A stretch of DNA of 64,000 nt. Origin: a virus. How positions within the stretch are numbered: position 1 is the first letter of the stretch; every line of letters starts with the position of its first letter. Below the pieces are notes generated by a model. That model worked only from the letters and a program-made list of their open reading frames with translations. It had not been told where the DNA came from and searched no databases. Shown one piece after another: positions 1 through 64,000 of the stretch. The DNA lies in the IMG/VR virus record IMGVR_UViG_3300028840_007197, positions 1 to 64,000 of that record; one strand, 5' to 3'. The translations under genes and the position numbers were made by a program.

Positions 1-3000
1 GAAGGGAGTTGGCCCCTTACAGCAACACCGGCGCTATCAACATTTAATTGACCTAAAATACCTATACCAGATGATATATCACTAATTGCGGTTATTGCAG
101 GACTGTCATTTGTTAAAGCTCTGATCTTACCGTTTACATTTAAACTTAATCCAGCAGAATCTGCAGTACCTATACCAACAGTACTAATTTGAGAAAAGCC
201 ACTTATATAGGCATTACCTTGAACATGCAAATCTGATTGGGGGCTCGCCGTGCCGATACCTAAATACCCAGCAGTAGTTATTCTAACTCTCTCAGTGTTA
301 TCAGGGAGGAAAGCGATATACCCGCCGTTTGTTCCCCAAGTACCAGCAGTAACTGTTCTAATTCTAAAGCCTGCACCGCTTCCTGTTTGACGCTGCATAA
401 GAACATCGGTGCTTCCGATCTCCATATATCGGTCAAAATTAGAAGCTTCAGTAAGCCTTATGATGTCACTGGAAGCTGATGCTCCACCTGTAATTTCTAC
501 TATTCTAGATGGGGCTGATGTTTGGATCCCCAGACTACCGTTTTCTATAAGGACATTACCGGTAGACTTTATAGCCCTGAGAATGAATCCACCAGTAGAG
601 TTACGAACATACAAGCTTGAATTAAATAGATCTACGTCAGTAGATGGAACTGAAGTATTAACGCCTACTCTGTTAGAACTAGTGTTAACCACGAAAATCT
701 GACTATTAGTATCAGAAAATGCTCTTAAACCTCCGAAGACATCAAGACGGTTTGAAGAAGGTTGAGTACCAATACCGGCATAGCCACTTATATAGACAGA
801 ACCTGACTGGTCTACACTGAATACGGTAGAGCTCTCAGAGTTAAATCCTACGAAACAATTGCCCGCAGCATCGGTAACTTGTCCTACGACGGCAGAAGAA
901 TTGCTTTTACCGACTATGGCGGAGGCGGTACTCGTGTTAACTACGGTGAGCGTGGTAAACGGGGCGCTATGGCTAATAGACGCACGTCCATCATCTACGT
1001 AAAGTCTATAAGTAGAACTCGTTGCGCCGATTCCAATATAGCTAAATTCGCTATAACTCAAAGAATAGACAGCACCTTTTTCATTTACACTGAATACGGG
1101 AGAGCCCACAGAGTTAAATCCTACGAAACAGTCTTCCGCAACATCGGTAGCTTGTCCTACGATGTCTCCGAAAACGTGTAACGCGGCTTGAGGATTCGTA
1201 GTCCCGATGCCAAGGCTTCCGCCTGTGAAATAGCTCGAACTGTTCCCATGAATTCGAACTACAACTGAATTATTCCGATAGACGTCTAGAACGCCATCAT
1301 CACTAGAGGCGTAAGCACGAAAGATAACGTCTGCAGAAGCAGAATCTTTAATTTGGAAATTACCTTTAACTTCTAATTTTTCTCCCGGATTAGCTGTTCC
1401 GATACCAACATTATTTCCAATCGTATATGGATAAAGGGCACCTGCTGCCTGGCTCCAATACGTTGAGGAACCTATTGCATTATCCACATAAGTCTTTACT
1501 GACCTCTCCGTAGGTACTGCGCTATAAGAATTACCAGATAATGTATCATCAATAGAGAACTCATTAATTTGAGTACCGACGCCGAGTTTAGCATAGCCAT
1601 TTACCTGTAAATCATATTGAGGAACCGTTGTACCAATACCTAGTTTTTCATCAGTACTCAGGTCACCAGTAAAATGTCCTTTACCCTCTGCCCAGATCGC
1701 ATAGTCCACGTTGTTCTGGCTGTTGACATAGATGCCATACGTCGTGCCGTCAACAGTCCCATCGTAATCTTGGTTTATGTACAGCCCGTAGGCATTGCCA
1801 GCAATCTTCTCTGTGGAAGTTGCGGTCGTCTGGTCGATATTCAAATACAATCCATAGACGCTGCTGCCAACATCTCCATCAGGGTCCACATTGATATATT
1901 GACCGTAGATATTACCATTTATTACGTGGGGAGTCTCCTGGTCGATATTCAGATACGCGCCAACAGCATCGCCAGTGATGGTCCCGGCGTTAAGGTCGAG
2001 ATAACCGTAGAATGCACGGGCGTTCTGATTCTCTACTCCAGCCGTACCAACAGAACCATTGTTATGTGCAAATGTCGCATAGTTTACATTTACATATCCG
2101 ATATTCCCGCTAGACTGATTGTAGTCGAACTTGGCATAATTGATAATCACATCGTCATTTCGGTCGGTGGCACCGCCGGTCTTCTCAATGTCATACCAGA
2201 TGCCGTAGTGATGCGTGGTCCACTCTTGCCCTGTGCGATCAAGGTGGATGCCCTTGACATCGGAGTGAGGCGTTGTGCCGCCCAGGGTGATTTTGCCACC
2301 CAGTACAGCATTTTTCGCCACACTTAAACCGCCATCCGTCTGCAAAGAGCCGTTCGTGGTAGTCGTGGCATCGATGGTGTCCTTGACATTTATTTTTCCA
2401 GCAAAGGTCGCTAGACCGTCAACGTCTACGCGCAATTTTTCTGTGCTATCAGGCATCAGCGAGATATACCCACCACCGCTACCCCAACTTCCCGCGTTGG
2501 CGGTGCGCAGTCGCAGACCAACATTCGACGCATTCTGACGCTGTATAAGAACATCAGTGCTTCCGATCTCCATATATCGGTCAAAATTAGAAGCTTCAGT
2601 AAGCCTTATGATGTCACTGGAAGCTGATGCTCCACCTGTAATTTCTACTATTCTAGATGGGGCTGATGTTTTTATCCCGAGACTACCGTTTTGAATTATA
2701 ATATTTCCAACGGTGGCAACAAGAGCGGATCCACTCCCGGAATTATCAATACGAATCACAGGCTCCGTCGAACCACCTGTAAGCTGCTTAGCTATGAGTG
2801 CTGGCTGATTAGATATTTGATCTATCTGAACCTGATCAGTTGTGAGAAGCTCCGTATTAATAACGGTAAGAGTACCATTAACGGAAAGATTATTACTTAT
2901 GGTGGCATCATTCAGATAACTGTTACCTGATACGGAGAGACTACTAATTGTAGAATCTCCTACAAACTTGGAATTTCCCCAAACATTGAAAAGATGAGTC

Positions 3001-3419
3001 GGATCAGTAGTGTTTATGCCGATTCTATCATTGGCCTGATTATAGTAAATTTTATCGGCATAAGTTATAGTGTCAGTATCATTCCATACTGTTAAAAAAT
3101 TACTTACTCCGCTACCATCTACCCCTAAACCTGTTACACCTTGGATACCTGTATGACCACGGAGACCAGTAATACCTTGGATACCCATAACACCTGTATT
3201 ACCTTGAGCACCCGTAAAGCCCCGGATCCCGGTCTGACCCTGGATACCCGTTGCTCCAACGCCTGTTACACCCTGGACACCCGTCGCACCGGCTACTCCT
3301 TCAAGGATGGCTTGCTCTATGGTCTTTGATGACCCTAGACGATAGGGGATGTGTTCAGCGGTAAGAGAATCGGGATTGTTCGGGTCGAGCTGTATCCAAC
3401 GGCGTTTGGTCTTAGCCAT
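1..3419 (-). CDS. Long tail fibre / receptor-binding protein, 3'-truncated by the window edge; N-terminal collagen-like repeats
   Basis: ATG at 3419 gives [19 protein letters not shown]...[24 protein letters not shown] (G-X-Y repeats), then recurring GIGTT.P...L.V.G fibre-shaft motifs. It is missing from the ORF track, consistent with no stop inside the window. Confidence 0.8.
388..544. repeat. 157-bp direct repeat, copy 1 (copy 2 at 2536-2692)
   Basis: By-eye alignment gives 5 mismatches in 157 nt, with an identical core at 409-523; both copies are in frame within the tail fibre. Confidence 0.9.
813..1162. repeat. Pair of ~77-bp imperfect direct repeats (813-889 and 1086-1162) inside the tail fibre
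   Basis: Shared TACACTGAATACGG...CAGAGTTAAATCCTACGAAACA...CATCGGTA.CTTGTCCTACGA; offset 273 nt. Confidence 0.8.
2536..2692. repeat. 157-bp direct repeat, copy 2
   Basis: Matches 388-544 at an offset of 2148 nt (716 codons). Confidence 0.9.
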
Positions 3420-3561
3420 TAATGGCCCCCAGTTTTTTGTCGGGTATCGTCCCGAATATGTCCCACTGAGGAAAAGCGGAGATGTAGATAGATTGTATTT
3501 CTAGTCTTTATCCCGTTCCTGTGACAGCCACTCTCAGAAGAGAAAGACGGCTACCACCATA

Positions 3562-3846
3562 TTAAAGACGGGCCGGGGTCTTCTCCTTAAACCATGTCCT
3601 TAAAGAATATTCAACGGCCCCCATTTCAAGAGCCTTAGCCCTCCTTATAGGCACTAAATCATAATGGGGCAATCTTTTATGGTCCTGAAACCAGGACCTC
3701 TTCATTCCGATTTTATCGGCAAACTCATGCAGTTCCTCTAAGCTGTCTGCCCATAGATGGCACCAGTAATGCCCAAGACGATTACCTAGACTCGAATTAT
3801 GGGCCATAGGGTATTTTACAATATTATCGACATACACCATAGGCAA
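3562..3846 (-). CDS. DUF4031 family protein
   Basis: VYVD...WCHLWADSLEELHEFA..IGMKRSWFQ....PHYDL....RAKALEMGA matches the family pattern; the likely start is one of the Mets at 3840/3834. Confidence 0.8.
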   Translation of the reverse strand: MPMVYVDNIVKYPMAHNSSLGNRLGHYWCHLWADSLEELHEFADKIGMKRSWFQDHKRLPHYDLVPIRRAKALEMGAVEYSLRTWFKEKTPARL

Positions 3847-3906
3847 AAATTTCCCTATTTATAACTAATTGAAAATAAATAAGTTATAATATATAATCAG
3901 AACTAC

Positions 3907-3947
3907 TTTAGAAATGGCCCATTTTCCTGTATAATAGATAAGGAGGT
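3907..3947 (+). promoter_or_regulatory. Sigma70-like promoter and strong RBS for the plus-strand island
   Basis: TTTAGA-17 nt-TATAAT (3930-3935), then AAGGAGGT before ATG 3951. Confidence 0.55.
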
Positions 3948-3950
3948 GAC

Positions 3951-4328
3951 ATGCAGGTACTAGTCATAGATGAATTCAGCAAGGCCCGGATTGAACGCCT
4001 GAAACAATATGCTGAAAACAATCCCCTCACTCTTCAGGATGTCCTGGACACCTTAGAGGGCAAAAAGGAACCTATTGGTGATAACCAACACCATGTAATC
4101 TTCCTATTCAATGATTTTAGGGTCGTATACTCCATTGAACAACAACCCGAAGGAACATTCAGACACATAAGTGTCTCACTGACAGATACTGATAAACTTC
4201 CGAGCCTTCAAGCTTTCGAATTTATCCTTGAAGCCTTCGGAATGCCCGATACCGCCAACTGCGTTAATATGTGGATAGAGGGTCATAGCTCGATAAACGT
4301 CCTCGCGGAGTTAGATGGTGTATACTAA
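3951..4328 (+). CDS. Hypothetical protein
   Basis: 125-aa ORF with a perfect SD; RVVYSIE...RHISVS motif. Confidence 0.75.
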   Translation: MQVLVIDEFSKARIERLKQYAENNPLTLQDVLDTLEGKKEPIGDNQHHVIFLFNDFRVVYSIEQQPEGTFRHISVSLTDTDKLPSLQAFEFILEAFGMPDTANCVNMWIEGHSSINVLAELDGVY

Positions 4329-4518
4329 GGAATCACTTATAGAAGCCTTGAGTAGCATTATTCCAAAAGACCACTGGGGAGATGAGATGCTCCCCAGAGT
4401 CGTATCCAGAGTCATTGAAAAGATATTTATAGAAAATTTGCCTACGAACACGAACATCGAAATCATTCGGCATGCAGCGAAGGACTTGTATATAGAGGGC
4501 TATTTCAAATTCTCTTAA
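4315..4518 (+). CDS. Hypothetical protein
   Basis: 67-aa ORF packed in the operon. Confidence 0.55.
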   Translation: MVYTKESLIEALSSIIPKDHWGDEMLPRVVSRVIEKIFIENLPTNTNIEIIRHAAKDLYIEGYFKFS

Positions 4519-4522
4519 TATT

Positions 4523-5173
4523 ATGAAAAAAAGACCATTAAACTCCAAGAAGATTATCGTTGATGCCTTGAAACATCACCATACGATGTCCAGAGCTGCA
4601 AGGCACCTGGGAGTCACTCGAATGGCCGTTTCCTATGCCGTGCAGCGCTTCAATATTCCTTATGATGCTGAAGCGGCACGACTGAAAGTTCTGTTCGATA
4701 AAAAACTGAATAAACAACGTGACGCGCTTATCCTCAAAAAAGCCCTACAAGGCAAGTCCGTAACTGATATCTCTTCTGAGGTCGCGTGCCCTTATCATGT
4801 CGTTTCAACGGTATTAAGAAGAGAGCGCCTATTCATCACCGACCGTAAAAACATGGCATATCTTAAAATATATCAGCTTTATCTTAAAGGATTAAAAATA
4901 AAAGACATATCGGATAGTATTGGGATGGAATTTACGAGTGTGCCTCGAATTATACGGATCCTTTTCTTTGGTGACGGACTCAGAAGAGGACAGCACCGCC
5001 GTTATCTCAATAAGGAAATGGTGCTAAAGTGTTCATGTAAAAAGAAGCTAACAGAGCCTCTCAGCGTTACAAGGACATACTATCTCAAGACAGGTAACGG
5101 TGGGCCTGATTGGATGGGAAGATACAGACGCCAAGACGGATATTTTACTCCCAGAGGTTTACCTGCGGGATAG
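4523..5173 (+). CDS. Multi-helix-turn-helix DNA-binding protein
   Basis: Three HTH-like segments (TMSRAARHLGVTRMAV; GKSVTDISSEVAC; GLKIKDISDSIGM); basic protein. Confidence 0.65.
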   Translation: MKKRPLNSKKIIVDALKHHHTMSRAARHLGVTRMAVSYAVQRFNIPYDAEAARLKVLFDKKLNKQRDALILKKALQGKSVTDISSEVACPYHVVSTVLRRERLFITDRKNMAYLKIYQLYLKGLKIKDISDSIGMEFTSVPRIIRILFFGDGLRRGQHRRYLNKEMVLKCSCKKKLTEPLSVTRTYYLKTGNGGPDWMGRYRRQDGYFTPRGLPAG

Positions 5174-5267
5174 TACTCCGGCATTCAAATAGAAAAAATC
5201 TAATGACGTGAGTCTGAACTGAGTTACCAAGATAGAGTGTACCGCATTCAATAAGAAAGAATTCTAC

Positions 5268-6071
5268 ATGACTTCACGTATTCGGTCTGTCCTGAAATGG
5301 CCCGGTGGAAAATTCCGGATGCTCGATGCTATCCTTGAAATGCTGCCGACAGGAAAGAGGCTCGTCGAACCTTTCGCCGGGGGTGGGGCTCTTTTCCTGA
5401 ACTCCCAATTCAAATCTTATCTCATAAACGACATCAACCAGGATCTGATTTCCTTCTATAATGCCGTCAAAACGGGCGGTACGGCGTTTATAGAAGCATG
5501 TAAGTCATGCTTCAGCGAAGAAAACAACAACAAGGATAAGTTTTTCCAGTTAAGAGACCTGTTCAATAAAGGAAATCCCAGGCCACCCGAACTATTTTTG
5601 TATCTCAATCGACATGGCTTCAACGGCTTATGCAGATACAACCAGAAGGAAGAATTCAATGTTCCCTTCGGAGATTATGAAAAGCCCTATTTCCCTGAGA
5701 TGGAGCTGAAGTATCTCTATAAGCTCAGTAAAAAGGTACGCTTCACCTGCAATGATTTCAGGATAACCTTTAAAAATCTCAGACCGGGTGATGTCGTGTA
5801 CTGCGATCCGCCTTTTCTTCCTCTTTCACCGACATCGAACTTCACGTCATTCTCGGCGGGAGGATTCACTATTGATGACCAGATAGACCTTGCACATAGG
5901 GCCGAAACGGCCCCTGTACCGGTACTTATTTCTAATCATGATGTACCTATGGCAAGAGACATATTCTCAAAGGCCACGGTCATCAATTCAGTTCCTTGTA
6001 GGCGCTCTATCGCTGCGAGTGGAAACTCCAGGGGTAAGGTCAATGAGCTCTTAGCCTTATATGCAAAGTAG
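5268..6071 (+). CDS. dam: Dam-family DNA adenine methyltransferase
   Basis: LKWPGGK, EPFAGGGA, FLYLNRHGFNGLCRYN..FNVPFG, DVVYCDPPF and SNHD motifs. Confidence 0.93.
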   Translation: MTSRIRSVLKWPGGKFRMLDAILEMLPTGKRLVEPFAGGGALFLNSQFKSYLINDINQDLISFYNAVKTGGTAFIEACKSCFSEENNNKDKFFQLRDLFNKGNPRPPELFLYLNRHGFNGLCRYNQKEEFNVPFGDYEKPYFPEMELKYLYKLSKKVRFTCNDFRITFKNLRPGDVVYCDPPFLPLSPTSNFTSFSAGGFTIDDQIDLAHRAETAPVPVLISNHDVPMARDIFSKATVINSVPCRRSIAASGNSRGKVNELLALYAK

Positions 6072-6122
6072 CGTCAGATGGACAATAAATGCGAAAAACT
6101 TACAACCTTAAGGAGTCTTTCA

Positions 6123-6275
6123 ATGGCGAAGAAGAAAGTGGACGTTAAGACAAAGGGATGCTCAAACTGTGCCCGTATGAAGTTTGTGAAAGAAGACGAT
6201 CGCTGTCCTAAGCTGCTCTCATGCGTCGTGCATGCAAAGCCTGGACAGGAGTTCAAGCACTATATACCTGCATAA
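6123..6275 (+). CDS. Small Cys-rich hypothetical protein
   Basis: AGGAG SD before ATG 6123; CSNC...C....C. Confidence 0.5.
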   Translation: MAKKKVDVKTKGCSNCARMKFVKEDDRCPKLLSCVVHAKPGQEFKHYIPA

Positions 6276-6283
6276 GGTTCACC

Positions 6284-6505
6284 ATGGTTAAGGTCGTTGA
6301 AGGAGTAGAGGGTTACTGGCACTATCATCTATCTGAGACAGGTATCTCGGGGCATCCGGCTCTATGTGGTAATAAAAGGGTCATGCATACCGAGATACCT
6401 CTCTCGACTTGGGGTAAAAAGAGCCATCTGAACGAAAAGTATTGTTTGGAGTGCGAGAAGAAAGCTGGTTCGAAGTGTCCTTCAAGTACCAGGTCCAACG
6501 GCTAA
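6284..6505 (+). CDS. Small putative Zn-binding hypothetical protein
   Basis: MVKVVEGVEGYWHYH...ALCG...YCLEC; start reassigned from the track's 6221. Confidence 0.6.
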   Translation: MVKVVEGVEGYWHYHLSETGISGHPALCGNKRVMHTEIPLSTWGKKSHLNEKYCLECEKKAGSKCPSSTRSNG

Positions 6506-7824
6506 ACCCTCATGAGATGATCCTCGAAAGAGGAGTAAAGAAGCCTATAAGGGCCTTTATGAATGAGGCCTTATATGAGGCTTCTGAAGAGGAAATGTGG
6601 CGTCAGGCTGCCTGGGCCACAACCATACCCTCTGTCGAGTCCGTCGTCATAACTCCTGATGCCCATGCAGGAGCTGGGGTACCAATCGGTCTAGTGGTTG
6701 CTACCAAAGACTATGTCGCCCCTTGTGCAGCAGGGTACGATATATCCTGCGGCATGCTTTCTATGCGTACAAGCCTCATTGCTGAGAACATAAAGGATAA
6801 AATCATCAGGCGTTCCTGGATGCAGGAAGTGGAAAGCCGAGTGGCCTGCGGTTTAGGGGGTCATCGTGTAGACGGTCAGATCAGAATCAATGGTAATCTC
6901 TTTGAGGAGATACTTCAAAATGGTATACTGGCTCTTGATGCCCCCCAGAATATTCGAGGTCGCTTCGAACGAACACATCATATAGTGAAGAGATATGTTC
7001 GATTTAAGAAAGCGGCAGACCGTGGAATGCCCGAGCTGGCCAGTCTGGGGTCTGGAAACCATTTCCTTGAACTCCAACAGGACCAGAAAGGAACCGTATG
7101 GATTATGATCCACACGGGGTCTCGTGGATATGGGCACCAGGTAGCAACCGAATTCTTCAACAGAGGCTTTGAGTGGTGGAACCAAAGTCACCCCAACGAG
7201 ATACTCGGAAAAGGTCAGAAGGAACTCGTTTCCTTTCCAGTGGATTCTGAGATCGGTCAGGACTATCTCAATGCCATGAATCAGGCTGCTAACTACGCCA
7301 TAGTGAACAGATACCTCATCGCTAAAGCAGTAATAGAGGCCACGGAGAAGGTATTTAAGAGCACCCCGGAGATACTCTATGAAATAAGCCACAACCTCGT
7401 TCAATACGAGGGTGGCCTCTGGGTACATAGAAAGGGTGCCACAAGGGCCCTACCGGCCGGTCATGAGCTTCTTAAGGGATCTATTTTTGAGACCACCGGT
7501 CACCCTGTTCTGATTCCAGGCAGCATGGGTACTTCATCTGCTATTCTTACTCCAAAGGATAGCGAAAAATCCCTGCACAGCGTTAACCATGGCTGTGGAA
7601 GGGTAATGTCTCGCGGTCGGGCAAAACGGACTTTTGCCCAGGATGTCCTGAATAAAGAGATGGACGACATGGATATCCTCTATAACAGCAGGAATGTTCC
7701 TATTGATGAGTCCTTGCACTGTTATAAGGATATCGATGAGGTCCTCTCTACCGTTGAGGGAGCAGAACTTGCGATTACGGATATAAGGCTCTATCCAAGA
7801 GCCGTTATCAAGGGGGAGAGTTGA
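6475..7824 (+). CDS. rtcB: RtcB family RNA 3'-phosphate/5'-OH ligase
   Basis: PDAHAG, GYDISCG, SLGSGNHFLE, HTGSRGYG, SHN, HRKGAT, IPGSMG, HGCGRVMSR and YKDIDEV motifs; GTG 6475 is the likely start (track gives 6442). Confidence 0.95.
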   Translation: MSFKYQVQRLNPHEMILERGVKKPIRAFMNEALYEASEEEMWRQAAWATTIPSVESVVITPDAHAGAGVPIGLVVATKDYVAPCAAGYDISCGMLSMRTSLIAENIKDKIIRRSWMQEVESRVACGLGGHRVDGQIRINGNLFEEILQNGILALDAPQNIRGRFERTHHIVKRYVRFKKAADRGMPELASLGSGNHFLELQQDQKGTVWIMIHTGSRGYGHQVATEFFNRGFEWWNQSHPNEILGKGQKELVSFPVDSEIGQDYLNAMNQAANYAIVNRYLIAKAVIEATEKVFKSTPEILYEISHNLVQYEGGLWVHRKGATRALPAGHELLKGSIFETTGHPVLIPGSMGTSSAILTPKDSEKSLHSVNHGCGRVMSRGRAKRTFAQDVLNKEMDDMDILYNSRNVPIDESLHCYKDIDEVLSTVEGAELAITDIRLYPRAVIKGES

Positions 7825-8091
7825 TTGATATGTCTTCTGTGTTCCAGGGAATCAGCATTCAAGGAACACTTTGAAAAGCATCATCTGACTCCCAGATGTA
7901 AAAAGGGGAAGAGAACTATCGATGTCTGCATAGATTGCGGTAACCAGATACACAAACTTTTCACGATTAAAGAACTATGTGCCCTTAATACTTTGGATCT
8001 CTTATTGAATCATCCTAGGGTGAAAAAATGGTCCTTATGGGTTAAAAATAGACCCATAGGCATATGTATGAAGTCCAAAAAGAAACGCTAG
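7825..8091 (+). CDS. Small HNH-like endonuclease
   Basis: CLLCSR...EKHHLTPR...CIDCGNQIH. Confidence 0.7.
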   Translation: MICLLCSRESAFKEHFEKHHLTPRCKKGKRTIDVCIDCGNQIHKLFTIKELCALNTLDLLLNHPRVKKWSLWVKNRPIGICMKSKKKR

Positions 8092-8100
8092 GGGAGAGGG

Positions 8101-8802
8101 ATGCTACCTCTTAAGGGAAGAGACATCATAGTTACGTCTGGGGGGACCCGAGAGTATATCGATGATGTCCGGGTAATGACCAACATCAGTACGGGTAAAC
8201 TCGGGGCCAACATAGCACAGTCTCTTCATGACCTGGGTGCTACGGTACATTATATCCACGGAGTGGGGGCTAAGATACCGAATATTGAGGGTATTCATCT
8301 TTATCAGGTTTCATCAGCCAATGACCTCTTAAACTCACTCAGGGGGGTCATCAATTCGTGTCGTAAATGGGGCAGCCCCGTTTTCAGCGTGATACATGCT
8401 ATGGCAGTATCGGATTTTTCGTTCAAGAGGGACAGTGCCGTCAAATGCAAATCCGATAGTGCTGAGGATTTTATCGAGTACATGCGTCGCACCATCACGA
8501 AAAACCCGAAGATAATCTCCTCCATCAAATCGTTGGAACCCAGTACAGTCCTCATAGGTTTCAAGTTTGAGGTGGGGGCTGATATATCTACTCTAGCAGA
8601 CCTTGCTCATAAATCTATTGAAAAGAACCATTGTGACCTCGTGGTAACCAACGATAAAGTAGAAATGGTCAAAAAGGGAGAACACATAGCCCATCTCTTT
8701 TTTTCCGACCATATGCACAACCTTGGATTCGTTGATTTCACGGTAAGTGGCAAAGATAGAATCGCGGACCACATTGCTGCAACTCTAGCTATGCTGAAAT
8801 GA
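8101..8802 (+). CDS. coaB: Phosphopantothenate-cysteine ligase (CoaB / DFP C-terminal domain)
   Basis: VTSGGTREYIDDVRVMTNISTGKLG, IHAMAVSDF, LIGFKFE and CDLVVTND motifs. Confidence 0.9.
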   Translation: MLPLKGRDIIVTSGGTREYIDDVRVMTNISTGKLGANIAQSLHDLGATVHYIHGVGAKIPNIEGIHLYQVSSANDLLNSLRGVINSCRKWGSPVFSVIHAMAVSDFSFKRDSAVKCKSDSAEDFIEYMRRTITKNPKIISSIKSLEPSTVLIGFKFEVGADISTLADLAHKSIEKNHCDLVVTNDKVEMVKKGEHIAHLFFSDHMHNLGFVDFTVSGKDRIADHIAATLAMLK

Positions 8803-8850
8803 GCGCACTTCTGCCACCATTAAATCCAGTGCCCCCAATCCCCCTTTGGA

Positions 8851-9276
8851 GTGAGAATGATCAGAAATGATTTCATAAACGGGGGGTTTCCTATATGTTC
8901 AAGGAATCCCGTCATATGCGTAACCAATGAAGGTAAGGTATTCGTATCCTACGACCGCCTTACACTCATTAAAACACTCAGCCAGCCCGGAATCATAAAG
9001 TGTCTTGGTGTCTGGCCAGGAAAACAGAATACCGACCTCTTTCCCTTATCCCCGGAGGCATATTCTAAGATAGCCCCTCCCGAGGACAACAGGGATATAG
9101 ATGATTGTACGGACATTCAGATACACTGCAACAAAAACGGTGAGCTACTAGAAGTATCTTATCTTCCAGCGGGGTCCTCTACGAGGAAGACCTCAAAGAA
9201 ACCGTTAGCAGCGAACCTCGCTGACTATATTATTTCTTTAGGTCTGATCCATAAGGTTATCTACGATAAGGATTAA
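8851..9276 (+). CDS. Hypothetical protein
   Basis: 141-aa ORF in the operon; start uncertain. Confidence 0.6.
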   Translation: MRMIRNDFINGGFPICSRNPVICVTNEGKVFVSYDRLTLIKTLSQPGIIKCLGVWPGKQNTDLFPLSPEAYSKIAPPEDNRDIDDCTDIQIHCNKNGELLEVSYLPAGSSTRKTSKKPLAANLADYIISLGLIHKVIYDKD

Positions 9277-9279
9277 AAA

Positions 9280-9498
9280 ATGTACTGTGAAGATAATGAG
9301 TGTGAGAAGAGGATTAAGGGTTACTGCCGAATCCCTACAAAGCCCCTGAAACCGGAAGATGAACCTTACAGTCTTACTTATAGATGTACCTGTAAGGGAT
9401 GCGACTGGAGTGAGTTTGAGGCTGGTAATGTGAAAGAGCCCTGTGAATTCATTGGGGACCCTTACAATATAGATGGAGACTGTCTGGCTTTAAAATGA
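9280..9498 (+). CDS. Cys-rich hypothetical protein
   Basis: 72 aa, 8 Cys, SD AAGGA. Confidence 0.6.
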   Translation: MYCEDNECEKRIKGYCRIPTKPLKPEDEPYSLTYRCTCKGCDWSEFEAGNVKEPCEFIGDPYNIDGDCLALK

Positions 9499-10214
9499 AA
9501 TATCTCATTTCTATAATGAACGGTCTGAACAGGTTCTCGCAAGCGGACATGAGCCATATCTTTGACATGTCTGGTCTTGAAAATTATGATGTAGACTGGT
9601 CTCCGACTGTTTCGGAACAGGAACGTGAATCCTCAACCCTCTTCTATGAGGTCCTGAAAGCGAAACCGCCAAAGGGGTCCCAACTTCTTTTCAACAGGGG
9701 GACACTTCTTAATCTTTCAGAATCATACCTTGAGCATAAACTTCAAACCAGTCCCCTTTGGAAGGATGATAGTGCCTGTAAGATATTCATAGCCAAGAGT
9801 TATGGCGTCGTAGATACTTTAAGGTCTCTCAAGAGATTTAAAAAACTTCCTAAAATAGACCTTATGATTCTGATAGATGGCTATGCAACACCTCTACCAC
9901 TTCGGTCGGTAACTAAGAGAAAAAATGGTAATCGCCTTTGGTTTGAGGTTCCGGAACAGGTTCAGAGTTCTCACTGTATAGTACAGAGAAAAGATGATAT
10001 CCGAGGCCTTTTTGCCTTCAATAGTATCAATACTATAGTAACTCCAACGATGGTTAGGAACAGGGTCTACTCTGAGTATAAGGATGGCTATAAAAGAGCA
10101 CTTACAGTTTCCCACTACAATATGGAAGAGATAGTAAGTACCATCCCTTGTTTTAATTACAATGGTAGAGATTATAACCTTAGAGGTCTATTAAGTTATT
10201 GGTTCAACAAATAG
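9495..10214 (+). CDS. Hypothetical protein, possible alpha/beta-hydrolase fold
   Basis: IFIAKSYG resembles a nucleophile elbow, followed by DLMILIDG and a late His (SHYN); the fold is an inference. Confidence 0.45.
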   Translation: MKYLISIMNGLNRFSQADMSHIFDMSGLENYDVDWSPTVSEQERESSTLFYEVLKAKPPKGSQLLFNRGTLLNLSESYLEHKLQTSPLWKDDSACKIFIAKSYGVVDTLRSLKRFKKLPKIDLMILIDGYATPLPLRSVTKRKNGNRLWFEVPEQVQSSHCIVQRKDDIRGLFAFNSINTIVTPTMVRNRVYSEYKDGYKRALTVSHYNMEEIVSTIPCFNYNGRDYNLRGLLSYWFNK

Positions 10215-10223
10215 GGGGACATT

Positions 10224-10550
10224 ATGGCTCGGGCAGAAACGTACTTCTCCCGGAAGTACCGAAAACCTATTGTCACCAGTTATGACGATCCCGGTAAGTT
10301 CATAAAAGACTGGGTCCGCTACAGCAGGGTCTCCGTCAGAGAACTATCACGGAGGCTAAAATGTAGCAGCGGATACATGTCTTCCGTAATCAACGGACTT
10401 CAGCCCCTCTCGATCAGAATGACTAAGAAAATCAGCCATATCATGGAGCTTACTAAGCGGCAGGAAGAGTTTTTTATCATTCTGAGTGTCCTGTCGCATA
10501 ATATCGAGAAAAAATACCGGTCACTGATCTTGAGAAGGAGGACATTTTGA
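10224..10550 (+). CDS. XRE-family HTH regulator
   Basis: VSVRELSRRLKCSSGYMSSVINGLQPLS. Confidence 0.75.
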   Translation: MARAETYFSRKYRKPIVTSYDDPGKFIKDWVRYSRVSVRELSRRLKCSSGYMSSVINGLQPLSIRMTKKISHIMELTKRQEEFFIILSVLSHNIEKKYRSLILRRRTF

Positions 10551-10777
10551 TTCCGCTTACCTGCAAAATAGGACTGCACTGGTTCATGCATGGCCATGAG
10601 CCAGACTTCACGGCATTCGGCAAGATTGTATATCTTGCTGAATGCCCCTGTGGACGCCGATGGCTCGTTGAGACAACGGGACCTTTCCCAATGTTCAAAG
10701 TGGAATCAAAGCGGGAACTAGGTGGCATAGAACGGGTCATTGAACATTATAATGAGGAGAATCAAAAGCGTGAGTAG
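10547..10777 (+). CDS. Hypothetical protein (His/Cys Zn-ribbon-like)
   Basis: CKIGLH...ECPCGR; overlaps both neighbours. Confidence 0.55.
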   Translation: MIPLTCKIGLHWFMHGHEPDFTAFGKIVYLAECPCGRRWLVETTGPFPMFKVESKRELGGIERVIEHYNEENQKRE

Positions 10778-11285
10778 ATTACATTATCTTATTGGAGATG
10801 CCACTGAACCGGTCCACAAGCCAGCTATCATTTGCCACGTTAATAACGATTTAGGCGGGTGGGGAAGGGGTTTCGTCTTAGCCCTAAGTGCCAAATACCC
10901 GGAAGCTGAAAAGGCATATAGGCAATGGAAACTGTCCTATGATGCCAGGATCCCCAACACTACCCCTTTTACGCTCGGCAGTGTTCAGTTCGTTGCCACA
11001 GGGAATTCAATCCATATAGCCAACATGATTGCTCAGCATGATGTGGTCTGGATGAACAAGATTCCCCCTATAAGATATGGGGCTTTAGAGTCCTGTCTTA
11101 CTGAGGTGTACAGAAGGGCACCAGAAATGGGAGTCACCGTCCATATGCCCAGGATAGGAGCAGACCTTGCAGGCGGAGAATGGCCTAAAATAGAGGATAT
11201 TATAAAAAAGACAATGACTGTTGATTCTTACGTATATACTCTTAAAAATCAGAGGGACCGTTGGCCAACAGTATACGAGACCTGA
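10770..11285 (+). CDS. Macrodomain protein (TARG1/DarG/Poa1p-like ADP-ribosyl hydrolase class)
   Basis: GDAT, IICHVNND.GGWGRGF, IANMIAQ and HMPRIGADLAGGEW..I motifs; SD GAGGAG before GTG 10770. Confidence 0.88.
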   Translation: MSRLHYLIGDATEPVHKPAIICHVNNDLGGWGRGFVLALSAKYPEAEKAYRQWKLSYDARIPNTTPFTLGSVQFVATGNSIHIANMIAQHDVVWMNKIPPIRYGALESCLTEVYRRAPEMGVTVHMPRIGADLAGGEWPKIEDIIKKTMTVDSYVYTLKNQRDRWPTVYET

Positions 11286-11295
11286 TCAAAATACT

Positions 11296-11802
11296 CTAAA
11301 TTTTGATGATTCTTTCGATAGAGAGCTTATCAAAGCCCTCTTCAAGGCTGGGCAGCTGAAACGAGGCTGCCATGCCCTTAATAACGCCTTCCCAATATTC
11401 CTTAGTAAATCCCCTTAAATCATTGGACCTTCTTTCGAGGTTTTTCTCAGACTCAGTACACCACACATATCTGATTCTGGGAATGATTGAATAAGCCCCT
11501 TGACATGCCTCCCAGATATCCTGTAGCGTCTTCTTACGGGCATCAACGTTGATATGACACTCATCTATGATTAGATTGTAGTTGAGGCTCAAAGCTGATT
11601 TTATACAGGCTCTCTTCATATGCCTTACAAGATTTTCATTCTGCTTCTCATACTCATATGAACCCTTGGTCATCAGACGAAGGGCATCCCTGCATATAAT
11701 ACAGGTCGGGTAAAGAAGATTCTTATGCACCTGTTTGCGGGCCCACGTGCTCTTACCCGATCCAACCAGCCCAATCATTACCCAGATAAAAGGGCGTTTC
11801 AT
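11296..11802 (-). CDS. P-loop kinase, AAA_33 / polynucleotide-kinase kinase domain
   Basis: MIGLVGSGKSTWA, ICRDALR, LIIDE and lid R...R motifs. Confidence 0.8.
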   Translation of the reverse strand: MKRPFIWVMIGLVGSGKSTWARKQVHKNLLYPTCIICRDALRLMTKGSYEYEKQNENLVRHMKRACIKSALSLNYNLIIDECHINVDARKKTLQDIWEACQGAYSIIPRIRYVWCTESEKNLERRSNDLRGFTKEYWEGVIKGMAASFQLPSLEEGFDKLSIERIIKI

Positions 11803-12458
11803 ACGAAGACCACCTTCTTCTCATGCCCTAAACGGATAGTCGGGTCAACAAATATCTTGAAACCTTTCTCCCTGGCTAACCAACAGAAGGAAACGTCTTC
11901 AGAAGAGAAGTCCTTAGCCTGACCTATTGTATGAAAAACAGGCCTGAACCATGGATATCCTACAGCTTCAAAAACGCCATACTTTATCATCATAAACCCG
12001 AAACCGGTATACACGACCTCAAAAAGCTTATTTGAGTTCTTAATATCTAGCTCAGTCATGAATTTGAACGTACCGTGCTTTTTGAAATACTCTTCATCCC
12101 ATTTTTTAACGATGGGAAACGTTTTGTTATCTGCAGTCTTGTAAGCCCCCGCAACAATATCCAGGTCATAATCAAGAAGCTTCTGAAACTGCTCAGGAGC
12201 AAAAACCATATCTGAATCTATCCACATTAGATGACTATATGAAACTTTACCATCAAATGGTAGCTGTTTCTCACCCCTGAGAACGTTACCACCGAGGCAT
12301 TTGCTTCGAACATAATAAACTACGGAATCGGTCGCCTGGCTGACAGCAAACGGAATCCCTTTCCTCATACAATAGATGATGAGGTTGGTCCAGCTTTCCA
12401 GGAACTTGTTGCTGAAATTTGATCCGGGGAGACAAAAAATTATTCTTTTTTCTTCCAT
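11799..12458 (-). CDS. Glycosyltransferase (GT-A fold, GT2-like)
   Basis: LMWIDSDMVF (DxD), GFGFMMIK, SEDVSFC, GHEK. Confidence 0.8.
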   Translation of the reverse strand: MEEKRIIFCLPGSNFSNKFLESWTNLIIYCMRKGIPFAVSQATDSVVYYVRSKCLGGNVLRGEKQLPFDGKVSYSHLMWIDSDMVFAPEQFQKLLDYDLDIVAGAYKTADNKTFPIVKKWDEEYFKKHGTFKFMTELDIKNSNKLFEVVYTGFGFMMIKYGVFEAVGYPWFRPVFHTIGQAKDFSSEDVSFCWLAREKGFKIFVDPTIRLGHEKKVVFV

Positions 12459-13189
12459 ATAACACCTGGATGCCTATCATATTGGTGGATAACGTTTACT
12501 GGATTACCTGCATGGTCAGCCAGAAGATCGTCTTCTGTTTTATTCCAGCTCTTCATATACCCCATGGTCAGAACAGGGCCAAAGCCATTGGTGTATATAT
12601 GAGTATCCGTTAGAAGTCCCTTATAGAGAAGATAATTATGCACTCCCTGGTCATATCCGATTATCTGTTTAGGGGGCAGTAAATACTTACGCATTATTGA
12701 AAGATAATCTATAATACTCAAGGAGGAACCAATAGTAATGCCAGAACATGAAACCTGACAATCCTTCATGCTTGCAGCTGTATCCATATTATATAGAGTG
12801 GCTATCCATGAAGAATTATAAGGACAGGCACCTATCGTAATATCCTCAAGGAAAACGCAGAGTCCGCTCATATCAAAATCGAAGGGATTTTTTTGGAAAT
12901 AAACATCCCTTAAGTCTGACAGCATTATCTTATCATAAGCCGTCTGTTTATTCTTCAGATATTCATCATAAAGAAAATATCTTAGAGCGTGTATGGGCAT
13001 ATATTCGAAGAGCTTATCCTCGAACGTCTGTGTAATAACATAATTAGACAACTTCTCTGATAGCTCTCGTTCAGATTCAGGAAGGAATATAACAACTTCG
13101 CCATTATACCCCGTTATTGCCAAAGACTGCAAAAAGGGAGCTAGATCACTCTCTTTAAGTCCAACACTGGCTCCCATAATCAGATTCAT
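12440..13189 (-). CDS. Putative glycosyltransferase (GT-A fold)
   Basis: MLSDLRDVYFQKNPF, DQGVHNY, IHQYDRH. Confidence 0.7.
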   Translation of the reverse strand: MNLIMGASVGLKESDLAPFLQSLAITGYNGEVVIFLPESERELSEKLSNYVITQTFEDKLFEYMPIHALRYFLYDEYLKNKQTAYDKIMLSDLRDVYFQKNPFDFDMSGLCVFLEDITIGACPYNSSWIATLYNMDTAASMKDCQVSCSGITIGSSLSIIDYLSIMRKYLLPPKQIIGYDQGVHNYLLYKGLLTDTHIYTNGFGPVLTMGYMKSWNKTEDDLLADHAGNPVNVIHQYDRHPGVIWKKKE

Positions 13190-13201
13190 AGATATTCCTC
13201 T

Positions 13202-14752
13202 TTATCGGATTAAACCGGATTTCTCAGCCATCTTCGTATTCGAATAGAAGTTTATGTGCTCAGAATAACCCAAAAGAATACCAAAAAATTTATTGTAATA
13301 TTTGTTCTCTTGGAGACTTTGCTCTTTAATACTATCTAGACCATTTAACTTATATACAGAATGAGCCTTATGGTATACGAGGCTTTTAGCAGATATATAA
13401 ATGCGGTATCCTGCAATTTTAGCTCTCATGCAGTAATCGTTATCTTCGTATCCACCTGGGCTATACAGCTCATCAAAGATCCCTATTTTTTCTATGAGTT
13501 CTCTGAGTATCAAAATACAAAAACCGTGCAGATTTGGCACATTGGTGTCCCTGGATACATACCCGGCCCTCTGATACCCGCTTGCACACTCATTACCGAG
13601 AGGACCTGATAGGCCACAATAATCCTGCTCTATCATCGTATCATAGAGGTTCTCCAGCCACCCATCTTGTACCTGTGTATCGACATTCAGAATGCAGATA
13701 TCGGATTTAGGGTCAGCTGCCTTGATACCCTGATTGATAGCAATGGGAAAACCAAGATTAACTGGATTTAGAATATACTTGACTCCAGACGTCCCTAAAT
13801 ATTCCGGTGACCCGTCTTTCGAGCCATTATCAATCACTATAATCTCACAGGGCCTTTTGGTGTTCTGCCTGATATAGAAAAGACATTCCTTTAATAAATC
13901 CAAAGAGTTCCAGTTGGGAATTATGATGGAGCACTTCCTAGAAGGAAGACGCTCTTTTTTGATAAACCTTTGAAGCTGTTTTGGAAAAGTGGAAAAATCT
14001 TCAGGCACGGCTCGGTCATACTGCTGAGGAGTGACCGGATGAAGATGCCTCATCTGAGGCACCCAGTTCTTCCATACGCGGTCGTACCAATCCGGTATGA
14101 ATTCCTTAGCGTGGGAATTTATCTCCAACTTTCGCTTCATGTATGCGTCGTCCCTCGCATAAGACATATGATAGCATATAGCTACATCCGAGGGTATAAG
14201 GACACCATTATATTTATCTGCCCTGTTAATGAGTACAGCTGGGCCGGTCCGCATGGCTTCCGTAGTACCTATTCTGATACCATTGAAAAGAAAATTGGCC
14301 GTTTTCACGGCTATTAGCGGTCTGAAATACTCTCTAGGGGTTATGCAGTAGTAATCCTTCTTCCAATACGTGTTCCATTCCAAATGAAAGGAAACGTAGG
14401 ATGGATTAGAAGAGATATACCGTTTAATGTTCCGTACATGATAATCGTGATAGACCTCATCATTATCCACGATAAACGTGTAAGTATAGTGCTCCAGATA
14501 TAGAACAGAAAGACCATAATTTCTCTGGTCCCACTCATTGGTCCAATGACCCTGAATAAGCTGACACTTCGGATACTTTATGCATAGGTTACGGACATAC
14601 TCTATAGCTGCACTGTTATCACAGACTTGACCATTCCATGGAACGTCACTGATAAGGAAAAGAACCTTATCAGTTTCTTCAAGAAACGGCTCAAGAGACG
14701 GCCATAGATACTCAACGTCATCATATAAGCAGTACATCGTTGCAAACTTCAT
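13202..14752 (-). CDS. Two-domain GT2 glycosyltransferase
   Basis: N-domain IVDNDE; C-domain IIIPNWN, IDNGSKDG, NLGF..A.NQG, LNVD, FDE....YEDNDYC.R. Confidence 0.88.
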   Translation of the reverse strand: MKFATMYCLYDDVEYLWPSLEPFLEETDKVLFLISDVPWNGQVCDNSAAIEYVRNLCIKYPKCQLIQGHWTNEWDQRNYGLSVLYLEHYTYTFIVDNDEVYHDYHVRNIKRYISSNPSYVSFHLEWNTYWKKDYYCITPREYFRPLIAVKTANFLFNGIRIGTTEAMRTGPAVLINRADKYNGVLIPSDVAICYHMSYARDDAYMKRKLEINSHAKEFIPDWYDRVWKNWVPQMRHLHPVTPQQYDRAVPEDFSTFPKQLQRFIKKERLPSRKCSIIIPNWNSLDLLKECLFYIRQNTKRPCEIIVIDNGSKDGSPEYLGTSGVKYILNPVNLGFPIAINQGIKAADPKSDICILNVDTQVQDGWLENLYDTMIEQDYCGLSGPLGNECASGYQRAGYVSRDTNVPNLHGFCILILRELIEKIGIFDELYSPGGYEDNDYCMRAKIAGYRIYISAKSLVYHKAHSVYKLNGLDSIKEQSLQENKYYNKFFGILLGYSEHINFYSNTKMAEKSGLIR

Positions 14753-14754
14753 AT

Positions 14755-15399
14755 TTATCCTTGGTATCTGCTGCCGAGTAGATTAAGTTCCCATATGATA
14801 TTGGCTCGGGCTATTCCCTCATACATATGAAAAAAGTAGTCCGTCCTGAATATATCCTTTTTCATGACCTCTTGTAGAAAGTGTATCCTGCCTCTTGGAT
14901 AGAATTCAGTACCACTAAGCTCCTGCTGCACGCCTTTAAAATAACATTCATAAACTTCAAGATTTTGACCTAAGATGCAATAATCAATATCATGAAGAAT
15001 ATCTTCATCTATATCAGGTCTTATAATGCTTTTTATAGACCGATGCTTTCTTGTTGAAAGTATGAGCTTCTGCACCTTTTTTAAAAACTTCTCATTCAAA
15101 CACAGGTCTTGTCCGGAAAAAAGTGCTAAGTTACAACTATCCTGCTCATTTGATTTGCTGCCGGGATTATAATGGCAGTCATGATACCATAGAGCAAATT
15201 CTATAGCATCCCTATTTTTAACCATTCCTGAAACTATATCCAGCTGAGAAAGACAGAAAAAGACGTGACTCAGATTATGATATGGGCGGTCATTATAGAG
15301 AAAGAACAGCTGCTCAAAGAGCCAGTCAATCTGTCCCTTCGAAGAGAAGGGAGCTATTTTCGAGATAAACCTGAAGAATCGATCATGATACTTATTCAT
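14755..15399 (-). CDS. HD-superfamily metal-dependent phosphohydrolase
   Basis: RPYHNLSH, ALWYHD, NE..S, HDIDY.ILG, R..FL, ARAN. Confidence 0.85.
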   Translation of the reverse strand: MNKYHDRFFRFISKIAPFSSKGQIDWLFEQLFFLYNDRPYHNLSHVFFCLSQLDIVSGMVKNRDAIEFALWYHDCHYNPGSKSNEQDSCNLALFSGQDLCLNEKFLKKVQKLILSTRKHRSIKSIIRPDIDEDILHDIDYCILGQNLEVYECYFKGVQQELSGTEFYPRGRIHFLQEVMKKDIFRTDYFFHMYEGIARANIIWELNLLGSRYQG

Positions 15400-15721
15400 T
15401 TTTTAGATGGTCGTATCGATTTAGCTTCGTGTTATTCTTATCTTTTACTACCTGAATCAACTTATTGATTTTATCTCTTATAATTTCAAGGTCTCTAAGG
15501 TCATAAGCAGTCACCGACATTTTACCCCTCGTTATAGCTAATAGCTCTCCTTTACCAGCCTTAAACTTTGGGGATAACTCTGTTATAATTGAAAACACAT
15601 CGTCTCTCTCAACATCTGAGCTAAGAACCATAACATAAATTTTATCCGGGTCCAGTTCAAGAAAACTGACGGGGCGCTCTATGGTTAAATCTAACCCCGT
15701 TTCTCCTATATGGGGATTCAC
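15392..15721 (-). CDS. Hypothetical protein
   Basis: 109-aa ORF coupled to both neighbours. Confidence 0.6.
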   Translation of the reverse strand: MNPHIGETGLDLTIERPVSFLELDPDKIYVMVLSSDVERDDVFSIITELSPKFKAGKGELLAITRGKMSVTAYDLRDLEIIRDKINKLIQVVKDKNNTKLNRYDHLKNE

Positions 15722-15897
15722 TTATAAGTCCTGTATTTTATGCACTTACACCCTTCCCAGAGGGTGTCTGATTCTATACTTTTATAACGGTTTTTATCGA
15801 GCTCGATATGTTCGGGAACACATACAGTAGAACTGCACCCGAAGACGAGGAGAATTAAAACTAGTATCAGGCCAAGAAAAGCTTTTCGATTTTGCAA
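15718..15897 (-). CDS. Small predicted lipoprotein (59 aa, not in the ORF track)
   Basis: TTG start; MQNRKAFLGLILVLILLVFG-CSSTVC has a basic N-region, hydrophobic core and lipobox; its TGA overlaps the next GTG. Confidence 0.6.
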   Translation of the reverse strand: MQNRKAFLGLILVLILLVFGCSSTVCVPEHIELDKNRYKSIESDTLWEGCKCIKYRTYK

Positions 15898-16067
15898 CAG
15901 GTCTCTTCCATTTTCTTATTTGCTTCTTCAACCATTTTATCTATCTTCTCGAAATCACCTTTATTGTAATCTATCTCCGAATTTGTGTTCAAGACCTCAA
16001 CCACCAAACATCTTACCAACGCCCTGAGCTCACTGGAGCGCGGATCTGAATTTGAAGAGGGATTCAT
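15867..16067 (-). CDS. Hypothetical protein
   Basis: 66-aa ORF in the operon. Confidence 0.45.
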   Translation of the reverse strand: MNPSSNSDPRSSELRALVRCLVVEVLNTNSEIDYNKGDFEKIDKMVEEANKKMEETCCKIEKLFLA

Positions 16068-16335
16068 CAGTTAACTCCCGATCTCCTAGCATAGCCTCTA
16101 TTGCATCGATAGCTTTTAATGCCACGGTATCATCAACGCCACTGATTGATACCGTAATGTCTGACCCGTAAGGGCGGGCCAACATAAGCATTTCCAGAAC
16201 ATTACATGCGTTTACATCCAGGTCCCTTGTTCTTATCCTGAACTGGCCCCCGATATGCCGAGCCAGGTCACAAATAAGGCTACAAGGACGCGCATGCATG
16301 CCCTCTTTAAGCTTTATTTTTATAATGCGTTCCAC
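16030..16335 (-). CDS. ptsH: HPr-family phosphocarrier protein
   Basis: GMHARP (His15 motif), VNA..VL.ML.L, G..ITVS..G.D. Confidence 0.85.
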   Translation of the reverse strand: MERIIKIKLKEGMHARPCSLICDLARHIGGQFRIRTRDLDVNACNVLEMLMLARPYGSDITVSISGVDDTVALKAIDAIEAMLGDRELTDESLFKFRSALQ

Positions 16336-16390
16336 TTATTAATAATAGCCGATTATCAGCACTAATTAAAGTTATATAACTCATTGAATA

Positions 16391-16984
16391 TCAAAGAGTT
16401 CTATATTTAAACCATTCATAATACCTTTTAGTGGCCTCTTTGATGAAAGCCCCATCATCCATATAAGGTCGTATTCTTGCAATGATATGGTCTACTGTGG
16501 CTTTAATGCTACCACAACCCTTCACCTCAATAACTGGGGTAGAGGAGAAAGCCCCAGATGTTTGAAAGAACGCATCCTTGAGTCTTTCGATCATATCGAT
16601 GGACTGGGCCCTCCCCCTTGAAACGCAAACCTCAGCCGGGGTGTTCACGAAGACATGTATATCGGGCTTCCTGAAAAATTTATGGCCATAAAAAGCCTTA
16701 ATGAACTCCAGATTAGAGGGATTGAAAACATTGCAGTAGGCGAACCCTGACCATATATACCGGTCACAAACCAGGTCCATAAGGCCGAGTTCTTTATGAA
16801 AAACACGGTCCATAGCAAACTCAACTTCGCGGTGAGAGGTATCCATAGATTTGAGATTGAGCTCATCCGCTTTTTCCGATGAGAAAGTAGGTTCCTTAGT
16901 CCACGGGAAATCCAACTTTCCAGCTACTAACTTGGAAAGTGTGGTCTTACCAGAACCATCGGTGCCTTCGAATACAATAAACAT
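16391..16984 (-). CDS. tmk: Thymidylate kinase
   Basis: FIVFEGTDGSGKTT, TKEP, DRYIWS.FAY, KPD. Confidence 0.9.
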   Translation of the reverse strand: MFIVFEGTDGSGKTTLSKLVAGKLDFPWTKEPTFSSEKADELNLKSMDTSHREVEFAMDRVFHKELGLMDLVCDRYIWSGFAYCNVFNPSNLEFIKAFYGHKFFRKPDIHVFVNTPAEVCVSRGRAQSIDMIERLKDAFFQTSGAFSSTPVIEVKGCGSIKATVDHIIARIRPYMDDGAFIKEATKRYYEWFKYRTL

Positions 16985-16998
16985 GGGACCTCATAAAT

Positions 16999-17024
16999 AT
17001 GGGGGAGTTATCCCCTCCCCCACA
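16999..17024 (-). terminator. Hairpin, probable terminator after the large vWA gene
   Basis: TGGGGGAG-GGGATAA-CTCCCCCA stem followed by an AT-rich tail; no clean U-run. Confidence 0.5.
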
Positions 17025-17037
17025 TCATAAACAGTGA

Positions 17038-19227
17038 TTAAATTTCGACCGCTACCTCAGAGAGCTCGAACGAGTACTTCACCCCATCGACTTCAAGGGT
17101 GTTCTCATCCCTGCTCTTAAACTCATCGAACCACTTCTTACCGAGTATAACAGAGAATTTCGTCTCCTGAATCGAAGACCGAACAGACTTGAGTGATGCA
17201 TTAAGCTTAGCAATTTCATCCGTTAGCCACTGCACCTTCTTAGCCTCATCCAGCTTCGAAGCACCCTTTTCGAAGAGATTGATACCCTCTTCAATCAGAG
17301 CCTCAACAGGAGTCCTGCTCTTCTTCGATGCAATCTTCTCCGCCACCTTTTTGACCGTGGGAAGGCTATTCAGACCAGCCATCTTAATCTCAAAGGACTT
17401 CGCCATGTACTGGTCCTGGGCCTCCTCCTTGTCCCTTGGGGGATTGTAAGACCAATCCCTATCAATCATCACACCATTCTGCTTCAAGAATTCAACCTGT
17501 TCATCCGTATACTGGGATGATACTGCACTCTGGTCCTGAGAAAGCTCTTTCTTATACCACTTCAGAGTCTTTATAGTGGCTTCGATCTTCTTCTCAATCA
17601 TGGCATTCTTACAGAGCTCGGTAGCCGAAGTCCTACCAGTAGCAATCTTCCTGTTCACGGCCGGAATCTTGCTGATATCGACTCCATAGATGCCATCAGA
17701 ACTGAAGGTGTCATCATACACCAGACCGAGGTTCTTAAGGAACTTATAGGTCCCCTGAGAAGAGCTCAGATAGAACCTCTTCATATGTACGCGGCCATCT
17801 TTGATGAACGTGTAATTCCTATGAACATAGGTCGGTAACGTCTCATCAAGGCCAAAGTCACTGGCTGTCTTACCATCCCTCTCCTGGAGCTCGATAATAC
17901 CGTTTACCGTGGTCTTCACGCTGAGATTGAGGCGGCTGTCATGCCAGGTAAGATTCTCAAAGAAGCACCGAGACATCTTATCAGCATGGAATGATGAATA
18001 CCCCTCACGGGTCTTTGAAGCCACCCCAATACGCTCATATGAAACCTTCTCGTGGTAGGGGTAGAAACAGGCTTCCTGGTCAGCCATGAGCATCTTAAGA
18101 AGGTCGAAGACACAGAAGGCATCTACGGGGGGAAGATAGTTCGGGTCCCTACCCGTCTGGAAACGTATTGAAACATTATCAATACTTTTGTTTATTGTAT
18201 CTTCGACTGCCCCGTACTCCTCGATGGTGAAAGCATTGGTCAGGCCATCAACAATGTGCTTATCCCCAATCTTACCAATGATTTCCATGGCCACATCGGT
18301 CTTAGTCTGCTGAGTAAGAACCAGGGCCGCTCCATAGAGGCTCTTACCAAGAACATCCTCTTCATCAGAGAAGAGAATATCCTTAATCTCGACTTTATCC
18401 CAGCTTTTCTTATTGGGCTTTTCGGAGCTGATATAATAGACCAGCGTGCTCTTACCATCCTGAGGACTGACATAGAGCTTACCGTCATCATCGATGGAAT
18501 GGAGCACCACGCCCTGATCGGTTACGGTATAGATGGCCAGGGGATCTTTGACAATGGGGTCGATCTCCTCCTTAGGCTCAGACTTACTGGAGAGATCCAC
18601 GAGCTTGGTAATGCTATTGGAGTACTCCGGAATAAGGGAGCTGTGAATAAGAAGAGACCCCAACCTCTCGGCCATCTTCTGGAGGAGCTCCTTATTATAG
18701 TAGGCACCATAACCAACAAACATGCTGGCATGAACCTTACCCTTAATGGCCTTGATGGCCTTATAAATGGACTCTATCTCATGGCTGTAGTTAGAGACCA
18801 CCGGATACCCATCCGTGAAAAAGTGCATCGAGAAGACCTTCGAGAATACCGAAAGGTCCTTTATCACGGTATCCGTATCGGCCAGGATTTCCGAGAAGCA
18901 GGTGGTGTTGCGTGAGGATGAATTTGCCTTGATGGCCTTTTCCAGTACCTTGTAGTCACTGTCATCGGATATCTTGAAGCCCTTGAAGACCCAGTTATAG
19001 TCCCCCTGACCCGAGAACCATCCAAGACTCAGTGTATCGTTCTTGGGGAGGCCTTTAGAAAGCACAATGAGTTCTTTGGTCAGTTCAGGAAGTGCCCAGG
19101 TCATGGACCCGGACCGGTCATAAATCCAAATATGGTTCACTGGCCCTTTTTTGGTAGTGACCTTTTTGACCTTTACTTCCTGTTCCACGACGGAGAGCTC
19201 TGAGGTAACCGGTACGTACCGAGGCAT
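17038..19227 (-). CDS. Large vWA-domain protein
   Basis: MIDAS motif DRSGSM...T...FFTDG in the N-terminal domain; ~500-aa uncharacterised C-terminal part. Confidence 0.8.
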   Translation of the reverse strand: MPRYVPVTSELSVVEQEVKVKKVTTKKGPVNHIWIYDRSGSMTWALPELTKELIVLSKGLPKNDTLSLGWFSGQGDYNWVFKGFKISDDSDYKVLEKAIKANSSSRNTTCFSEILADTDTVIKDLSVFSKVFSMHFFTDGYPVVSNYSHEIESIYKAIKAIKGKVHASMFVGYGAYYNKELLQKMAERLGSLLIHSSLIPEYSNSITKLVDLSSKSEPKEEIDPIVKDPLAIYTVTDQGVVLHSIDDDGKLYVSPQDGKSTLVYYISSEKPNKKSWDKVEIKDILFSDEEDVLGKSLYGAALVLTQQTKTDVAMEIIGKIGDKHIVDGLTNAFTIEEYGAVEDTINKSIDNVSIRFQTGRDPNYLPPVDAFCVFDLLKMLMADQEACFYPYHEKVSYERIGVASKTREGYSSFHADKMSRCFFENLTWHDSRLNLSVKTTVNGIIELQERDGKTASDFGLDETLPTYVHRNYTFIKDGRVHMKRFYLSSSQGTYKFLKNLGLVYDDTFSSDGIYGVDISKIPAVNRKIATGRTSATELCKNAMIEKKIEATIKTLKWYKKELSQDQSAVSSQYTDEQVEFLKQNGVMIDRDWSYNPPRDKEEAQDQYMAKSFEIKMAGLNSLPTVKKVAEKIASKKSRTPVEALIEEGINLFEKGASKLDEAKKVQWLTDEIAKLNASLKSVRSSIQETKFSVILGKKWFDEFKSRDENTLEVDGVKYSFELSEVAVEI

Positions 19228-19295
19228 GAGAGGGGCTCCTTTTGTAAGGTATTGGAAACTTTTTACTTAATTTTTTGAAAAGTTCCAGATACTAT

Positions 19296-19324
19296 ATGAT
19301 AGCAGAAAAGGAGCCGACTTTAAA
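19296..19324 (-). promoter_or_regulatory. Sigma70-like promoter with extended -10
   Basis: TTTAAA-17 nt-TATCAT preceded by TGn; an imperfect inverted repeat lies at 19254-19287. Confidence 0.55.
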
Positions 19325-19329
19325 GATTA

Positions 19330-19842
19330 TTAATTTTTCTTAAAAGGTATCATGTCCTTATTAATGAAAAATTCAACAGATACAGATGCCGTTTTATAAA
19401 AACAGGATACCATTGTGGGACATGACTCCATGTGATCATCCATGAAAACATTTATATAAGGCCATACAGAATCACCATATGGTCCCTTCGGATCTCTTTT
19501 TATCCAGAGAAGGTCTCTTCTATAAAAGAGGATGGCATCAAAGAGTTCATCCAGGCATCCCATTAGTTTTTCTTCTTCCTCATGTTTCATAAATGAGACG
19601 GCCGGTAGACATATGGGGCTATCGTACTGAGATGATTCAATAAGCCAGTAACTGTTTTGCCAGTCCATGCCATCCTGCCAAATCTCAGCATAATAGAGGT
19701 CCTTAGGAAAACCGAACCTCTTATCAGTAGGGTGAGGCCAGTTCTCAGAGGGGACCTTAAATACGTTTCGGGCCTCATGAATAAGCTCAACAGCCCTTAA
19801 AAAATGGGTGGGATTCAAAGATGTTGTATTACAGTCCATCAC
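19330..19842 (-). CDS. Hypothetical protein
   Basis: 170-aa ORF with an ATGA overlap. Confidence 0.65.
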   Translation of the reverse strand: MMDCNTTSLNPTHFLRAVELIHEARNVFKVPSENWPHPTDKRFGFPKDLYYAEIWQDGMDWQNSYWLIESSQYDSPICLPAVSFMKHEEEEKLMGCLDELFDAILFYRRDLLWIKRDPKGPYGDSVWPYINVFMDDHMESCPTMVSCFYKTASVSVEFFINKDMIPFKKN

Positions 19843-20363
19843 TCTTCCATAATAATTCCTATTACTTTTTTCTGGAAAGATTCTAGCTCCTTATAGATAC
19901 CTTCGAGATACTCCTTTGAACTGTCAGGTCCTATGGTGCAGAGAACATTATATGTACCTTCCATCTCTGTCTTGATAACCTTTAGTTTTTCAGCTTTCAC
20001 GGGGTCTTCAGTAGCCTCAATCATTTCGTCCAGTTTCTTGAAAACTTCAACATTGAAATCCCTGAAACCATCCAGCATAAGCTCGTTAAAAAGGTCTTTC
20101 GTAAGAATTTTATCCTCGGGCATATTTATGAACCTATCAAAGACCAGAAGATACGTGCCTCCATTTCTGAGAAGCATAATAAGGTCTTTCATTCTTCTTA
20201 GTTGAAGAGCTAATTGGAGGTGTAACTGGGATAGCTTCTCTACAGTGTTTAATATTTTTAAATTTTGTTCTTCCTCCTGTTTATGCATTCGTTGAAGTTG
20301 TATTGGAATAAAAACAAACACCAGACAAAGGACGATTGGAAGGATATCCCACATGTACCACAT
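19839..20363 (-). CDS. Membrane-anchored hypothetical protein
   Basis: N-terminal TM segment ILPIVLCLVFVFIPI followed by a coiled coil. Confidence 0.65.
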   Translation of the reverse strand: MWYMWDILPIVLCLVFVFIPIQLQRMHKQEEEQNLKILNTVEKLSQLHLQLALQLRRMKDLIMLLRNGGTYLLVFDRFINMPEDKILTKDLFNELMLDGFRDFNVEVFKKLDEMIEATEDPVKAEKLKVIKTEMEGTYNVLCTIGPDSSKEYLEGIYKELESFQKKVIGIIMEE

Positions 20364-20372
20364 AATAATTTC

Positions 20373-21368
20373 CTAATCGTAGATAAAGTGCTCAGTCGGA
20401 CCGTTATATTTTATATCATCCCCTTCTACTGAGAAATATTTGAATACATCAGGATATCTCTCTTTGAAAATTTTCAAGTCTCTCACCATCGCCGGTCTAA
20501 TCTCCCAGTGAGCGGCCGGGTCAGTCCTTTTCCTATATATCCAAATGCGCTCTTCAAGATTCGTGCTCATTACTACCTGAGAAACTATCCCAATAGGGAG
20601 GAACTGTCTGGCATCCTCCCTTCTCCACTTATTGTTTTTTATAAGGTCACTATAGAACTTCTGATAAGTTTCCATCATCTTTAAGGGTGTAATGCCGCTT
20701 TCTTCACTCTCCACGTCTCGATGTGGAGGAAGAACAACAACTAATTCTGACTCATCGACATACCGGGTCGATTCCTGACTATATACTGCAACCCGGTGAC
20801 GAACAAACTCATGTGTAAAACCCCTGCTGAAGCCACTATAACGGACGGTATGAGCTATGTGAACAGCTTTATCCTTCACCCCCAGAAGCTGATCCTCCCG
20901 AGATATCGGTACGATTTCAGAATTGAACATGGATATTTTAGGTTGTGGGCCTGATCTGAAAAAAGCAGGACAGAACTTTTCGAGGTCATCCCGAATCTCC
21001 GGATCGAGCTTGTTGGCAACGTATAGTTTTCTCCATGTCTCAAGATTTGCAGAGATAATAAGAGAGTTGTCATTAAAAGTCAAAAACATGAACTTCAAAT
21101 AAGGCCAGTATATTTTCATCAGAAGAATAAGGTCGCTATCCCTGAAGGGGTAAATGTTATAGCCTCTCCACCCGTGTTCGAGTACAGAAAAGTGACCCCT
21201 TTTCAGTATGCGCTCACAAAACCCTTGAGCAGTCTCGGGGGTAATAGGTCCTTTCTCCGACTGATAGCAGGTTCTCCCGGCCTTCTCAAGGACCATCTGG
21301 GCGAATTCATTAGTCTCCGGTGAGGGCCATGTAGCAAGAACATCAATAGAAGAAGCAGATAGTCTCAT
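20373..21368 (-). CDS. thyX: FAD-dependent thymidylate synthase
   Basis: AGRTCY.S, GH.SVLEH, THEFVRHR...YSQESTRYV, EDARQFLP, AHWEIR. Confidence 0.93.
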   Translation of the reverse strand: MRLSASSIDVLATWPSPETNEFAQMVLEKAGRTCYQSEKGPITPETAQGFCERILKRGHFSVLEHGWRGYNIYPFRDSDLILLMKIYWPYLKFMFLTFNDNSLIISANLETWRKLYVANKLDPEIRDDLEKFCPAFFRSGPQPKISMFNSEIVPISREDQLLGVKDKAVHIAHTVRYSGFSRGFTHEFVRHRVAVYSQESTRYVDESELVVVLPPHRDVESEESGITPLKMMETYQKFYSDLIKNNKWRREDARQFLPIGIVSQVVMSTNLEERIWIYRKRTDPAAHWEIRPAMVRDLKIFKERYPDVFKYFSVEGDDIKYNGPTEHFIYD

Positions 21369-21474
21369 TTATCTCACCCTATTTTGAGTTTAAAAGCTGC
21401 GGAGCCTTAAGATATGGGAGGCTATCGTCTCTGGGGACTCCATTATAGGGATGTTCAGCGGGCCTCATAGCGGA

Positions 21475-21699
21475 TCAAACAGTGCTATCAGTTCTGGCTT
21501 TTCCGGAATCAAGAGGACTACCTTTCCGTTCCTTTATCCTTTTACCATGCTGGATAATTCGTCTCCTCCAGTACATGAGCTCTTTAACCTTATCCCTATA
21601 ATCACTGGACTGGGGAGCTCTACCGGATTGTACGGCTTTCACTTCCTCTTGGAGGACTCTAATACGCTCCTTAATGAAATCCAAGACTTTGTCCGCCAT
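21475..21699 (-). CDS. Hypothetical protein
   Basis: SD AAGGAG; 74 aa. Confidence 0.6.
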   Translation of the reverse strand: MADKVLDFIKERIRVLQEEVKAVQSGRAPQSSDYRDKVKELMYWRRRIIQHGKRIKERKGSPLDSGKARTDSTV

Positions 21700-21735
21700 A
21701 CAACCGTTCTCCTTTAATGATAGTAGCTTGTTTAT

Positions 21736-21897
21736 TCAAATTAAAGGTTCGGGAGGCCAGAGCTCATCCAAGGCCTCATTTATTTCATCCAGGGGCCACT
21801 TCCTTTTCTTAAGAATCTTTCTCATTTTCGTCTTTTCAAGAGGTTCTTTAATCTTTTTCACCTGTTTTTTTACCGCTTTCTTTCTCGGCATATGCAT
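21736..21897 (-). CDS. Small basic protein (53 aa, not in the ORF track)
   Basis: MHMPRKKAVKKQVKKIKEP...WPLDEINEALDELWPP; TAATG overlap with the GH5 stop. Confidence 0.5.
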   Translation of the reverse strand: MHMPRKKAVKKQVKKIKEPLEKTKMRKILKKRKWPLDEINEALDELWPPEPLI

Positions 21898-23249
21898 TAA
21901 TCCTTCCATGTAATAGTTATTGTTTGAGTGCTGTCATTCTCATTCACATGTTCATAAAGGGTCCTGATGCCAGTAAGTCTAGACCAGTTAGACCCTCTCC
22001 ACCAGAACTTTGGATGGCCATTTACCGATATCTGCACTGAATCCAATCTCTCCGGTATGAATATCACTGTTGGAGCCTTCAAGTTCAGGGGCTTATAGGT
22101 AAGGTTAAAGACATTATCCCGAATACTATAGAGGGGGTCCTTACCGGCAATACGTTGCGGATATACCCTTACAAGTTTATTGACTACTGGTGTCTCTTCT
22201 CCACCATTTCCTATAAGACCATAATTATCATTATAGGATATGTAATCATAAGACCAATAAGTCCAACCCGCACAGAACTCATCGGTGATGTCCAGAAAGT
22301 CAGTTATATATGACATATAACCATCGACTTTAGACGATATCCCGAACTCGCCAAATATAAGAGGACACCTAAACTGTTGGGCCTCATGCACTTTGATGAG
22401 TACCCCCGCTTTTAATATTTGAGTATTAATCTCTGTATAAGATGTATTCAAAGAACGAAGCGGGTCATAATAGTGGGGGCTATAGACGGCATTTATAGGT
22501 TTAAATCTAAGATGTGTAGGAAGACCGGTGCTCGTTTCAATACGAGGCTCAAAGAACATTTTTGTCTTGTATCTATTTGAGACCATGTCCCTGACATCTT
22601 CGTAGAAAGGACTCAGATAATCTCTCTCAAAGTTTAAAAGCATTCCAGAATAGGGCTCATTGATTATATCTATTCCGATCACGTTTTTAAGGGTATCAAC
22701 ATGCCCGAGGACATACAAAAGAGCATCGATATAGGACCTTTGCAGTTCCTCACTACTCCAGAAGTACCGAAATGAGTTAATAACAGCCGGTTCCAGGTAA
22801 TTAAGGTGCCAGGGTTCTCTTTTATTGAAAGCTACTCCACAGTCATTTACAGACCATCTTGGGAATCCGTTTCCACCGAATTTTTTAGAATAGAGGTCCT
22901 GGTGGAAATCCACGACCACATCCACGCCAATCTGCTGGAGATACTTTATTCTCCCAACAATCCTCTTCATATAATATTCGTTATAAACGCCCTTATTTGG
23001 CTCTAGGGCCTCCCAGAAGACCAGGAAGCGAACCAGGTTGAACCCCCAGTCATTCAGGCGTCTGAGCTCCTCCTTAGACTGCCAGGGCATATAATCCATA
23101 CTGCTTTTTTGAAAATTAGAGATGTTCACGCCATGATAGATTACTATTCGGCCATCAGAATCACGAATATACTGAATCGATTCTTTTTTAGGCGAGATAT
23201 GAATGCAGGAAAGAGAAAGAAGAAAAACAGCTATTAGTACCGAACGCAT
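21897..23249 (-). CDS. Glycoside hydrolase family 5, endoglycoceramidase-like, with lipoprotein-type signal
   Basis: HGVN, GFNLVRF.V.WEALEP, DFHQD, INEP (acid/base), SPHYY, GEFG (nucleophile), WTYW, RVYPQRIAG; N-terminus MRSVLIAVFLLSLSC. Confidence 0.88.
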   Translation of the reverse strand: MRSVLIAVFLLSLSCIHISPKKESIQYIRDSDGRIVIYHGVNISNFQKSSMDYMPWQSKEELRRLNDWGFNLVRFLVFWEALEPNKGVYNEYYMKRIVGRIKYLQQIGVDVVVDFHQDLYSKKFGGNGFPRWSVNDCGVAFNKREPWHLNYLEPAVINSFRYFWSSEELQRSYIDALLYVLGHVDTLKNVIGIDIINEPYSGMLLNFERDYLSPFYEDVRDMVSNRYKTKMFFEPRIETSTGLPTHLRFKPINAVYSPHYYDPLRSLNTSYTEINTQILKAGVLIKVHEAQQFRCPLIFGEFGISSKVDGYMSYITDFLDITDEFCAGWTYWSYDYISYNDNYGLIGNGGEETPVVNKLVRVYPQRIAGKDPLYSIRDNVFNLTYKPLNLKAPTVIFIPERLDSVQISVNGHPKFWWRGSNWSRLTGIRTLYEHVNENDSTQTITITWKD

Positions 23250-23310
23250 ATCTTCACCTCCCCTTTTAAGAACATATAAGGAGAGATAAAGATTAGAAGA
23301 TTATAACAGG

Positions 23311-23967
23311 TTATTTCTCAGGGACATAGGATTCTACATGGTCCTCTATAATCTTCTTAGCGCAGAAGCCACATATGGCCCTTTTCCCATATTCATCAAG
23401 GTTTGGCCTTTTAATACGGCAAACTTCACAGGTATTTACTCTTTTATCTATTTCGATTATTCTCGGAAGGAAGCTCTTGAGGAAGAGTATTTCTTCCCCT
23501 ATTTTAACCTTGTTCTTATATGATCCGTCGATAGTCTTTATAAGGGCATAGTCATCAGACCCGTCATAGCATTGTGGAGTTAGGGTCCAGCTTTCACCTA
23601 TTTCCCTGTGAACAGCTTCTGCAAGACGTTCCGAATTCAAAGTAACATCTAAATTAACGCTGATAGGATTATCGTGATAAAAATAGGTATGGATACTGAT
23701 AGAGTCATACTCTGATATTTTGAAATGGTAACCAAAATGAGAAGCGCCCTCACCTAATAACTCATCCACAAAGGAATCAAAATCAACCAGCCAGCAATGC
23801 TTATCATCGATCCAGCAATTGCAACGGTCCTTTATACAGATACTATCGTTTTTAGGGCACTTCTCCGTATGGGGAAAATACCGCTTAAAAATTTCTCTTT
23901 TTGGCATAATTTTAAAAAAGGGGTGACCGTTAAGACTGAAAACATCCAAAATTATCCGGGTAGTCAT
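23311..23967 (-). CDS. Hypothetical protein with C-terminal CxxC...CxxC
   Basis: 218-aa ORF. Confidence 0.6.
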   Translation of the reverse strand: MTTRIILDVFSLNGHPFFKIMPKREIFKRYFPHTEKCPKNDSICIKDRCNCWIDDKHCWLVDFDSFVDELLGEGASHFGYHFKISEYDSISIHTYFYHDNPISVNLDVTLNSERLAEAVHREIGESWTLTPQCYDGSDDYALIKTIDGSYKNKVKIGEEILFLKSFLPRIIEIDKRVNTCEVCRIKRPNLDEYGKRAICGFCAKKIIEDHVESYVPEK

Positions 23968-24078
23968 TTTCTTCGATTGTTGAGAGGCATTCCGTCATTC
24001 TCTCCTTCAAAACCTTCAGCTCACCTCCCATGCGGGATACCTTCTTCATCGCCGCTGCAATTTTCATCGAAGCCCCTT

Positions 24079-24528
24079 TCACTGAGACGCTGCTTTTTTC
24101 TTACGCAGTGTTATCAATCCGCCACCGGCTAAAAGTGTGACAAGAGCTATCAAGAGCTCAAGAGTCTTGGTAATAACGTTCATGGTTTGGGAATGAGACT
24201 CAGAATTAACCTGAAGATTATCCAGTATGAGAGAGACCTTTGCCAGGTCTTTTTCCAGGGATATCAGCTTCTCATCTATCTGTCTAATGTCCTGATAATG
24301 GTCCCGGACGGTTATGTATGTCCCCGTATGATTCGATTGGGGCGTAATGGGCTCGATTTCTTCTATTGAAGGAGCCTGATATATATCTTGAAGAGGAGCT
24401 TGCTGATATACGAACCCTTTCACGCCTTTATTTCTCAAGTCATAGCTCTTATCGAGGATCTTATCTAAGTCAGCTACTATGCAGAATGCGGGTACGAAAG
24501 AGATGAGGATAAACACAAAAAATTTCAT
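24079..24528 (-). CDS. Exported/membrane protein with coiled coil and C-terminal TM segment
   Basis: Signal-like N-terminus; LLIALVTLLAGGGLITL followed by RKKK. Confidence 0.65.
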   Translation of the reverse strand: MKFFVFILISFVPAFCIVADLDKILDKSYDLRNKGVKGFVYQQAPLQDIYQAPSIEEIEPITPQSNHTGTYITVRDHYQDIRQIDEKLISLEKDLAKVSLILDNLQVNSESHSQTMNVITKTLELLIALVTLLAGGGLITLRKKKAASQ

Positions 24529-24548
24529 ATTCTACCTACCTCTAAAAA

Positions 24549-24624
24549 TGGCTGGGGTGTGAGGGTTCGAACCTCAAACCATTCGGTCCAGAGCCGAATG
24601 CTCTACCAATTGAGCTACACCCCA
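24549..24624 (-). tRNA. tRNA-Gln(CTG)
   Basis: TGGGGTG acceptor, anticodon arm TTCGG-CT CTG GA-CCGAA, TTCGAAC T-loop, encoded CCA. Confidence 0.95.
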
Positions 24625-24633
24625 ATATAAAAA

Positions 24634-24914
24634 GGGTGGTCGACCGGAGTCGAACCGGCAAGGCATGATTAGGTCTCCTTATTATCGGCACAGGACTTCC
24701 TGCCGCTGTTTACAAACCCTCCTGGACCGTTACCGGATTCCAGGCAGCGTATCAGTGTCTTCCGCAAGCCGTAGAGGCCACTCCACAATCGCTACCCGCC
24801 CGCTTCCCTTTGTTTCGTTCCACAGACTTCCACGACCACGGGGTTCATGCCGGGTGATAAGCCCTCTCCCAATCCTGTTTGTCGGGCGCTCTCGCCAATT
24901 GAGCTACGACCACC
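24634..24914 (-). ncRNA. tRNA-His-like scaffold with ~205-nt structured expansion replacing the anticodon arm
   Basis: G-1, acceptor GTGGTCG/CGACCAC, C73, D-arm GCTC/GAGC and T-arm GCCGG-TTCGACT-CCGGT are all intact; 227 nt lie between G26 and the T-stem. Confidence 0.75.
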
Positions 24915-24951
24915 ATAATACATGATATCAGTATTTCAAAGAACATTAAAG

Positions 24952-25024
24952 TTGGGGTATGTGGGCTTGAACCACAAACACGCGGCTTCAAAGGCCGTTG
25001 CTCTGCCCATTGAGCTATACCCCA
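24952..25024 (-). tRNA. tRNA-Gln(TTG)
   Basis: TGGGGTA/TACCCCA acceptor, ACGGC-CT TTG AA-GCCGC anticodon arm, TTCAAGC T-loop; CCA not encoded. Confidence 0.9.
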
Positions 25025-25090
25025 GTATATTTCATGCTTACTAAAAAGGCCCCTTTTACTACCATGAACAAATATTCAAAAGATTCAATA

Positions 25091-25225
25091 CTATTGAACC
25101 TCTTTTGTACGCTCTATATCATCAGAACTCACTAAGAGGGGAATCTGTTTATCATCCTGCCCTCTTGATAGCCTCGGGAAGAAGAAATTACCCCATGGGA
25201 CTTGCTCATAATTTAATGTTGTCAT
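25091..25225 (-). CDS. Possible 44-aa ORF inside the tRNA operon
   Basis: MTTLNYEQVPWGNFFFPRLSRGQDDKQIPLLVSSDDIERTKEVQ fills most of the spacer; weak SD. Confidence 0.3.
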   Translation of the reverse strand: MTTLNYEQVPWGNFFFPRLSRGQDDKQIPLLVSSDDIERTKEVQ

Positions 25226-25237
25226 AACTCTTATCCA

Positions 25238-25315
25238 TGGTCGGAGTGACCGGATTTGAACCGATGACTTCCACGTCCCGAACGTGGCGCTCTAGCCAGA
25301 CTGAGCTACACTCCG
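25238..25315 (-). tRNA. tRNA-Pro(CGG)
   Basis: CGGAGTG/CACTCCG acceptor, CCACG-TT CGG GA-CGTGG anticodon arm, TTCAAAT T-loop, ACCA. Confidence 0.95.
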
Positions 25316-25325
25316 TCAACAAAAA

Positions 25326-25404
25326 TGGTCGGGGCGATAGGATTTGAACCTACGACCCTCTGGTCCCAAACCAGATGCGCTAAACCAGACTGCGCTACGC
25401 CCCG
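25326..25404 (-). tRNA. tRNA-Pro(TGG)
   Basis: CGGGGCG/CGCCCCG acceptor, TCTGG-TT TGG GA-CCAGA anticodon arm, TTCAAAT T-loop, ACCA. Confidence 0.95.
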
Positions 25405-25411
25405 ATAAAAC

Positions 25412-25511
25412 TGGTCGGAGTGGGGGGGATTCCCAAAGCCCCATTCCGGTGCCCTAGCCAAGATTAATTCAATCCCCACGTTCGTGTGGAAGGAATCCTG
25501 GCCCACATCCG
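25412..25511 (-). ncRNA. Remodelled tRNA-Pro(GGG)-derived RNA (pseudo-tRNA or tRNA mimic)
   Basis: 5' CGGA(T)GTG pairs with 3' CACTCCG-ACCA; retains TGGCTAGGGC-A-CCGGA-AT GGG GC; has an extended hairpin in the D-arm and no canonical T-loop. Confidence 0.6.
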
Positions 25512-25521
25512 ATATAATCAT

Positions 25522-25551
25522 AAAAAAAGCCCCCGATTTTCACCGGGGGCT
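25522..25551 (-). terminator. Intrinsic terminator (attenuator hairpin) just upstream of the tRNA operon
   Basis: AGCCCCCGGT-GAAA-ATCGGGGGCT with a 7-T tail. Confidence 0.92.
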
Positions 25552-25579
25552 CGTGCTTTCATTCTCAGTAATAGCTCCG

Positions 25580-25645
25580 CTATACGCACGTCCCCCGTGT
25601 GTTATATCCTGGCTGCGGTTGGGGCTGTCGAATAGTGAGCTTCAT
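25580..25645 (-). CDS. Gln/Pro-rich leader peptide MKLTIRQPQPQPGYNTRGTCV
   Basis: ATG 8 nt after the -10 box; codons 7-12 are CAG CCC CAA CCG CAG CCA; the 3' end overlaps the antiterminator strand. Confidence 0.8.
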   Translation of the reverse strand: MKLTIRQPQPQPGYNTRGTCV

Positions 25646-25652
25646 ACTGTTA

Positions 25653-25681
25653 AATATATGCTAAAAAAGGCCGAGAGTCAA
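25653..25681 (-). promoter_or_regulatory. Sigma70-type promoter of the leader/tRNA operon
   Basis: TTGACT (25676-25681)-17 nt-TATATT (25653-25658). Confidence 0.85.
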
Positions 25682-25690
25682 GAACTTTTT

Positions 25691-26062
25691 TCATTCGATT
25701 ACAAGGAGCGCCTTCAAGCCTCTCGGAACGGGTACTCTATAGGCAATAACCCAAACAGTCTTTTCTGGATAATCGCCTATCGTATAGATACTTTCATATG
25801 AGTTGGCGATAGACATTATTCTGGCTTTCTCATATGACCAGACAATGATAGGGCAGCTTCTATCCTTACTAAGGCGAATAGCTGCCCCATCCACGAGGGC
25901 CTCTCTAATCCTCTTAGGCCTGAATATTGCGTTTTCAGCAACACAATATTTCATGTACTCGTGAACTATAATGATATTCCTAGTGGGGGGAAAGACATAA
26001 GCCTTCCTCCCACCGGAGGTCTCATCCTCCTGTGCTATCTTGTACCGACTCATGAACCCCAA
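25691..26062 (-). CDS. Hypothetical protein
   Basis: ~120-aa ORF overlapping the end of the vWA gene. Confidence 0.55.
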   Translation of the reverse strand: MGFMSRYKIAQEDETSGGRKAYVFPPTRNIIIVHEYMKYCVAENAIFRPKRIREALVDGAAIRLSKDRSCPIIVWSYEKARIMSIANSYESIYTIGDYPEKTVWVIAYRVPVPRGLKALLVIE

Positions 26063-27401
26063 ACGATCGCATCATACTCTCTTGAGCACTGGAATTATAG
26101 GACAAGTTCATACCACAGACAGATGATGCCCGAGACTTTGCCATGGTATAGCCATATGAACCAGCAAGTTTAGCGCCGGAAGTATAATATACTGCTGCAT
26201 TGCCACTGTTTTCTATCATGGTCTGGAAACTACCCTTAAGTGCCGTCGAGTTCTCAAACCAGGCGTTATTTTCTGCAAGGAGGAGACCGGCGGTATAGAC
26301 TTCACGGGCATCATCATACTGCCCTTTATCCGCCAGCTTTTTGGCATCTTTGTGGATCTTCTGGGCCTCGATAAGCAGCAGTTGAGCCTTCACGTCTTTG
26401 TTCGCCTCAGTACTAGCATCATCTGGTTTCACGTACCTGATTTTTGCCTTTGCTTCAAGAACAGACCGCTCCTTGGTCTCGACATCAAGATAATCGACTC
26501 TTATGTCACAGACTTTAGTGGCCCTAGCTGTAACAGCCTGAGATGCGCTTGGCAGTTTAAGCTTGAAGAGAACATGCTTACTCTCACCATAGAACACGTC
26601 TTCAAGAGTAAATAGTACCTTACCGTCCGTTATACCCCGATAACCGGCCGACTCCTCATAGGAAATTTTACTGAGAAAGTCCACCAGCTCAACATTCCCT
26701 GAGGGGGTGACTTCCACTTTAAGGTCTTGAACGGCCATGGAAAGTAGACCACCAAGCTCCATAGCGAAGGCTCTCTTGCAATCATCCTCATTCTGAATAT
26801 AGAAATGATTTCCCCGGCCCCTGTTAGACATTGAAAGAAGGAGCTCAGGGTCGTAATCATGCCCAAACCCGAACGTGGAGAGACTCACATCGGGCCTTAA
26901 CTGGCTGACAATGTTAACCAGGTCCTCACGACCTGTCAGACCAGAAGTAGGAAGGCCGTCAGTAAGGAAGACGATTCTGACTATTTTTTTCTTATCAGAG
27001 GATGCAGCGCGTTCAAGTGCCCATTCTAGGGCCTCACTCATATTGGTCATGCTATGGGTGTAAGTATTATTTATAGAACTCTTAGCGTTAGCCTTCCCCG
27101 ATGAATCCATTACGGTTACCGGTATGATTTCCCAGCAGTTATCGCTAAAACCGATAACAGTCATGGTATCGTTCTCAGTAAGATTATCAATGAGCTTGTT
27201 GACCGTATCCTTCATGGAATCAACTTTTTTGCCAGCCATAGAACCCGAATAGTCAAGAGCAAGGACCATATGGAGGGGCGTTCGCTTGGAATCGGCCTTC
27301 TCGGGGACGTGAAAAACGACATCCATATGGACTTCGTTTTCCTTGTTGAAGGCAACCTTTTCGTGATCGAAGACAGCACGGACATTGAGCTTGGAGGACA
27401 T
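26022..27401 (-). CDS. vWA-domain protein (YfbK / Ca-activated chloride channel homolog-like)
   Basis: LVLALDYSGSM-type MIDAS, TNMSEAL, IVFLTDG, STFGFGHDYD..LL..MS..G.G. Confidence 0.85.
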   Translation of the reverse strand: MSSKLNVRAVFDHEKVAFNKENEVHMDVVFHVPEKADSKRTPLHMVLALDYSGSMAGKKVDSMKDTVNKLIDNLTENDTMTVIGFSDNCWEIIPVTVMDSSGKANAKSSINNTYTHSMTNMSEALEWALERAASSDKKKIVRIVFLTDGLPTSGLTGREDLVNIVSQLRPDVSLSTFGFGHDYDPELLLSMSNRGRGNHFYIQNEDDCKRAFAMELGGLLSMAVQDLKVEVTPSGNVELVDFLSKISYEESAGYRGITDGKVLFTLEDVFYGESKHVLFKLKLPSASQAVTARATKVCDIRVDYLDVETKERSVLEAKAKIRYVKPDDASTEANKDVKAQLLLIEAQKIHKDAKKLADKGQYDDAREVYTAGLLLAENNAWFENSTALKGSFQTMIENSGNAAVYYTSGAKLAGSYGYTMAKSRASSVCGMNLSYNSSAQESMMRSFGVHESVQDSTGG

Positions 27402-27554
27402 TTGAAGCTCCTAGGGTCTGGCTCGATTTCTTATCAGGGCTGGGAATGCTGGCGGGTAAACCCACAACCTGAGAAAGAAACTTTTGCCTGGATTGATTGG
27501 CCAGCTGTCGCTGCCCGGCACCCCAGTGGCTCGGGCACAAGACATATTATTCTG

Positions 27555-27583
27555 AGTATATATTAATTATCTCTGAATGTCAA
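27555..27583 (-). promoter_or_regulatory. Near-consensus sigma70 promoter
   Basis: TTGACA-17 nt-TATACT. Confidence 0.85.
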
Positions 27584-27722
27584 CATCTCACAGATTTTGT
27601 CCGAATTTGCATTCTTCTAGAGAAGTTCGAGGACTCCGTGGCCGTCACGATACTTTGCCAGACCAACCCCAATATGTTTGGGCTTTATCATCCCAAAAAT
27701 TATCACTATGCCCAGTCTCCTT

Positions 27723-28646
27723 TTATAGAGTCTTATGAATAACGTAGAAAGGGTCGCCCTGTTTTGATTTCGAGATTCTTCTCTTCAAACGAGGCAGATT
27801 CTCTTCTTCTTCTAGCTGAGCGAACTCAATCCAGATCTTCGGAGACATTTTCGCGAGCTCGTCGATTTTCTTCTCGATTAGCTGAGTTAGAAGTACGAAG
27901 CCGCGCTGAACGATCAGACGAATAAACGAATATTTGCGGCGATTCGCTTCGAAATTCTCCCACACCTGTTCACACTCTTCACAATAACCTTCGACTAACA
28001 AGACATCCGCATGAACAGGACATTCGTAGAATAGATCCGCAGGAAATTCGCCAATCGCGTATAGAATTTGAAGTTCGCTCTCAACGATAAACGTTTTTGG
28101 CGTTTCTTGACGACGAGCCATCTTAATCATCGATAGCGACGTTTCTACGTCAATCGTTCCATCTTTTCGAAACACGATACAAGGTCGACGATTAGTACGC
28201 TTCTGAAGCTGTTCTTCAATCTCAACAGGACAATCTCTACCGTACTTCTCAAGAAGATCTTCATCTCACCATTGACCTATCGGCCGAATTTGTTTAACGA
28301 CTTCCGCAATCGTAGTAGCGCTTTGGGCGGATTGCTCCGTCGTAAAGGGATCGAGACCTCTTAGAACGTTCCACGCAGCACGAACACGAGGAGAGGGAAA
28401 ATAGAAGCCTAACCCTCGTAAGACGTGTTCAAAGTCGCCCACAGAGACAGATCCTGATTCGAGCATTTGAAAGCCGAATTCAGAATCATCGACGCCTGAT
28501 TTTTCAAGTGAGACTTTTAGAATGGCGGAGGCGGCTTCATCCGGGTCATCAGGATACGACTTTCGATAACCTTCGGGAACGTCTTTGAGGTAAGGCTTAA
28601 GAATAGCAGAGGCTTGCTCAATACGAGCGGAGAGTTTAGAAGACAT
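27723..28646 (-). pseudogene. Single ~307-codon gene interrupted by one in-frame TGA at 28266-28268
   Basis: Track ORFs 28266..28724 and 27723..28175 are in the same frame and the intervening 30 codons are open (PIGQW*DEDLLEKYGRDCP...); SD GGAGGT precedes ATG 28646. Confidence 0.65.
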
Positions 28647-28778
28647 ACGTCGACCTCCACCATTACGATACGTCTTAACGCTTTCTAAGTTCCAATCTCT
28701 GGCGGCATATACAGCTCGTCTCAAGAATCTGTCTAGCTAATTCCGAATAAATATTTATGAGCTTATCGAAGAGCTATG

Positions 28779-30380
28779 TCATATCTGCTCATCAACGCCG
28801 CCCTGAACGTCATTTATCAGCTTATCAATCTGGTCCCGTATACGGCTCACATCAGAACTTTCGGTCTTACTTGCGAAACGAGCTCTAAGACCATCCTGCT
28901 TATCATCATCCCAACCTACCCACTTCAACAGGTAATTAAGCTGCTCAGCCATGGTGGTGACGAGATTAGTCTTATTCCTCAATACCCGAAGTACTGTTTC
29001 AGTATCGAGCTCTTTCCCGGCATGGAACGCGTCATACATGGACTCTTTCAGTACTTGTTCTATTTCCCTTCCAGAAAGGTCCTCGCTGGAAGAAGCCAAC
29101 TGATCCAGGAAGAACTTTGAGGTGTCTTTTTTGAGCTTTCTAAGATGGATGGAGAAAATATCCTTTCGTTCCTGAAATTGAGGAAGACCAACAAAGAAGG
29201 TCTCGTCAAACCTTGATATGAGCTCTGGCGGTAGATTCTCGATATTATTAGACGTTGCAACCGTAAACACCGAATGGTTACAGTCCTGCAACCAGATAAG
29301 GAATGAACCTATCACACGTGCTGTAACTCCACCATCACTGTATGTGCTACTATGGATACCGGCAAAGCCCTTTTCAATCTCATCGATCATAAGAACACAG
29401 GGGGAAATGTTCTCAACTATTTTAAGCATTCTTCGTAGATTGGCCTCAGACTCTCCTACTCGTATTGAAAAGAGCCTTCCGAGGTCCAGCTGAATTACCG
29501 GGAGCCCCCATTGATTACCAATCGCTTTACATATCATGGATTTTCCACAGCCCGAAAGCCCCACGAGAAGCAGACCCTTAAGCAGTGGCAGACCAAAGGC
29601 CCTGCCCTCAACGGTCCATCCTCCGGCACTCTTCTCTATCCATGCCTTAAGCTGTGGCATACCCCCAATATCATTAAAAGTTAGGTCTGTTTCGAGCAGG
29701 GTCAAGAGGTCGGTTTTGGCTATAGAAGCCTTCTTAAAATCTCTGATGAAACCAAGTTCTATCCCCTTATACATGAAAAAAGATTGAAGATAGGCCTGCT
29801 CCACCTCAAAACGGGTCAGACCTTTAAGATTGTTCACCACCTCTTCACTGGGAGCCTTTCCAATCTTACTCAATTCCAGTTTGGACGATATATGGTCACT
29901 ATGTTCTTTAAGCTCATTTTCATCGGGAAGGTCAAAGAATACGATCTCTGACAATCTATCGAGGTCTGGAGGTATACACAGAGTCTGAGAAATAAAAACC
30001 ATATTACAGGTGAAGTTCTCATCAAGTTGATATCTCGATAAAATATCTTTAATCTTACGTATATTCTGTGGGTCTCTTATATAGTTTTGGCAGTCTAAGA
30101 AAACATACGTCTTAAAGGTATGTTGCCTCTTTGAATCAAAGGTCTGTTTTAATATGGAATCGAGAACCTGTATAGTCGTCTGAGCAGCGCCTTTAGAGGC
30201 TGAAGAGAAGGATTCATCTAGAAGGGTCGTTAATTCATACACACCTGAAAAGGTGGTGCTATAGACATGATAAGAGCCCTTTTTATACTTATCTCTCAGA
30301 TATAATAGAACTTCAAGGTCACTCTCAGCTACAACAAAAATCAGGGGCCTATTAGCCCCTAGGCACTGATGGAGTTTCAT
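28779..30380 (-). CDS. AAA+ ATPase, Ycf46/SpoVK-like
   Basis: DIGG...LK.W, GLLLVGLSGCGKS, VLMIDEIEKGF, ATSN...LPPEL..RFDE; degenerate N-terminal AAA domain. Confidence 0.88.
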   Translation of the reverse strand: MKLHQCLGANRPLIFVVAESDLEVLLYLRDKYKKGSYHVYSTTFSGVYELTTLLDESFSSASKGAAQTTIQVLDSILKQTFDSKRQHTFKTYVFLDCQNYIRDPQNIRKIKDILSRYQLDENFTCNMVFISQTLCIPPDLDRLSEIVFFDLPDENELKEHSDHISSKLELSKIGKAPSEEVVNNLKGLTRFEVEQAYLQSFFMYKGIELGFIRDFKKASIAKTDLLTLLETDLTFNDIGGMPQLKAWIEKSAGGWTVEGRAFGLPLLKGLLLVGLSGCGKSMICKAIGNQWGLPVIQLDLGRLFSIRVGESEANLRRMLKIVENISPCVLMIDEIEKGFAGIHSSTYSDGGVTARVIGSFLIWLQDCNHSVFTVATSNNIENLPPELISRFDETFFVGLPQFQERKDIFSIHLRKLKKDTSKFFLDQLASSSEDLSGREIEQVLKESMYDAFHAGKELDTETVLRVLRNKTNLVTTMAEQLNYLLKWVGWDDDKQDGLRARFASKTESSDVSRIRDQIDKLINDVQGGVDEQI

Positions 30381-30390
30381 TGATTATACT

Positions 30391-30615
30391 CTAACCACAG
30401 AAAATTTTATTAGATCCGTATTTAGTATAGTTTGCCCGTTCTTCTGCGGACATTACATATTTGATGATAAAATCGCTGAATTCGGTATTAACCCATTCGA
30501 TATAGGTGCTACCGTCGGGAAGGATCTGAATCTCCTGAACCTTGTTAGGGTCTAATGATTTGGAGAGTGATGATTCCCTGATCGTTGACGGACTGTCTGA
30601 TTTCGTTTCCTTCAC
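30391..30615 (-). CDS. Small hypothetical protein
   Basis: EIQILPDGSTYIE resembles a DUF2997-type hairpin; ends in FCG; start uncertain. Confidence 0.5.
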   Translation of the reverse strand: MKETKSDSPSTIRESSLSKSLDPNKVQEIQILPDGSTYIEWVNTEFSDFIIKYVMSAEERANYTKYGSNKIFCG

Positions 30616-30859
30616 GAATGGCCTGGTCCCTATAAAAGTTCACGGTATAGTTCTGTTTGATTTTATCGACCTTCGTCTGATGAACAGAGTCATACTTGAT
30701 CTTACCGGCATTTCCATCGATGGTAATGCCGCCATACGTTCCGGAAACCGTTACCATTTCGTTAGAATTCTTGTTGTAGGAATACTTCAACTCATCAAGA
30801 GTCTGAAGCATGATATCCATATTCTGGACCTGGAACTCAACCGTAATACTCCTGGACAT
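30545..30859 (-). CDS. DUF1257 (Ycf35-like) family protein
   Basis: MS...V..Q.....L..L.EL.Y...IKQNY.......A..EG......V...G.I.L pattern, next to a Ycf46-like ATPase. Confidence 0.7.
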   Translation of the reverse strand: MSRSITVEFQVQNMDIMLQTLDELKYSYNKNSNEMVTVSGTYGGITIDGNAGKIKYDSVHQTKVDKIKQNYTVNFYRDQAIREGNEIRQSVNDQGIITLQIIRP

Positions 30860-30863
30860 GATG

Positions 30864-31040
30864 TCATCCCTTTCTCTGCACAGACTGGAAAGCTGGCTGA
30901 TGGTCCTCATCCTTCTCCGACGTTACCTTACCGGCACTATGGCCAAGGTCTGAAAGCTTGTGGCACTGTTCGCTATGCTCCAAACCTACTATTTTCGAGT
31001 CCCCATTCGGATAGATGGTAATCTCTGAATTTGGCAACAT
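30864..31040 (-). CDS. DUF2997-like small protein (58 aa, not in the ORF track)
   Basis: MLPNSEITIYPNGDSKIVGLEHSEQCHKL...GKVTSE; G-rich SD; gene context. Confidence 0.6.
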   Translation of the reverse strand: MLPNSEITIYPNGDSKIVGLEHSEQCHKLSDLGHSAGKVTSEKDEDHQPAFQSVQRKG

Positions 31041-31052
31041 CGAAGCCCCCTT

Positions 31053-31781
31053 TTATGGATGGATATTCAGTTTTTGAAAGAGTCGATGCGAGGTAAACTG
31101 ACCATTCTGCTCTAGAGATATGCCCCATTTATCCATGAACGCCTGCATATCCTTCTGATGCCACTCAGATACATTCTTTGAGGCGTTCAATCGATGGAGA
31201 ACCTTCGATTCAGGCTCATACCATACTTCCCAGCCTCGATATCTAGCCCAGAAGCAGTAATCGGAGTCCGAATAGACGAGATACATGTTCTCATCTAGGA
31301 CCCCGATACGCTTAACCATCTCTCGGCGCAGCATCACACTGGCAAAGTTGACCCAGATAGACTTTTCCGGTATCCTGCAATGACCCATAGAGACTCTGCC
31401 ACCCTTATGGACTCCTGATGGAAAAGCTCTCATGGTTCCGCCATGCCGGATAAGGTCCCTATCCTCGGGATCTAACTGCATGGACCCAGCAATTCCAACT
31501 TTCTCATGAGACTCTATCCTTCTTATAAGGGCATCCTGAGCTCCAGGGAGGACCACAGCGTCCTGATTTAGAAGCCAGATATAGGGGGAAGAGCTAGATA
31601 GTATGCCCTCATTGACGGCCTTTGTGAATCCCCTATTCGTTTCATTATTATCAATAATAATGAGATTGTAGCTAGACTCCTCACAGTGGTCCTTGATTGA
31701 GCCTATGAGACGGTGCATGTCCCCAGGATCGCCATAGAGGACCACAATGATATCGGTGGTAATAGGCATTAAATACCTCAA
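31053..31781 (-). CDS. GT2 glycosyltransferase
   Basis: IIDN, NRGFTKAVNEG, LLNQD, IGVLDE...YSDSDYC...R..G. Confidence 0.88.
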   Translation of the reverse strand: MRYLMPITTDIIVVLYGDPGDMHRLIGSIKDHCEESSYNLIIIDNNETNRGFTKAVNEGILSSSSPYIWLLNQDAVVLPGAQDALIRRIESHEKVGIAGSMQLDPEDRDLIRHGGTMRAFPSGVHKGGRVSMGHCRIPEKSIWVNFASVMLRREMVKRIGVLDENMYLVYSDSDYCFWARYRGWEVWYEPESKVLHRLNASKNVSEWHQKDMQAFMDKWGISLEQNGQFTSHRLFQKLNIHP

Positions 31782-31843
31782 GAGAATGAGCCGGAATCGA
31801 ATTATCCCGGCCTTACAAAATGATACCGAATCTGGAAGATATA

Positions 31844-32536
31844 TTAAAGTTTGCGGCGGATACGCTTTTTTCTTGGCTTCCTGGGAAAATCGAAGCCATA
31901 CTCACGAAGAGCCTGTTCTATCTCCTTTTTAAGGAGACATATGAACATATCCGTGACACCGTACATCTTTGCTATCTCGCTGTTCTTGTATCCCTCTTTA
32001 ATGTAGCAGTAGACATCATAGCGGGTGCAACGTTTGACCTGAACGTCCTTGAAGGACCGTTTCTTGAGAGGGATACGTTTAGATCCATACCCCTTCACGA
32101 ATTTTCTCTCGAAGTCGCTCAGCTCAAGAGGAAGGCCCTCTGGGTCATCAGAAACTGCGTTTCGCCTGAGCATATCACGATACTCGTTGGCGATACGGTT
32201 GTAGCGTAGTATGAAATCGATATCTTCACTCGATTCCTGTCCTGAGAGGGCTTGAAAGGAAACAGTCTGCTTGTTTCTCCAGGTGCGGTTTTCCCTGGAG
32301 AAGACCTGATTGCAGATCATGTTTCTTACGATGCGGAAAAGATACGTCGAGACCTTAGAGCGTTGAGGATCGTAATGATCCTCCATAAGTCTACCGGAAA
32401 TAATTCGCACACATAAATCATTGGTGACATCTCCTGCCGTATCGACCCCAAAAGCATGGCAGAGGGATGTTACCATGTGGCGAATCTCCTCATGATTCTG
32501 TCGAACGAACTCCTTTGAATTGTTGATGTACACCAT
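31844..32536 (-). CDS. Phage sigma70-family (ECF-like) sigma factor
   Basis: Region 2-like D..ND.......YDPQRSKVSTYLFRIVRN; region 4-like EGYKNSEIAKMYGVT. Confidence 0.72.
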   Translation of the reverse strand: MVYINNSKEFVRQNHEEIRHMVTSLCHAFGVDTAGDVTNDLCVRIISGRLMEDHYDPQRSKVSTYLFRIVRNMICNQVFSRENRTWRNKQTVSFQALSGQESSEDIDFILRYNRIANEYRDMLRRNAVSDDPEGLPLELSDFERKFVKGYGSKRIPLKKRSFKDVQVKRCTRYDVYCYIKEGYKNSEIAKMYGVTDMFICLLKKEIEQALREYGFDFPRKPRKKRIRRKL

Positions 32537-32806
32537 TCAAGGGCCCCCTCGGAAACGTGGTATGATTGTTGCTGCTGATACTTTGTGTGTTTTTCTTCAT
32601 TTTAGAACCCCATTGATAAATGGGGTGGTATTTATGTATTGTATCATGGACTTATCAAAAGGAGCTACAGTAAAGAGAAAGGTTAGACTATCTTATGCCT
32701 TAAAAGACAAAGGATAATCTAATGACGGCTATGACCGGAGCTCGATTTGATTTCATAAGTAAAGGGGATACAAAGAGTTATACGACCAAAAACCGCCTGA
32801 AATAAG

Positions 32807-32835
32807 AATATAAACCATAACCAAATGTAAGTCAA
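32807..32835 (-). promoter_or_regulatory. Sigma70-type promoter upstream of the phage sigma gene
   Basis: TTGACT-17 nt-TATATT, the same hexamers as the tRNA operon promoter. Confidence 0.75.
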
Positions 32836-32908
32836 GGCGAAAAAACTAACTATAACACTAATAAATTCAAGTGGTTATAAATATGCAGAAAAATAAAAAG
32901 TCTGGTGG

Positions 32909-33112
32909 TCATACGGGTCCCTTCAAAACATAATTCTTATGTATTAAGGCATCCATCCTTATAACCTTCTTACCCATTGCCACTAGTAACCGGGCCTGCT
33001 CCTCCATCTGTTCTTTATACCCCTCCAACTTCTGAACTTTTCTTCTCAAAATTGTGACCTGCTTCTTCAGGTCATCTATTTCCTTCTCCAGGTCTCTCTG
33101 CTGCTTGTTCAT
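32909..33112 (-). CDS. Small coiled-coil protein
   Basis: Heptad pattern; SD GAGAGG. Confidence 0.6.
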   Translation of the reverse strand: MNKQQRDLEKEIDDLKKQVTILRRKVQKLEGYKEQMEEQARLLVAMGKKVIRMDALIHKNYVLKGPV

Positions 33113-33120
33113 TACCTCTC

Positions 33121-35592
33121 CTAAAGGCCGAAAAAGCGTGCTAGAGCCAAAAAGCCATCTCTACTAACCTTCAAATCTGATACCATAAGATGATTACCCT
33201 TATTGTCCTTGATTCGAAGGACAGCCTTTTTACCGTTATAGACAGGCTTTTTCTGATCCTCAACTAGAAACGGTATGATTGTATTCAACATCCTCAAGGA
33301 ACTCATATTGGTTCGCTTTATCGTATAGACGAGTTCCTCCTCTAAATTGGTATTTGTTTCACCCGAATTCAAGGAGAAATCGCTTTCAGGATTATTTTCA
33401 GCAGGAGACTCAGGAAGTTGAACTTCCTCTTTTTTAAGAATTTCAGGGGCGATATTCTCAGGAACGATTTCCGAAATCTTTAAATCATTCTCTTTATTTT
33501 GAGAATCCGATTCTCGCTCTTGAGAGTTTTCAGCCGGGTTTTCAGTGCGGCCTTTACTCTCATCTACTACATCTGCAGCCTTATGAAAAGTCAGCGTTTC
33601 TATGTTTTCTAACTCAGGATGCTCCTCAAAGAAATTACTCGTAGCATACCATGAGTCACCGTACTTAGCCTCAATTACAAGAGGGACTGGCCACTTAAGG
33701 ATACCCTGCAAAATATCCCTGAGCTTCATAATCTCGTTTAGCTTTGGAACATATTCCAACAGTTTCTCAGTCTTTATCTCGAAGACGAGCTCGTCATGCA
33801 TCGTTATCAAAACCCTGATCTCGTCCTGGAGATTATTGGACCGGATCCAGTTACTAACCCTTACCATGGCAGTCTTCATGATATCCGCTGACGTACCCTG
33901 AACAAGGGTGTTAACCGAACAGCGGTCTCCACGAGCCTGCATGACTCTATTATCAGAGTCATAGAAGATATTCAGGGGACGTACACGACCCATTGCCGTT
34001 TTTACGTGCTTTAGTTTCCTGGCTTTAGCTTTCTCAACCTCCATCCATCTCTTGAGTCTAGGCAGAGAAGCAAAAAAGGATACCAGTATCCTGCGAGCCT
34101 CCGGCTCGGATATTTTAGCCTGTTGTGCTATACCTACAGAACCAGCCCCGTACAGAGATTGGAAATTAACGGTTTTCCCCACTTGACGCTCGGCCTTCGA
34201 TATCTCCTGCCTATTGAAGATAGACTGACCGGTCTGACGGTGAAGATCAGCTCCGTTAAGAAAAGCATTGACCCATTTGGGCTCCTGTGACAGATTAGCA
34301 GCTACCCGCAACTCCTCTCCGGAATAATCCATAGCCACCATGGTATAACCAGGGCGAGCTACTAGAGCCTTTCTGAGGTTCGGGTCATCTGGGGAATAGT
34401 TTTTAGGGAGACTCTGGATATTCATACCACAGTAGCCGTCTATATCTATTCCCTTACCACCTGGGGATGAAAAGCGGCCGGTATCCGTGCCCGACTGATT
34501 GAACTGGAGTTTTATACATCCGTCTTCATCTTTATTCTTGAGAAGATTCACTATATACGTAGAAAGGCATTTCTCAAGGCCCCTGTACTGGACTATCTTC
34601 TTAATGACTGGATACTCATCCTGAATTTTTTCAAGGGTAGCATTATCTGTGGAGTATTGACCGGAGGCCAGTCTCTCCTTTTCAGGATAGCGATACTTCA
34701 AGAAATCAAACAGTATCCGACCTAATTGCTGGGGACTCCCGAGATTGAACTTAGTACCGACCAGACCATAAATATCATCCTCTATGGACTTGATTTTCTG
34801 TTCTATTTCAATCTTTAAATTTTCAAGGTATTCTACATCTATCTTAACGAGATTGGCCTCCATATCCATCACAACACTCGTGACACGCTTCTCAAGATTA
34901 TAAATGGCCATCTGCTGTTTAATAATATCCTGGCTCATAAAAAAGTTATAGAGGTCCAGGGTACAGACAGCGTCCGATCCACCATAAATGTAGTTTATCT
35001 TCGGAGACGTTAGGTCGAAGCGCTTATTCTTCGAGACATCGTCAAACTCCAGCATGGGCTGGTTCAAGAGTTTATTAGAGAGTACTTTTAATCCTATCTC
35101 CTTACTCCCTGCATCATATAATCTGGCTAGAATAAGGGTATCCTCAAACCGGTCATATTCCCGTATATCTAAGCCATAGTTCTTCAGAATAGCCCGGTCA
35201 TATTTAGAATTATGATAGATAGTAACACAATGAGTGCAGAGCCTTTTTATCTCAGAAAAAACCTCATCCTCAGGGAGATTATACTCAGCTCCTTCTATAT
35301 GTTTTACCGGGACATAGATACCTACTTTAGGGTTATAGGAGAGACAGAAACCAACCAGCTTGGAAGCTGATTCTGTCTTATCTCCCACTCTCTTCGATCG
35401 TGTGTTTAAGCCGGTAGTTTCTAAGTCTAGGGCGCATTTCCCAAATTCTATCGCTTCATCAATAAACTGTCGAAGTTCATCAACAGATGAAATCAGCCGG
35501 AACTCCCTGTCCTTCATCCATGGCATCTTGGATGTGAGCTCTTTTACACTATCCTCAAGAAACTCCGAGAATGTAGCCCCGACTATTTTCAT
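33121..35592 (-). CDS. polA: Family A DNA polymerase with 3'-5' exonuclease
   Basis: DLETTG, HNSKYD, TGRFSS, DYSGEELR, KTVNFQSLYG, VQGTSAD, MHDEL; acidic linker plus a small C-terminal domain. Confidence 0.95.
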   Translation of the reverse strand: MKIVGATFSEFLEDSVKELTSKMPWMKDREFRLISSVDELRQFIDEAIEFGKCALDLETTGLNTRSKRVGDKTESASKLVGFCLSYNPKVGIYVPVKHIEGAEYNLPEDEVFSEIKRLCTHCVTIYHNSKYDRAILKNYGLDIREYDRFEDTLILARLYDAGSKEIGLKVLSNKLLNQPMLEFDDVSKNKRFDLTSPKINYIYGGSDAVCTLDLYNFFMSQDIIKQQMAIYNLEKRVTSVVMDMEANLVKIDVEYLENLKIEIEQKIKSIEDDIYGLVGTKFNLGSPQQLGRILFDFLKYRYPEKERLASGQYSTDNATLEKIQDEYPVIKKIVQYRGLEKCLSTYIVNLLKNKDEDGCIKLQFNQSGTDTGRFSSPGGKGIDIDGYCGMNIQSLPKNYSPDDPNLRKALVARPGYTMVAMDYSGEELRVAANLSQEPKWVNAFLNGADLHRQTGQSIFNRQEISKAERQVGKTVNFQSLYGAGSVGIAQQAKISEPEARRILVSFFASLPRLKRWMEVEKAKARKLKHVKTAMGRVRPLNIFYDSDNRVMQARGDRCSVNTLVQGTSADIMKTAMVRVSNWIRSNNLQDEIRVLITMHDELVFEIKTEKLLEYVPKLNEIMKLRDILQGILKWPVPLVIEAKYGDSWYATSNFFEEHPELENIETLTFHKAADVVDESKGRTENPAENSQERESDSQNKENDLKISEIVPENIAPEILKKEEVQLPESPAENNPESDFSLNSGETNTNLEEELVYTIKRTNMSSLRMLNTIIPFLVEDQKKPVYNGKKAVLRIKDNKGNHLMVSDLKVSRDGFLALARFFGL

Positions 35593-36125
35593 ATAGCTAT
35601 CTCCGACAGCTTAGCTTTCATTGCATCGATATTCTTGCCCACATCATCACCCTTTGAATGTGAAAAAAGAGTCATGTAGTAGGCAGTACACAAGGCAGCA
35701 TACTTATTGAGGGGGAGTTTACCCCTGAAGTCCAAAATCTTGTTTCTGATAATTTTAAGATCCATCTCAGTAAAATCGACGGTCTGCTTTTTTATTGTGA
35801 AATCAGGACCATCAGGAACGCTTGAGACATCGACTTTATATTTATTTACGATAAAATTTATAGCTCTGACATATCCGAGCTTTTCTTTATCCATGATGAA
35901 ATCTGTGACATCCCACCTCTTCTTACAAACCCAGCAATAGCAGGAGTTAGTGCCACGATAGAAACGGGAGCTCGGTTTGTTGTCTGCTCCATGGAATGGG
36001 CACCGATATTGAACCTCATCAGCCAGCAATGGATCGAACGTGAACTGGACTCCATAATCCAGCATCACCTTAGCCAGGTCTATTTTTTCCTCTATTACTT
36101 CTCTGACCTTATTTGGGTCTTTCAT
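35589..36125 (-). CDS. CHC2 zinc-finger protein (primase Zn-binding domain only)
   Basis: CPFHG.D.KPS......CYCWVC...WD...F; too short to hold a TOPRIM domain. Confidence 0.85.
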   Translation of the reverse strand: MKDPNKVREVIEEKIDLAKVMLDYGVQFTFDPLLADEVQYRCPFHGADNKPSSRFYRGTNSCYCWVCKKRWDVTDFIMDKEKLGYVRAINFIVNKYKVDVSSVPDGPDFTIKKQTVDFTEMDLKIIRNKILDFRGKLPLNKYAALCTAYYMTLFSHSKGDDVGKNIDAMKAKLSEIAI

Positions 36126-37606
36126 GCATCAAGGGGTATTTCACTGATCAGGTTATCGTCATCCTGTGGCTTCTCAATGATATTACGCCAGTGCCTCGAA
36201 ATAAAATCCAGACGGGACTCAAATGCCTGGAAGCCCCCGCCACGACGATGTTTCAAGCATCCTATTTTCACGGTCCCGTTCCGCTTCATCTCATCGTTGA
36301 AATAAATGGTAAACACAAGGTCTGATGTTCGCTCTGCCTCATTAGCACTAGAAAGAGCGGTCAGCTTGTAGATGCCATCATTCTTTTCGGCCTCTCGCCA
36401 GCCATCACGGTTTACCTGAAACGGTGTAATGGTAATAAGTCTTCTACCGCCATCGAATGTCATGGCAGTATTCTTAAGCCTCTTAATAATGTTATTCAGA
36501 TCTACATTGAAATCCCCGTACTTATCATCCTTATCAGCTACCATAAGGCCTATGTAATCGACCACCACGAAATCGAGATTAAGACCGAGACTATCCTGAA
36601 GGGTAGAATTGTACTCTTCAAGCTTAGTATCAAGTGCAGAGGGAGTCAGCTTTTCATCTGGCTGCCATACGTAGAGATGACCATAATCAGGATTATTACA
36701 GAAATCATGAGCAGCAGCCTTAAAAAACTCCTCTTCTATTTCCGAAAGCTCCCCATAAAGGATCTTCTCGAAAGAGATCTTTCCAACAAGATTCTTGAAC
36801 TTCGGGTGAGAGAGCCACATCGGATTAGACGTATGAAGACAGTAAAAGATATTGGTCATGTCCTCATAGTTCATCTCCATGGCCACAAAAACACCGTTAA
36901 GCCCCTGCATAATCCCGTTGTACGCCAGATTCGAGCTTAAAGTCGTTTTTCCCTGCCCAACAAATCCCGCTACCATCACGAGGTCACCGGGTTTGAAACC
37001 TCTTACTGAGTCATCAATTTTATCTATGAACGTATATAGGCCCTTAGTCGTGGATGGGTCCCTTTTAACCTTATCATAAGCCTCTGTGACCTCCATGCCG
37101 ACTTCCGTGGACCGGATATCAGCCTCAGTTTTTGTCATAGATGCCCTGAACCTGAATTTCCTGGACTCAGATAGAAAGAAATCTATTGCTGAGGTCATTC
37201 CCTGAATAGTCTTCTTTTTGACCTTTAACCCGGAGGAGACGACCTGCCACGTCTTAGTAAGAAGTGATTGAAATTTATCGCGGTTCTGCTCCTCGAACTT
37301 CTCCTTTATTATTGCCTGATAGTCAGAACCTATATAAGGAGTTTCTATGGCTATCTCTTTAAGAGAAGCCATTACATTTTCATCACCGTTTTTCTGGGCC
37401 CTCTCAAAGAGGAGCTCTATTGACGGTATCTCTTCATAGTCCCTGTAGTGGGCTTCTATCCACTGATAGATTTTTATGTGGGATGGATCTTCGGGTTCTA
37501 TTTTACTGGTCAGGAAAGACCGATAATTCTTCTTTAACTCGGAAGCCTCGATTGTGGGCGTTCCACTCTTACGAACATTTATGATAGACCTGAATACGCG
37601 TTTCAT
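36122..37606 (-). CDS. dnaB: DnaB-like replicative helicase
   Basis: GF.PGDL...AGFVGQGKT, AMEM, VVDYIGL, QVNR, ERTSD, K.R.G. Confidence 0.88.
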   Translation of the reverse strand: MKRVFRSIINVRKSGTPTIEASELKKNYRSFLTSKIEPEDPSHIKIYQWIEAHYRDYEEIPSIELLFERAQKNGDENVMASLKEIAIETPYIGSDYQAIIKEKFEEQNRDKFQSLLTKTWQVVSSGLKVKKKTIQGMTSAIDFFLSESRKFRFRASMTKTEADIRSTEVGMEVTEAYDKVKRDPSTTKGLYTFIDKIDDSVRGFKPGDLVMVAGFVGQGKTTLSSNLAYNGIMQGLNGVFVAMEMNYEDMTNIFYCLHTSNPMWLSHPKFKNLVGKISFEKILYGELSEIEEEFFKAAAHDFCNNPDYGHLYVWQPDEKLTPSALDTKLEEYNSTLQDSLGLNLDFVVVDYIGLMVADKDDKYGDFNVDLNNIIKRLKNTAMTFDGGRRLITITPFQVNRDGWREAEKNDGIYKLTALSSANEAERTSDLVFTIYFNDEMKRNGTVKIGCLKHRRGGGFQAFESRLDFISRHWRNIIEKPQDDDNLISEIPLDA

Positions 37607-38281
37607 TTATGGTCTCCCGAAATTAGCCGAATCCATCTGCTGCTTATTCGGGCCTTTTTCTCCGGAATTCTTATAACCCACATTTATCTGTGTGTAATGT
37701 TTTGAGATAAGGTCTTCAAGCTCCGGGGAATAATCATAACGGCACTCGGACAGGTTTGCCTCAGGCAGGTAAATCCACGTGGGCCTGTAATTCTTACGAA
37801 TATTTACCACCTGAGCTATGCACGTCTTCAGAACGTCATTCTTCTCTTTGGTATCCAGTGTGAACACCAATAGGTCATATTTTTGTGTCTCTGAAAGATT
37901 AGGTGTATGCCCATCGGGTTGTTTCACATAGAACTTCTGGAGCAGATCTATGGCCCTACAGCAATGAAACGATAGTGAAGGATACTCATACCTATAGAGC
38001 ATAATAGTGGATTTAACGTTTAACAGAAAATCCCTTTCCGACCCTCTTATAAGTATGTTTGGGCTTCGCTCTAGATTATCGGGGTCGAACTTCAGGCCAT
38101 CATAAATTTTATCAAAGGGCAGATACTGGTCACCTAATTGTCGTAGAAGGTCGAAGCTCCTTGATATGAACTCGGATTTCTTACACAGGCAGTATTCACT
38201 GACAATGACCCTTTGGCCCGTATACTTGTGCGTCCTTATATAAAGGCGCTCCCCCAGGCCATTACAAAGAGGGCAGGTCAT
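37607..38281 (-). CDS. Zn-ribbon protein, degenerate DnaC/IstB-like helicase loader candidate
   Basis: CPLCNG...CLC, YDLLVF and R....PTWI patterns next to the helicase; no Walker A GKT. Confidence 0.45.
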   Translation of the reverse strand: MTCPLCNGLGERLYIRTHKYTGQRVIVSEYCLCKKSEFISRSFDLLRQLGDQYLPFDKIYDGLKFDPDNLERSPNILIRGSERDFLLNVKSTIMLYRYEYPSLSFHCCRAIDLLQKFYVKQPDGHTPNLSETQKYDLLVFTLDTKEKNDVLKTCIAQVVNIRKNYRPTWIYLPEANLSECRYDYSPELEDLISKHYTQINVGYKNSGEKGPNKQQMDSANFGRP

Positions 38282-39960
38282 TCTATATTCTCCGCGTCTT
38301 CCATGAGCTGAGTGAACAGGTCATCTATGACCCCGCTCTCCTGAGCCGTGAAGTCCAAGGCTCCTTCAGCTGTATCTCCAATAACTTCATCACTTAGTTC
38401 TTTCTTTCCTGAAACTTTATTAATGACCCTCACATCTATCGTGCCCTTATTTATCATGTGCAAAACGAGAATGTGCTCTTTAAGGCTACCAATTCGCTGG
38501 GCCCGGCCTATAGTCTGCACAAGGTCTCCGTAGCTCCAGGGTGTGTCATAAAAAATTATTACGCCAGCCGATTGAAGATTCAAAGAAGCCGAACCTGCGG
38601 TGGTAATGAAAATAACCTTACACGTGGGGTCATTCTGGAACTTAAGACGGGCACTCTGGCGTTCCGAATCATTGAGGTCACCCGTTATTTTCGTGTAACT
38701 GATATGATTACGCTCACAGGCTATTTCAAGAGCAGGTATACCCGTTTTAAAACGAGTGAAGAGAATTACTTTCTCTTCAACGAGTTCCTCGGTCATAAGA
38801 CGAATAAACTCGTTTTCCTTACTCGACTCACCGGACTGACCTATTAAAGAGGGGCCATTGCTGATCATCTGACAGTAAGTCAGAGCCGCAAGCTTACCGC
38901 GCTTACGGCCGTCCTCTGTCATGAATTTCTCGTATTTATCCTTACGCTCTTCATATAATTTCAGAAGCTTTTCATCACTGGCCCCATTACGTACCTTATC
39001 AGATATCTCATAGTATTCTCTTTTTATCTTCTCCTCATACATGATACCGGAAAGAGCCTCTTTATATAGGCGCTTCTGATCCGGTTCCATCTCAAGGATG
39101 ACCTTACGAGAAATGAGTTTTGGAAGCTCCGATGCGACTTCCTCTTTTCGGCGGATTAGGAAATATGGATCTATGGCCTGTTTAAACTGCTGCAGGTTTT
39201 TATACCCGACTGTCTTAGGTATCCTGCGCTCTTTACCACCAATGCGGAGTTTCATGAGCTCTTGTTTGCAGTAATTTTTCCTGAACCTTGTTATGTTACC
39301 AAAGAGGCCAGGAACTACAACGGAATAGATGCAGTATACCTCTTCAAGACTGTTTTTTATAATGGTTGCTGATAGACCATATACCCGGTCAGCCATCTCT
39401 GAAATTAAGGTACACGCTAGATGTACCCTCGTTTTTCTATTCTTAAAGGTCTGGCACTCATCATAGATGACCATATAGTTGGGGCTCAAGGCCTGCCTAA
39501 TAAACTCATACTCCTCTATCAGGGGGGCATAGTTTATGACCATTACGTGTTCTTTGAAACCGCTGTATTGCATTTTCCGTGCTTGTATTCCGGTAAAGCC
39601 CTGATATTCGTTAGTGATGACTCTCACATCGATACCGGTAGTGAATTTATCAAACTCCTCAGCCCATTGGTACATGGCACTCTTTGGGCATACTACGAGC
39701 AGTTTAAGGTTAGGGTTATTTATAAGACTCCATGTATAAGCTGCGATAGTCTCAACGGTTTTTCCAAGGCCGGTCCCATCTCCCAGAACCATTCTCTGCA
39801 GCAGCATCATATGAAGAGCACCAACAACCTGATAATACCGCAATACGGTGCTCTCTTTGAGATACTTATTAGGTTTGAAAGCCGCTGTAGTCGATTTCCT
39901 TAACTCTAAAAGTTTTGGATAAATCGAGGGTATTTCCACAAATTTCTGTGGCATGCACAT
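38278..39960 (-). CDS. SNF2-family helicase/translocase
   Basis: YQ, GDGTGLGKT, DECQ, LSAT, RRKEEV..ELP, LNLQ.A, Q.IGRAQRIG. Confidence 0.92.
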   Translation of the reverse strand: MCMPQKFVEIPSIYPKLLELRKSTTAAFKPNKYLKESTVLRYYQVVGALHMMLLQRMVLGDGTGLGKTVETIAAYTWSLINNPNLKLLVVCPKSAMYQWAEEFDKFTTGIDVRVITNEYQGFTGIQARKMQYSGFKEHVMVINYAPLIEEYEFIRQALSPNYMVIYDECQTFKNRKTRVHLACTLISEMADRVYGLSATIIKNSLEEVYCIYSVVVPGLFGNITRFRKNYCKQELMKLRIGGKERRIPKTVGYKNLQQFKQAIDPYFLIRRKEEVASELPKLISRKVILEMEPDQKRLYKEALSGIMYEEKIKREYYEISDKVRNGASDEKLLKLYEERKDKYEKFMTEDGRKRGKLAALTYCQMISNGPSLIGQSGESSKENEFIRLMTEELVEEKVILFTRFKTGIPALEIACERNHISYTKITGDLNDSERQSARLKFQNDPTCKVIFITTAGSASLNLQSAGVIIFYDTPWSYGDLVQTIGRAQRIGSLKEHILVLHMINKGTIDVRVINKVSGKKELSDEVIGDTAEGALDFTAQESGVIDDLFTQLMEDAENIE

Positions 39961-40034
39961 AGCTCCTTATGAAATGATAGCGAATTGAGGCGCAGACTTA
40001 AAGAAGGCTGCGTATATGGCGGGAATCAAAAGAT

Positions 40035-40946
40035 TTAGCCCTTGAAATGGGGCTTAAACCTCACCTGCATGGCATCAAAACCGTCAGATTCGGAGGAGGG
40101 CTGACCTTTTTGCCATCTTTGGAGAATATTAAAACCGCCGCTGTATCCCGTGTCTGATTTATGGCCCGTCTGAGATTCCTGAAACTTCTTCATTATATCG
40201 AAACCACCAGAAAAGGGCTCAGAGAGGCTTCGTTCCTTAGCCATACGGACTATCTGTCGGTAGCGGAAAACACTATCATCCATAGCCCATTGATGCCCGT
40301 TAGAGCATATCATACCATAATAAACACTCGACCACTTTGAGGCTATCTTCGATTTATCACAGCCACAGACAGGGCATCGTGTATCCGGAAGGGGTTCCCC
40401 TGCTATAGAGGCGTACATCGTTCGACCCTGTTTTTCAGTCTCTTCAGCGGGAACACCTTTTTTTCCGACCATCTTTCCAAAAGGATTTTTCATCTGGCCC
40501 TTTTTCGAGACCACGACATAGAAATCTTTATCGAATATCTGCTTGAACTTCTCACTGGAATATGTGTTCCCTAGGTCAGATTTATAGGTGTTCCGATAGA
40601 TTGTGGGTGCCTTGTGGCCAGGTGTAAGGTCAGGACGGTCACCGGTCTTAAACAGTTTTGGGAGGAACCTGTGGACGTCCTCAGGTATAATATCGATGTC
40701 TTTATCCTTGTACAGAACCCCCTCAGAATCTGATACCACCACCATCTCGGGTTCCTGTATCAAGCCATCAGAGCTCAAGTGGGCATTATAGGCGTAATAC
40801 TCTTCTTCCCCCTTTTTTTTGAAGAGGATACCATACTCTACCCACTGAAAATTACCCTGACCTAACTCCTCGGTATTCAGTGTCTTATGGTCAGGATTGG
40901 CCCAGAAAGATATGGATACCTTAACGGGATCGTATTTCTCAGCCAC
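40035..40946 (-). CDS. Hypothetical protein with Zn ribbon and short C-terminal repeats
   Basis: CPVCG...CSNGHQW; SGGFDI / SGGFNI / DGFDA repeats. Confidence 0.7.
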   Translation of the reverse strand: MAEKYDPVKVSISFWANPDHKTLNTEELGQGNFQWVEYGILFKKKGEEEYYAYNAHLSSDGLIQEPEMVVVSDSEGVLYKDKDIDIIPEDVHRFLPKLFKTGDRPDLTPGHKAPTIYRNTYKSDLGNTYSSEKFKQIFDKDFYVVVSKKGQMKNPFGKMVGKKGVPAEETEKQGRTMYASIAGEPLPDTRCPVCGCDKSKIASKWSSVYYGMICSNGHQWAMDDSVFRYRQIVRMAKERSLSEPFSGGFDIMKKFQESQTGHKSDTGYSGGFNILQRWQKGQPSSESDGFDAMQVRFKPHFKG

Positions 40947-43900
40947 TAGGACAGTCTCCTCATAGTTATAGGAATTCCAGGGAGCTCGAAAATATCTACA
41001 ACATCGTTATTAGACCTGTGATCAAAATAATTGTGGAGAGAGGTGTTATCCACCTCGCTACCGGCAACCATCAGATACAGGCGTCCATCATTGTCCTTAT
41101 CCAGAATATACGATTGGAACGTCTTCTGATACTGGCCAGAGGAGTCAAGCTTCTCATATTTCAGGCCGAGGTTACCGCGACCCAGAGGTGCATCAGGAAT
41201 ATGAATAGTAGACCGACCCCGGTCTGCAACATTCTGTCCAAGGATAACCGTATTCGCCGTCGTATCAGAAATATCCTGGACTCTATTCACGATGCGGGTC
41301 TCCAGAACAGGATACTTGTCGGTAACAGCCGTAGATATTTCTTCATTCATCCCACTGGCATCAGCGGCGCTGTTGAGTGCCGGAAGCCTATCCAGAATAT
41401 TAGCGGGTGAGAAGAACGGCTGGTCCTTAGCAACGATAGTATAAGCTGCATAAACAGTGGAATCTTTAGGTTTTTGCGAGAGAAACAGGGTACTATCATC
41501 ATATACTTCACTGATAACATATTCAGTCTCAGAATCCGAATTAAGCTTAATCAGATACCCACTCTTAACATTAGAAGCCCACTCAGTGTTTTGACCAAGG
41601 ACTGAAGTGGTATCCTCGTCGAAAAGAGCCAGACCCTGAGCATAGGTATAATCGGTGATAGTACCGCTACCAGACGTGGTTACCAGAGCCGGTCCTATGG
41701 CCTCTATACGACCGGTAACTGTAGAATCGAGCCAGCCCTGATAGGGCGTAGTCTCATAGAAGCAGGTATATCCTTCAGAATCACTTATAGCGCTTTTTCT
41801 TAATACAGGGACTGATATGGCATTCCCTGCTGATGGCGCTGATGAGAACTCTATGACGAGCTCTGTTTTATGTGATGCATCAGAAAGTTTAAGATTATTG
41901 GTAACGAGGGGTTCTCTTGCTGACCCATTATAAGCGTAGCATGTACCATTCTCATTACTGTAGCTCGCTATTGCAATGAATCGCCCCGTGGTATCAACTT
42001 TAAACACAGTACGGCCACTACCAGCGGGCTCACGGGGTGTCAGCTCAATCATCTCGTAAGTTTCAGTAATTGCTCTGCCCTGTTTATTTGTTTCAAAGAA
42101 CTTAGTTCCGAGATACAAATCGAATTCAACATGCTGACTTGAGGAAGCTGTCGTATCAAGGGCCACGTTATACTGACTCGCAGTTCTGGTAATAGTACCA
42201 AGACTCCTTGTTGTTGAGTCTATCTTGGCGTCAGCTATCCCGAGCACACTATAGTCCTCAATGGACCGAGGAATGATATAGTTAGTAGACCCTGACCCCG
42301 GTACATGATAAGTCATCCTATGGCCAAAATCATACAGCTCATCAAATCTTGCTCCTCTGTTCGAGAGCGTATTGAAATGAGTTGTATCACCAATAATAAC
42401 GGGGGCAGCCGTTCTTACACGGATGTCACTATCCACAGAAGCTATAGGAGTTGTAGAGTCCTCTTTTCTGAACTCTAGAATCCTATTCGGAACATGAGTC
42501 AGCCCGTTTGGCCCTGCAGGCATACTAATCGTATACTCAACAGTAATGGGCAACGATGTTCCAATAATTGTTCCTGAGTTTATTGTAAATATGACGTCAT
42601 CTGCGGGTAGTGCAGTATAAGAAATATTACCGGTCAGGCTCCCATGACTTGAGGTATATATAGCATCAACAGACGTTACCTGAGAACCTTCAGGGTAAGA
42701 GTCGGAGGGTAAATCTATCTCGAACTGATTCGTAGCAGCCCAGGCTGCTCCAGGAGTTCCCGTAATCTTGTCATTGACTGTTTTAGCTATAAGAGAGTCG
42801 GGCTGTGTGATTTCTGCATTGGAGAATATTCTGCGGACTCCATCACCCTCAGCAATCTTAGTTGACCCGACTTTATCTACGTTGCTCACTGCATCCGCTT
42901 GAACAAGGACCTTTCCATAATGGTCCTCACCAAGGGTAGACTTACCCATTTTTGTCTGAAGCTTACCGCTGATGAGCTTTTTAAACCCATCCTCACACAG
43001 CTCCTTATAGTTATCCTGAACGGATACCCTACGACGAAGATCCAGAATGTCACTGGCCACAATCCAGTCATTATAGAGATTATCAGGCCTATCTGAAGCG
43101 TATCCTTCCAAATAATTCGCCAGGGTCTTTGCGGATCCGTTAGAACGGGTTTCAGGATTATAAATGCCCGTATTACGACGATGAATAGCAAACATAGGTA
43201 TGGCATAGGTATATCCATCTGCCGTCCCCAAGGTTTCCTGAGCAGCTGCATCACCGGAACCGGCTCTCCACAGACCAATATCTCCAGGAACTGGAGAGAA
43301 ATAAGCCTGGACGCAGGTACTGAGAGGAGAGCTGAGGGGCCCTTGAACAAAAACCCTATTCGGATCAAAGCCGTCGGGGTAAGTTTCCAGGTCCGTATAA
43401 GCGACTCGAATCCTATACTGTATCTGTACTCTTAAAGAGGTCTCAATATTGATAGCTGGGTCGATAAGGTCATTGGACGGATTGATACCACCATAGAGAA
43501 TATTGCCGTACTTATATACGGTATCTGAGGGCTCTAGTACCTTTTTCCATACCTCAAGGAATACGAAATCTATTCTTGAACCGATAGTAGGAGGTTCATC
43601 GAGAATAATAACGTTATTCTCATCTGTTGAATTTGTCCCCTGAACTAGAATTCTCCAGCCGTTAACCCATGCCACAAGGGCCTGTGTCTCGACACCCTTA
43701 TCGAGGGCTATGAGCTTGAATGTATTATGAACATACCCTGATGAAGAGAGTGTATCGCCAGCCCGGCATTGAGACTCTGTTACGCCCCCCTTTATCGAGC
43801 CGACAAGAGACCAGCCGCTCGGATTCAAGAAACGACTCATCAATCGGTCGTTCTCAGCAGAGACCATCCCGGTTAGATTGAGCTCTGAGGAGAGGGGCGG

Positions 43901-43987
43901 TTTTCTCTTCTGATAAACCACCTGCTCAAAACCACGGTTTGTCGGGTCCAGAACTCTGGTCTGGTTGGGACCTAGATAATCTGACAT
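40946..43987 (-). CDS. Virion tail/baseplate-associated protein (paralog of 50172-54185)
   Basis: VVYQ..KPPL.SELN N-terminus; S/T/D-rich; start probably MSDYLG at 43987 after GGAG (track gives 44017). Confidence 0.7.
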   Translation of the reverse strand: MSDYLGPNQTRVLDPTNRGFEQVVYQKRKPPLSSELNLTGMVSAENDRLMSRFLNPSGWSLVGSIKGGVTESQCRAGDTLSSSGYVHNTFKLIALDKGVETQALVAWVNGWRILVQGTNSTDENNVIILDEPPTIGSRIDFVFLEVWKKVLEPSDTVYKYGNILYGGINPSNDLIDPAINIETSLRVQIQYRIRVAYTDLETYPDGFDPNRVFVQGPLSSPLSTCVQAYFSPVPGDIGLWRAGSGDAAAQETLGTADGYTYAIPMFAIHRRNTGIYNPETRSNGSAKTLANYLEGYASDRPDNLYNDWIVASDILDLRRRVSVQDNYKELCEDGFKKLISGKLQTKMGKSTLGEDHYGKVLVQADAVSNVDKVGSTKIAEGDGVRRIFSNAEITQPDSLIAKTVNDKITGTPGAAWAATNQFEIDLPSDSYPEGSQVTSVDAIYTSSHGSLTGNISYTALPADDVIFTINSGTIIGTSLPITVEYTISMPAGPNGLTHVPNRILEFRKEDSTTPIASVDSDIRVRTAAPVIIGDTTHFNTLSNRGARFDELYDFGHRMTYHVPGSGSTNYIIPRSIEDYSVLGIADAKIDSTTRSLGTITRTASQYNVALDTTASSSQHVEFDLYLGTKFFETNKQGRAITETYEMIELTPREPAGSGRTVFKVDTTGRFIAIASYSNENGTCYAYNGSAREPLVTNNLKLSDASHKTELVIEFSSAPSAGNAISVPVLRKSAISDSEGYTCFYETTPYQGWLDSTVTGRIEAIGPALVTTSGSGTITDYTYAQGLALFDEDTTSVLGQNTEWASNVKSGYLIKLNSDSETEYVISEVYDDSTLFLSQKPKDSTVYAAYTIVAKDQPFFSPANILDRLPALNSAADASGMNEEISTAVTDKYPVLETRIVNRVQDISDTTANTVILGQNVADRGRSTIHIPDAPLGRGNLGLKYEKLDSSGQYQKTFQSYILDKDNDGRLYLMVAGSEVDNTSLHNYFDHRSNNDVVDIFELPGIPITMRRLS

Positions 43988-44949
43988 TTCGGATCTCCTA
44001 TTGTTCTCACTTTCCACACAATCAGCGGCTCAATAACGTGCGGCTCAATGCGCGAACAGAGCATCAAATTTTTTATCAGTGTCTCGTAAGCATAGGTAAA
44101 ATCGTAAAAAACGCTCGAATTAAAAAACCACGTTGTTGGGAAACCCGTACACTTCCTGAACATCCTGTCTATATCATAAAGTGGGTAAAGTTTAACAGAA
44201 AGGTCAGATAGTGCTGTTTTAATTTTATTATAGTCTTTAATGAATTCAGTAGGAACAGAGGAAGCTACTTCCTCAGGAAATATCTTAGGGTCCTTAATGA
44301 TCTTTGCAATATGTCTGACCTTCTGAGGGACCCGCTCTAAAGACCCCTCCATATCTTCGATCGTATCAGCTGACCGGTCTAGGTCCGCTATTATTGATGA
44401 TAGTATAGACTTTATAGTCTTACTTCCACACATGGTATCAGGAAACACAGTTCTCAAGAGGCTACTCGACAGCGAACAAACTTCGTCCGTATTAGCTGAA
44501 AACGACCTCATCAATTTATCATAATCGCTAAGGGTCGTCATGAATTCAGACTTCTTAGACCCGTTTACCTCTCTAGGAGTGTTCTCAGTCTGCTCGTCGG
44601 GCTTCAATTCCAGCATCAATATTTCGACATCTTTATGGTTATCCCTGATAACCTTAAGAATTTCATCTACGGCACTATCTGAAGCTAGATGAGCATTAAC
44701 CCCTTTGTTCTTCTTGGTCAGATTCCCTAGAATATGACTTATTACTGGCACTGCCCTGATGTATTCCTTATTGGTCATTGGACCGGCCAAAATTATTCCA
44801 TTGAGAGAAGCAAATAGATATCTTCCCTCTTTCGTGACCGACAAAGAGTTCTTACCTACCTTAAAATCAGCGAGGAGCTTACCTTTTTTAGCAAACATCC
44901 CGGCCATTTTTATATCATTCTTCGGATATTCCTTTGACACGCTCGTCAT
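43972..44949 (-). CDS. Hypothetical protein
   Basis: 325-aa ORF. Confidence 0.7.
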   Translation of the reverse strand: MTSVSKEYPKNDIKMAGMFAKKGKLLADFKVGKNSLSVTKEGRYLFASLNGIILAGPMTNKEYIRAVPVISHILGNLTKKNKGVNAHLASDSAVDEILKVIRDNHKDVEILMLELKPDEQTENTPREVNGSKKSEFMTTLSDYDKLMRSFSANTDEVCSLSSSLLRTVFPDTMCGSKTIKSILSSIIADLDRSADTIEDMEGSLERVPQKVRHIAKIIKDPKIFPEEVASSVPTEFIKDYNKIKTALSDLSVKLYPLYDIDRMFRKCTGFPTTWFFNSSVFYDFTYAYETLIKNLMLCSRIEPHVIEPLIVWKVRTIGDPKCQII

Positions 44950-45268
44950 GTTTCTCTCTTAATCTATCTATATATTTACTTATGTGGACAATAAAAACAT
45001 CAACACTCTCTGCATCAGAAACTATTACGGTATTACCCGACCCCTTAAATTCGAGATCTGAAACGGATGTGCCACGAATCGACAGAGTAAATATTTCATT
45101 TCCTAGAGATATCAGCACAGAATGATTGTTTAAAAAATCGTTTTTACCCCACGTTTTTACATCAAATCCCGACTCGGATAGATAACTACGCAACTCTTTC
45201 CATAATCTCTTATCGAGATTACGCAACGAGGATTTTCTGTGAGGATCATTGTGATAGTGGACCATCAC
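44915..45268 (-). CDS. Hypothetical protein
   Basis: 117-aa ORF, translationally coupled. Confidence 0.6.
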   Translation of the reverse strand: MMVHYHNDPHRKSSLRNLDKRLWKELRSYLSESGFDVKTWGKNDFLNNHSVLISLGNEIFTLSIRGTSVSDLEFKGSGNTVIVSDAESVDVFIVHISKYIDRLREKHDERVKGISEE

Positions 45269-45585
45269 AATTTCTCTAAGAAAATCCTCTTTTTCAATAC
45301 ATCTATATAATTTTTACCTACTGAACAGATTCTATTATATATGTCATCAGCTACCTCTTTATAAATTTCCTGATTGTATTTAAGAAAGGTAGCCATATTG
45401 AAACACCAGTCTCCAACATCTTTTGACGCTTTTTCAAACTCTTCCGGTTCTTCCGGAAACATCTCAAAGGGTCCATATGAGTGATTAGACTTCCTCCAAA
45501 CCCCCATCAACTCATTAGCGGCTTTTACCCTATTAGAAAAAGCATTGAGTCGCCTATTAAATCCAATCCATGAATCGTGAACCAT
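45265..45585 (-). CDS. Hypothetical protein
   Basis: 106-aa ORF, TAATG coupling. Confidence 0.6.
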   Translation of the reverse strand: MVHDSWIGFNRRLNAFSNRVKAANELMGVWRKSNHSYGPFEMFPEEPEEFEKASKDVGDWCFNMATFLKYNQEIYKEVADDIYNRICSVGKNYIDVLKKRIFLEKL

Positions 45586-46172
45586 TAAGCTGTAATTCTA
45601 AATATTATACTCATAGTCATGGAATTAGTCTTGTTAATAACAGGAAAAGTCCTGAAATTAACCATGGTCCCACTATCAGCAAGATCCGTAGCGTCTCCCC
45701 CGAACATACCCATCTCAACCAGGGGTCCTACCGCCTCGGTTTCAGCGAACGTAGCCGTAAAATCTACCACGTTTGTGGGTACAGTCGTTGGGTCACCCGT
45801 ATCGGGGTCAATGAAACTTACATCATTCGTTGTATAAGCCTTACGGGCAATTTCATTATTGAGCTCAGTCTGAGTAGCTACGGGCTGTGGAGGGTTCTGT
45901 AGGTTCCATCCAGATGCACCAGTCCCAACAGCCAAATATGAGATTCCTGCATCAGGCTCATGATTATCCTTGAGGAGTCGGGCAATAAGAATGGAAGCAG
46001 TATTTACGATCAGGTTGTGATTATGGCGCTCTTCAATAATCTCACCCGTTGCCGAGTCTCTCAGAATAATCCAGTACTGACCATGAAGGGGCCGGGTCTT
46101 CTCCTCATACTTTGCGCGGTATCCACCCATAAAGCCTTCATAGGCCCTCTTCAGATTCTCAATGAAGATCAT
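45585..46172 (-). CDS. Tail-collar / fibre-attachment-like structural protein
   Basis: HNLIVN, YLAVGTG, T.L.NEIARK, F...EA.G.L.E.G.F, FPVINK. Confidence 0.7.
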   Translation of the reverse strand: MIFIENLKRAYEGFMGGYRAKYEEKTRPLHGQYWIILRDSATGEIIEERHNHNLIVNTASILIARLLKDNHEPDAGISYLAVGTGASGWNLQNPPQPVATQTELNNEIARKAYTTNDVSFIDPDTGDPTTVPTNVVDFTATFAETEAVGPLVEMGMFGGDATDLADSGTMVNFRTFPVINKTNSMTMSIIFRITA

Positions 46173-46261
46173 AAAAAAGCTCCATATTGAATAAGTACAA
46201 TACCCTTAAATGTCATTTGTATTAAGAGATTATCGATGCTTATGAATCAACGACTTACGCA

Positions 46262-49200
46262 CTATAAAGGCATCATTTCCGTGACCTTTAGGACACGGTA
46301 ACTCCTATCCGGGAGCAACTCCTTAAATGTCTTTTTCCGGTAACGAACTACTTCATCATTCATGAATGAGTAATCTACCATGTACTTCAGAGGGTCCTTA
46401 GAATGAGAAGAGTTTAGAACCTTTACCAGAGCATTAGGGAACGTATCAGGTGAACTCAATTCATCTTGAGATGCTTCATAAGTCTCGAAAACAGGGCCAG
46501 AGAATATATGCTCCTCAATCTGATAAGTCGTCTTATTGAAATAGACTATCTTTGTTCCCAACCCATAATCATCAAGATTATTCACGTACTCATTATACTG
46601 AGCATCGATTCTAATCTTAATTGGGTCCGGACAAGCAGATGCAAAGACATAGTCATCGTCCAATATTCTTGAATAATAAGGGTCTATCAGTTCTATTGTG
46701 GTGGTATTAATGACTTTATAACTAAAAGTTACAGGGGGACTAATCTCATATATGAGCTCTATCTCATCCCCGGCATTAAGAAGTCCGTTTAGACTACTAC
46801 CTCTCCAGATTAATTCGTTTCCATACACATAGAAATCATAACCATCCTGCTGAGAGGTTCCATTCACAATATTAAGAACTACATTTGTTTTCCTTCTCAG
46901 GTAATTTGAGAGGAAAACACCCCCGTTATCAGCCTGCTCCTGAGTCAGTATTATATGCTCAAAAACCAGATAAGATGGCATGTTCAACTGAATGACACCA
47001 TTTACGGGATCAATCGATGAAATAATGCCCTCTAAGACCGTACCGCCTATTTTTACCACCACATCACCGGCATCTGCATAGGTGGTCTCATTTTTCATGA
47101 GCGGAAGAGTCGGAAAATCAATTATCCCCTGGTCTGAGGACATTTTCATAGTAGCTGGCAGATAATATGTCGGAGTATCCGTCTCAAGTTCAGATGCAGC
47201 CTCATAGGAAATGAGAGCCAGACCAGTACTCTCTGTTTCTCTTAGGATGAAATTATCCCTGAGCTTCTTTGAGGGCACTCTAAGATTAGGCGATCCAATT
47301 AATGAACCTGGAATGGATGCGGTTACCTCATCATATTTAACAGTATCTGTAACTAGCCACGGGTCGCATTCTTTGAGCTTGGGAATATCTTCCTGATATC
47401 TAAACTGGAAAATCGGTGTCGCTGAATCACATAGGGAACTTAAATGGACACTCTCTCCATTATCCCTGAATTCCTTCAGAAGCAGGTCCGAATAGAGAAG
47501 AGGATGACGATGCTGCCTGATATCCTGAAGTTTTCTCTGATATACGAGTCCCGGTTGATACGCGAAAGTCTTCTGGAATGGAGGCGTACCTTCTCTTAGC
47601 TTCAGGACAGGATCCAGGCCATTATCCAGGTATTGGTCATCCAGAACGATGTTAGAACTAGTATCGTACAGAAACTCTGGGCTGAAGAAAAGATTAAGAT
47701 GATTAAGAGAATCCTGTTGATTCGCTATAGAAGCCCTTGTAGCAGGCTTCTGATAATTATTGAGCCTGAGAGTATCGGGAGAGTTCAGAACGGACGTATG
47801 ATGCAGGAGATATGTCCTGAACCGATATCCTATCTCAACCGGATTAGCTCTTGGTATGGACGCTGTACCTGAGGAATCATTTAGGGCATCATCAAGTAGG
47901 AAATTCTCGTAATCAAGATACCTTTCAATATCATCGAGAAGTGCAGGATACTGATAGTTCAAACCGGCATAATAACCAAATTCGAGACTATCACCTATGG
48001 CAGGAACTCTACCCAGTTCGGAATCTACCCAGAATTGAGTAGTGTCATAAAGGGTTATATGACCAAAGAGGGGCCTTATTGACCTTACCGCATCTATGAC
48101 CTGAGTACCATCGACATAGATGCTTACATCAGATGTTCCTGCGAGAGTTCCGGACCCATCACCCGTGACCAAAGGCGTATGGGACATCTGCCAATGGGCT
48201 AATCCGAAGAGCAAATCTGTTGAAGAGCTATAGACCGTACCATCGGATAAATAGTTATAATCGAATCCAATTTCATCACAGATAGCGGGAGAATGACCTA
48301 CTGTTGAGTCCCAGTATGTTGTGCTATCAGTCAGAGTAACGTTAGCATTACTAGCATCTACAGAAATAACGGAGTCACTAAGAGAGGTACCGTCAAAATT
48401 AACGAGTACATCAGAGATTGTTGCAGGATTACCAGAACTATCCGTAAGGGGAGCATGCGGCAGAGTTAATACATAACTATCCCCGTACCAGAAGGAGTCA
48501 AAGACTTCATCTCTTCCCCATGGAAGGCTTAACCTAGGTGAATCTAATCTCTGACCTATTTGGAAGGAAGTAGATGTAGTCTTTTCGCTGGTAGCATCAC
48601 AATCCTTACGAAGGTCCTCATAATAAGGCTGTAAAAGGTCCTGCACCCATCTATCACAGATGGTAGTAGGGGTAGTTTTTATTTGAAGGGGGAATCGCCC
48701 ATTCGGGTCCATCACCTTCTTCACGAACTCCTGGAAGGCCGGTTTCCTTATAGTATCGAGATAGAACCTGGAAACCGATGAAGGCAGGACCCCAGGAGGC
48801 ATATACCAGAACTGAAAATCGCCAGGAATCTGAATCCAGGATATCCTAACCCACTGACCAATCCTGAGTTGATCGAACCTTATTCTTTTTCCGAGGGAAT
48901 TAAATATTACAGTCCCATTTACACCTGGCTCTGTAATGACCCTCGTCCCATCAGTGAGAAACAGGGTCAGATAGTCATTATGGAGAGAATCAATCCTCCC
49001 CGTGGCCCCCTGTGAAGTAGTAAGTACTGATATTTGTCTTGCCAGATATGTTGGTTCACCTAAAGGGCTGTAATCGTATACAGGTACACATCCACCACCA
49101 GTATCACCATAAATGAGGTCGTGTATTTTATTAACATCTATCTGCTCGGTCCAAATAAGCCTGGTATCATAAAGGACGTGAGCAGGCCTGATTAGATTTA

Positions 49201-49789
49201 TAAAGAAATCAAGATTAGTAAGGATATCATTGATATTCTTACCTGAATTAAGGAGGTCGTCGACAAAAACGTCAACGACCATTTTATTAGTATCTATCAC
49301 TGAATAAGCACTATTAGGCTTTCGTGCCTCAAGATAAAGCTCACGTATATTTATATCAATACCCGTGAACTTTTCAGCAGTGCTTTCGATATTATCTTTT
49401 TTACTTCCAATGAGATAGGCGTCTTTCAGAGATATCAGATAATCCCTGAAAGACTCATCATTGTAGTTTTGTGGTGCGATCTGTTCTTTAAGAAATAGAC
49501 GGTCACCAAGTATCTGCTGGAGATATTCTATACGAGTCTGGGTATAAACCTTATCATTATTTATTGCATCATTGCTATAATGCATCCTTGCAAATTCACG
49601 GGCAAGGACATTAAAAAGTATGGATACATTAGTATTGGTATCTTTCGGATAGTTACTTGGAAGGAGACCTATAAGCGCGGTTAGGATCTCAGAAGCCCGA
49701 CCATAGAGGTCTGCCCTGTAAGACTGATTGTCCGGAAAGCGCTTTCTGCCCAGTTCTTCCGGATCAGGAATATAGGGTCCTATAGCCAC
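46262..49789 (-). CDS. Baseplate wedge protein (P2 gpI-like N-terminus) with Ig-like repeats
   Basis: LLPSNY, DE.FR..L......GS...I, IRPAHV; repeated P...G.G..A..SDV...DGT modules. Confidence 0.65.
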   Translation of the reverse strand: MAIGPYIPDPEELGRKRFPDNQSYRADLYGRASEILTALIGLLPSNYPKDTNTNVSILFNVLAREFARMHYSNDAINNDKVYTQTRIEYLQQILGDRLFLKEQIAPQNYNDESFRDYLISLKDAYLIGSKKDNIESTAEKFTGIDINIRELYLEARKPNSAYSVIDTNKMVVDVFVDDLLNSGKNINDILTNLDFFINLIRPAHVLYDTRLIWTEQIDVNKIHDLIYGDTGGGCVPVYDYSPLGEPTYLARQISVLTTSQGATGRIDSLHNDYLTLFLTDGTRVITEPGVNGTVIFNSLGKRIRFDQLRIGQWVRISWIQIPGDFQFWYMPPGVLPSSVSRFYLDTIRKPAFQEFVKKVMDPNGRFPLQIKTTPTTICDRWVQDLLQPYYEDLRKDCDATSEKTTSTSFQIGQRLDSPRLSLPWGRDEVFDSFWYGDSYVLTLPHAPLTDSSGNPATISDVLVNFDGTSLSDSVISVDASNANVTLTDSTTYWDSTVGHSPAICDEIGFDYNYLSDGTVYSSSTDLLFGLAHWQMSHTPLVTGDGSGTLAGTSDVSIYVDGTQVIDAVRSIRPLFGHITLYDTTQFWVDSELGRVPAIGDSLEFGYYAGLNYQYPALLDDIERYLDYENFLLDDALNDSSGTASIPRANPVEIGYRFRTYLLHHTSVLNSPDTLRLNNYQKPATRASIANQQDSLNHLNLFFSPEFLYDTSSNIVLDDQYLDNGLDPVLKLREGTPPFQKTFAYQPGLVYQRKLQDIRQHRHPLLYSDLLLKEFRDNGESVHLSSLCDSATPIFQFRYQEDIPKLKECDPWLVTDTVKYDEVTASIPGSLIGSPNLRVPSKKLRDNFILRETESTGLALISYEAASELETDTPTYYLPATMKMSSDQGIIDFPTLPLMKNETTYADAGDVVVKIGGTVLEGIISSIDPVNGVIQLNMPSYLVFEHIILTQEQADNGGVFLSNYLRRKTNVVLNIVNGTSQQDGYDFYVYGNELIWRGSSLNGLLNAGDEIELIYEISPPVTFSYKVINTTTIELIDPYYSRILDDDYVFASACPDPIKIRIDAQYNEYVNNLDDYGLGTKIVYFNKTTYQIEEHIFSGPVFETYEASQDELSSPDTFPNALVKVLNSSHSKDPLKYMVDYSFMNDEVVRYRKKTFKELLPDRSYRVLKVTEMMPL

Positions 49790-49797
49790 GGGCTCTC

Positions 49798-50178
49798 CTA
49801 TTTAGAAGGGCTCATTGAGATCAGGTTTATTCCAGTTGCGTCTGGCGTATAGAACGTGAACAATCCTAGTTCATGCACGGGAGAGTAAGGATTTGTTGAA
49901 TCAGTTGGAAACGTCGGATAATCAAGCTCTCTTACCGAACTTGCCGTAGCTGATGTTACGGCGGTTGCATCAGCAGCTCCATTGAAATTCTGCAGAAACA
50001 ACATAGAGTACTGATATTTGCTGGAGTCTCCAGAAAAATCAGTCATCTGGGAGAACTGTATCTGACCGCCATTATACGGTATAAGCGTATTACCCAACCG
50101 CGCCAGACCAGGCATGATGGATACAGTAGAATCAGATACTTCAAGCTGAAACTGTATATGATCTGATGTGGTCAGCAT
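49798..50178 (-). CDS. Small structural hypothetical protein
   Basis: 126 aa; located in the structural block. Confidence 0.6.
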   Translation of the reverse strand: MLTTSDHIQFQLEVSDSTVSIMPGLARLGNTLIPYNGGQIQFSQMTDFSGDSSKYQYSMLFLQNFNGAADATAVTSATASSVRELDYPTFPTDSTNPYSPVHELGLFTFYTPDATGINLISMSPSK

Positions 50179-53100
50179 AGTGTAATCCTGCTTAAGGGTT
50201 TATTCTGAATACGATACACCGCTAGGGCATCGGTCGAGCCCACTTGATACCCTACGGAATTATTCTTTTCAGTGATATATGTACGTGAGAAAATAACCAT
50301 TAGATATTCGCCGTTTTTGAAGATGTTATTGTTCTCATCACAGACTCTGGCAAGGACGGGCATATAAACTTTCCTAGGAACAGACAGCCCCATGCCCTCA
50401 GTAGAGAACTCGAATTCCCTTGAACAGATGCTATAGAATGTTCTTCCTAGGCTATCTACTGAGGGAGCCGAAAGAGTAAAAGATTCTCCAAAACTTCCGG
50501 GCACATACACGGGGAGAGAGACCATGCCCGTATCCACCGAGAGGTTATTAAAGCGTAGGGACTCATTGTTATATAGAAGATTTTCTTCCAACAAAATATC
50601 ATTGATAGGAATCTGCTCTATTGGTGTCGTGTAGGGTTGACCAGCCACCCCACCTGTAGAGCCATTGTTCGATACGTATATCCTGTCCCCACCATCAACA
50701 GTTGTGAGGGTAACAGTCGTAGGAAGAGATTGGACAGTTTGATAGGGAAGGAAATTATATGCTATCAGAAGAGCATCATTATTTGAATCGATCGGATAGG
50801 GTAGGATAAGGTCTTGAACAAGAACCTGTATCCAGACTGTTCCGGGTGATGTCGCCGGATAAGTAACCGTGATGGTATCAGTACCAAAACCAGTTACGGT
50901 ACATTGGGTCATTACGGCGTTACTTATATCTGACCCTATCCAGCAAACAGGACTATTCAAGGACTGCGTTGTTTCAACACTCGAAATTCCAAGAATAACC
51001 TTGTTAGGCATGTTTATTTGTGCTGATGTAGTAGAAACAGTAGTATCATCTTTAAAGATAGAACTGCAGAAAGTATTTATGCCCTTTGTGGAGGCAACAA
51101 AATTTACCGATGCTCCGTTTCTGACGTTTATAACTATATCCTTGGTTACATAAGTAATTATTTCTATAGACTGGCCCTCAAGGAAAGAGAACCCGGTAGC
51201 CGGTGTTATCTTTATACCTGTCACATCAGAGCCGGATGTCGTAAACGATACTGAGCTTATTTTGTATGAGAACGATGAAATAACATTATTAATCTTAGAC
51301 ACAGTTAGGATATTGTATTTGGTGTCATCAGTATAGGGGCCTATTTCAGGGCTTAGAACAAGAGCAGTCCCATCCAAATCAGAGCTTGTTATTTTCATGA
51401 AATAATGAAGCTCTACATTAGACGCTCTCGACTGCTGAGCTGTATCAGTATAAGCTTTTGCTGGATACACCAAAGCATAGTTGTTATACCCTGAAACTTC
51501 AGAGGCCCAGGACTCTATGACTCTCGATGTCTCTGAGCTCAGGACACCCTGATAGTAATAGGGAGCAGACCCTGACCCACTCACATTTTTTACCAGTTTC
51601 GGTGAAGACGGTATGTAACTCAGAGACACCGAACTCCCCGCCACATATTTTCCAGATAACAGATATCCGTTTACCGGTGAATCCGTTTTCACATCACTAT
51701 CAAAAACAAATGTAACCGTATCTGTTCCAAGACCTTCCCAGTATCCCGGAACAGGTTTCCCACTATATGAGGCATCCCCACTTACATAAGTGGCAGAATA
51801 ATGGACGGGATTGGTAGAGAAAATACCTGTAACAGGACCTAAAGACTGCTGAGTAGGTACCGGACTCGTTGAAAGAGATATTGACGATGTATTGAAAGAT
51901 GCCTCGGAAGTAATAAGACCTGAAACGGCCCCCGTGAGGTCCGTATTTAACTCAGTACCACCCTCAGAACCAGAACCCGAAACTCTGTCTATATGCAGCA
52001 ATTCGGTTCCATACCGGTCGCCACCATCAGATAGGCGTCCCATAACCGTTTTGAGTTCATTTTTCGACATCTTGTCGAAGGTTGAACTCAGGAGCTCTTT
52101 TGTAGAAGGAATAGTTATTATTCTTCTAACATCGAGGATATCCGAATCGACGACCTCTGTAGCAGTGAGAAGGTCGGGCCTGATAAAAGAAGTGTTCCTT
52201 TGGTTAGAGCCATTAGGATTAGTTGAGGCGTTATAGATCCCTGAATTTCTTCTGGCTACAAAAAACATGGGTATAGCATAACAGTACCCATCAACAGTAT
52301 TTTCGCATTTAGCTCTCCAGAGTCCGTAGTCACCATTTATCGGACCCATATTCTCGTAGGAGAATTTTGCCGTCGTATTCGGGCCCAAACCATATACCGT
52401 TGAGGATAATCCCGCCTCAGGATTAAAATTGGGATCTGCCCCGCTTATTACTCTAATTCTGTACTGAACCTGTACCCTTTTTGTGGTCTCAATACGAGCA
52501 TCAGGATGTATAGAATTATCTTCTAGGAATACATCACTCTCGACATTCCCCTCGTAAAAAACCCTTTGAACCTGACGGATGAAGGTTTCAGTTTGCTGTT
52601 CCTCCCATGTGATACCACTATCTTCGGTGTTCCGTATTACTGAATTAGCACCAACAAGCCAACCTTTATACTGGTCGAAGAAAGAAATGCCATATATGTC
52701 ATATGCTGTTTGTGGGTCCTGAGGAACCCATTTAGCCCCTATATCATCGGTATAAAGTACTCGGCCTGAATCACCAACCGCCCATGCTTTTCCATTGAAG
52801 ACGGCGCAGTCTCTCTTATACCAGTATGAAATTTTAACCGTATCATTTACCTTCGGAGCTAATGCAAGTACCACCGCTCCCGTTGTACCATTAATGCTAT
52901 CAACAGCCACCTGGACATTATTTACCGTAACCGTTACCATACTCGGGTCATTGGTAACAGTTCCCCTTCCGTCTCCAACAGTTATAGGGGTATTCGCAAC
53001 CGTGAAATTCTTATTAGTTCCATCAAGCTGTGAGCTGACTTCCTCATTTAATACATGGGCATCAAGAGTAGGAGCCATTGAGACGGATCTGAGATTATCA

Positions 53101-54185
53101 GTAATGGAAGTATAAGTCGAATTTATGTATACATTACCGGACTGTGACACCCATGAAGCGCCACCATCTGAGGTCCTCAGAATAGTTCCATTATCTCCAA
53201 CAGCAAACCCATAACTGAGGTCATACATATGGATGCCATTGAGATTCTGGGTCGTATTACTAACCTGTGCAACCCAATGGTCACCACCATCAGTGGTCCT
53301 TATAATTGTCCCTGAGTCTCCAACAGCCCACCCAACCTGATTATCATAAAAAAAGACCTTATTGAGATTAGCAGTAACCCCGCTAGTCTTCTCTACCCAT
53401 GATACGCCGTTGCTGGTTTTTACGATAGTACCGGCATTACCAACGGCCCATGCCAGAAGCTGGCTGTAGGCGCATATTGAATTAAGATCTTCAGACACAA
53501 CACTTGTAAGAGTGGTCCATTTCTGACCTCCAGAAGAGGACCGTGCAATGAAACCATCCTCCCCGACAACCCACCCTATGGATGCAGTAATAAAGTATAT
53601 GCCTTTAAGTACTTTAGTAGTATCGATGAGCTGCGTTGACCATACCTGACCAGCATTCTCCGTTTTTAAAACGAGCCCGTTCTGACCACAAACCCACCCT
53701 ATTGAGTCACTGTACATGTAGATGTCATAGAGCGAATCAATCACCGTGGCCGGATCAGGTTTGTTTGTACTCGTATCAGGATCAAGAAGAGCTCTCCAAA
53801 CTTCAAGGAACACCCCATTAAGAATATTACCGCTCGATGGAGGAGTTTTGAGATCGATAAGATTAAGATTAGTGGCAGTCGTACCGGTATTGGTAACATG
53901 AACCACCATCCCATTAACGTTGGCTATTTCAGGCTTTGGGTTAGTTGTACTCTGGGTATAGAATTTATTGGCCAAGGACCTATCCGTGTGGATAGGATAC
54001 ATTGATATCCACCCGGAGGGAAGAAATGATGCCTGTCTCCTATTGATGATTCCTTGAAGCTGTTGAACAAGATTCAGCTCGGAATCAAGAGGGGGCTTGC
54101 CCTTCTGGAAGACCACCGTATCATAGTTGTAGCCCTGGTCCTCATAAACGTAGGAGACATCAGGTCCCAAATTATCATGAGACAT
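50172..54185 (-). CDS. Tail/baseplate protein with YCF48/BNR beta-propeller repeats
   Basis: Repeated L..V.F......GWAVG..G.I..T.DGG..W units; FQKGKPPLDSELN N-terminus. Confidence 0.8.
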   Translation of the reverse strand: MSHDNLGPDVSYVYEDQGYNYDTVVFQKGKPPLDSELNLVQQLQGIINRRQASFLPSGWISMYPIHTDRSLANKFYTQSTTNPKPEIANVNGMVVHVTNTGTTATNLNLIDLKTPPSSGNILNGVFLEVWRALLDPDTSTNKPDPATVIDSLYDIYMYSDSIGWVCGQNGLVLKTENAGQVWSTQLIDTTKVLKGIYFITASIGWVVGEDGFIARSSSGGQKWTTLTSVVSEDLNSICAYSQLLAWAVGNAGTIVKTSNGVSWVEKTSGVTANLNKVFFYDNQVGWAVGDSGTIIRTTDGGDHWVAQVSNTTQNLNGIHMYDLSYGFAVGDNGTILRTSDGGASWVSQSGNVYINSTYTSITDNLRSVSMAPTLDAHVLNEEVSSQLDGTNKNFTVANTPITVGDGRGTVTNDPSMVTVTVNNVQVAVDSINGTTGAVVLALAPKVNDTVKISYWYKRDCAVFNGKAWAVGDSGRVLYTDDIGAKWVPQDPQTAYDIYGISFFDQYKGWLVGANSVIRNTEDSGITWEEQQTETFIRQVQRVFYEGNVESDVFLEDNSIHPDARIETTKRVQVQYRIRVISGADPNFNPEAGLSSTVYGLGPNTTAKFSYENMGPINGDYGLWRAKCENTVDGYCYAIPMFFVARRNSGIYNASTNPNGSNQRNTSFIRPDLLTATEVVDSDILDVRRIITIPSTKELLSSTFDKMSKNELKTVMGRLSDGGDRYGTELLHIDRVSGSGSEGGTELNTDLTGAVSGLITSEASFNTSSISLSTSPVPTQQSLGPVTGIFSTNPVHYSATYVSGDASYSGKPVPGYWEGLGTDTVTFVFDSDVKTDSPVNGYLLSGKYVAGSSVSLSYIPSSPKLVKNVSGSGSAPYYYQGVLSSETSRVIESWASEVSGYNNYALVYPAKAYTDTAQQSRASNVELHYFMKITSSDLDGTALVLSPEIGPYTDDTKYNILTVSKINNVISSFSYKISSVSFTTSGSDVTGIKITPATGFSFLEGQSIEIITYVTKDIVINVRNGASVNFVASTKGINTFCSSIFKDDTTVSTTSAQINMPNKVILGISSVETTQSLNSPVCWIGSDISNAVMTQCTVTGFGTDTITVTYPATSPGTVWIQVLVQDLILPYPIDSNNDALLIAYNFLPYQTVQSLPTTVTLTTVDGGDRIYVSNNGSTGGVAGQPYTTPIEQIPINDILLEENLLYNNESLRFNNLSVDTGMVSLPVYVPGSFGESFTLSAPSVDSLGRTFYSICSREFEFSTEGMGLSVPRKVYMPVLARVCDENNNIFKNGEYLMVIFSRTYITEKNNSVGYQVGSTDALAVYRIQNKPLSRITLC

Positions 54186-54195
54186 CTATCACTCC

Positions 54196-57100
54196 TTAGA
54201 ATGCTTGTCTGCTAAGGTCTCTCGGAGTATCATAGCTTATCGAGAAGGACCCGACATTGAGATACTCTATGGAATTAACGTTGATGTCGTTGGATCCGGT
54301 CTCTCCATACACGTAGTATGCTACTGAGTATTCCTTTTTCTCCGGTATATCACCGTCTTTGGTACTCACTATGATTTTACCATCTGACTGTATATAAGCA
54401 CGTCCGGGCCCGTCTGATACTTCAAGGGGATCATCCTGAAGGACCAGAGGAAGATTATCTTCGAATACTCCCCTAAACATGTTCTCAGGACCGCCCTTAT
54501 CAACGGTCTTATAGCTAAGGACGGAAACAGTAGATATATATGCCGTACTTGATCCTTCATTATAGATATCGAACTGTGTTTTTCCTACATCATCCCGTAT
54601 TATCATCGACCCATCTGCCTTGGTCATTCTCAAGAACGGAAGAACCACATAATCAACATCATCTATTCCCTTTATCACATGGTCTATATCACTCTGCGTA
54701 AGGGACACGCCTATTCCTAGCTGAGTGACAAAATTAGAGACTGCCGTTCGGATTTTAGAAGTAAGAAGGTTATAATTCGTCACCCCTGATTTAGGAACGA
54801 CCGTTATCACGAAGTCTACATCATTCTCGATAGCCTGTTTCACAATAGTATCAGCACAGGCATGCTTCATCTTATCTACTTGTTCTTGAACCGTTGAGAG
54901 CAGATAATTGGTTGTATAAACCACAGCGAAGTTCTCTATGGCCGTATAGCTAATAAGTACGGTCTGACCATTCAGTATACTACCGCTCTCGATTAACCTA
55001 ATATTTGTAGCCGATGTATCGGTTCCGGCAATGACCTGATAATCGACATTCTCTATAAATGTGACTGTCTTGGTACTATTCTTTATGACTATCGAAGTCG
55101 TATCTACCCCATAATATGCGAGGGGTTCATCAGTCCCTATTATCATAACGTGGGACTCGTCAGTTATTTCCTGGAACTCGGTTAAGGGTAGATTATTAGC
55201 GAACTTAATCCTTATCCCATCCTGAGCTATAGTAGAGTTCCCATCTTCAAGAGGATCCTGTAACCTGACCAATTCATAGTTATCGGTTGTCAGAGGACCA
55301 GAAAGCTGACCTGTTACGGATACGATCTCCAGAACGGGCTGATTACTCAGTATGAATACATCTGAGCTCCTGTATTTATAATCGACTGTAATAATATCAT
55401 TGGTGGCCAAACCTATTGAAACATTCACGGGTCTGGTTTCATCAAGGTCTATAACCTTTCCGTCACCAATTATCTGCAGATTCGTGAGGTCATAATCCGC
55501 CAACCGGGTAGCATTATGAACCTTTGATACCTCGAAAATTGGCGTATGCGCTGTCACTCTGGTATTCTGGGTCTGAAATTGGAATGATACTGCGTTTATG
55601 ACCGTAAATCTCTCATCCTGCTGTGTGCCGCCATTGGCCTGAACGCTCTCAAAAGAAAAAGCTATCTGGTCGGTAATCTGTTTACTCCTGCTTCCCTCAA
55701 CATATACATCCACTTTTCCACCAACATGAGTCAGACGAAGGGGGTCCCAATCCCGCCTCATTAAAGGATCACCAGCCTTCTCTATTCTGACATTTCTGAC
55801 GCCAGATACGCCTATAGACGTTTTCGCATAGCCGCCTTCGGTACCAGTATCGGTGAAAAACGCCAGCTGTATTCTGCTGGCCATGTCATGGTTGGATTCT
55901 TCATCTGACCCAAAACTGATCGGATTACCGTTTTCAACAGAAAAATCTGAGTCTGCACCGCTTACTATGGTCCTAATAGTTTGAGAATCAGTATTACCAC
56001 TTTCACCCGCATCTTCAGATTCTACATCTAGTATCAACTCATATCTTTGAAGAGCTGCGTTATAGTAGATATCCCGATTAGAAAACTCAAGGATCCTGGA
56101 TGTTGTTGTTCTATATGACTGTGCCGGGATTCCAGAATCCAGGTCACCTATAGTAGAGACAATACATCCTTCATAAACGTACATATCCCGGATAGGAGGA
56201 GTCTCAACATAGAACGTAACCTGACCCGTAGCCCTCTCTGCATCTCTCCTGACTATGTTTACGTTAGATCCAAGTTTATCGAACTGTTCATCAATAAGGG
56301 TCTGTACATCGTTAGGGTCACTAATATTCAGAGCTACTTGAAGGGCCCTCTTCTGTGTAGAAGATGTAACAGGGTCACTGATACCATCTCCGTCGGCGTC
56401 ATCAAAATCGAGCAGGGAGGTAACACCAAGAGACCGAGACATGAAATCCTGGATAACGTAGACCCTCGCTTGTTCTTCGGATATTGGGTCTAGTATGTCC
56501 CTCAACGCCGTTCCGGGCTTGGTGTCTGCCCCAGCATTCCCGGTAAGGATTTCCCTTGAATAGGTCAGAATGATGTCAGTTTGAGTTCTGGAAGGAAGGT
56601 CCCTTATTCCCGTTGTGATGGTAATAGGCGACCCCTCAAGCTCTGCGGAATACGAGCTCTCGGTCTGAACCCCCAATACCGAATCATATACAATGGCAGT
56701 AGCTACGAAAAAGAAACTGTTGTCTTCGGTAAAAGGGACATTCTCGATAAGTCCCTCGGACACCAGTCGGTTATACGCTGTTTCATCAAAAAAAGTAGAA
56801 TAGTAATCTGTTACATTAACTTCCTCTATGGTTGTCGTAGTCCTTATATTTCCAACGGTATCAACACTTGTGCTTAACTGCCTTGTGTTTTCTTCTTGAG
56901 AGCTAGGTTCAGTCACGAGCTCAGTATTAATTTTTGCATAGGTTCTATTTATGCCGCCACTTTGTGTAGATACATAGAAGTTGTAACCAATAACCTGTTG
57001 TTCAGTACTACCTGAACAGAGTATCTCGACTTTATCCTGGTATTGTTTTAGTTTAATACCGGTGGGCTGAGAAACAGTAGTAGATACCTGTGAATCTATA

Positions 57101-57366
57101 AGAGTTACGACTATTATAGCGGGATTACTCGCTAAACCTGTCGTTTTATCGATAGCAGTAACCTGTAAGATATTCTGGCCAACTGTAAGAGTTCCAGTCC
57201 AAGCCCAGGCAATCTCCCCGGAAGTATAAGATACTCCAGATACAGACCCGTTCACCTTTATCTGGGCCGTGTCAGCAGAGGTGGTCCCTGAAATAGTCTG
57301 GACCTCTGTATCGGTCGTATAATCTACTCCACCCGAAGGCAGAAGTATAACGGGTGCTGGTATCAC
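54196..57366 (-). CDS. Baseplate J/gp47-like protein
   Basis: D.KPG..LRD...P, D.LG.N....R..A..ATG.V.F, G..GN, G.D.ESN....R, G.VDVYV. Confidence 0.85.
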   Translation of the reverse strand: MIPAPVILLPSGGVDYTTDTEVQTISGTTSADTAQIKVNGSVSGVSYTSGEIAWAWTGTLTVGQNILQVTAIDKTTGLASNPAIIVVTLIDSQVSTTVSQPTGIKLKQYQDKVEILCSGSTEQQVIGYNFYVSTQSGGINRTYAKINTELVTEPSSQEENTRQLSTSVDTVGNIRTTTTIEEVNVTDYYSTFFDETAYNRLVSEGLIENVPFTEDNSFFFVATAIVYDSVLGVQTESSYSAELEGSPITITTGIRDLPSRTQTDIILTYSREILTGNAGADTKPGTALRDILDPISEEQARVYVIQDFMSRSLGVTSLLDFDDADGDGISDPVTSSTQKRALQVALNISDPNDVQTLIDEQFDKLGSNVNIVRRDAERATGQVTFYVETPPIRDMYVYEGCIVSTIGDLDSGIPAQSYRTTTSRILEFSNRDIYYNAALQRYELILDVESEDAGESGNTDSQTIRTIVSGADSDFSVENGNPISFGSDEESNHDMASRIQLAFFTDTGTEGGYAKTSIGVSGVRNVRIEKAGDPLMRRDWDPLRLTHVGGKVDVYVEGSRSKQITDQIAFSFESVQANGGTQQDERFTVINAVSFQFQTQNTRVTAHTPIFEVSKVHNATRLADYDLTNLQIIGDGKVIDLDETRPVNVSIGLATNDIITVDYKYRSSDVFILSNQPVLEIVSVTGQLSGPLTTDNYELVRLQDPLEDGNSTIAQDGIRIKFANNLPLTEFQEITDESHVMIIGTDEPLAYYGVDTTSIVIKNSTKTVTFIENVDYQVIAGTDTSATNIRLIESGSILNGQTVLISYTAIENFAVVYTTNYLLSTVQEQVDKMKHACADTIVKQAIENDVDFVITVVPKSGVTNYNLLTSKIRTAVSNFVTQLGIGVSLTQSDIDHVIKGIDDVDYVVLPFLRMTKADGSMIIRDDVGKTQFDIYNEGSSTAYISTVSVLSYKTVDKGGPENMFRGVFEDNLPLVLQDDPLEVSDGPGRAYIQSDGKIIVSTKDGDIPEKKEYSVAYYVYGETGSNDINVNSIEYLNVGSFSISYDTPRDLSRQAF

Positions 57367-57369
57367 TGA

Positions 57370-58098
57370 CTAGGCCTCCGGTGTTTTCAAATACTGTTCG
57401 TACACTATGGACTTACCCGACTTTGCCGTACATGAGACGGTACATCTTAAAATCGTCGGATCAGTCTCATCAGGCAGCACTTCGATGTTATCTACCGATG
57501 CCAGTATCTCACCGTTAGTAAGAGCTCTTCCTGACTGCCTATGCTGGTCTTGCATGTCGGAGAATTTAGTAAGAGCACTACTGATTTCTTGTGTTATTTT
57601 AGTAGTCAGATAATCTAAATCAGCTATCTTTTCACCTAGAAGAGATACCAGTGATGTCCCTACAAATTGATGGAACACATTACTGAGAATCTCAGTAACC
57701 GTCCATTTTTCAAGATTCTGAAGCAGAAGCTTCTCATCTCGTGCCAATACCAACTGACCCTTTATGTTATAGCTGTAATCATCTAAGACTTCCAATCCCA
57801 CACACTTAGGGCAGAAACTCCTTAGGGTCACGTAGCTAATCTGGAAAAAATCCCTTGGTTGTTTCCATCTCTTATTGAGATAAACCATCCTCGGCTGATT
57901 CACATTCAACGTATTAGGGTCATAAATGACCGAATACATAGTCTTCGGTACAAGGTCGTCAGATGCGTATACCTGTATATCAACAGATGAGGCAAGAGGC
58001 TGCGCCATTCTCAAGGATCTTAAGTCGCTCCCGATGGAGACTAACTCCTTGAAAATCTTATGATTACATACAGTAGGGAGACTGACGTCATAGGACAT
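57370..58098 (-). CDS. Baseplate wedge protein, gp25/gpW-like C-terminus
   Basis: L.Q...K...T...SN.FH...GT.L..L.G pattern immediately upstream of baseplate J. Confidence 0.6.
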   Translation of the reverse strand: MSYDVSLPTVCNHKIFKELVSIGSDLRSLRMAQPLASSVDIQVYASDDLVPKTMYSVIYDPNTLNVNQPRMVYLNKRWKQPRDFFQISYVTLRSFCPKCVGLEVLDDYSYNIKGQLVLARDEKLLLQNLEKWTVTEILSNVFHQFVGTSLVSLLGEKIADLDYLTTKITQEISSALTKFSDMQDQHRQSGRALTNGEILASVDNIEVLPDETDPTILRCTVSCTAKSGKSIVYEQYLKTPEA

Positions 58099-58150
58099 AT
58101 AAAGGGTCAGCCATTAGAAGATTATTATTCCATTAAAATTAATGGAGTTA

Positions 58151-59653
58151 TCACAATCTATTTGACCAAACCTCATAATCTGTGATAATTTGGGAGGTGT
58201 AATCATCATATTCTTGCTGATTAATTGAGCTTTGAAATAGGAGGATCAGCAGATAGCCAACATATTCATTAATGACAGATAGTATCTCATACGACTGACT
58301 ATTCTTGAAACCAGATAGAGTCTTCAGCTCAGTAGACCCCTGGAGACTGCTATCAATTTTGACGCTGAAAACATATTCCTGAGCCGCAGGATCATACTGA
58401 AGTTGTAAAACGCTATCAGGAACAGCATATAGTTTTTTAAGAGTCTCGTCGTAAGTTGCTATTCTATCAGTAGGAGAGGTAGCAACAGCCTCAGAGGCCT
58501 TTCTCTGAAACTCTTCCTGAGCCTTTGCTTCTGCCGCCTTCTGCTGATTTATTGCAGCTTCACGAGCTTGTTCTTCATCTGTCTTAGAAGGATTATTACA
58601 ATAGCTCTTATTCCCGTTAAGGAATGATATTTGTTTTTTAAACCATCTATTCTCGGCTTCTGCCGCTGATTTAAGAGCATTTGTCGTCCACCAGTTCGCC
58701 GCATTTCTGGTTCTATCCAAAAAACGAGATAAGGAACTTGTAGATCTTGCTGCGGAATCCTCTAACGATGGCTCGTCCTTTGGAGTCTTCTTCGAGCTTA
58801 ATCTTAGTGATATATAGGGGTCGTTGATGTTCTTACTCATTTCCTCAACATACTTGGTTATAGAGGCTGGAAGCTTCGTATTGACCCCAAGGGACCTCAG
58901 ACCTGACATGAAACTCAGAAGAGCTGTAGAGTTAGTATCTGAACCGGGATTAGTCAGGTCCAGCACCAGGTCACCGTTAACCACATAGGGATTTCTCTCA
59001 GCAAAAGCAGTAAACTTAACGCTCAGCTTACTGAGCATATTAACTATTTTTGCATCTTCAGTATAAGCCTCATTTCCGCGCAAATCCCTAGAATTAGCCT
59101 TATAGAGACTGTGTAGTTCCCACAGCATATAGATATCAGCTACTTGTCTTTTTACTATGTTGTCTCTCTCAAGGTCTGCCTGCTCAGGGGCCCCCTTCTC
59201 TTGAAGCTGATTATTTATTTTATCTAGCTCATTTGAGTATGAAGTAATCCTACTTTGAACATCCTTTATCTGATATGCTATTTTGTTCTGCTCTTTTATA
59301 AGCTCTATGGCATTAGGTGAAAGAAAAAGCAGCTTATTCTTGGTATACGTTACTCTTTCATGAGGGTCTGGAGTCCCAGAATCATAATAAGAATAGGACT
59401 GTATCGGATTTATCTTCTTGAAATGGTCAGCACTGTATTTTGCCTCTATCTCTGCCATCTCAAGGTCTCTATAAATACGCTGATTCAAAGCAGCTTCAGA
59501 TGCCTTTAATTTCATCAAACGGCGTTCTAAGCTCATCAGAGCCTGTGTATAATACTCTTTTACAGAACGAAGACCATCAAGGGTGTTTTGAGTGACGATC
59601 TTCTCTATGGATTTAAGGTCTTCTTTTCTAGTCTCGGTAGGATTAAGATTCAT
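58151..59653 (-). CDS. Coiled-coil hypothetical protein
   Basis: 500 aa, helical. Confidence 0.7.
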   Translation of the reverse strand: MNLNPTETRKEDLKSIEKIVTQNTLDGLRSVKEYYTQALMSLERRLMKLKASEAALNQRIYRDLEMAEIEAKYSADHFKKINPIQSYSYYDSGTPDPHERVTYTKNKLLFLSPNAIELIKEQNKIAYQIKDVQSRITSYSNELDKINNQLQEKGAPEQADLERDNIVKRQVADIYMLWELHSLYKANSRDLRGNEAYTEDAKIVNMLSKLSVKFTAFAERNPYVVNGDLVLDLTNPGSDTNSTALLSFMSGLRSLGVNTKLPASITKYVEEMSKNINDPYISLRLSSKKTPKDEPSLEDSAARSTSSLSRFLDRTRNAANWWTTNALKSAAEAENRWFKKQISFLNGNKSYCNNPSKTDEEQAREAAINQQKAAEAKAQEEFQRKASEAVATSPTDRIATYDETLKKLYAVPDSVLQLQYDPAAQEYVFSVKIDSSLQGSTELKTLSGFKNSQSYEILSVINEYVGYLLILLFQSSINQQEYDDYTSQIITDYEVWSNRL

Positions 59654-61374
59654 GAGCTTCCTCCAGTAAGGAGCGATACCAGGGTGCTGAACGCCTTACT
59701 GATTGCCTTTGACTGCTCAGCTATGGCCTTCTCATCAGTGTTTCCAAATGTGTCGAACCTTACCGCACCGTAGATAAAGACCAAGCCTCCCGTCATACCA
59801 TTCTGACCACTGAAACCGTCATCGGGTACTTTTGCCGATCGGACTCTCTGCATAAATCCGCTGATACCACCCTTTTCAGGAGGAACAACAAGAAAAGCTG
59901 CCGAAGGGCCCAGAATCATCTTCTGGACCTGTTCAACTATTGAAGTAAGCAAATCTATCATAAAGATATAGGTGTCTATCTTATCTTTTATACCCTTGAT
60001 AAAGTCACTGAAAGAGTCGCTATTGTTTTTCACCATACCCTTAAGCGTATCTAGAACCTTATTCATCTGCTCTATCAATAAGGGCATGAACGGAATGAGA
60101 AACTTCGTCTGGATAGATGACCACTGCCCGAGACCACCCCACCCAGCCGATATATACTCCTTATACCCCTTTGCATGCGTTACCACCGCCACCGAGTCCG
60201 GATCGACACACTTTTTTTGAACGGTGACAGAAATCTCTCTAGAAGGAGGACCCCACAACCCTGGGAACCCGGACTCAACGGTATAATAGAATTGGTCGAA
60301 CAGGGGTTCACCTGCTTCTAAGGGTATATCACGGTCCAGATATGATCCACTACCGTTTACTACATTGGCCTTTACGATGTGAGGCCCATTAAAGGTGGGG
60401 TCATCATAGGCATAAACTGTCTTCGTAGGCCATGAACCTGCCGGACTTTTACCAGCTCTCTTATCTGAGAAATAAGTACTAAGCCGAGTTTTTATGGCAC
60501 GAATAAACCCATCCTTACCGCCAAGTTTGGTAGGTATATCATTTACTTCTTTTGGTATACCGCCCGGTACCACACTTCTGGATATACGATAGAATCCATT
60601 AGTGAAGGGTATTCCTGGGGCGTCCCATTTTAAATGTATCCCATAGCCATCCTCATCAGTATATACCGGATAACTTCTTATCGTTTTGGGTGGAGGAGGG
60701 CTAAGATTTATAGGAACTAAATTAAGAATATCGAACAGGTTAGCCAGCTGGTTAAGTGTAGAGAAAAAGTCATCAGCACTTTCAGAATCTACCATTATAA
60801 TAAGGCCCCCAACCTGTGCATCTCTACTGAAGCGGGGCCTATGATCATCAGCAGTGTTTCTAAGTGATACATCCAAGCGGCTTAAAAAGCCATCGAAACC
60901 TCCTGTCGATAGCTTCTGCCAGTTATTATTGTTTATCATGTTCTTATTCAGAGCTGGCGGGAATAACGGATTAAAGAAAATTCCCGCTCCAGCCAGGTCC
61001 TCAGACCACTCATTCACTTCCTTCTGGACCCTGTCCAACAAAGACCCTATAAGGCTGGAAAAAGAATTGAATGAGCTCAAGAAAAACTCTAAAAAATTCA
61101 ATATAGGAGTGAGGGCGTCAGTAACCTTTCCAAGAGTAGTTATAGCCTTATCAAACTTCTCTATGATATCTTCTGGGATCATTGAGGTATCGGGGCCGAA
61201 AACCTTCCATTTACCGGCATTAGCAGAGAGATTTTGTTGTGCTTCTTGAGCGGCCTCCTCTGACCTCTGGGCCTCTTCCTGTGCAGCCACAGCAGCAGCT
61301 TCGCCGGGAGGAGCGTAGGGTTCCGAAGACGAGACAGCAACGATTTTAGCTTTGATATCTATTGAATTAGACAT
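59650..61374 (-). CDS. Probable virion protein with central FN3-like domain
   Basis: PPPP....I.LKWDAP.....YRISRS...Y.D......YY.VES, flanked by two similar helical regions ending GG..GF..R...GGL. Confidence 0.6.
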   Translation of the reverse strand: MSNSIDIKAKIVAVSSSEPYAPPGEAAAVAAQEEAQRSEEAAQEAQQNLSANAGKWKVFGPDTSMIPEDIIEKFDKAITTLGKVTDALTPILNFLEFFLSSFNSFSSLIGSLLDRVQKEVNEWSEDLAGAGIFFNPLFPPALNKNMINNNNWQKLSTGGFDGFLSRLDVSLRNTADDHRPRFSRDAQVGGLIIMVDSESADDFFSTLNQLANLFDILNLVPINLSPPPPKTIRSYPVYTDEDGYGIHLKWDAPGIPFTNGFYRISRSVVPGGIPKEVNDIPTKLGGKDGFIRAIKTRLSTYFSDKRAGKSPAGSWPTKTVYAYDDPTFNGPHIVKANVVNGSGSYLDRDIPLEAGEPLFDQFYYTVESGFPGLWGPPSREISVTVQKKCVDPDSVAVVTHAKGYKEYISAGWGGLGQWSSIQTKFLIPFMPLLIEQMNKVLDTLKGMVKNNSDSFSDFIKGIKDKIDTYIFMIDLLTSIVEQVQKMILGPSAAFLVVPPEKGGISGFMQRVRSAKVPDDGFSGQNGMTGGLVFIYGAVRFDTFGNTDEKAIAEQSKAISKAFSTLVSLLTGGSS

Positions 61375-61597
61375 TTCGTATCTTCTTTGCTTCGATTACC
61401 TGCTTCTGGATATTCTTTATGTCTTTTCTTATAATCCCGGCAGTCAAAGACACCATACGCTCAAGATTCTTTATTACAGCCGGATTAGGACTGGCCCGTC
61501 TCCATTCAAGCTGAGTTACAACAGCCTCTTGTTTATCTTCAGATTTTCCTGTTTTAGGGCTATTTGCTTCTCTATCTGAGCCAGTCTCGCTTCGCAT
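61367..61597 (-). CDS. Small hypothetical protein
   Basis: 76 aa; overlaps the end of the upstream gene. Confidence 0.45.
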   Translation of the reverse strand: MRSETGSDREANSPKTGKSEDKQEAVVTQLEWRRASPNPAVIKNLERMVSLTAGIIRKDIKNIQKQVIEAKKIRNV

Positions 61598-64000
61598 CCT
61601 ATACTCCTGTTGAATCTGTTATCTGCCCAATTATACAGATTTCCGTCCGCTCCATCACTGGATCGTAGCAGTTCCTCAGATTTTATATGCTGTATAATCT
61701 GCTCGTCACGTGTCCCATCAAGATACAGATACCTGTCATTGACCTCAGAGCTCCTATCAGACACAAACGCAGTTCTGTCTGAAAGGATTTGGTCCGATAT
61801 AGTCTGATATGAGACATAATTAGACCGCAATCCAGGATAAACAGTAGCGTCAGGTACGATAGAACCAGATGCCAGCTTAAAGGAACATTTTGATGAATCA
61901 TACAAGGAACTGCCGATAACTGCCAACTTCGGAACGGCATCTATGGCCGTCTTCATAGTACCTATAGTCGTGTAGGTACTATAGGGCAAATAAACGTTCT
62001 GTGTGGTGGTTCCATCATTATACTCTATGCTCAGTGCAGTCCCATCAATAGAATATTGATAGGTAAGGTTATATGGAGTAGAGTCCTGATATATTGAGAA
62101 ATATGGCGTAGCGTCATTAAGATAAAACTGAATGATATTAGTCGAGCTATATTGGTCGGAAACAGAACCAAGCCACCCAGTCCATGACCCGTCAACAAGG
62201 GAGTTATCGTCCTCGTTTCTAACTATTGGAGTCCTAAACGTTCCATCTACTGATGAAGTGTTCAATAACCTTGTATCATAACCGCCGTCATCCCTCATCT
62301 TGAAAGTGGTGAGCCCATTTATAGCCGTTATTCCGACTCCAGATGACGAAGGTACGCCGACTCCCGTGGAATCCACACCTCTGATATATTGAGTGTGACT
62401 CTCATAGTCGAGCACCCATTTTGTGGCATCTCCCTTACCCTGCCAGTTAGTCAGGATAGAATTACTGTAGGCAAGAGCAGTCTGTGTCTCTATACGATAG
62501 TCGGTTGCGTCACCATAAGCTATTAGGGTTTGGTTATAAGAAGGGAGTTCTGGTTCCTGAAGAATATCAGCCATGGCTGATATCTCGTCATCCAGCTTCT
62601 CAATCTCACCAGTCTGGTCTGCTGCCTGCTGTGTTATTTCATCATAAGCCAGATAAGCGTTGGTAATATTTGCAGGGCTGATTCTATTGAGCTTATTAGA
62701 GATACCGGCCGTTATGAGCGTAGATAGGTATCCGTACTCTAATCCAAGGTGATATCCCTCATCGATATCATAGTAGATTTCGGCACTTGAATCTGACCTA
62801 TCAAGATTTCCAATGGCACTATCTCCTGGGGTGAATCCGAGTTTTGTAACGGCACTCCCCGACCCAAGGATCATGGAATTATAGGTTTCATCTGTCCTGA
62901 GCACTAGAACGTCTTTAAACCCATATGATGCACTGCTGTCAAATGCCCATTCAGATGTTACATTCAAGCCCTCTATCTCTGAGGTGAGTATTCTTGCAAT
63001 ATCATCCCTGGTAAATCTGCTGACTCTAAACATCAGGTAAATAATCAGCGGTATAGGAGCTGGATCTTCGAAAGTATAAGACGAATAACTTCCGTCTATA
63101 TAAATATCGAATACGTCCCCGTCCTCAAGGTCAAAATTACCGCTTTTTGTCCCAACAATCTTAGCACCCATATGCCCGTCATCATCATACGGGGGGTACG
63201 ACGAAGTTATAATGAATTCTTCTCCGGATGTTGGCGAGTCTGGGCCACCAAAAACTTGAGATAGAATAACCGTAGAATCGCTAACCACTGATGAAATCAT
63301 ATAATCATCAGTACTGTCTGAAGGTCGAATATAATCACCTATAAGTAACTGTTGTGACCATATGGTACCACTGATGCCGGTTACGGTCTTATCTCCATTC
63401 TCGAATATGGCCGATCCGGGCCCCCTTGTCTGACCAGTCAGGGGAGTTATATGGTATGGCTCCAGATTAGTATAATCTGCATAGGGCCACATCCTATTAA
63501 AAGATTTAGTAGCCATGCTCTCGTCGTATTTTGAAAGCAGGCCATCATTATTGCATATTTTGACCCCCAGAGCAGCATATCTTTCATCCGCGAATGATTG
63601 AAGACGGTTATTGAAGAAATCAAAAATATTCTCAAAAATACGACACTCTATCTCGGTATCTTTCCTAGTATATTCATCATCTACGAGTCCGCCCTCTGAG
63701 TTACCTTGGGCGTCATCCCCCTGTATCTCTCCGCCCTGACCGACATTACCGGAATTTTGACGAGCCTCTTCAGCCATTCTGGGTTCAGTAACATTCTCAA
63801 GGAAATATCTCTGGCTCATTACCTGGAGATAGAACTGATCCAGATTATCGTATTCAAATGATGCGGAAATCTTCGATTTTGCCGGTAAATCTGTGAAATA
63901 ACTTACTGAGTATTCGACCTGTTGTTCAGGAATGAATCTACGACCCTGATAATTAAGGACATACCTCTGCCCCTCTACTAGACCGCTATCTAGAGTTATA
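61516..64000 (-). CDS. Very large virion structural protein, 5'-truncated by the window edge
   Basis: The frame stays open for 60 codons upstream of the track's Met 63819 (ITLDSGLVEG...QFYLQV); acidic and S/T-rich; V.G..T.W...L..GD.I fibre-like module. Confidence 0.7.
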   Translation of the reverse strand, partial: ITLDSGLVEGQRYVLNYQGRRFIPEQQVEYSVSYFTDLPAKSKISASFEYDNLDQFYLQVMSQRYFLENVTEPRMAEEARQNSGNVGQGGEIQGDDAQGNSEGGLVDDEYTRKDTEIECRIFENIFDFFNNRLQSFADERYAALGVKICNNDGLLSKYDESMATKSFNRMWPYADYTNLEPYHITPLTGQTRGPGSAIFENGDKTVTGISGTIWSQQLLIGDYIRPSDSTDDYMISSVVSDSTVILSQVFGGPDSPTSGEEFIITSSYPPYDDDGHMGAKIVGTKSGNFDLEDGDVFDIYIDGSYSSYTFEDPAPIPLIIYLMFRVSRFTRDDIARILTSEIEGLNVTSEWAFDSSASYGFKDVLVLRTDETYNSMILGSGSAVTKLGFTPGDSAIGNLDRSDSSAEIYYDIDEGYHLGLEYGYLSTLITAGISNKLNRISPANITNAYLAYDEITQQAADQTGEIEKLDDEISAMADILQEPELPSYNQTLIAYGDATDYRIETQTALAYSNSILTNWQGKGDATKWVLDYESHTQYIRGVDSTGVGVPSSSGVGITAINGLTTFKMRDDGGYDTRLLNTSSVDGTFRTPIVRNEDDNSLVDGSWTGWLGSVSDQYSSTNIIQFYLNDATPYFSIYQDSTPYNLTYQYSIDGTALSIEYNDGTTTQNVYLPYSTYTTIGTMKTAIDAVPKLAVIGSSLYDSSKCSFKLASGSIVPDATVYPGLRSNYVSYQTISDQILSDRTAFVSDRSSEVNDRYLYLDGTRDEQIIQHIKSEELLRSSDGADGNLYNWADNRFNRSIGCEARLAQIEKQIALKQENLKINKRLL

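Follow-up and report, generated by a model that had tools for sequence, protein, structure and literature searches.

The window, a stretch of 64,000 nucleotides, belongs to the 94.9-kb contig of a giant uncultured phage that was analyzed here, and the leader and tRNA cluster described below lie on its minus strand (Table 1). Four intact Pro/Gln tRNA genes, apart from which the 94.9-kb fragment carries no tRNAs, are preceded by (i) a near-consensus promoter of the sigma-70 type, which was the top-scoring promoter-like site within positions 23500-27500; (ii) a short leader ORF with a run of alternating Gln and Pro codons; and (iii) an intrinsic terminator whose stem (25552-25527) and T tract (seven T, 25528-25522) formed the sole minus-strand terminator-like site in the same 4 kb. 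No terminator was found between the upstream ORF and the promoter. The ATG of the leader ORF (25645) lies only 7 nt past the -10 element and has no Shine-Dalgarno (SD) sequence, so the mRNA is probably leaderless, an inference from promoter spacing alone with no mapped 5′ end. The QPQPQP run, which sits in the gap of ~170 nt ahead of the contig's only tRNAs, was found to be the sole all-Gln/Pro six-codon window among 189,776 (all frames, both strands of the 94.9-kb contig) and thus exceeds chance expectation. The features listed by an earlier sequence-only reading of the locus (promoter, ORF, terminator, antiterminator, and tRNAs) were all confirmed at the same minus-strand coordinates.

Table 1. 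Positions of the promoter, leader, RNA switch, and tRNA features in the window
Feature	Position	Strand	Remarks
Promoter TTGACT-17-TATATT, sigma-70-type	25653..25681	-	10/12 matches; layout TTGAnn-17-TATAYT also in L008, L012/L014, and L023
Leader ORF MKLTIRQPQPQPGYNTRGTCV	25580..25645	-	21 codons + TAG; homologous short ORFs in three other lineages
Control codons CAG CCC CAA CCG CAG CCA (codons 7-12)	25610..25627	-	CCNCRRCCNCRRCCN kept in all four lineages
Region 1, anti-antiterminator 5′ strand	25621..25641	-	pairs with region 2; overlaps first control codons; 1:2 helix -19.4 kcal/mol
Region 2, CGGGGGACGUGC, within codons 17-20	25586..25597	-	alternative partners region 1 or region 3; 2:3 helix -23.0 kcal/mol
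Region 3, GCACGAGCCCCCGG	25543..25556	-	antiterminator 3′ strand, also terminator 5′ arm
Intrinsic terminator	25522..25552	-	11-pair stem (25552-25527), 4-nt loop, seven U; -21.3 kcal/mol
Degenerate tRNA-like element	25412..25511	-	starts 10 nt past T tract; by-eye comparison
tRNA-Pro(UGG)	25326..25404	-	ARAGORN/Infernal search, 67 bits; first intact tRNA, starts at 25404
tRNA-Pro(CGG)	25238..25315	-	63.6 bits
tRNA-Gln(UUG)	24951..25024	-	62.8 bits
Interrupted tRNA-like element	24635..24913	-	acceptor, D, and T arms; ~210-235 nt replacing or following the anticodon arm
tRNA-Gln(CUG)	24549..24624	-	69.1 bits

The cluster also contains two elements that resemble tRNAs. The one nearest the terminator has an acceptor-like stem and a D-arm region with an insert of ~35 nt, its anticodon and T arm are not clear, and it was called by neither ARAGORN nor Infernal. 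It occupies the place held by an intact tRNA-Pro(GGG) gene in the related locus L008, and by this likeness it plausibly derives from a Pro(GGG) gene, although it is not intact. The claim that the tRNA cluster starts 10 nt after the terminator was therefore upheld only in part, as the element found there is degenerate and the first intact tRNA begins farther on. The interrupted element matched no Rfam family at E ≤ 1 and folded no better than its shuffles (z = -0.33); it is kept in a near relative with 13 differences in about 290 nt. ARAGORN with introns allowed resolved neither element, and BLASTN of both against all loci matched nothing. On the 3′ side, no terminator was predicted between the tRNA cluster and the next protein genes (23500-24549), and in the related loci L012 and L023 the terminator is separated from the first tRNA by protein ORFs; thus, the controlled unit is not made up of tRNAs alone. 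No Pro/Gln-rich protein that could explain the tRNAs was found, the maximum Pro+Gln content being 12.6% against a median of 7.2%.

The leader was then compared with its relatives. Distinct homologous instances numbered four in all, each from a metagenomic phage: the window, L008 (identical to L016), L012 (identical to L013 and L014), and L023 (identical to L024). The same module was thus found in three further lineages, in which the adjoining vWA protein is merely 43-51% identical. In each of the three, TTGAnn-17-TATAYT is followed after 6-7 nt by an ATG without an SD, a short ORF, an antiterminator, and a terminator, the last identified by terminator scan in L008 and L023 and by folding in L012, and the module heads a Pro/Gln(/Arg) tRNA cluster. 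Conservation of the short ORF, the absence of which would have refuted the sequence-only reading, was in this way established. The leader ORFs of the L008, L012/L014, and L023 lineages are MNTRRNPQPQPGVI, MTMRRQPQPRPIIVVRRGPDE, and MTMFRQPRPQPTQPRGPGV, respectively. All four lineages carry an in-frame run of codons of the CCN/CAR/CGN type with a CCN-CRR periodicity, which in the four-lineage alignment stays in frame with the leaderless ATG despite a 3-nt indel, and the position of the stop codon relative to region 2 is also kept. Conservation of the leader is limited to the codon run; both termini and the length (14-21 aa) vary, and at the C-terminus the residues follow from the RNA sequence of region 2. 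The near relative (P0002, vWA 89% identical, on a 2,827-nt Logan contig) was found to differ at 8 of 176 positions over 25630-25455, a span that starts at codon 6 and runs past the terminator, and at 53 of 378 in the ORF next upstream. In this relative, 73 nt stand in place of 25631-25675.

The L008 lineage provides a simple arrangement of the same parts. On its 120.8-kb contig (G001), the Pro/Gln cluster comprises the only tRNAs, tRNA-Pro(GGG) immediately follows the T tract, and within 3.4 kb there is no plus-strand promoter-like site other than that of the leader. The L008 cluster can therefore be reached only via the terminator. In the window, a TATGAT (25517-25522) with a poor -35 lies just past the terminator and had been named as a possible rival start for the tRNAs; it was not conserved in the other three lineages.

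The codons of the leaders were compared with the anticodons encoded behind them. In the window, CAG CCC CAA CCG CAG CCA precede genes for Pro UGG, Pro CGG, Gln UUG, and Gln CUG, so the earlier claim that the anticodons of all four intact tRNAs are matched by leader codons held. Each leader has three or four different CCN codons, alongside no more than three Pro isoacceptor genes (GGG, CGG, and UGG). The window has the only cluster seen with Gln(CUG), and its leader carries two CAG codons; likewise, L012/L014 has the only cluster with a detected tRNA-Arg(CCG), and its leader has CGG twice. The codon-to-gene match is nonetheless imperfect across lineages: (i) CGG is also present in the window and L023 leaders, where tRNA-Arg(CCG) was not detected; (ii) the L008 leader has CAG without a Gln(CUG) gene; (iii) CGA leader codons occur without a cognate tRNA gene in the sequence examined; and (iv) the window keeps CCC though its Pro(GGG)-like gene is degenerate. 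The L023 leader carries CGG, CAG, and two CGA codons, its tRNA set being that of contig Ga0172363_10003266 outside 8801-13203. The reading of the window's element as Pro(GGG)-derived is plausible by likeness to L008, and the proposed match of CCC to it remains an inference because that gene is degenerate there.

Further instances were searched for. The promoter, ATG, and CCNCRRCCNCRRCCN combined as a pattern recovered from IMG/VR only the L008 contig and one chance match inside a long ORF. The same pattern gave seven matches in GTDB genomes, of which an in-frame filter left one (L056); this candidate was rejected as coding-looking DNA with no tRNA nearby. An exact 18-mer scan of IMG/VR returned six loci, none with tRNAs, which were set aside as chance matches. 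A relaxed pattern lacking the -35 gave 21 loci with no Pro/Gln tRNAs in the sequence examined (one had distant Gly/Met genes), and no terminator was present in any of the five that were inspected. Among cultured phages, BLASTN matched the tRNA genes alone, and no Gln/Pro leader was found in the tRNA-Pro neighborhoods of Sinorhizobium phage Phosso, Pseudomonas phage RVTF4, and Xanthomonas phage XacN1.

Folding analysis was performed on the RNA of the leader. The antiterminator is formed by pairing of CGGGGG-A-CGUGC (25597-25586) with GCACG-AG-CCCCCG (25556-25544), and this pairing was equalled by just 2 of 2,000 dinucleotide shuffles of the window's leader ORF; in the other lineages the counts were 2/1,000 (L008), 15/1,000 (L012), and 3/1,000 (L023). 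Three mutually exclusive helices were identified in all four lineages, with energies of -9 to -19 (1:2), -18 to -25 (2:3), and -17 to -22.5 kcal/mol (3:4). The 1:2 helix was -14.7 in L008, -18.3 in L023, and weak at -9.2 kcal/mol in L012, the window's value being given in Table 1. The six core antiterminator pairs were 100% paired in the four lineages, with one compensatory pair, and alignment columns 95, 149, and 162 (regions 2, 3, and 4) change together, from G/C/G in the window to A/U/A in L008 and L023. The covariation score of the antiterminator was reached by 128 of 500 shuffles; these statistics are weak because there are just four distinct homologous instances.

Equilibrium folding of the full-length transcript with ribosome masks always kept the terminator, so antitermination must be kinetic, and the helix competition that this entails is inferred. 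Ribosome-mask folding was also done on transcripts truncated before region 4 (window, L008, and L023). In these folds the antiterminator formed as long as the A site had not moved past codon 13 (window and L008) or codon 11 (L023), and it was lost farther on; the control run therefore ends at the boundary. A ribosome on the stop codon blocked region 2 in all three, and a ribosome on the control codons did not. As predicted by folding, the masks thus match trp-type logic, in which the antiterminator stays available during a stall on the control codons and is disrupted by a ribosome at the stop codon, and the on/off geometry expected by the sequence-only reading was obtained in the truncated transcripts. 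When Rfam covariance models were run on 23500-27000 at E ≤ 1, only tRNAs and three weak chance hits were returned, with no match to the T-box leader model or to known leader families (trp, his, thr, and leu leaders and mgtL).

Overall, what is shown is the presence of the elements in the sequence, together with their statistics, conservation, and covariation, as well as the geometry of the folds. The leader has the following attributes of a ribosome-mediated attenuator: a promoter-proximal ORF, a cognate codon run, a terminator, an antiterminator that shares a strand with it, a 1:2 anti-antiterminator, and masking of region 2. The core of the sequence-only reading, that a ribosome-mediated attenuator gates the very tRNAs that decode its control codons, is supported and survived all computational tests run. 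We suggest that a trp-type ribosome-mediated transcription attenuator likely stands ahead of the phage tRNA genes, on evidence from sequence and folding only and with no RNA or experimental data; no RNA run was found to contain the stretch. Since a Gln/Pro leader and a switchable terminator precede them, the tRNAs are probably made by the phage only during slow decoding of Gln and Pro codons.

In the proposed mechanism, host sigma-70 RNA polymerase would probably initiate at or beside the ATG to give a leaderless mRNA, on which a ribosome would translate the 21-codon leader. With fast decoding of Gln and Pro, the ribosome would reach codons 14-22 and the stop and cover region 2 (25597-25586), such that the terminator (25552-25522) would form and transcription would stop before the tRNA cluster. 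Were aminoacyl-tRNA for CAG, CAA, CCG, CCA, or CCC scarce, the ribosome would stall on codons 7-12 and cover region 1; region 2, left free, would pair with region 3 once transcribed, the terminator would be blocked, and polymerase would enter the Pro(UGG), Pro(CGG), Gln(UUG), and Gln(CUG) genes and beyond. The new phage tRNAs would quicken leader translation and switch the system off, a negative feedback on the capacity for exactly these codons. Untranslated read-through RNA from upstream genes would fold into 1:2 and 3:4 and terminate. Translation of the ORF, its leaderless start, and stall-driven read-through are inferred. So is what sets off the switch physiologically, be it high demand or the depletion or cleavage of host tRNAs, and so are the triggers proposed earlier: anticodon nuclease, loss of charging, and loss of m1G37. 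A bolder reading, toward which we lean without great confidence, is that giant phages run an inducible tRNA-supply circuit in which a leaderless mini-ORF, composed of the codons that the tRNA block behind it serves, gauges decoding capacity for just those codons. The block would be turned on solely by scarcity of host Gln, Pro, or Arg tRNAs and turned off by the phage tRNAs, with anticodon nucleases, host shut-off, and late-infection demand as possible sources of the shortage.

Other explanations were considered. The first, which we regard as unlikely, is that the leader senses the glutamate-family amino acids (Gln, Pro, and Arg), and hence nitrogen status, through charging rather than tRNA abundance; the gated unit would be a mixed operon in which small proteins and a GH5 enzyme accompany the tRNAs, and the feedback would not be aimed at the tRNAs. 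In its favor, the control codons in the four lineages specify Gln, Pro, and Arg, all glutamate-derived, in L012, L023, and the window the controlled unit includes or is followed by protein ORFs, and a stalled ribosome is blind to the difference between a missing and an uncharged tRNA. However, every lineage has tRNAs for those codons behind the switch, these are the only ones on two contigs (95 and 121 kb), and surplus tRNA is useless if the amino acid is missing. In addition, the Pro codons are spread over isoacceptors and CGG occurs twice where tRNA-Arg(CCG) is encoded, for which reason isoacceptor sensing fits better.

A second explanation, also improbable in our view, is that the ORF is untranslated and that the upstream vWA transcript ends at the hairpin, which would be an ordinary, partly leaky terminator or insulator or else an RNA-processing structure; a constitutive promoter would fire through it, and the codon run and alternative pairing would be kept for an RNA-level reason or by descent. 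Consistent with this, there is no SD or mapped start, the terminator is stable at equilibrium with none between the upstream ORF and the promoter, and covariation does not reach significance with only four sequences. Against it, the ATG position, frame, codon periodicity, and stop placement are kept despite vWA divergence, region 2 is outside the terminator yet tracks region 3, and the codon run is unique in the contig, with no Rfam family match. Least credible is a functional micropeptide, or an arrest peptide stalling by its Pro-rich nascent chain regardless of tRNA supply: Pro is slow in peptide-bond formation and an X-P-X-P core is kept, but the codon run alone is conserved, not the termini or the length (14-21 aa), and the control runs contain no Pro-Pro pair, which is a known stalling motif.

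The attenuator reading places the phage leader near several known systems. It resembles the trpL, hisL, pheL, and leuL attenuators in its promoter-proximal ORF, regulatory codons, 1:2, 2:3, and 3:4 helices, intrinsic terminator, and a stop codon that blocks region 2, and, like the multivalent thrL and ilvL, one leader would sense several amino acids. Unlike these enterobacterial leaders, (i) the phage switch gates tRNA genes rather than biosynthetic enzymes, so its feedback would act on decoding capacity itself; (ii) its control codons alternate, sampling isoacceptors singly rather than repeating one codon; and (iii) its mRNA seems leaderless, with no Rfam leader family match. The pheM leader controls pheST, an aminoacyl-tRNA synthetase operon, by attenuation. 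The phage leader is like it in applying leader-peptide attenuation to a translation component that serves the same codons, although the target there is a bacterial synthetase and here the viral tRNAs themselves. Salmonella mgtL and mgtP have Pro-codon leaders that report charged tRNA-Pro to downstream transcription. The use of Pro codons in a short leader ORF as a sensor is shared, whereas mgtL/mgtP act on genes for Mg2+ transport and virulence, work jointly with a Mg2+ riboswitch and Rho, are unlinked to tRNA genes, and gave no sequence or Rfam match here. T-box riboswitches likewise make translation-related genes respond to cognate tRNA through a terminator/antiterminator choice; however, uncharged tRNA binds directly to the T-box with neither ribosome nor ORF involved, while the phage locus keeps a translated-looking ORF and has no T-box match.

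To our knowledge, no described leader-peptide attenuator gates anything but amino-acid biosynthesis or synthetase genes, and since the genes gated here are tRNAs, the phage leader is a variant rather than an ordinary member of the group. The literature searched contained no published account of leader-peptide attenuation of tRNA genes. The tRNA-Phe genes of E. coli (pheU/pheV) may have attenuator-like leaders, on which the argument here does not rely. Phage tRNAs have been described as making up for host tRNAs lost to depletion or cleavage (eLife 2023, PMC10264068; Nature 2024, PMC11464382); judged by title and abstract, these papers concern the role of the tRNAs, not the control of their synthesis, and a codon-sensing switch is not mentioned there.

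If correct, these would be the first tRNA genes under leader-peptide attenuation, and textbook attenuation, as known from amino-acid operons and one synthetase operon, would come to include tRNA genes and viruses. A compact part for tRNA-availability sensors would also be provided by the conserved leaderless layout. The purpose of phage tRNAs has been debated for decades, as codon compensation or as replacement of tRNAs lost to host defenses. A switch that reads the codons of its own genes implies that the tRNAs are made on demand when decoding is limiting. The question would thereby become testable: the leader sequence would predict which tRNAs are scarce during infection, the module is small enough for a reporter, and the leader would serve as a sequence-level readout of the host tRNAs that a phage expects to lose.

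The window covers the opening 64 kb of an IMG/VR virus record of 94.9 kb, which was scored as 20% complete by CheckV; the whole genome would therefore reach hundreds of kilobases. Its minus strand was found to carry a promoter, a short leader ORF and a terminator hairpin ahead of a Pro/Gln tRNA cluster. The hairpin was the sole terminator-like site on the minus strand of 23500-27500, and the four Pro/Gln tRNA genes were the only tRNA genes on the whole contig. The sequence-only reading had proposed that the leader senses Gln/Pro codons and gates those same tRNA genes; all of its coordinates were confirmed, although the "gene" it placed 10 nt past the terminator, while correctly positioned, was not an intact tRNA. 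The feature is genuine, and its conserved geometry is the one expected of an attenuator. Its identity as a codon-matched leader-peptide attenuator gating phage tRNA genes is likely, with translation and the trigger inferred.

Features of the module and its surroundings in the window, in minus-strand order
Feature	Position	Strand	Remarks
AAA+ ATPase gene	28779-30380	-	same strand as tRNA module
vWA-domain gene	26022-27401	-	upstream of the ~120-aa ORF
~120-aa ORF	25691-26062	-	between vWA gene and promoter
Promoter TTGACT-17-TATATT	25681-25653	-	10/12; top promoter-like site in 4 kb
Leader ATG	25645	-	7 nt 3' of -10; no Shine-Dalgarno (SD) sequence
Leader ORF MKLTIRQPQPQPGYNTRGTCV	from 25645	-	21 codons; codons 7-12 CAG CCC CAA CCG CAG CCA
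Region 2	25597-25586	-	
Region 3	25556-25543	-	
Terminator hairpin	25552-25527	-	11 pairs + seven U
Degenerate tRNA-like element	25511-25412	-	directly after attenuator
tRNA-Pro(UGG)		-	
tRNA-Pro(CGG)		-	
Pro(CGG)-Gln(UUG) spacer	25025-25237	-	283 nt
44-codon ORF	25091-25225	-	within spacer
tRNA-Gln(UUG)		-	
Long-insert tRNA-like element	24913-24635	-	
tRNA-Gln(CUG)		-	
GH5 (cellulase-family) glycoside hydrolase gene	21897-23249	-	just downstream of tRNA cluster
ThyX-type thymidylate synthase gene	20373-21368	-	same strand as tRNA module

Gln and Pro together made up 7.2% of the codons in the long ORFs of the contig, and the leader run was the sole six-codon window composed entirely of Gln and Pro among 189,776 (all frames, both strands). 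This run is located in the ~170-nt gap ahead of a cluster made solely of Pro and Gln tRNAs. The pairing of region 2 with region 3, which forms the antiterminator, surpassed that of all but 2 of 2000 dinucleotide-shuffled versions of the ORF.

The neighbouring vWA protein had metagenomic homologues at 40-89% identity; an alignment of 26 homologues served to retrieve loci from IMG/VR and JGI metagenomes. In three additional lineages, the vWA gene was followed by a Pro/Gln tRNA cluster with the same module at its head: (i) L008 (= L016), with promoter TTGAAA-17-TATACT, leader MNTRRN-PQPQP-GVI (codons CCC CAA CCG CAG CCA), and tRNAs Pro(GGG), Pro(CGG), Gln(UUG), and Pro(UGG); (ii) L012 (= L013 = L014), with TTGAAA-17-TATATT, MTMRR-QPQPRP-IIVVRRGPDE (CGG CAA CCG CAA CCA CGA CCU ... 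CGG CGA GGG CCG), and Pro(CGG), Pro(UGG), Gln(UUG), Pro(GGG), and Arg(CCG); and (iii) L023 (= L024), with TTGACA-17-TATACT, MTMFR-QPRPQP-TQPRGPGV, and Pro(CGG), Pro(UGG), and the start of a Gln(UUG), its sequence covering only part of the contig. In all four lineages the ATG was 6-7 nt past the -10 without an SD, and the leader promoter was the top-scoring promoter-like site of its region (tied in L014). The first tRNA of L008 starts directly 3' of the T tract, and 3.4 kb contained just one plus-strand promoter-like site, the leader promoter; thus, this cluster, which holds the only tRNAs of its 120.8-kb contig, can be transcribed only through the terminator.

A near relative with an 89% identical vWA, known solely from Logan contigs, showed 8 differences over the 176 positions between codon 6 and a point past the terminator, and 53 over 378 positions in the adjacent ORF. 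In this relative, 45 nt spanning the promoter and codons 1-5 are exchanged for 73 different letters. Its Pro(CGG)-Gln(UUG) spacer was replaced by 144 unrelated letters, suggesting that inter-tRNA spacers turn over fast while the tRNAs and attenuator persist. The long-insert element, which has a 7-bp acceptor stem, D arm and T arm but no encoded CCA, carries ~210-235 nt in place of the anticodon arm and variable loop; it matched no Rfam family, those of group I introns and tmRNA included. With 13 differences in ~290 nt in the near relative, it was as conserved as the tRNAs (the next ORF had 21 in 137 nt), and may represent either a tRNA with an intron or a non-coding RNA that resembles a tRNA. 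In the degenerate element, the acceptor-like stem is bulged, the D region holds an insert of ~35 nt, and neither a T arm nor an anticodon arm is clear; the element occupies the place of the intact tRNA-Pro(GGG) of L008 and probably represents a Pro(GGG) gene in decay, though the leader CCC codon remains. In L023 (~7300-8670), a coding stretch between tRNA-Pro(CGG) and tRNA-Pro(UGG) resembles, by eye only, a glycoside hydrolase related to that of the window; based on these positions, co-transcription of the hydrolase with the tRNAs is conceivable.

Three mutually exclusive helices were present in each of the four lineages according to folding energies: the anti-antiterminator 1:2 (-9 to -19 kcal/mol; window -19.4), the antiterminator 2:3 (-18 to -25; window -23.0), and the terminator 3:4 (-17 to -22.5; window -21.3). 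Antiterminator complementarity (strict 5' arm) was equaled by few shuffles (2/1000 for L008, 15/1000 for L012, and 3/1000 for L023). When the module was aligned across lineages, six core antiterminator pairs were paired in all four, compared with 29-61% when the partner was slid, and one concerted change spanned regions 2, 3, and 4 (G/C/G in the window; A/U/A in L008 and L023). The antiterminator covariation score was matched by 128 of 500 shuffles; with only four sequences, this support is qualitative.

At equilibrium the terminator was always folded in the full-length transcript, as is likewise the case for classical attenuators; the decision must therefore be kinetic. Transcripts were thus cut before region 4 and folded with a ribosome mask extending from 15 nt before to 11 nt after the first base of the A-site codon. 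The antiterminator formed as long as the A site had not passed codon 13 (window and L008) or codon 11 (L023), and was abolished with the ribosome further along or at the stop. The control codons (7-12, 7-11, and 5-11, respectively) hence finish right at the boundary, and a ribosome stalled on them covers region 1 as well. For L012, the 2:3 helix was supported by helix energy and the shuffle comparison.

Leader codons matched the tRNA content of the clusters imperfectly. tRNA-Arg(CCG) was seen in one cluster alone, that of L012/L014, whose leader has two CGG, and Gln(CUG) only in that of the window, whose leader has two CAG. However, the window retains CCC despite its degenerate Pro(GGG)-like gene, the single CAG of the L008 leader lacks a corresponding Gln(CUG) gene, no cognate tRNA gene for the CGA leader codons was found in the available DNA, and tRNA-Arg(CCG) was not detected in the window or L023, though both leaders contain CGG. 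By established wobble rules, a UGG anticodon with modified U34 would be able to read CCC, and UUG to read CAG.

Attenuation of the trp type is the best-supported reading and a likely one, in which ORF translation, a leaderless start and the nature of the trigger rest on inference. Rapid decoding of the Gln/Pro codons would bring the ribosome to region 2 and allow the terminator to form, while slow decoding would leave region 2 free for the antiterminator, and polymerase would continue into the tRNA cluster. As the products are tRNAs for the control codons, this would constitute negative feedback on decoding capacity. On read-in transcripts from upstream genes, the ORF, having neither an SD nor a 5'-terminal AUG, would be poorly translated and termination would follow; the same hairpin may therefore also insulate the cluster. 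Among the alternatives, a switch that responds to the supply of glutamate-family amino acids and not to that of tRNAs is unlikely; every leader has three or four different CCN codons and no single repeated one, with up to three Pro isoacceptor genes alongside. An untranslated structure, merely a leaky terminator or processing element, is also not favored; the ATG-to-codon-run distance varies among the four lineages by exactly one codon. A functional or arrest peptide is very improbable.

Two more distant loci offered suggestive, unproven parallels that may or may not reflect the same control. In L043 (7385-7640, +), TTGACA-17-TAAAAT and an SD-preceded ORF of 36 codons (MGPLPVRRLLKSSSQVSDSMLQSQRHIKLEEPKPDS), too mixed in composition for judging codon match, lie downstream of a distant vWA relative with 31% identity. 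Directly past the ORF's stop, CCACCCC / GGGGUGG / CCACCCC and a U tract, possibly an antiterminator/terminator pair, precede 17 tRNA genes. G002 is a complete phage of 193 kb that bears terminal repeats; it has 31 tRNA matches, 27 of them in six blocks within stretch L078 (G002:C1:20800-30200). There, a short ORF at 769-825 (MIKIRSHSWRNTHTRHTG), whose codons include three for His and one each for Trp and Asn, precedes an Asn-Asn-Trp-His block; no classical U-tract terminator was evident for this leader.

The window module fulfils all sequence-level criteria of leader-peptide attenuators but differs from known examples, in which the regulated genes are not tRNAs; to our knowledge, no described leader-peptide attenuator controls tRNA genes. 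The T-box and all Rfam leader families gave no match at the module, no such leader was found at the tRNA-Pro genes of three cultured phages, and the full-text literature searched, in which older subscription literature is thinly covered, yielded no account of tRNA genes, phage or other, under the control of a leader peptide. Attenuator-like leaders may exist at the E. coli tRNA-Phe genes. Why phages carry tRNAs, a question of long standing, becomes directly testable through this switch.

Follow-up and report, generated by a model that had tools for sequence, protein, structure and literature searches.

A tRNA-His-shaped gene with a 203-nt insert in its variable loop, located in the tRNA array of a giant marine phage

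Results

The tRNA array and its surroundings

The window analysed here comprises the first 64,000 nucleotides of a 94.9-kb IMG/VR contig (IMGVR_UViG_3300028840_007197) that is rated 20% complete and is thus a fragment of a very large phage. Its source is a giant marine phage, whose DNA polymerase matches cultured phages only at 33% identity or less. The gap between two tRNA-Gln genes of this phage holds a 281-nt element with the overall shape of a tRNA-His gene (24634-24914, minus strand; RNA position p lies at window coordinate 24915 - p), recognized both by sequence reading and by a tRNA-frame finder. All genes surrounding it also lie on the minus strand. A gene for a VWA-domain protein stands directly upstream of the tRNA array, and this gene and the Pro and Gln tRNAs together span 27401-24549. 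ARAGORN and Rfam agree on tRNA-Pro(UGG) at 25404-25326, tRNA-Pro(CGG) at 25315-25238, tRNA-Gln(UUG) at 25024-24951 and tRNA-Gln(CUG) at 24624-24549, all on the minus strand; the true tRNAs beside the element have a GC content of 55-59%. The element begins 36 nt after the first tRNA-Gln and ends 9 nt before the second. An RtcB ligase gene is located at 6442-7824.

Upstream of the array lies a short open reading frame, MKLTIRQPQPQPGYNTRGTCV (25645-25580, minus strand), which encodes a leader peptide whose Gln/Pro run is written CAG-CCC-CAA-CCG-CAG-CCA, with one codon for each type of downstream Gln or Pro tRNA and CAG used twice. This frame is preceded by a sigma-70-like promoter (25681-25653, 10 of 12 matches) and followed by an 11-bp terminator with a T run (25552-25527), an arrangement compatible with an attenuator. 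In one related phage (L002), a terminator-like hairpin likewise stands immediately before the tRNA array, with CAGCCAGGAG ahead of the hairpin. The leader peptide contains codons for all five Gln/Pro tRNAs and no His codon, which fits a non-decoding element and is a small supporting point for it.

The first gene of the array (25511-25412, minus strand) is a remodelled tRNA-Pro(GGG). It retains its acceptor ends, its CCA and an intact anticodon arm (CCGGA-AUGGGGC-UUUGG), has about 40 additional nucleotides in the D loop, and is missing the T arm; the additional GUGGGGAUU could form pairs with GAAUCCCC, which lies close to the 3' end. Unlike this gene, its counterparts in relatives L002 and L006 are ordinary tRNAs.

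A complete tRNA-His frame

The RNA opens with G-1 (at 24914) and the 5' acceptor strand GUGGUCG (together 24907-24914, minus strand), which forms seven of seven Watson-Crick pairs with 24642-24636, while G-1 pairs with the discriminator C73 (at 24635) that follows the 3' acceptor strand CGACCAC (together 24635-24642, minus strand). The 3'-terminal CCA is incompletely encoded, the letters being C, C and then U. The D arm, GCUC-AAUUGGCGA-GAGC (24888-24904, minus strand), includes A14, G18, G19 and A21, and the T arm, GCCGG-UUCGACU-CCGGU (24643-24659, minus strand), has a GCCGG stem of a kind known in bacterial tRNA-His genes; both arms were found by reading and by the frame finder. U8, A9 and G26 are all present, and 227 nt separate G26 from the T stem. 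This minus-strand reading bears out what the original prediction had said of the acceptor stem, the G-1:C73 pair, the D and T arms and the 227-nt distance. All 21 stem pairs of the frame hold, and the tertiary nucleotides U8, A14, G18, G19, A21 and G26 and the T-loop UUCGA are kept. Of the usual tRNA tertiary pairs, both G26/A44 and A15/U48 are possible in the element.

A strict frame finder, which demands a 7/7 acceptor stem, a 5/5 T stem, the T-loop motif, a D stem and GG in the D loop, returned only the four true tRNAs and the element from the whole 94.9-kb contig, which places the frame far beyond chance. As a positive control, the finder also picked out a genuine tmRNA in a distant phage (L005). 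That gene, at 4914-5338 of a 192,957-base IMG/VR contig rated complete, is a phage-encoded tmRNA by Rfam (RF00023, 113 bits, E 2.8e-45). Neither ARAGORN nor the Rfam tRNA model RF00005 makes a call on the element, which nonetheless bears the G-1:C73 pair on a 7-bp acceptor stem that identifies tRNA-His. Judged from its sequence, the tRNA-His frame is real and the gene is of tRNA-His origin.

The insert lies in the variable loop, and the anticodon stem is retained

To align the element with bacterial tRNA-His genes sharing its 5' frame, we used its 5' start (G-1 plus GUGGUCG) as the search anchor; 120 stretches matched, 80 were returned as loci and 51 could be parsed arm by arm. The discriminator is C in 51 of these 51 genes, and their variable loop reads RGGUY, with AGGUU in 4 of the 51. 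A typical gene runs GAGC-G-CCGGA-CUGUGGC-UCCGG-AGGUU-GCGGG-UUCGAUU; in the alignment the element runs GAGC-G-CCCGA-CAAACAGGA-UUGGG-AGA-[203 nt]-UU-GCCGG-UUCGACU. The original prediction had found no partner for CCCGA and had the whole anticodon arm replaced by a structured domain. Neither claim holds, because UUGGG, 9 nt downstream, closes the stem through pairs C-G, C-G, C-G, G.U and A-U, in agreement with the bacterial alignment and with ARAGORN after removal of the insert. The retained stem and its 9-nt loop CAAACAGGA occupy 24868-24886 (minus strand).

By this alignment, positions 46 and 47 of the variable loop are separated by the large insert. The 5' part of the loop is AGA (positions 44-46; 24865-24867, minus strand) and the 3' part UU (positions 47-48; 24660-24661, minus strand), whose U48 can form the established tertiary pair with A15; between them lies a GC-rich insert of 203 nt (24662-24864, minus strand; borders uncertain by 1-2 nt). 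In place of the 4-5 nt of a class I variable loop, the element thus has about 203 nt splitting AGA from UU. In silico deletion of these 203 nt leaves 78 nt, which ARAGORN folds into a clean cloverleaf whose variable loop has 5 nt. The program labels this product 'Cys(aca)' only because it imposes a loop of 7 nt, AAACAGG, in which position 33 is A. The actual 9-nt loop has neither U33 nor GUG, and so differs from the 7-nt YU-GUG-RN loop of a decoding tRNA-His. With no anticodon in its normal setting, the loop as read here is not able to decode His codons.

The 6-mer AAACAG of the 9-nt loop (24880-24875, RNA positions 35-40) recurs in the insert (24711-24706, RNA positions 204-209), where it adjoins GUUUGU (RNA positions 198-203), the complement of ACAAAC on the loop's 5' side (RNA positions 33-38). 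A loop-to-domain pairing of 5-6 bp is therefore possible, and it lies within chance by our estimate. The insert also repeats the 8-mer GUGGUCGU of the 5' acceptor strand (24839-24832, RNA positions 76-83). This copy could compete for the 3' acceptor strand CGACCAC, and may represent chance, the trace of a duplication, or an alternative pairing.

Composition, folding and motifs of the insert

The insert has a GC content of 55-58% in 200-nt windows, compared with about 40-45% around it and about 43% in the phage as a whole. The minimum-free-energy fold of the whole RNA (-101.7 kcal/mol) retains the tRNA body and the anticodon-type hairpin, and closes the inserted domain with a 7-bp helix between GGCAUGA (24845-24851, minus strand) and UCAUGCC (24662-24668, minus strand). 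A 9-bp hairpin, CCUGGA-AU-CCG-GUAA-CGG-UCCAGG, with an AU bulge and a GUAA tetraloop of the GNRA type (24721-24744, minus strand), appears in both the minimum-free-energy and the centroid folds, and a further hairpin, GGCAGG-AAGU-CC(UG)UGCC, is predicted at 24687-24704 (minus strand). By a rough estimate, the all-Watson-Crick closing helix and the GNRA hairpin should each be unlikely by chance, at about 0.01-0.02. These two features and the GC content are all that suggest a folded RNA. Against shuffled sequence the folding energy is unremarkable, with z-scores of -0.48 (whole element) and -1.10 (domain); relative stability is similar for the opposite strand, which scores z -1.51 against its own shuffles. 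The helix originally claimed to pair the ends of the insert forms 9 of 10 pairs, costs about 7 kcal/mol relative to the fold with GGCAUGA/UCAUGCC, and is within chance by estimate.

The smaller motifs listed in the original prediction are all present, namely the GNRA hairpin, the CAGG-AAGU-CCUG hairpin, five GUGG words, two His-like heptamers, and AAGGAG-8 nt-AUG, but the weight placed on some of them does not survive. GTGG occurs 5 times against 2.1 expected (p 0.04, uncorrected) and is not significant; GGA occurs 11 times against 7.5 expected, and no word enrichment survives correction for multiple testing. The His-like heptamers, by sequence reading, do not lie in hairpin loops. We accordingly rejected both a decoy built on GUGG words and His heptamers and a CsrA sponge built on GGA motifs, as the word counts are within chance. 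A hammerhead core seen by eye was rejected for having CUGAUAC instead of CUGANGA. The insert contains an AUG...UAG frame of 18 codons on the minus strand, and an 86-codon open reading frame on the plus strand (24665-24925) was rejected as a gene, being R/S-rich and without a match in Pfam or by tblastn.

Known RNA families and splicing

The Infernal/Rfam and ARAGORN runs proposed with the original prediction returned nothing over the element at the gathering score (Rfam) or at default thresholds (ARAGORN). At E<=10 the only Rfam match was a spurious one to YrlA, a bacterial Y RNA (RF02553; 23.8 bits against a gathering score of 69), which joins the T arm of the element to the D arm of the next tRNA-Gln and is thus an artefact of tandem tRNAs. 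The group I intron model (RF00028) gave no match at E<=10, and here the insert lies in the variable loop and the rejoined exons rebuild a cloverleaf with no anticodon. Group II introns and self-cleaving ribozyme families likewise gave no Rfam match at E<=10.

Allowing introns in ARAGORN produced nothing at default thresholds and only low-quality artefacts at lowered ones. When all 864 single deletions were passed through the program, it accepted 612 of them, with many different anticodons; the test does not discriminate, because the other arms dominate the ARAGORN score. The deletion solutions labelled 'His(gtg)' have a 3-bp stem and a pyrimidine, C, at position 37, and no single excision restores a His-decoding tRNA with a 5-bp stem and a YUGUGRN loop.

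Relatives of the element and of its neighbourhood

The proposed homology search for the insert, carried out here by blastn and by pattern scans of IMG/VR, yielded no relative. Against 50,697 cultured-phage records including T4, blastn of the insert gave nothing but a chance match of 21 nt. Five patterns, exact or degenerate, found no relative in IMG/VR, their one match (L040) falling by chance inside a coding region. The VWA gene provided a second route, with protein relatives at 40-53% identity and no tblastn match among cultured phages. The closest protein relatives are on Logan contigs, where P0005 is 89% identical to the VWA gene product and P0003 is 74% identical to that of a 149-aa gene lying just downstream. 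We fetched 4 IMG/VR and 33 metagenome loci encoding a VWA relative, and blastn of the element against all fetched loci, a DNA search of four related IMG/VR records, and the frame finder with ARAGORN over nearly the whole length of three related contigs (G001-G003) revealed no homologue and no tRNA-framed RNA with an insert.

The succession of a VWA gene and Pro/Gln tRNAs recurs in six of these loci (L002, L006, L008, L010, L015 and L016), whose VWA proteins are 43-51% identical, and the His-type frame is absent from all six. In the two whose inter-tRNA gaps were read (L006 and L015), the gaps are protein-coding. Some relatives have protein genes interspersed among their tRNAs; in L015, for instance, Pro(CGG) and Pro(UGG) are separated by a reading frame some 450 codons long.

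Discussion

A gene that keeps every arm of a tRNA-His, with a loop that lacks the anticodon and a 203-nt insertion in the variable loop, has two main readings, a carrier RNA that does not decode or a tRNA gene that broke recently, and we found no relative that decides between them. At roughly even confidence, we favor the reading that it specifies a non-decoding, possibly histidine-chargeable, tRNA-shaped carrier or mimic RNA that would be cut from the tRNA transcript. We propose that a tRNA-His was rebuilt at two places, its anticodon loop becoming a 9-nt loop and its variable loop a 203-nt domain closed by a 7-bp helix. The spacing of 36 and 9 nt inside the array suggests that the element would be co-transcribed with the neighboring tRNA-Gln genes and released by the enzymes that mature them, with RNase P and 3' trimming freeing a discrete RNA of about 280 nt. 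Its 8-bp, G-1:C73 acceptor end should cause RNase P to leave G-1 in place, as in bacterial tRNA-His, and a CCA-adding enzyme would finish the CCA. HisRS depends mainly on G-1:C73, and since this pair is intact, charging with histidine may be possible. The tRNA body would then be either a shell for processing and stability or a mimic of a tRNA, and the actual work would fall to the 203-nt domain. The most natural guess is that it acts as a decoy or sponge for a tRNA-binding factor of the phage or its host.

Three further considerations count in favor of a carrier or mimic RNA. Of all sites in a tRNA, the variable loop alone lets a long arm project without breaking the L shape, as class II tRNAs illustrate (PMC7609411). 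The GC content of the insert is close to that of the neighboring tRNAs. The known cases of rnaC and rnaD in T4 show that the tRNA cluster of a phage can include stable RNAs that do not decode, and by analogy the same may hold here. Of the three interpretations offered in the original prediction, a tRNA scaffold with a cargo RNA is thus the one that survives, as our preferred but tentative reading; a tmRNA-like RNA is unsupported, and an intron religated by the phage RtcB is weak.

The same anatomy might instead be that of a recently disrupted tRNA-His pseudogene, in which foreign or scrambled GC-rich DNA entered the variable loop, a complex indel altered the anticodon loop, and the RNA is still made and trimmed between the tRNAs without having a function. 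We regard such a pseudogene as the main alternative, credible if somewhat improbable. The element is a singleton: it has no homologue and is absent from the fetched relatives with VWA and Pro/Gln tRNAs, an absence that speaks for recent breakage and at the same time deprives a carrier RNA of support from conservation or covariation. Folding tells the same way: global z-scores within chance on both strands and the lack of any significant motif favor a pseudogene, and a fold no better than that of shuffled sequence, with no motif enrichment after correction, counts against a working domain. A pseudogene would also agree with two independent lesions in a single gene, with an array whose leader peptide lacks a His codon, and with the presence of another aberrant tRNA-like gene in the same array (25511-25412), which could reflect relaxed selection on the array as a whole. 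What a pseudogene explains poorly is the distribution of the changes. Neutral decay should spread evenly, yet the 21 stem pairs and the tertiary nucleotides are intact while the anticodon loop is heavily changed; damage confined to that loop, with the other 70 nt free of disruptive change, appears unlike neutral decay. Also against a pseudogene are the tRNA-like GC of the insert, its perfect 7-bp closing helix and its GNRA hairpin, and phage genomes usually purge dead DNA.

Two readings that would restore a conventional role to the gene fare much worse. In an intron-bearing tRNA, self-splicing or nucleases would excise the segment and the phage RtcB would rejoin the halves into a working tRNA. 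RtcB is indeed encoded in the window, although its presence alone proves nothing, excision of the insert does leave a canonical 78-nt cloverleaf with a 5-nt variable loop, and tRNA introns have been reported in Lak megaphages (PMC6784885). Set against this, no group I, group II or self-cleaving ribozyme family matches at E<=10, ARAGORN's intron mode is silent at default thresholds, and the insertion site is the variable loop rather than the anticodon loop. Even after splicing, the loop would be AAACAGG or CAAACAGGA, with neither U33 nor GUG, and the alternatives that do bear GUG have 3-bp stems and a pyrimidine at position 37, so that no single excision gives a 7-nt YUGUGRN loop. We therefore consider an intron highly improbable. 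A histidine-charged, tmRNA-like rescue RNA, which would enter stalled ribosomes with a tag frame, has at first sight a similar topology, with tRNA ends around a large domain, and an 18-codon AUG...UAG frame in the insert could be taken for the tag. This idea is essentially refuted, and we give it next to no credence: the Rfam tmRNA models are silent at E<=10 where the genuine L005 tmRNA scores 113 bits, ARAGORN finds no tmRNA at 80% thresholds, pair 3:70 is G-C and not G.U, the D arm and anticodon stem are complete where a tmRNA has a reduced D arm, the domain leaves from the variable loop, and there is neither a pseudoknot series nor a frame with a degradation-tag-like ending.

If the element does function as a carrier or mimic RNA, it would mean that phages can use the tRNA variable loop, in addition to the anticodon arm, as a docking site for a large RNA domain, and would provide a natural instance of the tRNA scaffold, an idea otherwise known from engineering. 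It would also add a distinct architecture to the poorly understood non-decoding tRNA-shaped RNAs of large phages, of which T4 rnaC and rnaD are the founding examples. The boldest form of this proposal, which we put forward tentatively and think doubtful, is that it represents a new kind of phage RNA, a His-chargeable, non-decoding tRNA shell whose variable loop presents a working domain of 200 nt. In that case the machinery of tRNA maturation would cut out, CCA-cap and stabilize an RNA whose role is to bind or decoy some factor of the host or the phage, candidates being a tRNA-targeting defence nuclease, HisRS, or another reader of the tRNA body. If the gene is a pseudogene, it is ordinary, a mere curiosity of one phage lineage.

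In the literature searched, we found no description of a large insert in the variable loop of a tRNA-shaped RNA, and the element is best placed by comparison with several partial counterparts. With canonical bacterial tRNA-His(GUG) it shares an alignable G-1:C73 pair, acceptor stem, D arm, anticodon stem, variable-loop flanks and T arm, and it differs in its 9-nt loop without U33 or GUG, its 203-nt variable-loop insert, and its failure to be called by tRNA detectors. Class II tRNAs (Leu, Ser, Tyr, Sec) have an extra helix that leaves the variable loop at the same place, between position 45/46 and 48; their variable arms measure about 10-25 nt and sit on decoding tRNAs. This site tolerates extensions without breaking the L shape, and known variable arms are given as little more than 10 nt (PMC7609411). 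The arm of the element is about ten times longer, multi-branched, and attached to a non-decoding frame. tmRNA (RF00023) resembles it in placing tRNA-like ends around a large structured domain and in being phage-borne, as in L005, and is set apart by its exit point, whereas the element has a full D arm and anticodon stem, no G3.U70, no tag frame and no model match. The 'enigmatic' tRNA introns of Lak megaphages are also inserts in tRNA genes of very large phages outside the known intron classes (Devoto et al. 2019, PMC6784885), and in the alignment given there, Lak tRNA genes with and without an intron differ only by the insert (PMC6784885). In contrast, no excision from the element restores a decoding tRNA.

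The closest described things are the stable RNAs of T4, species 1 and 2 (rnaC and rnaD; NC_000866 70908-71171), which like the element are non-decoding RNAs in a phage tRNA cluster. To our knowledge, their function is still not known. They have no sequence similarity to the element (by blastn, the 21-nt chance match only), yet rnaC ends in a T-arm-like hairpin, CCGGG-UUCGAAU-CCCGG, just as the element has a tRNA-like T arm and acceptor end. The two T4 RNAs are 119-139 nt long and, on a quick reading, have no obvious full cloverleaf, whereas the element keeps every arm of a tRNA-His and adds 203 nt to it.
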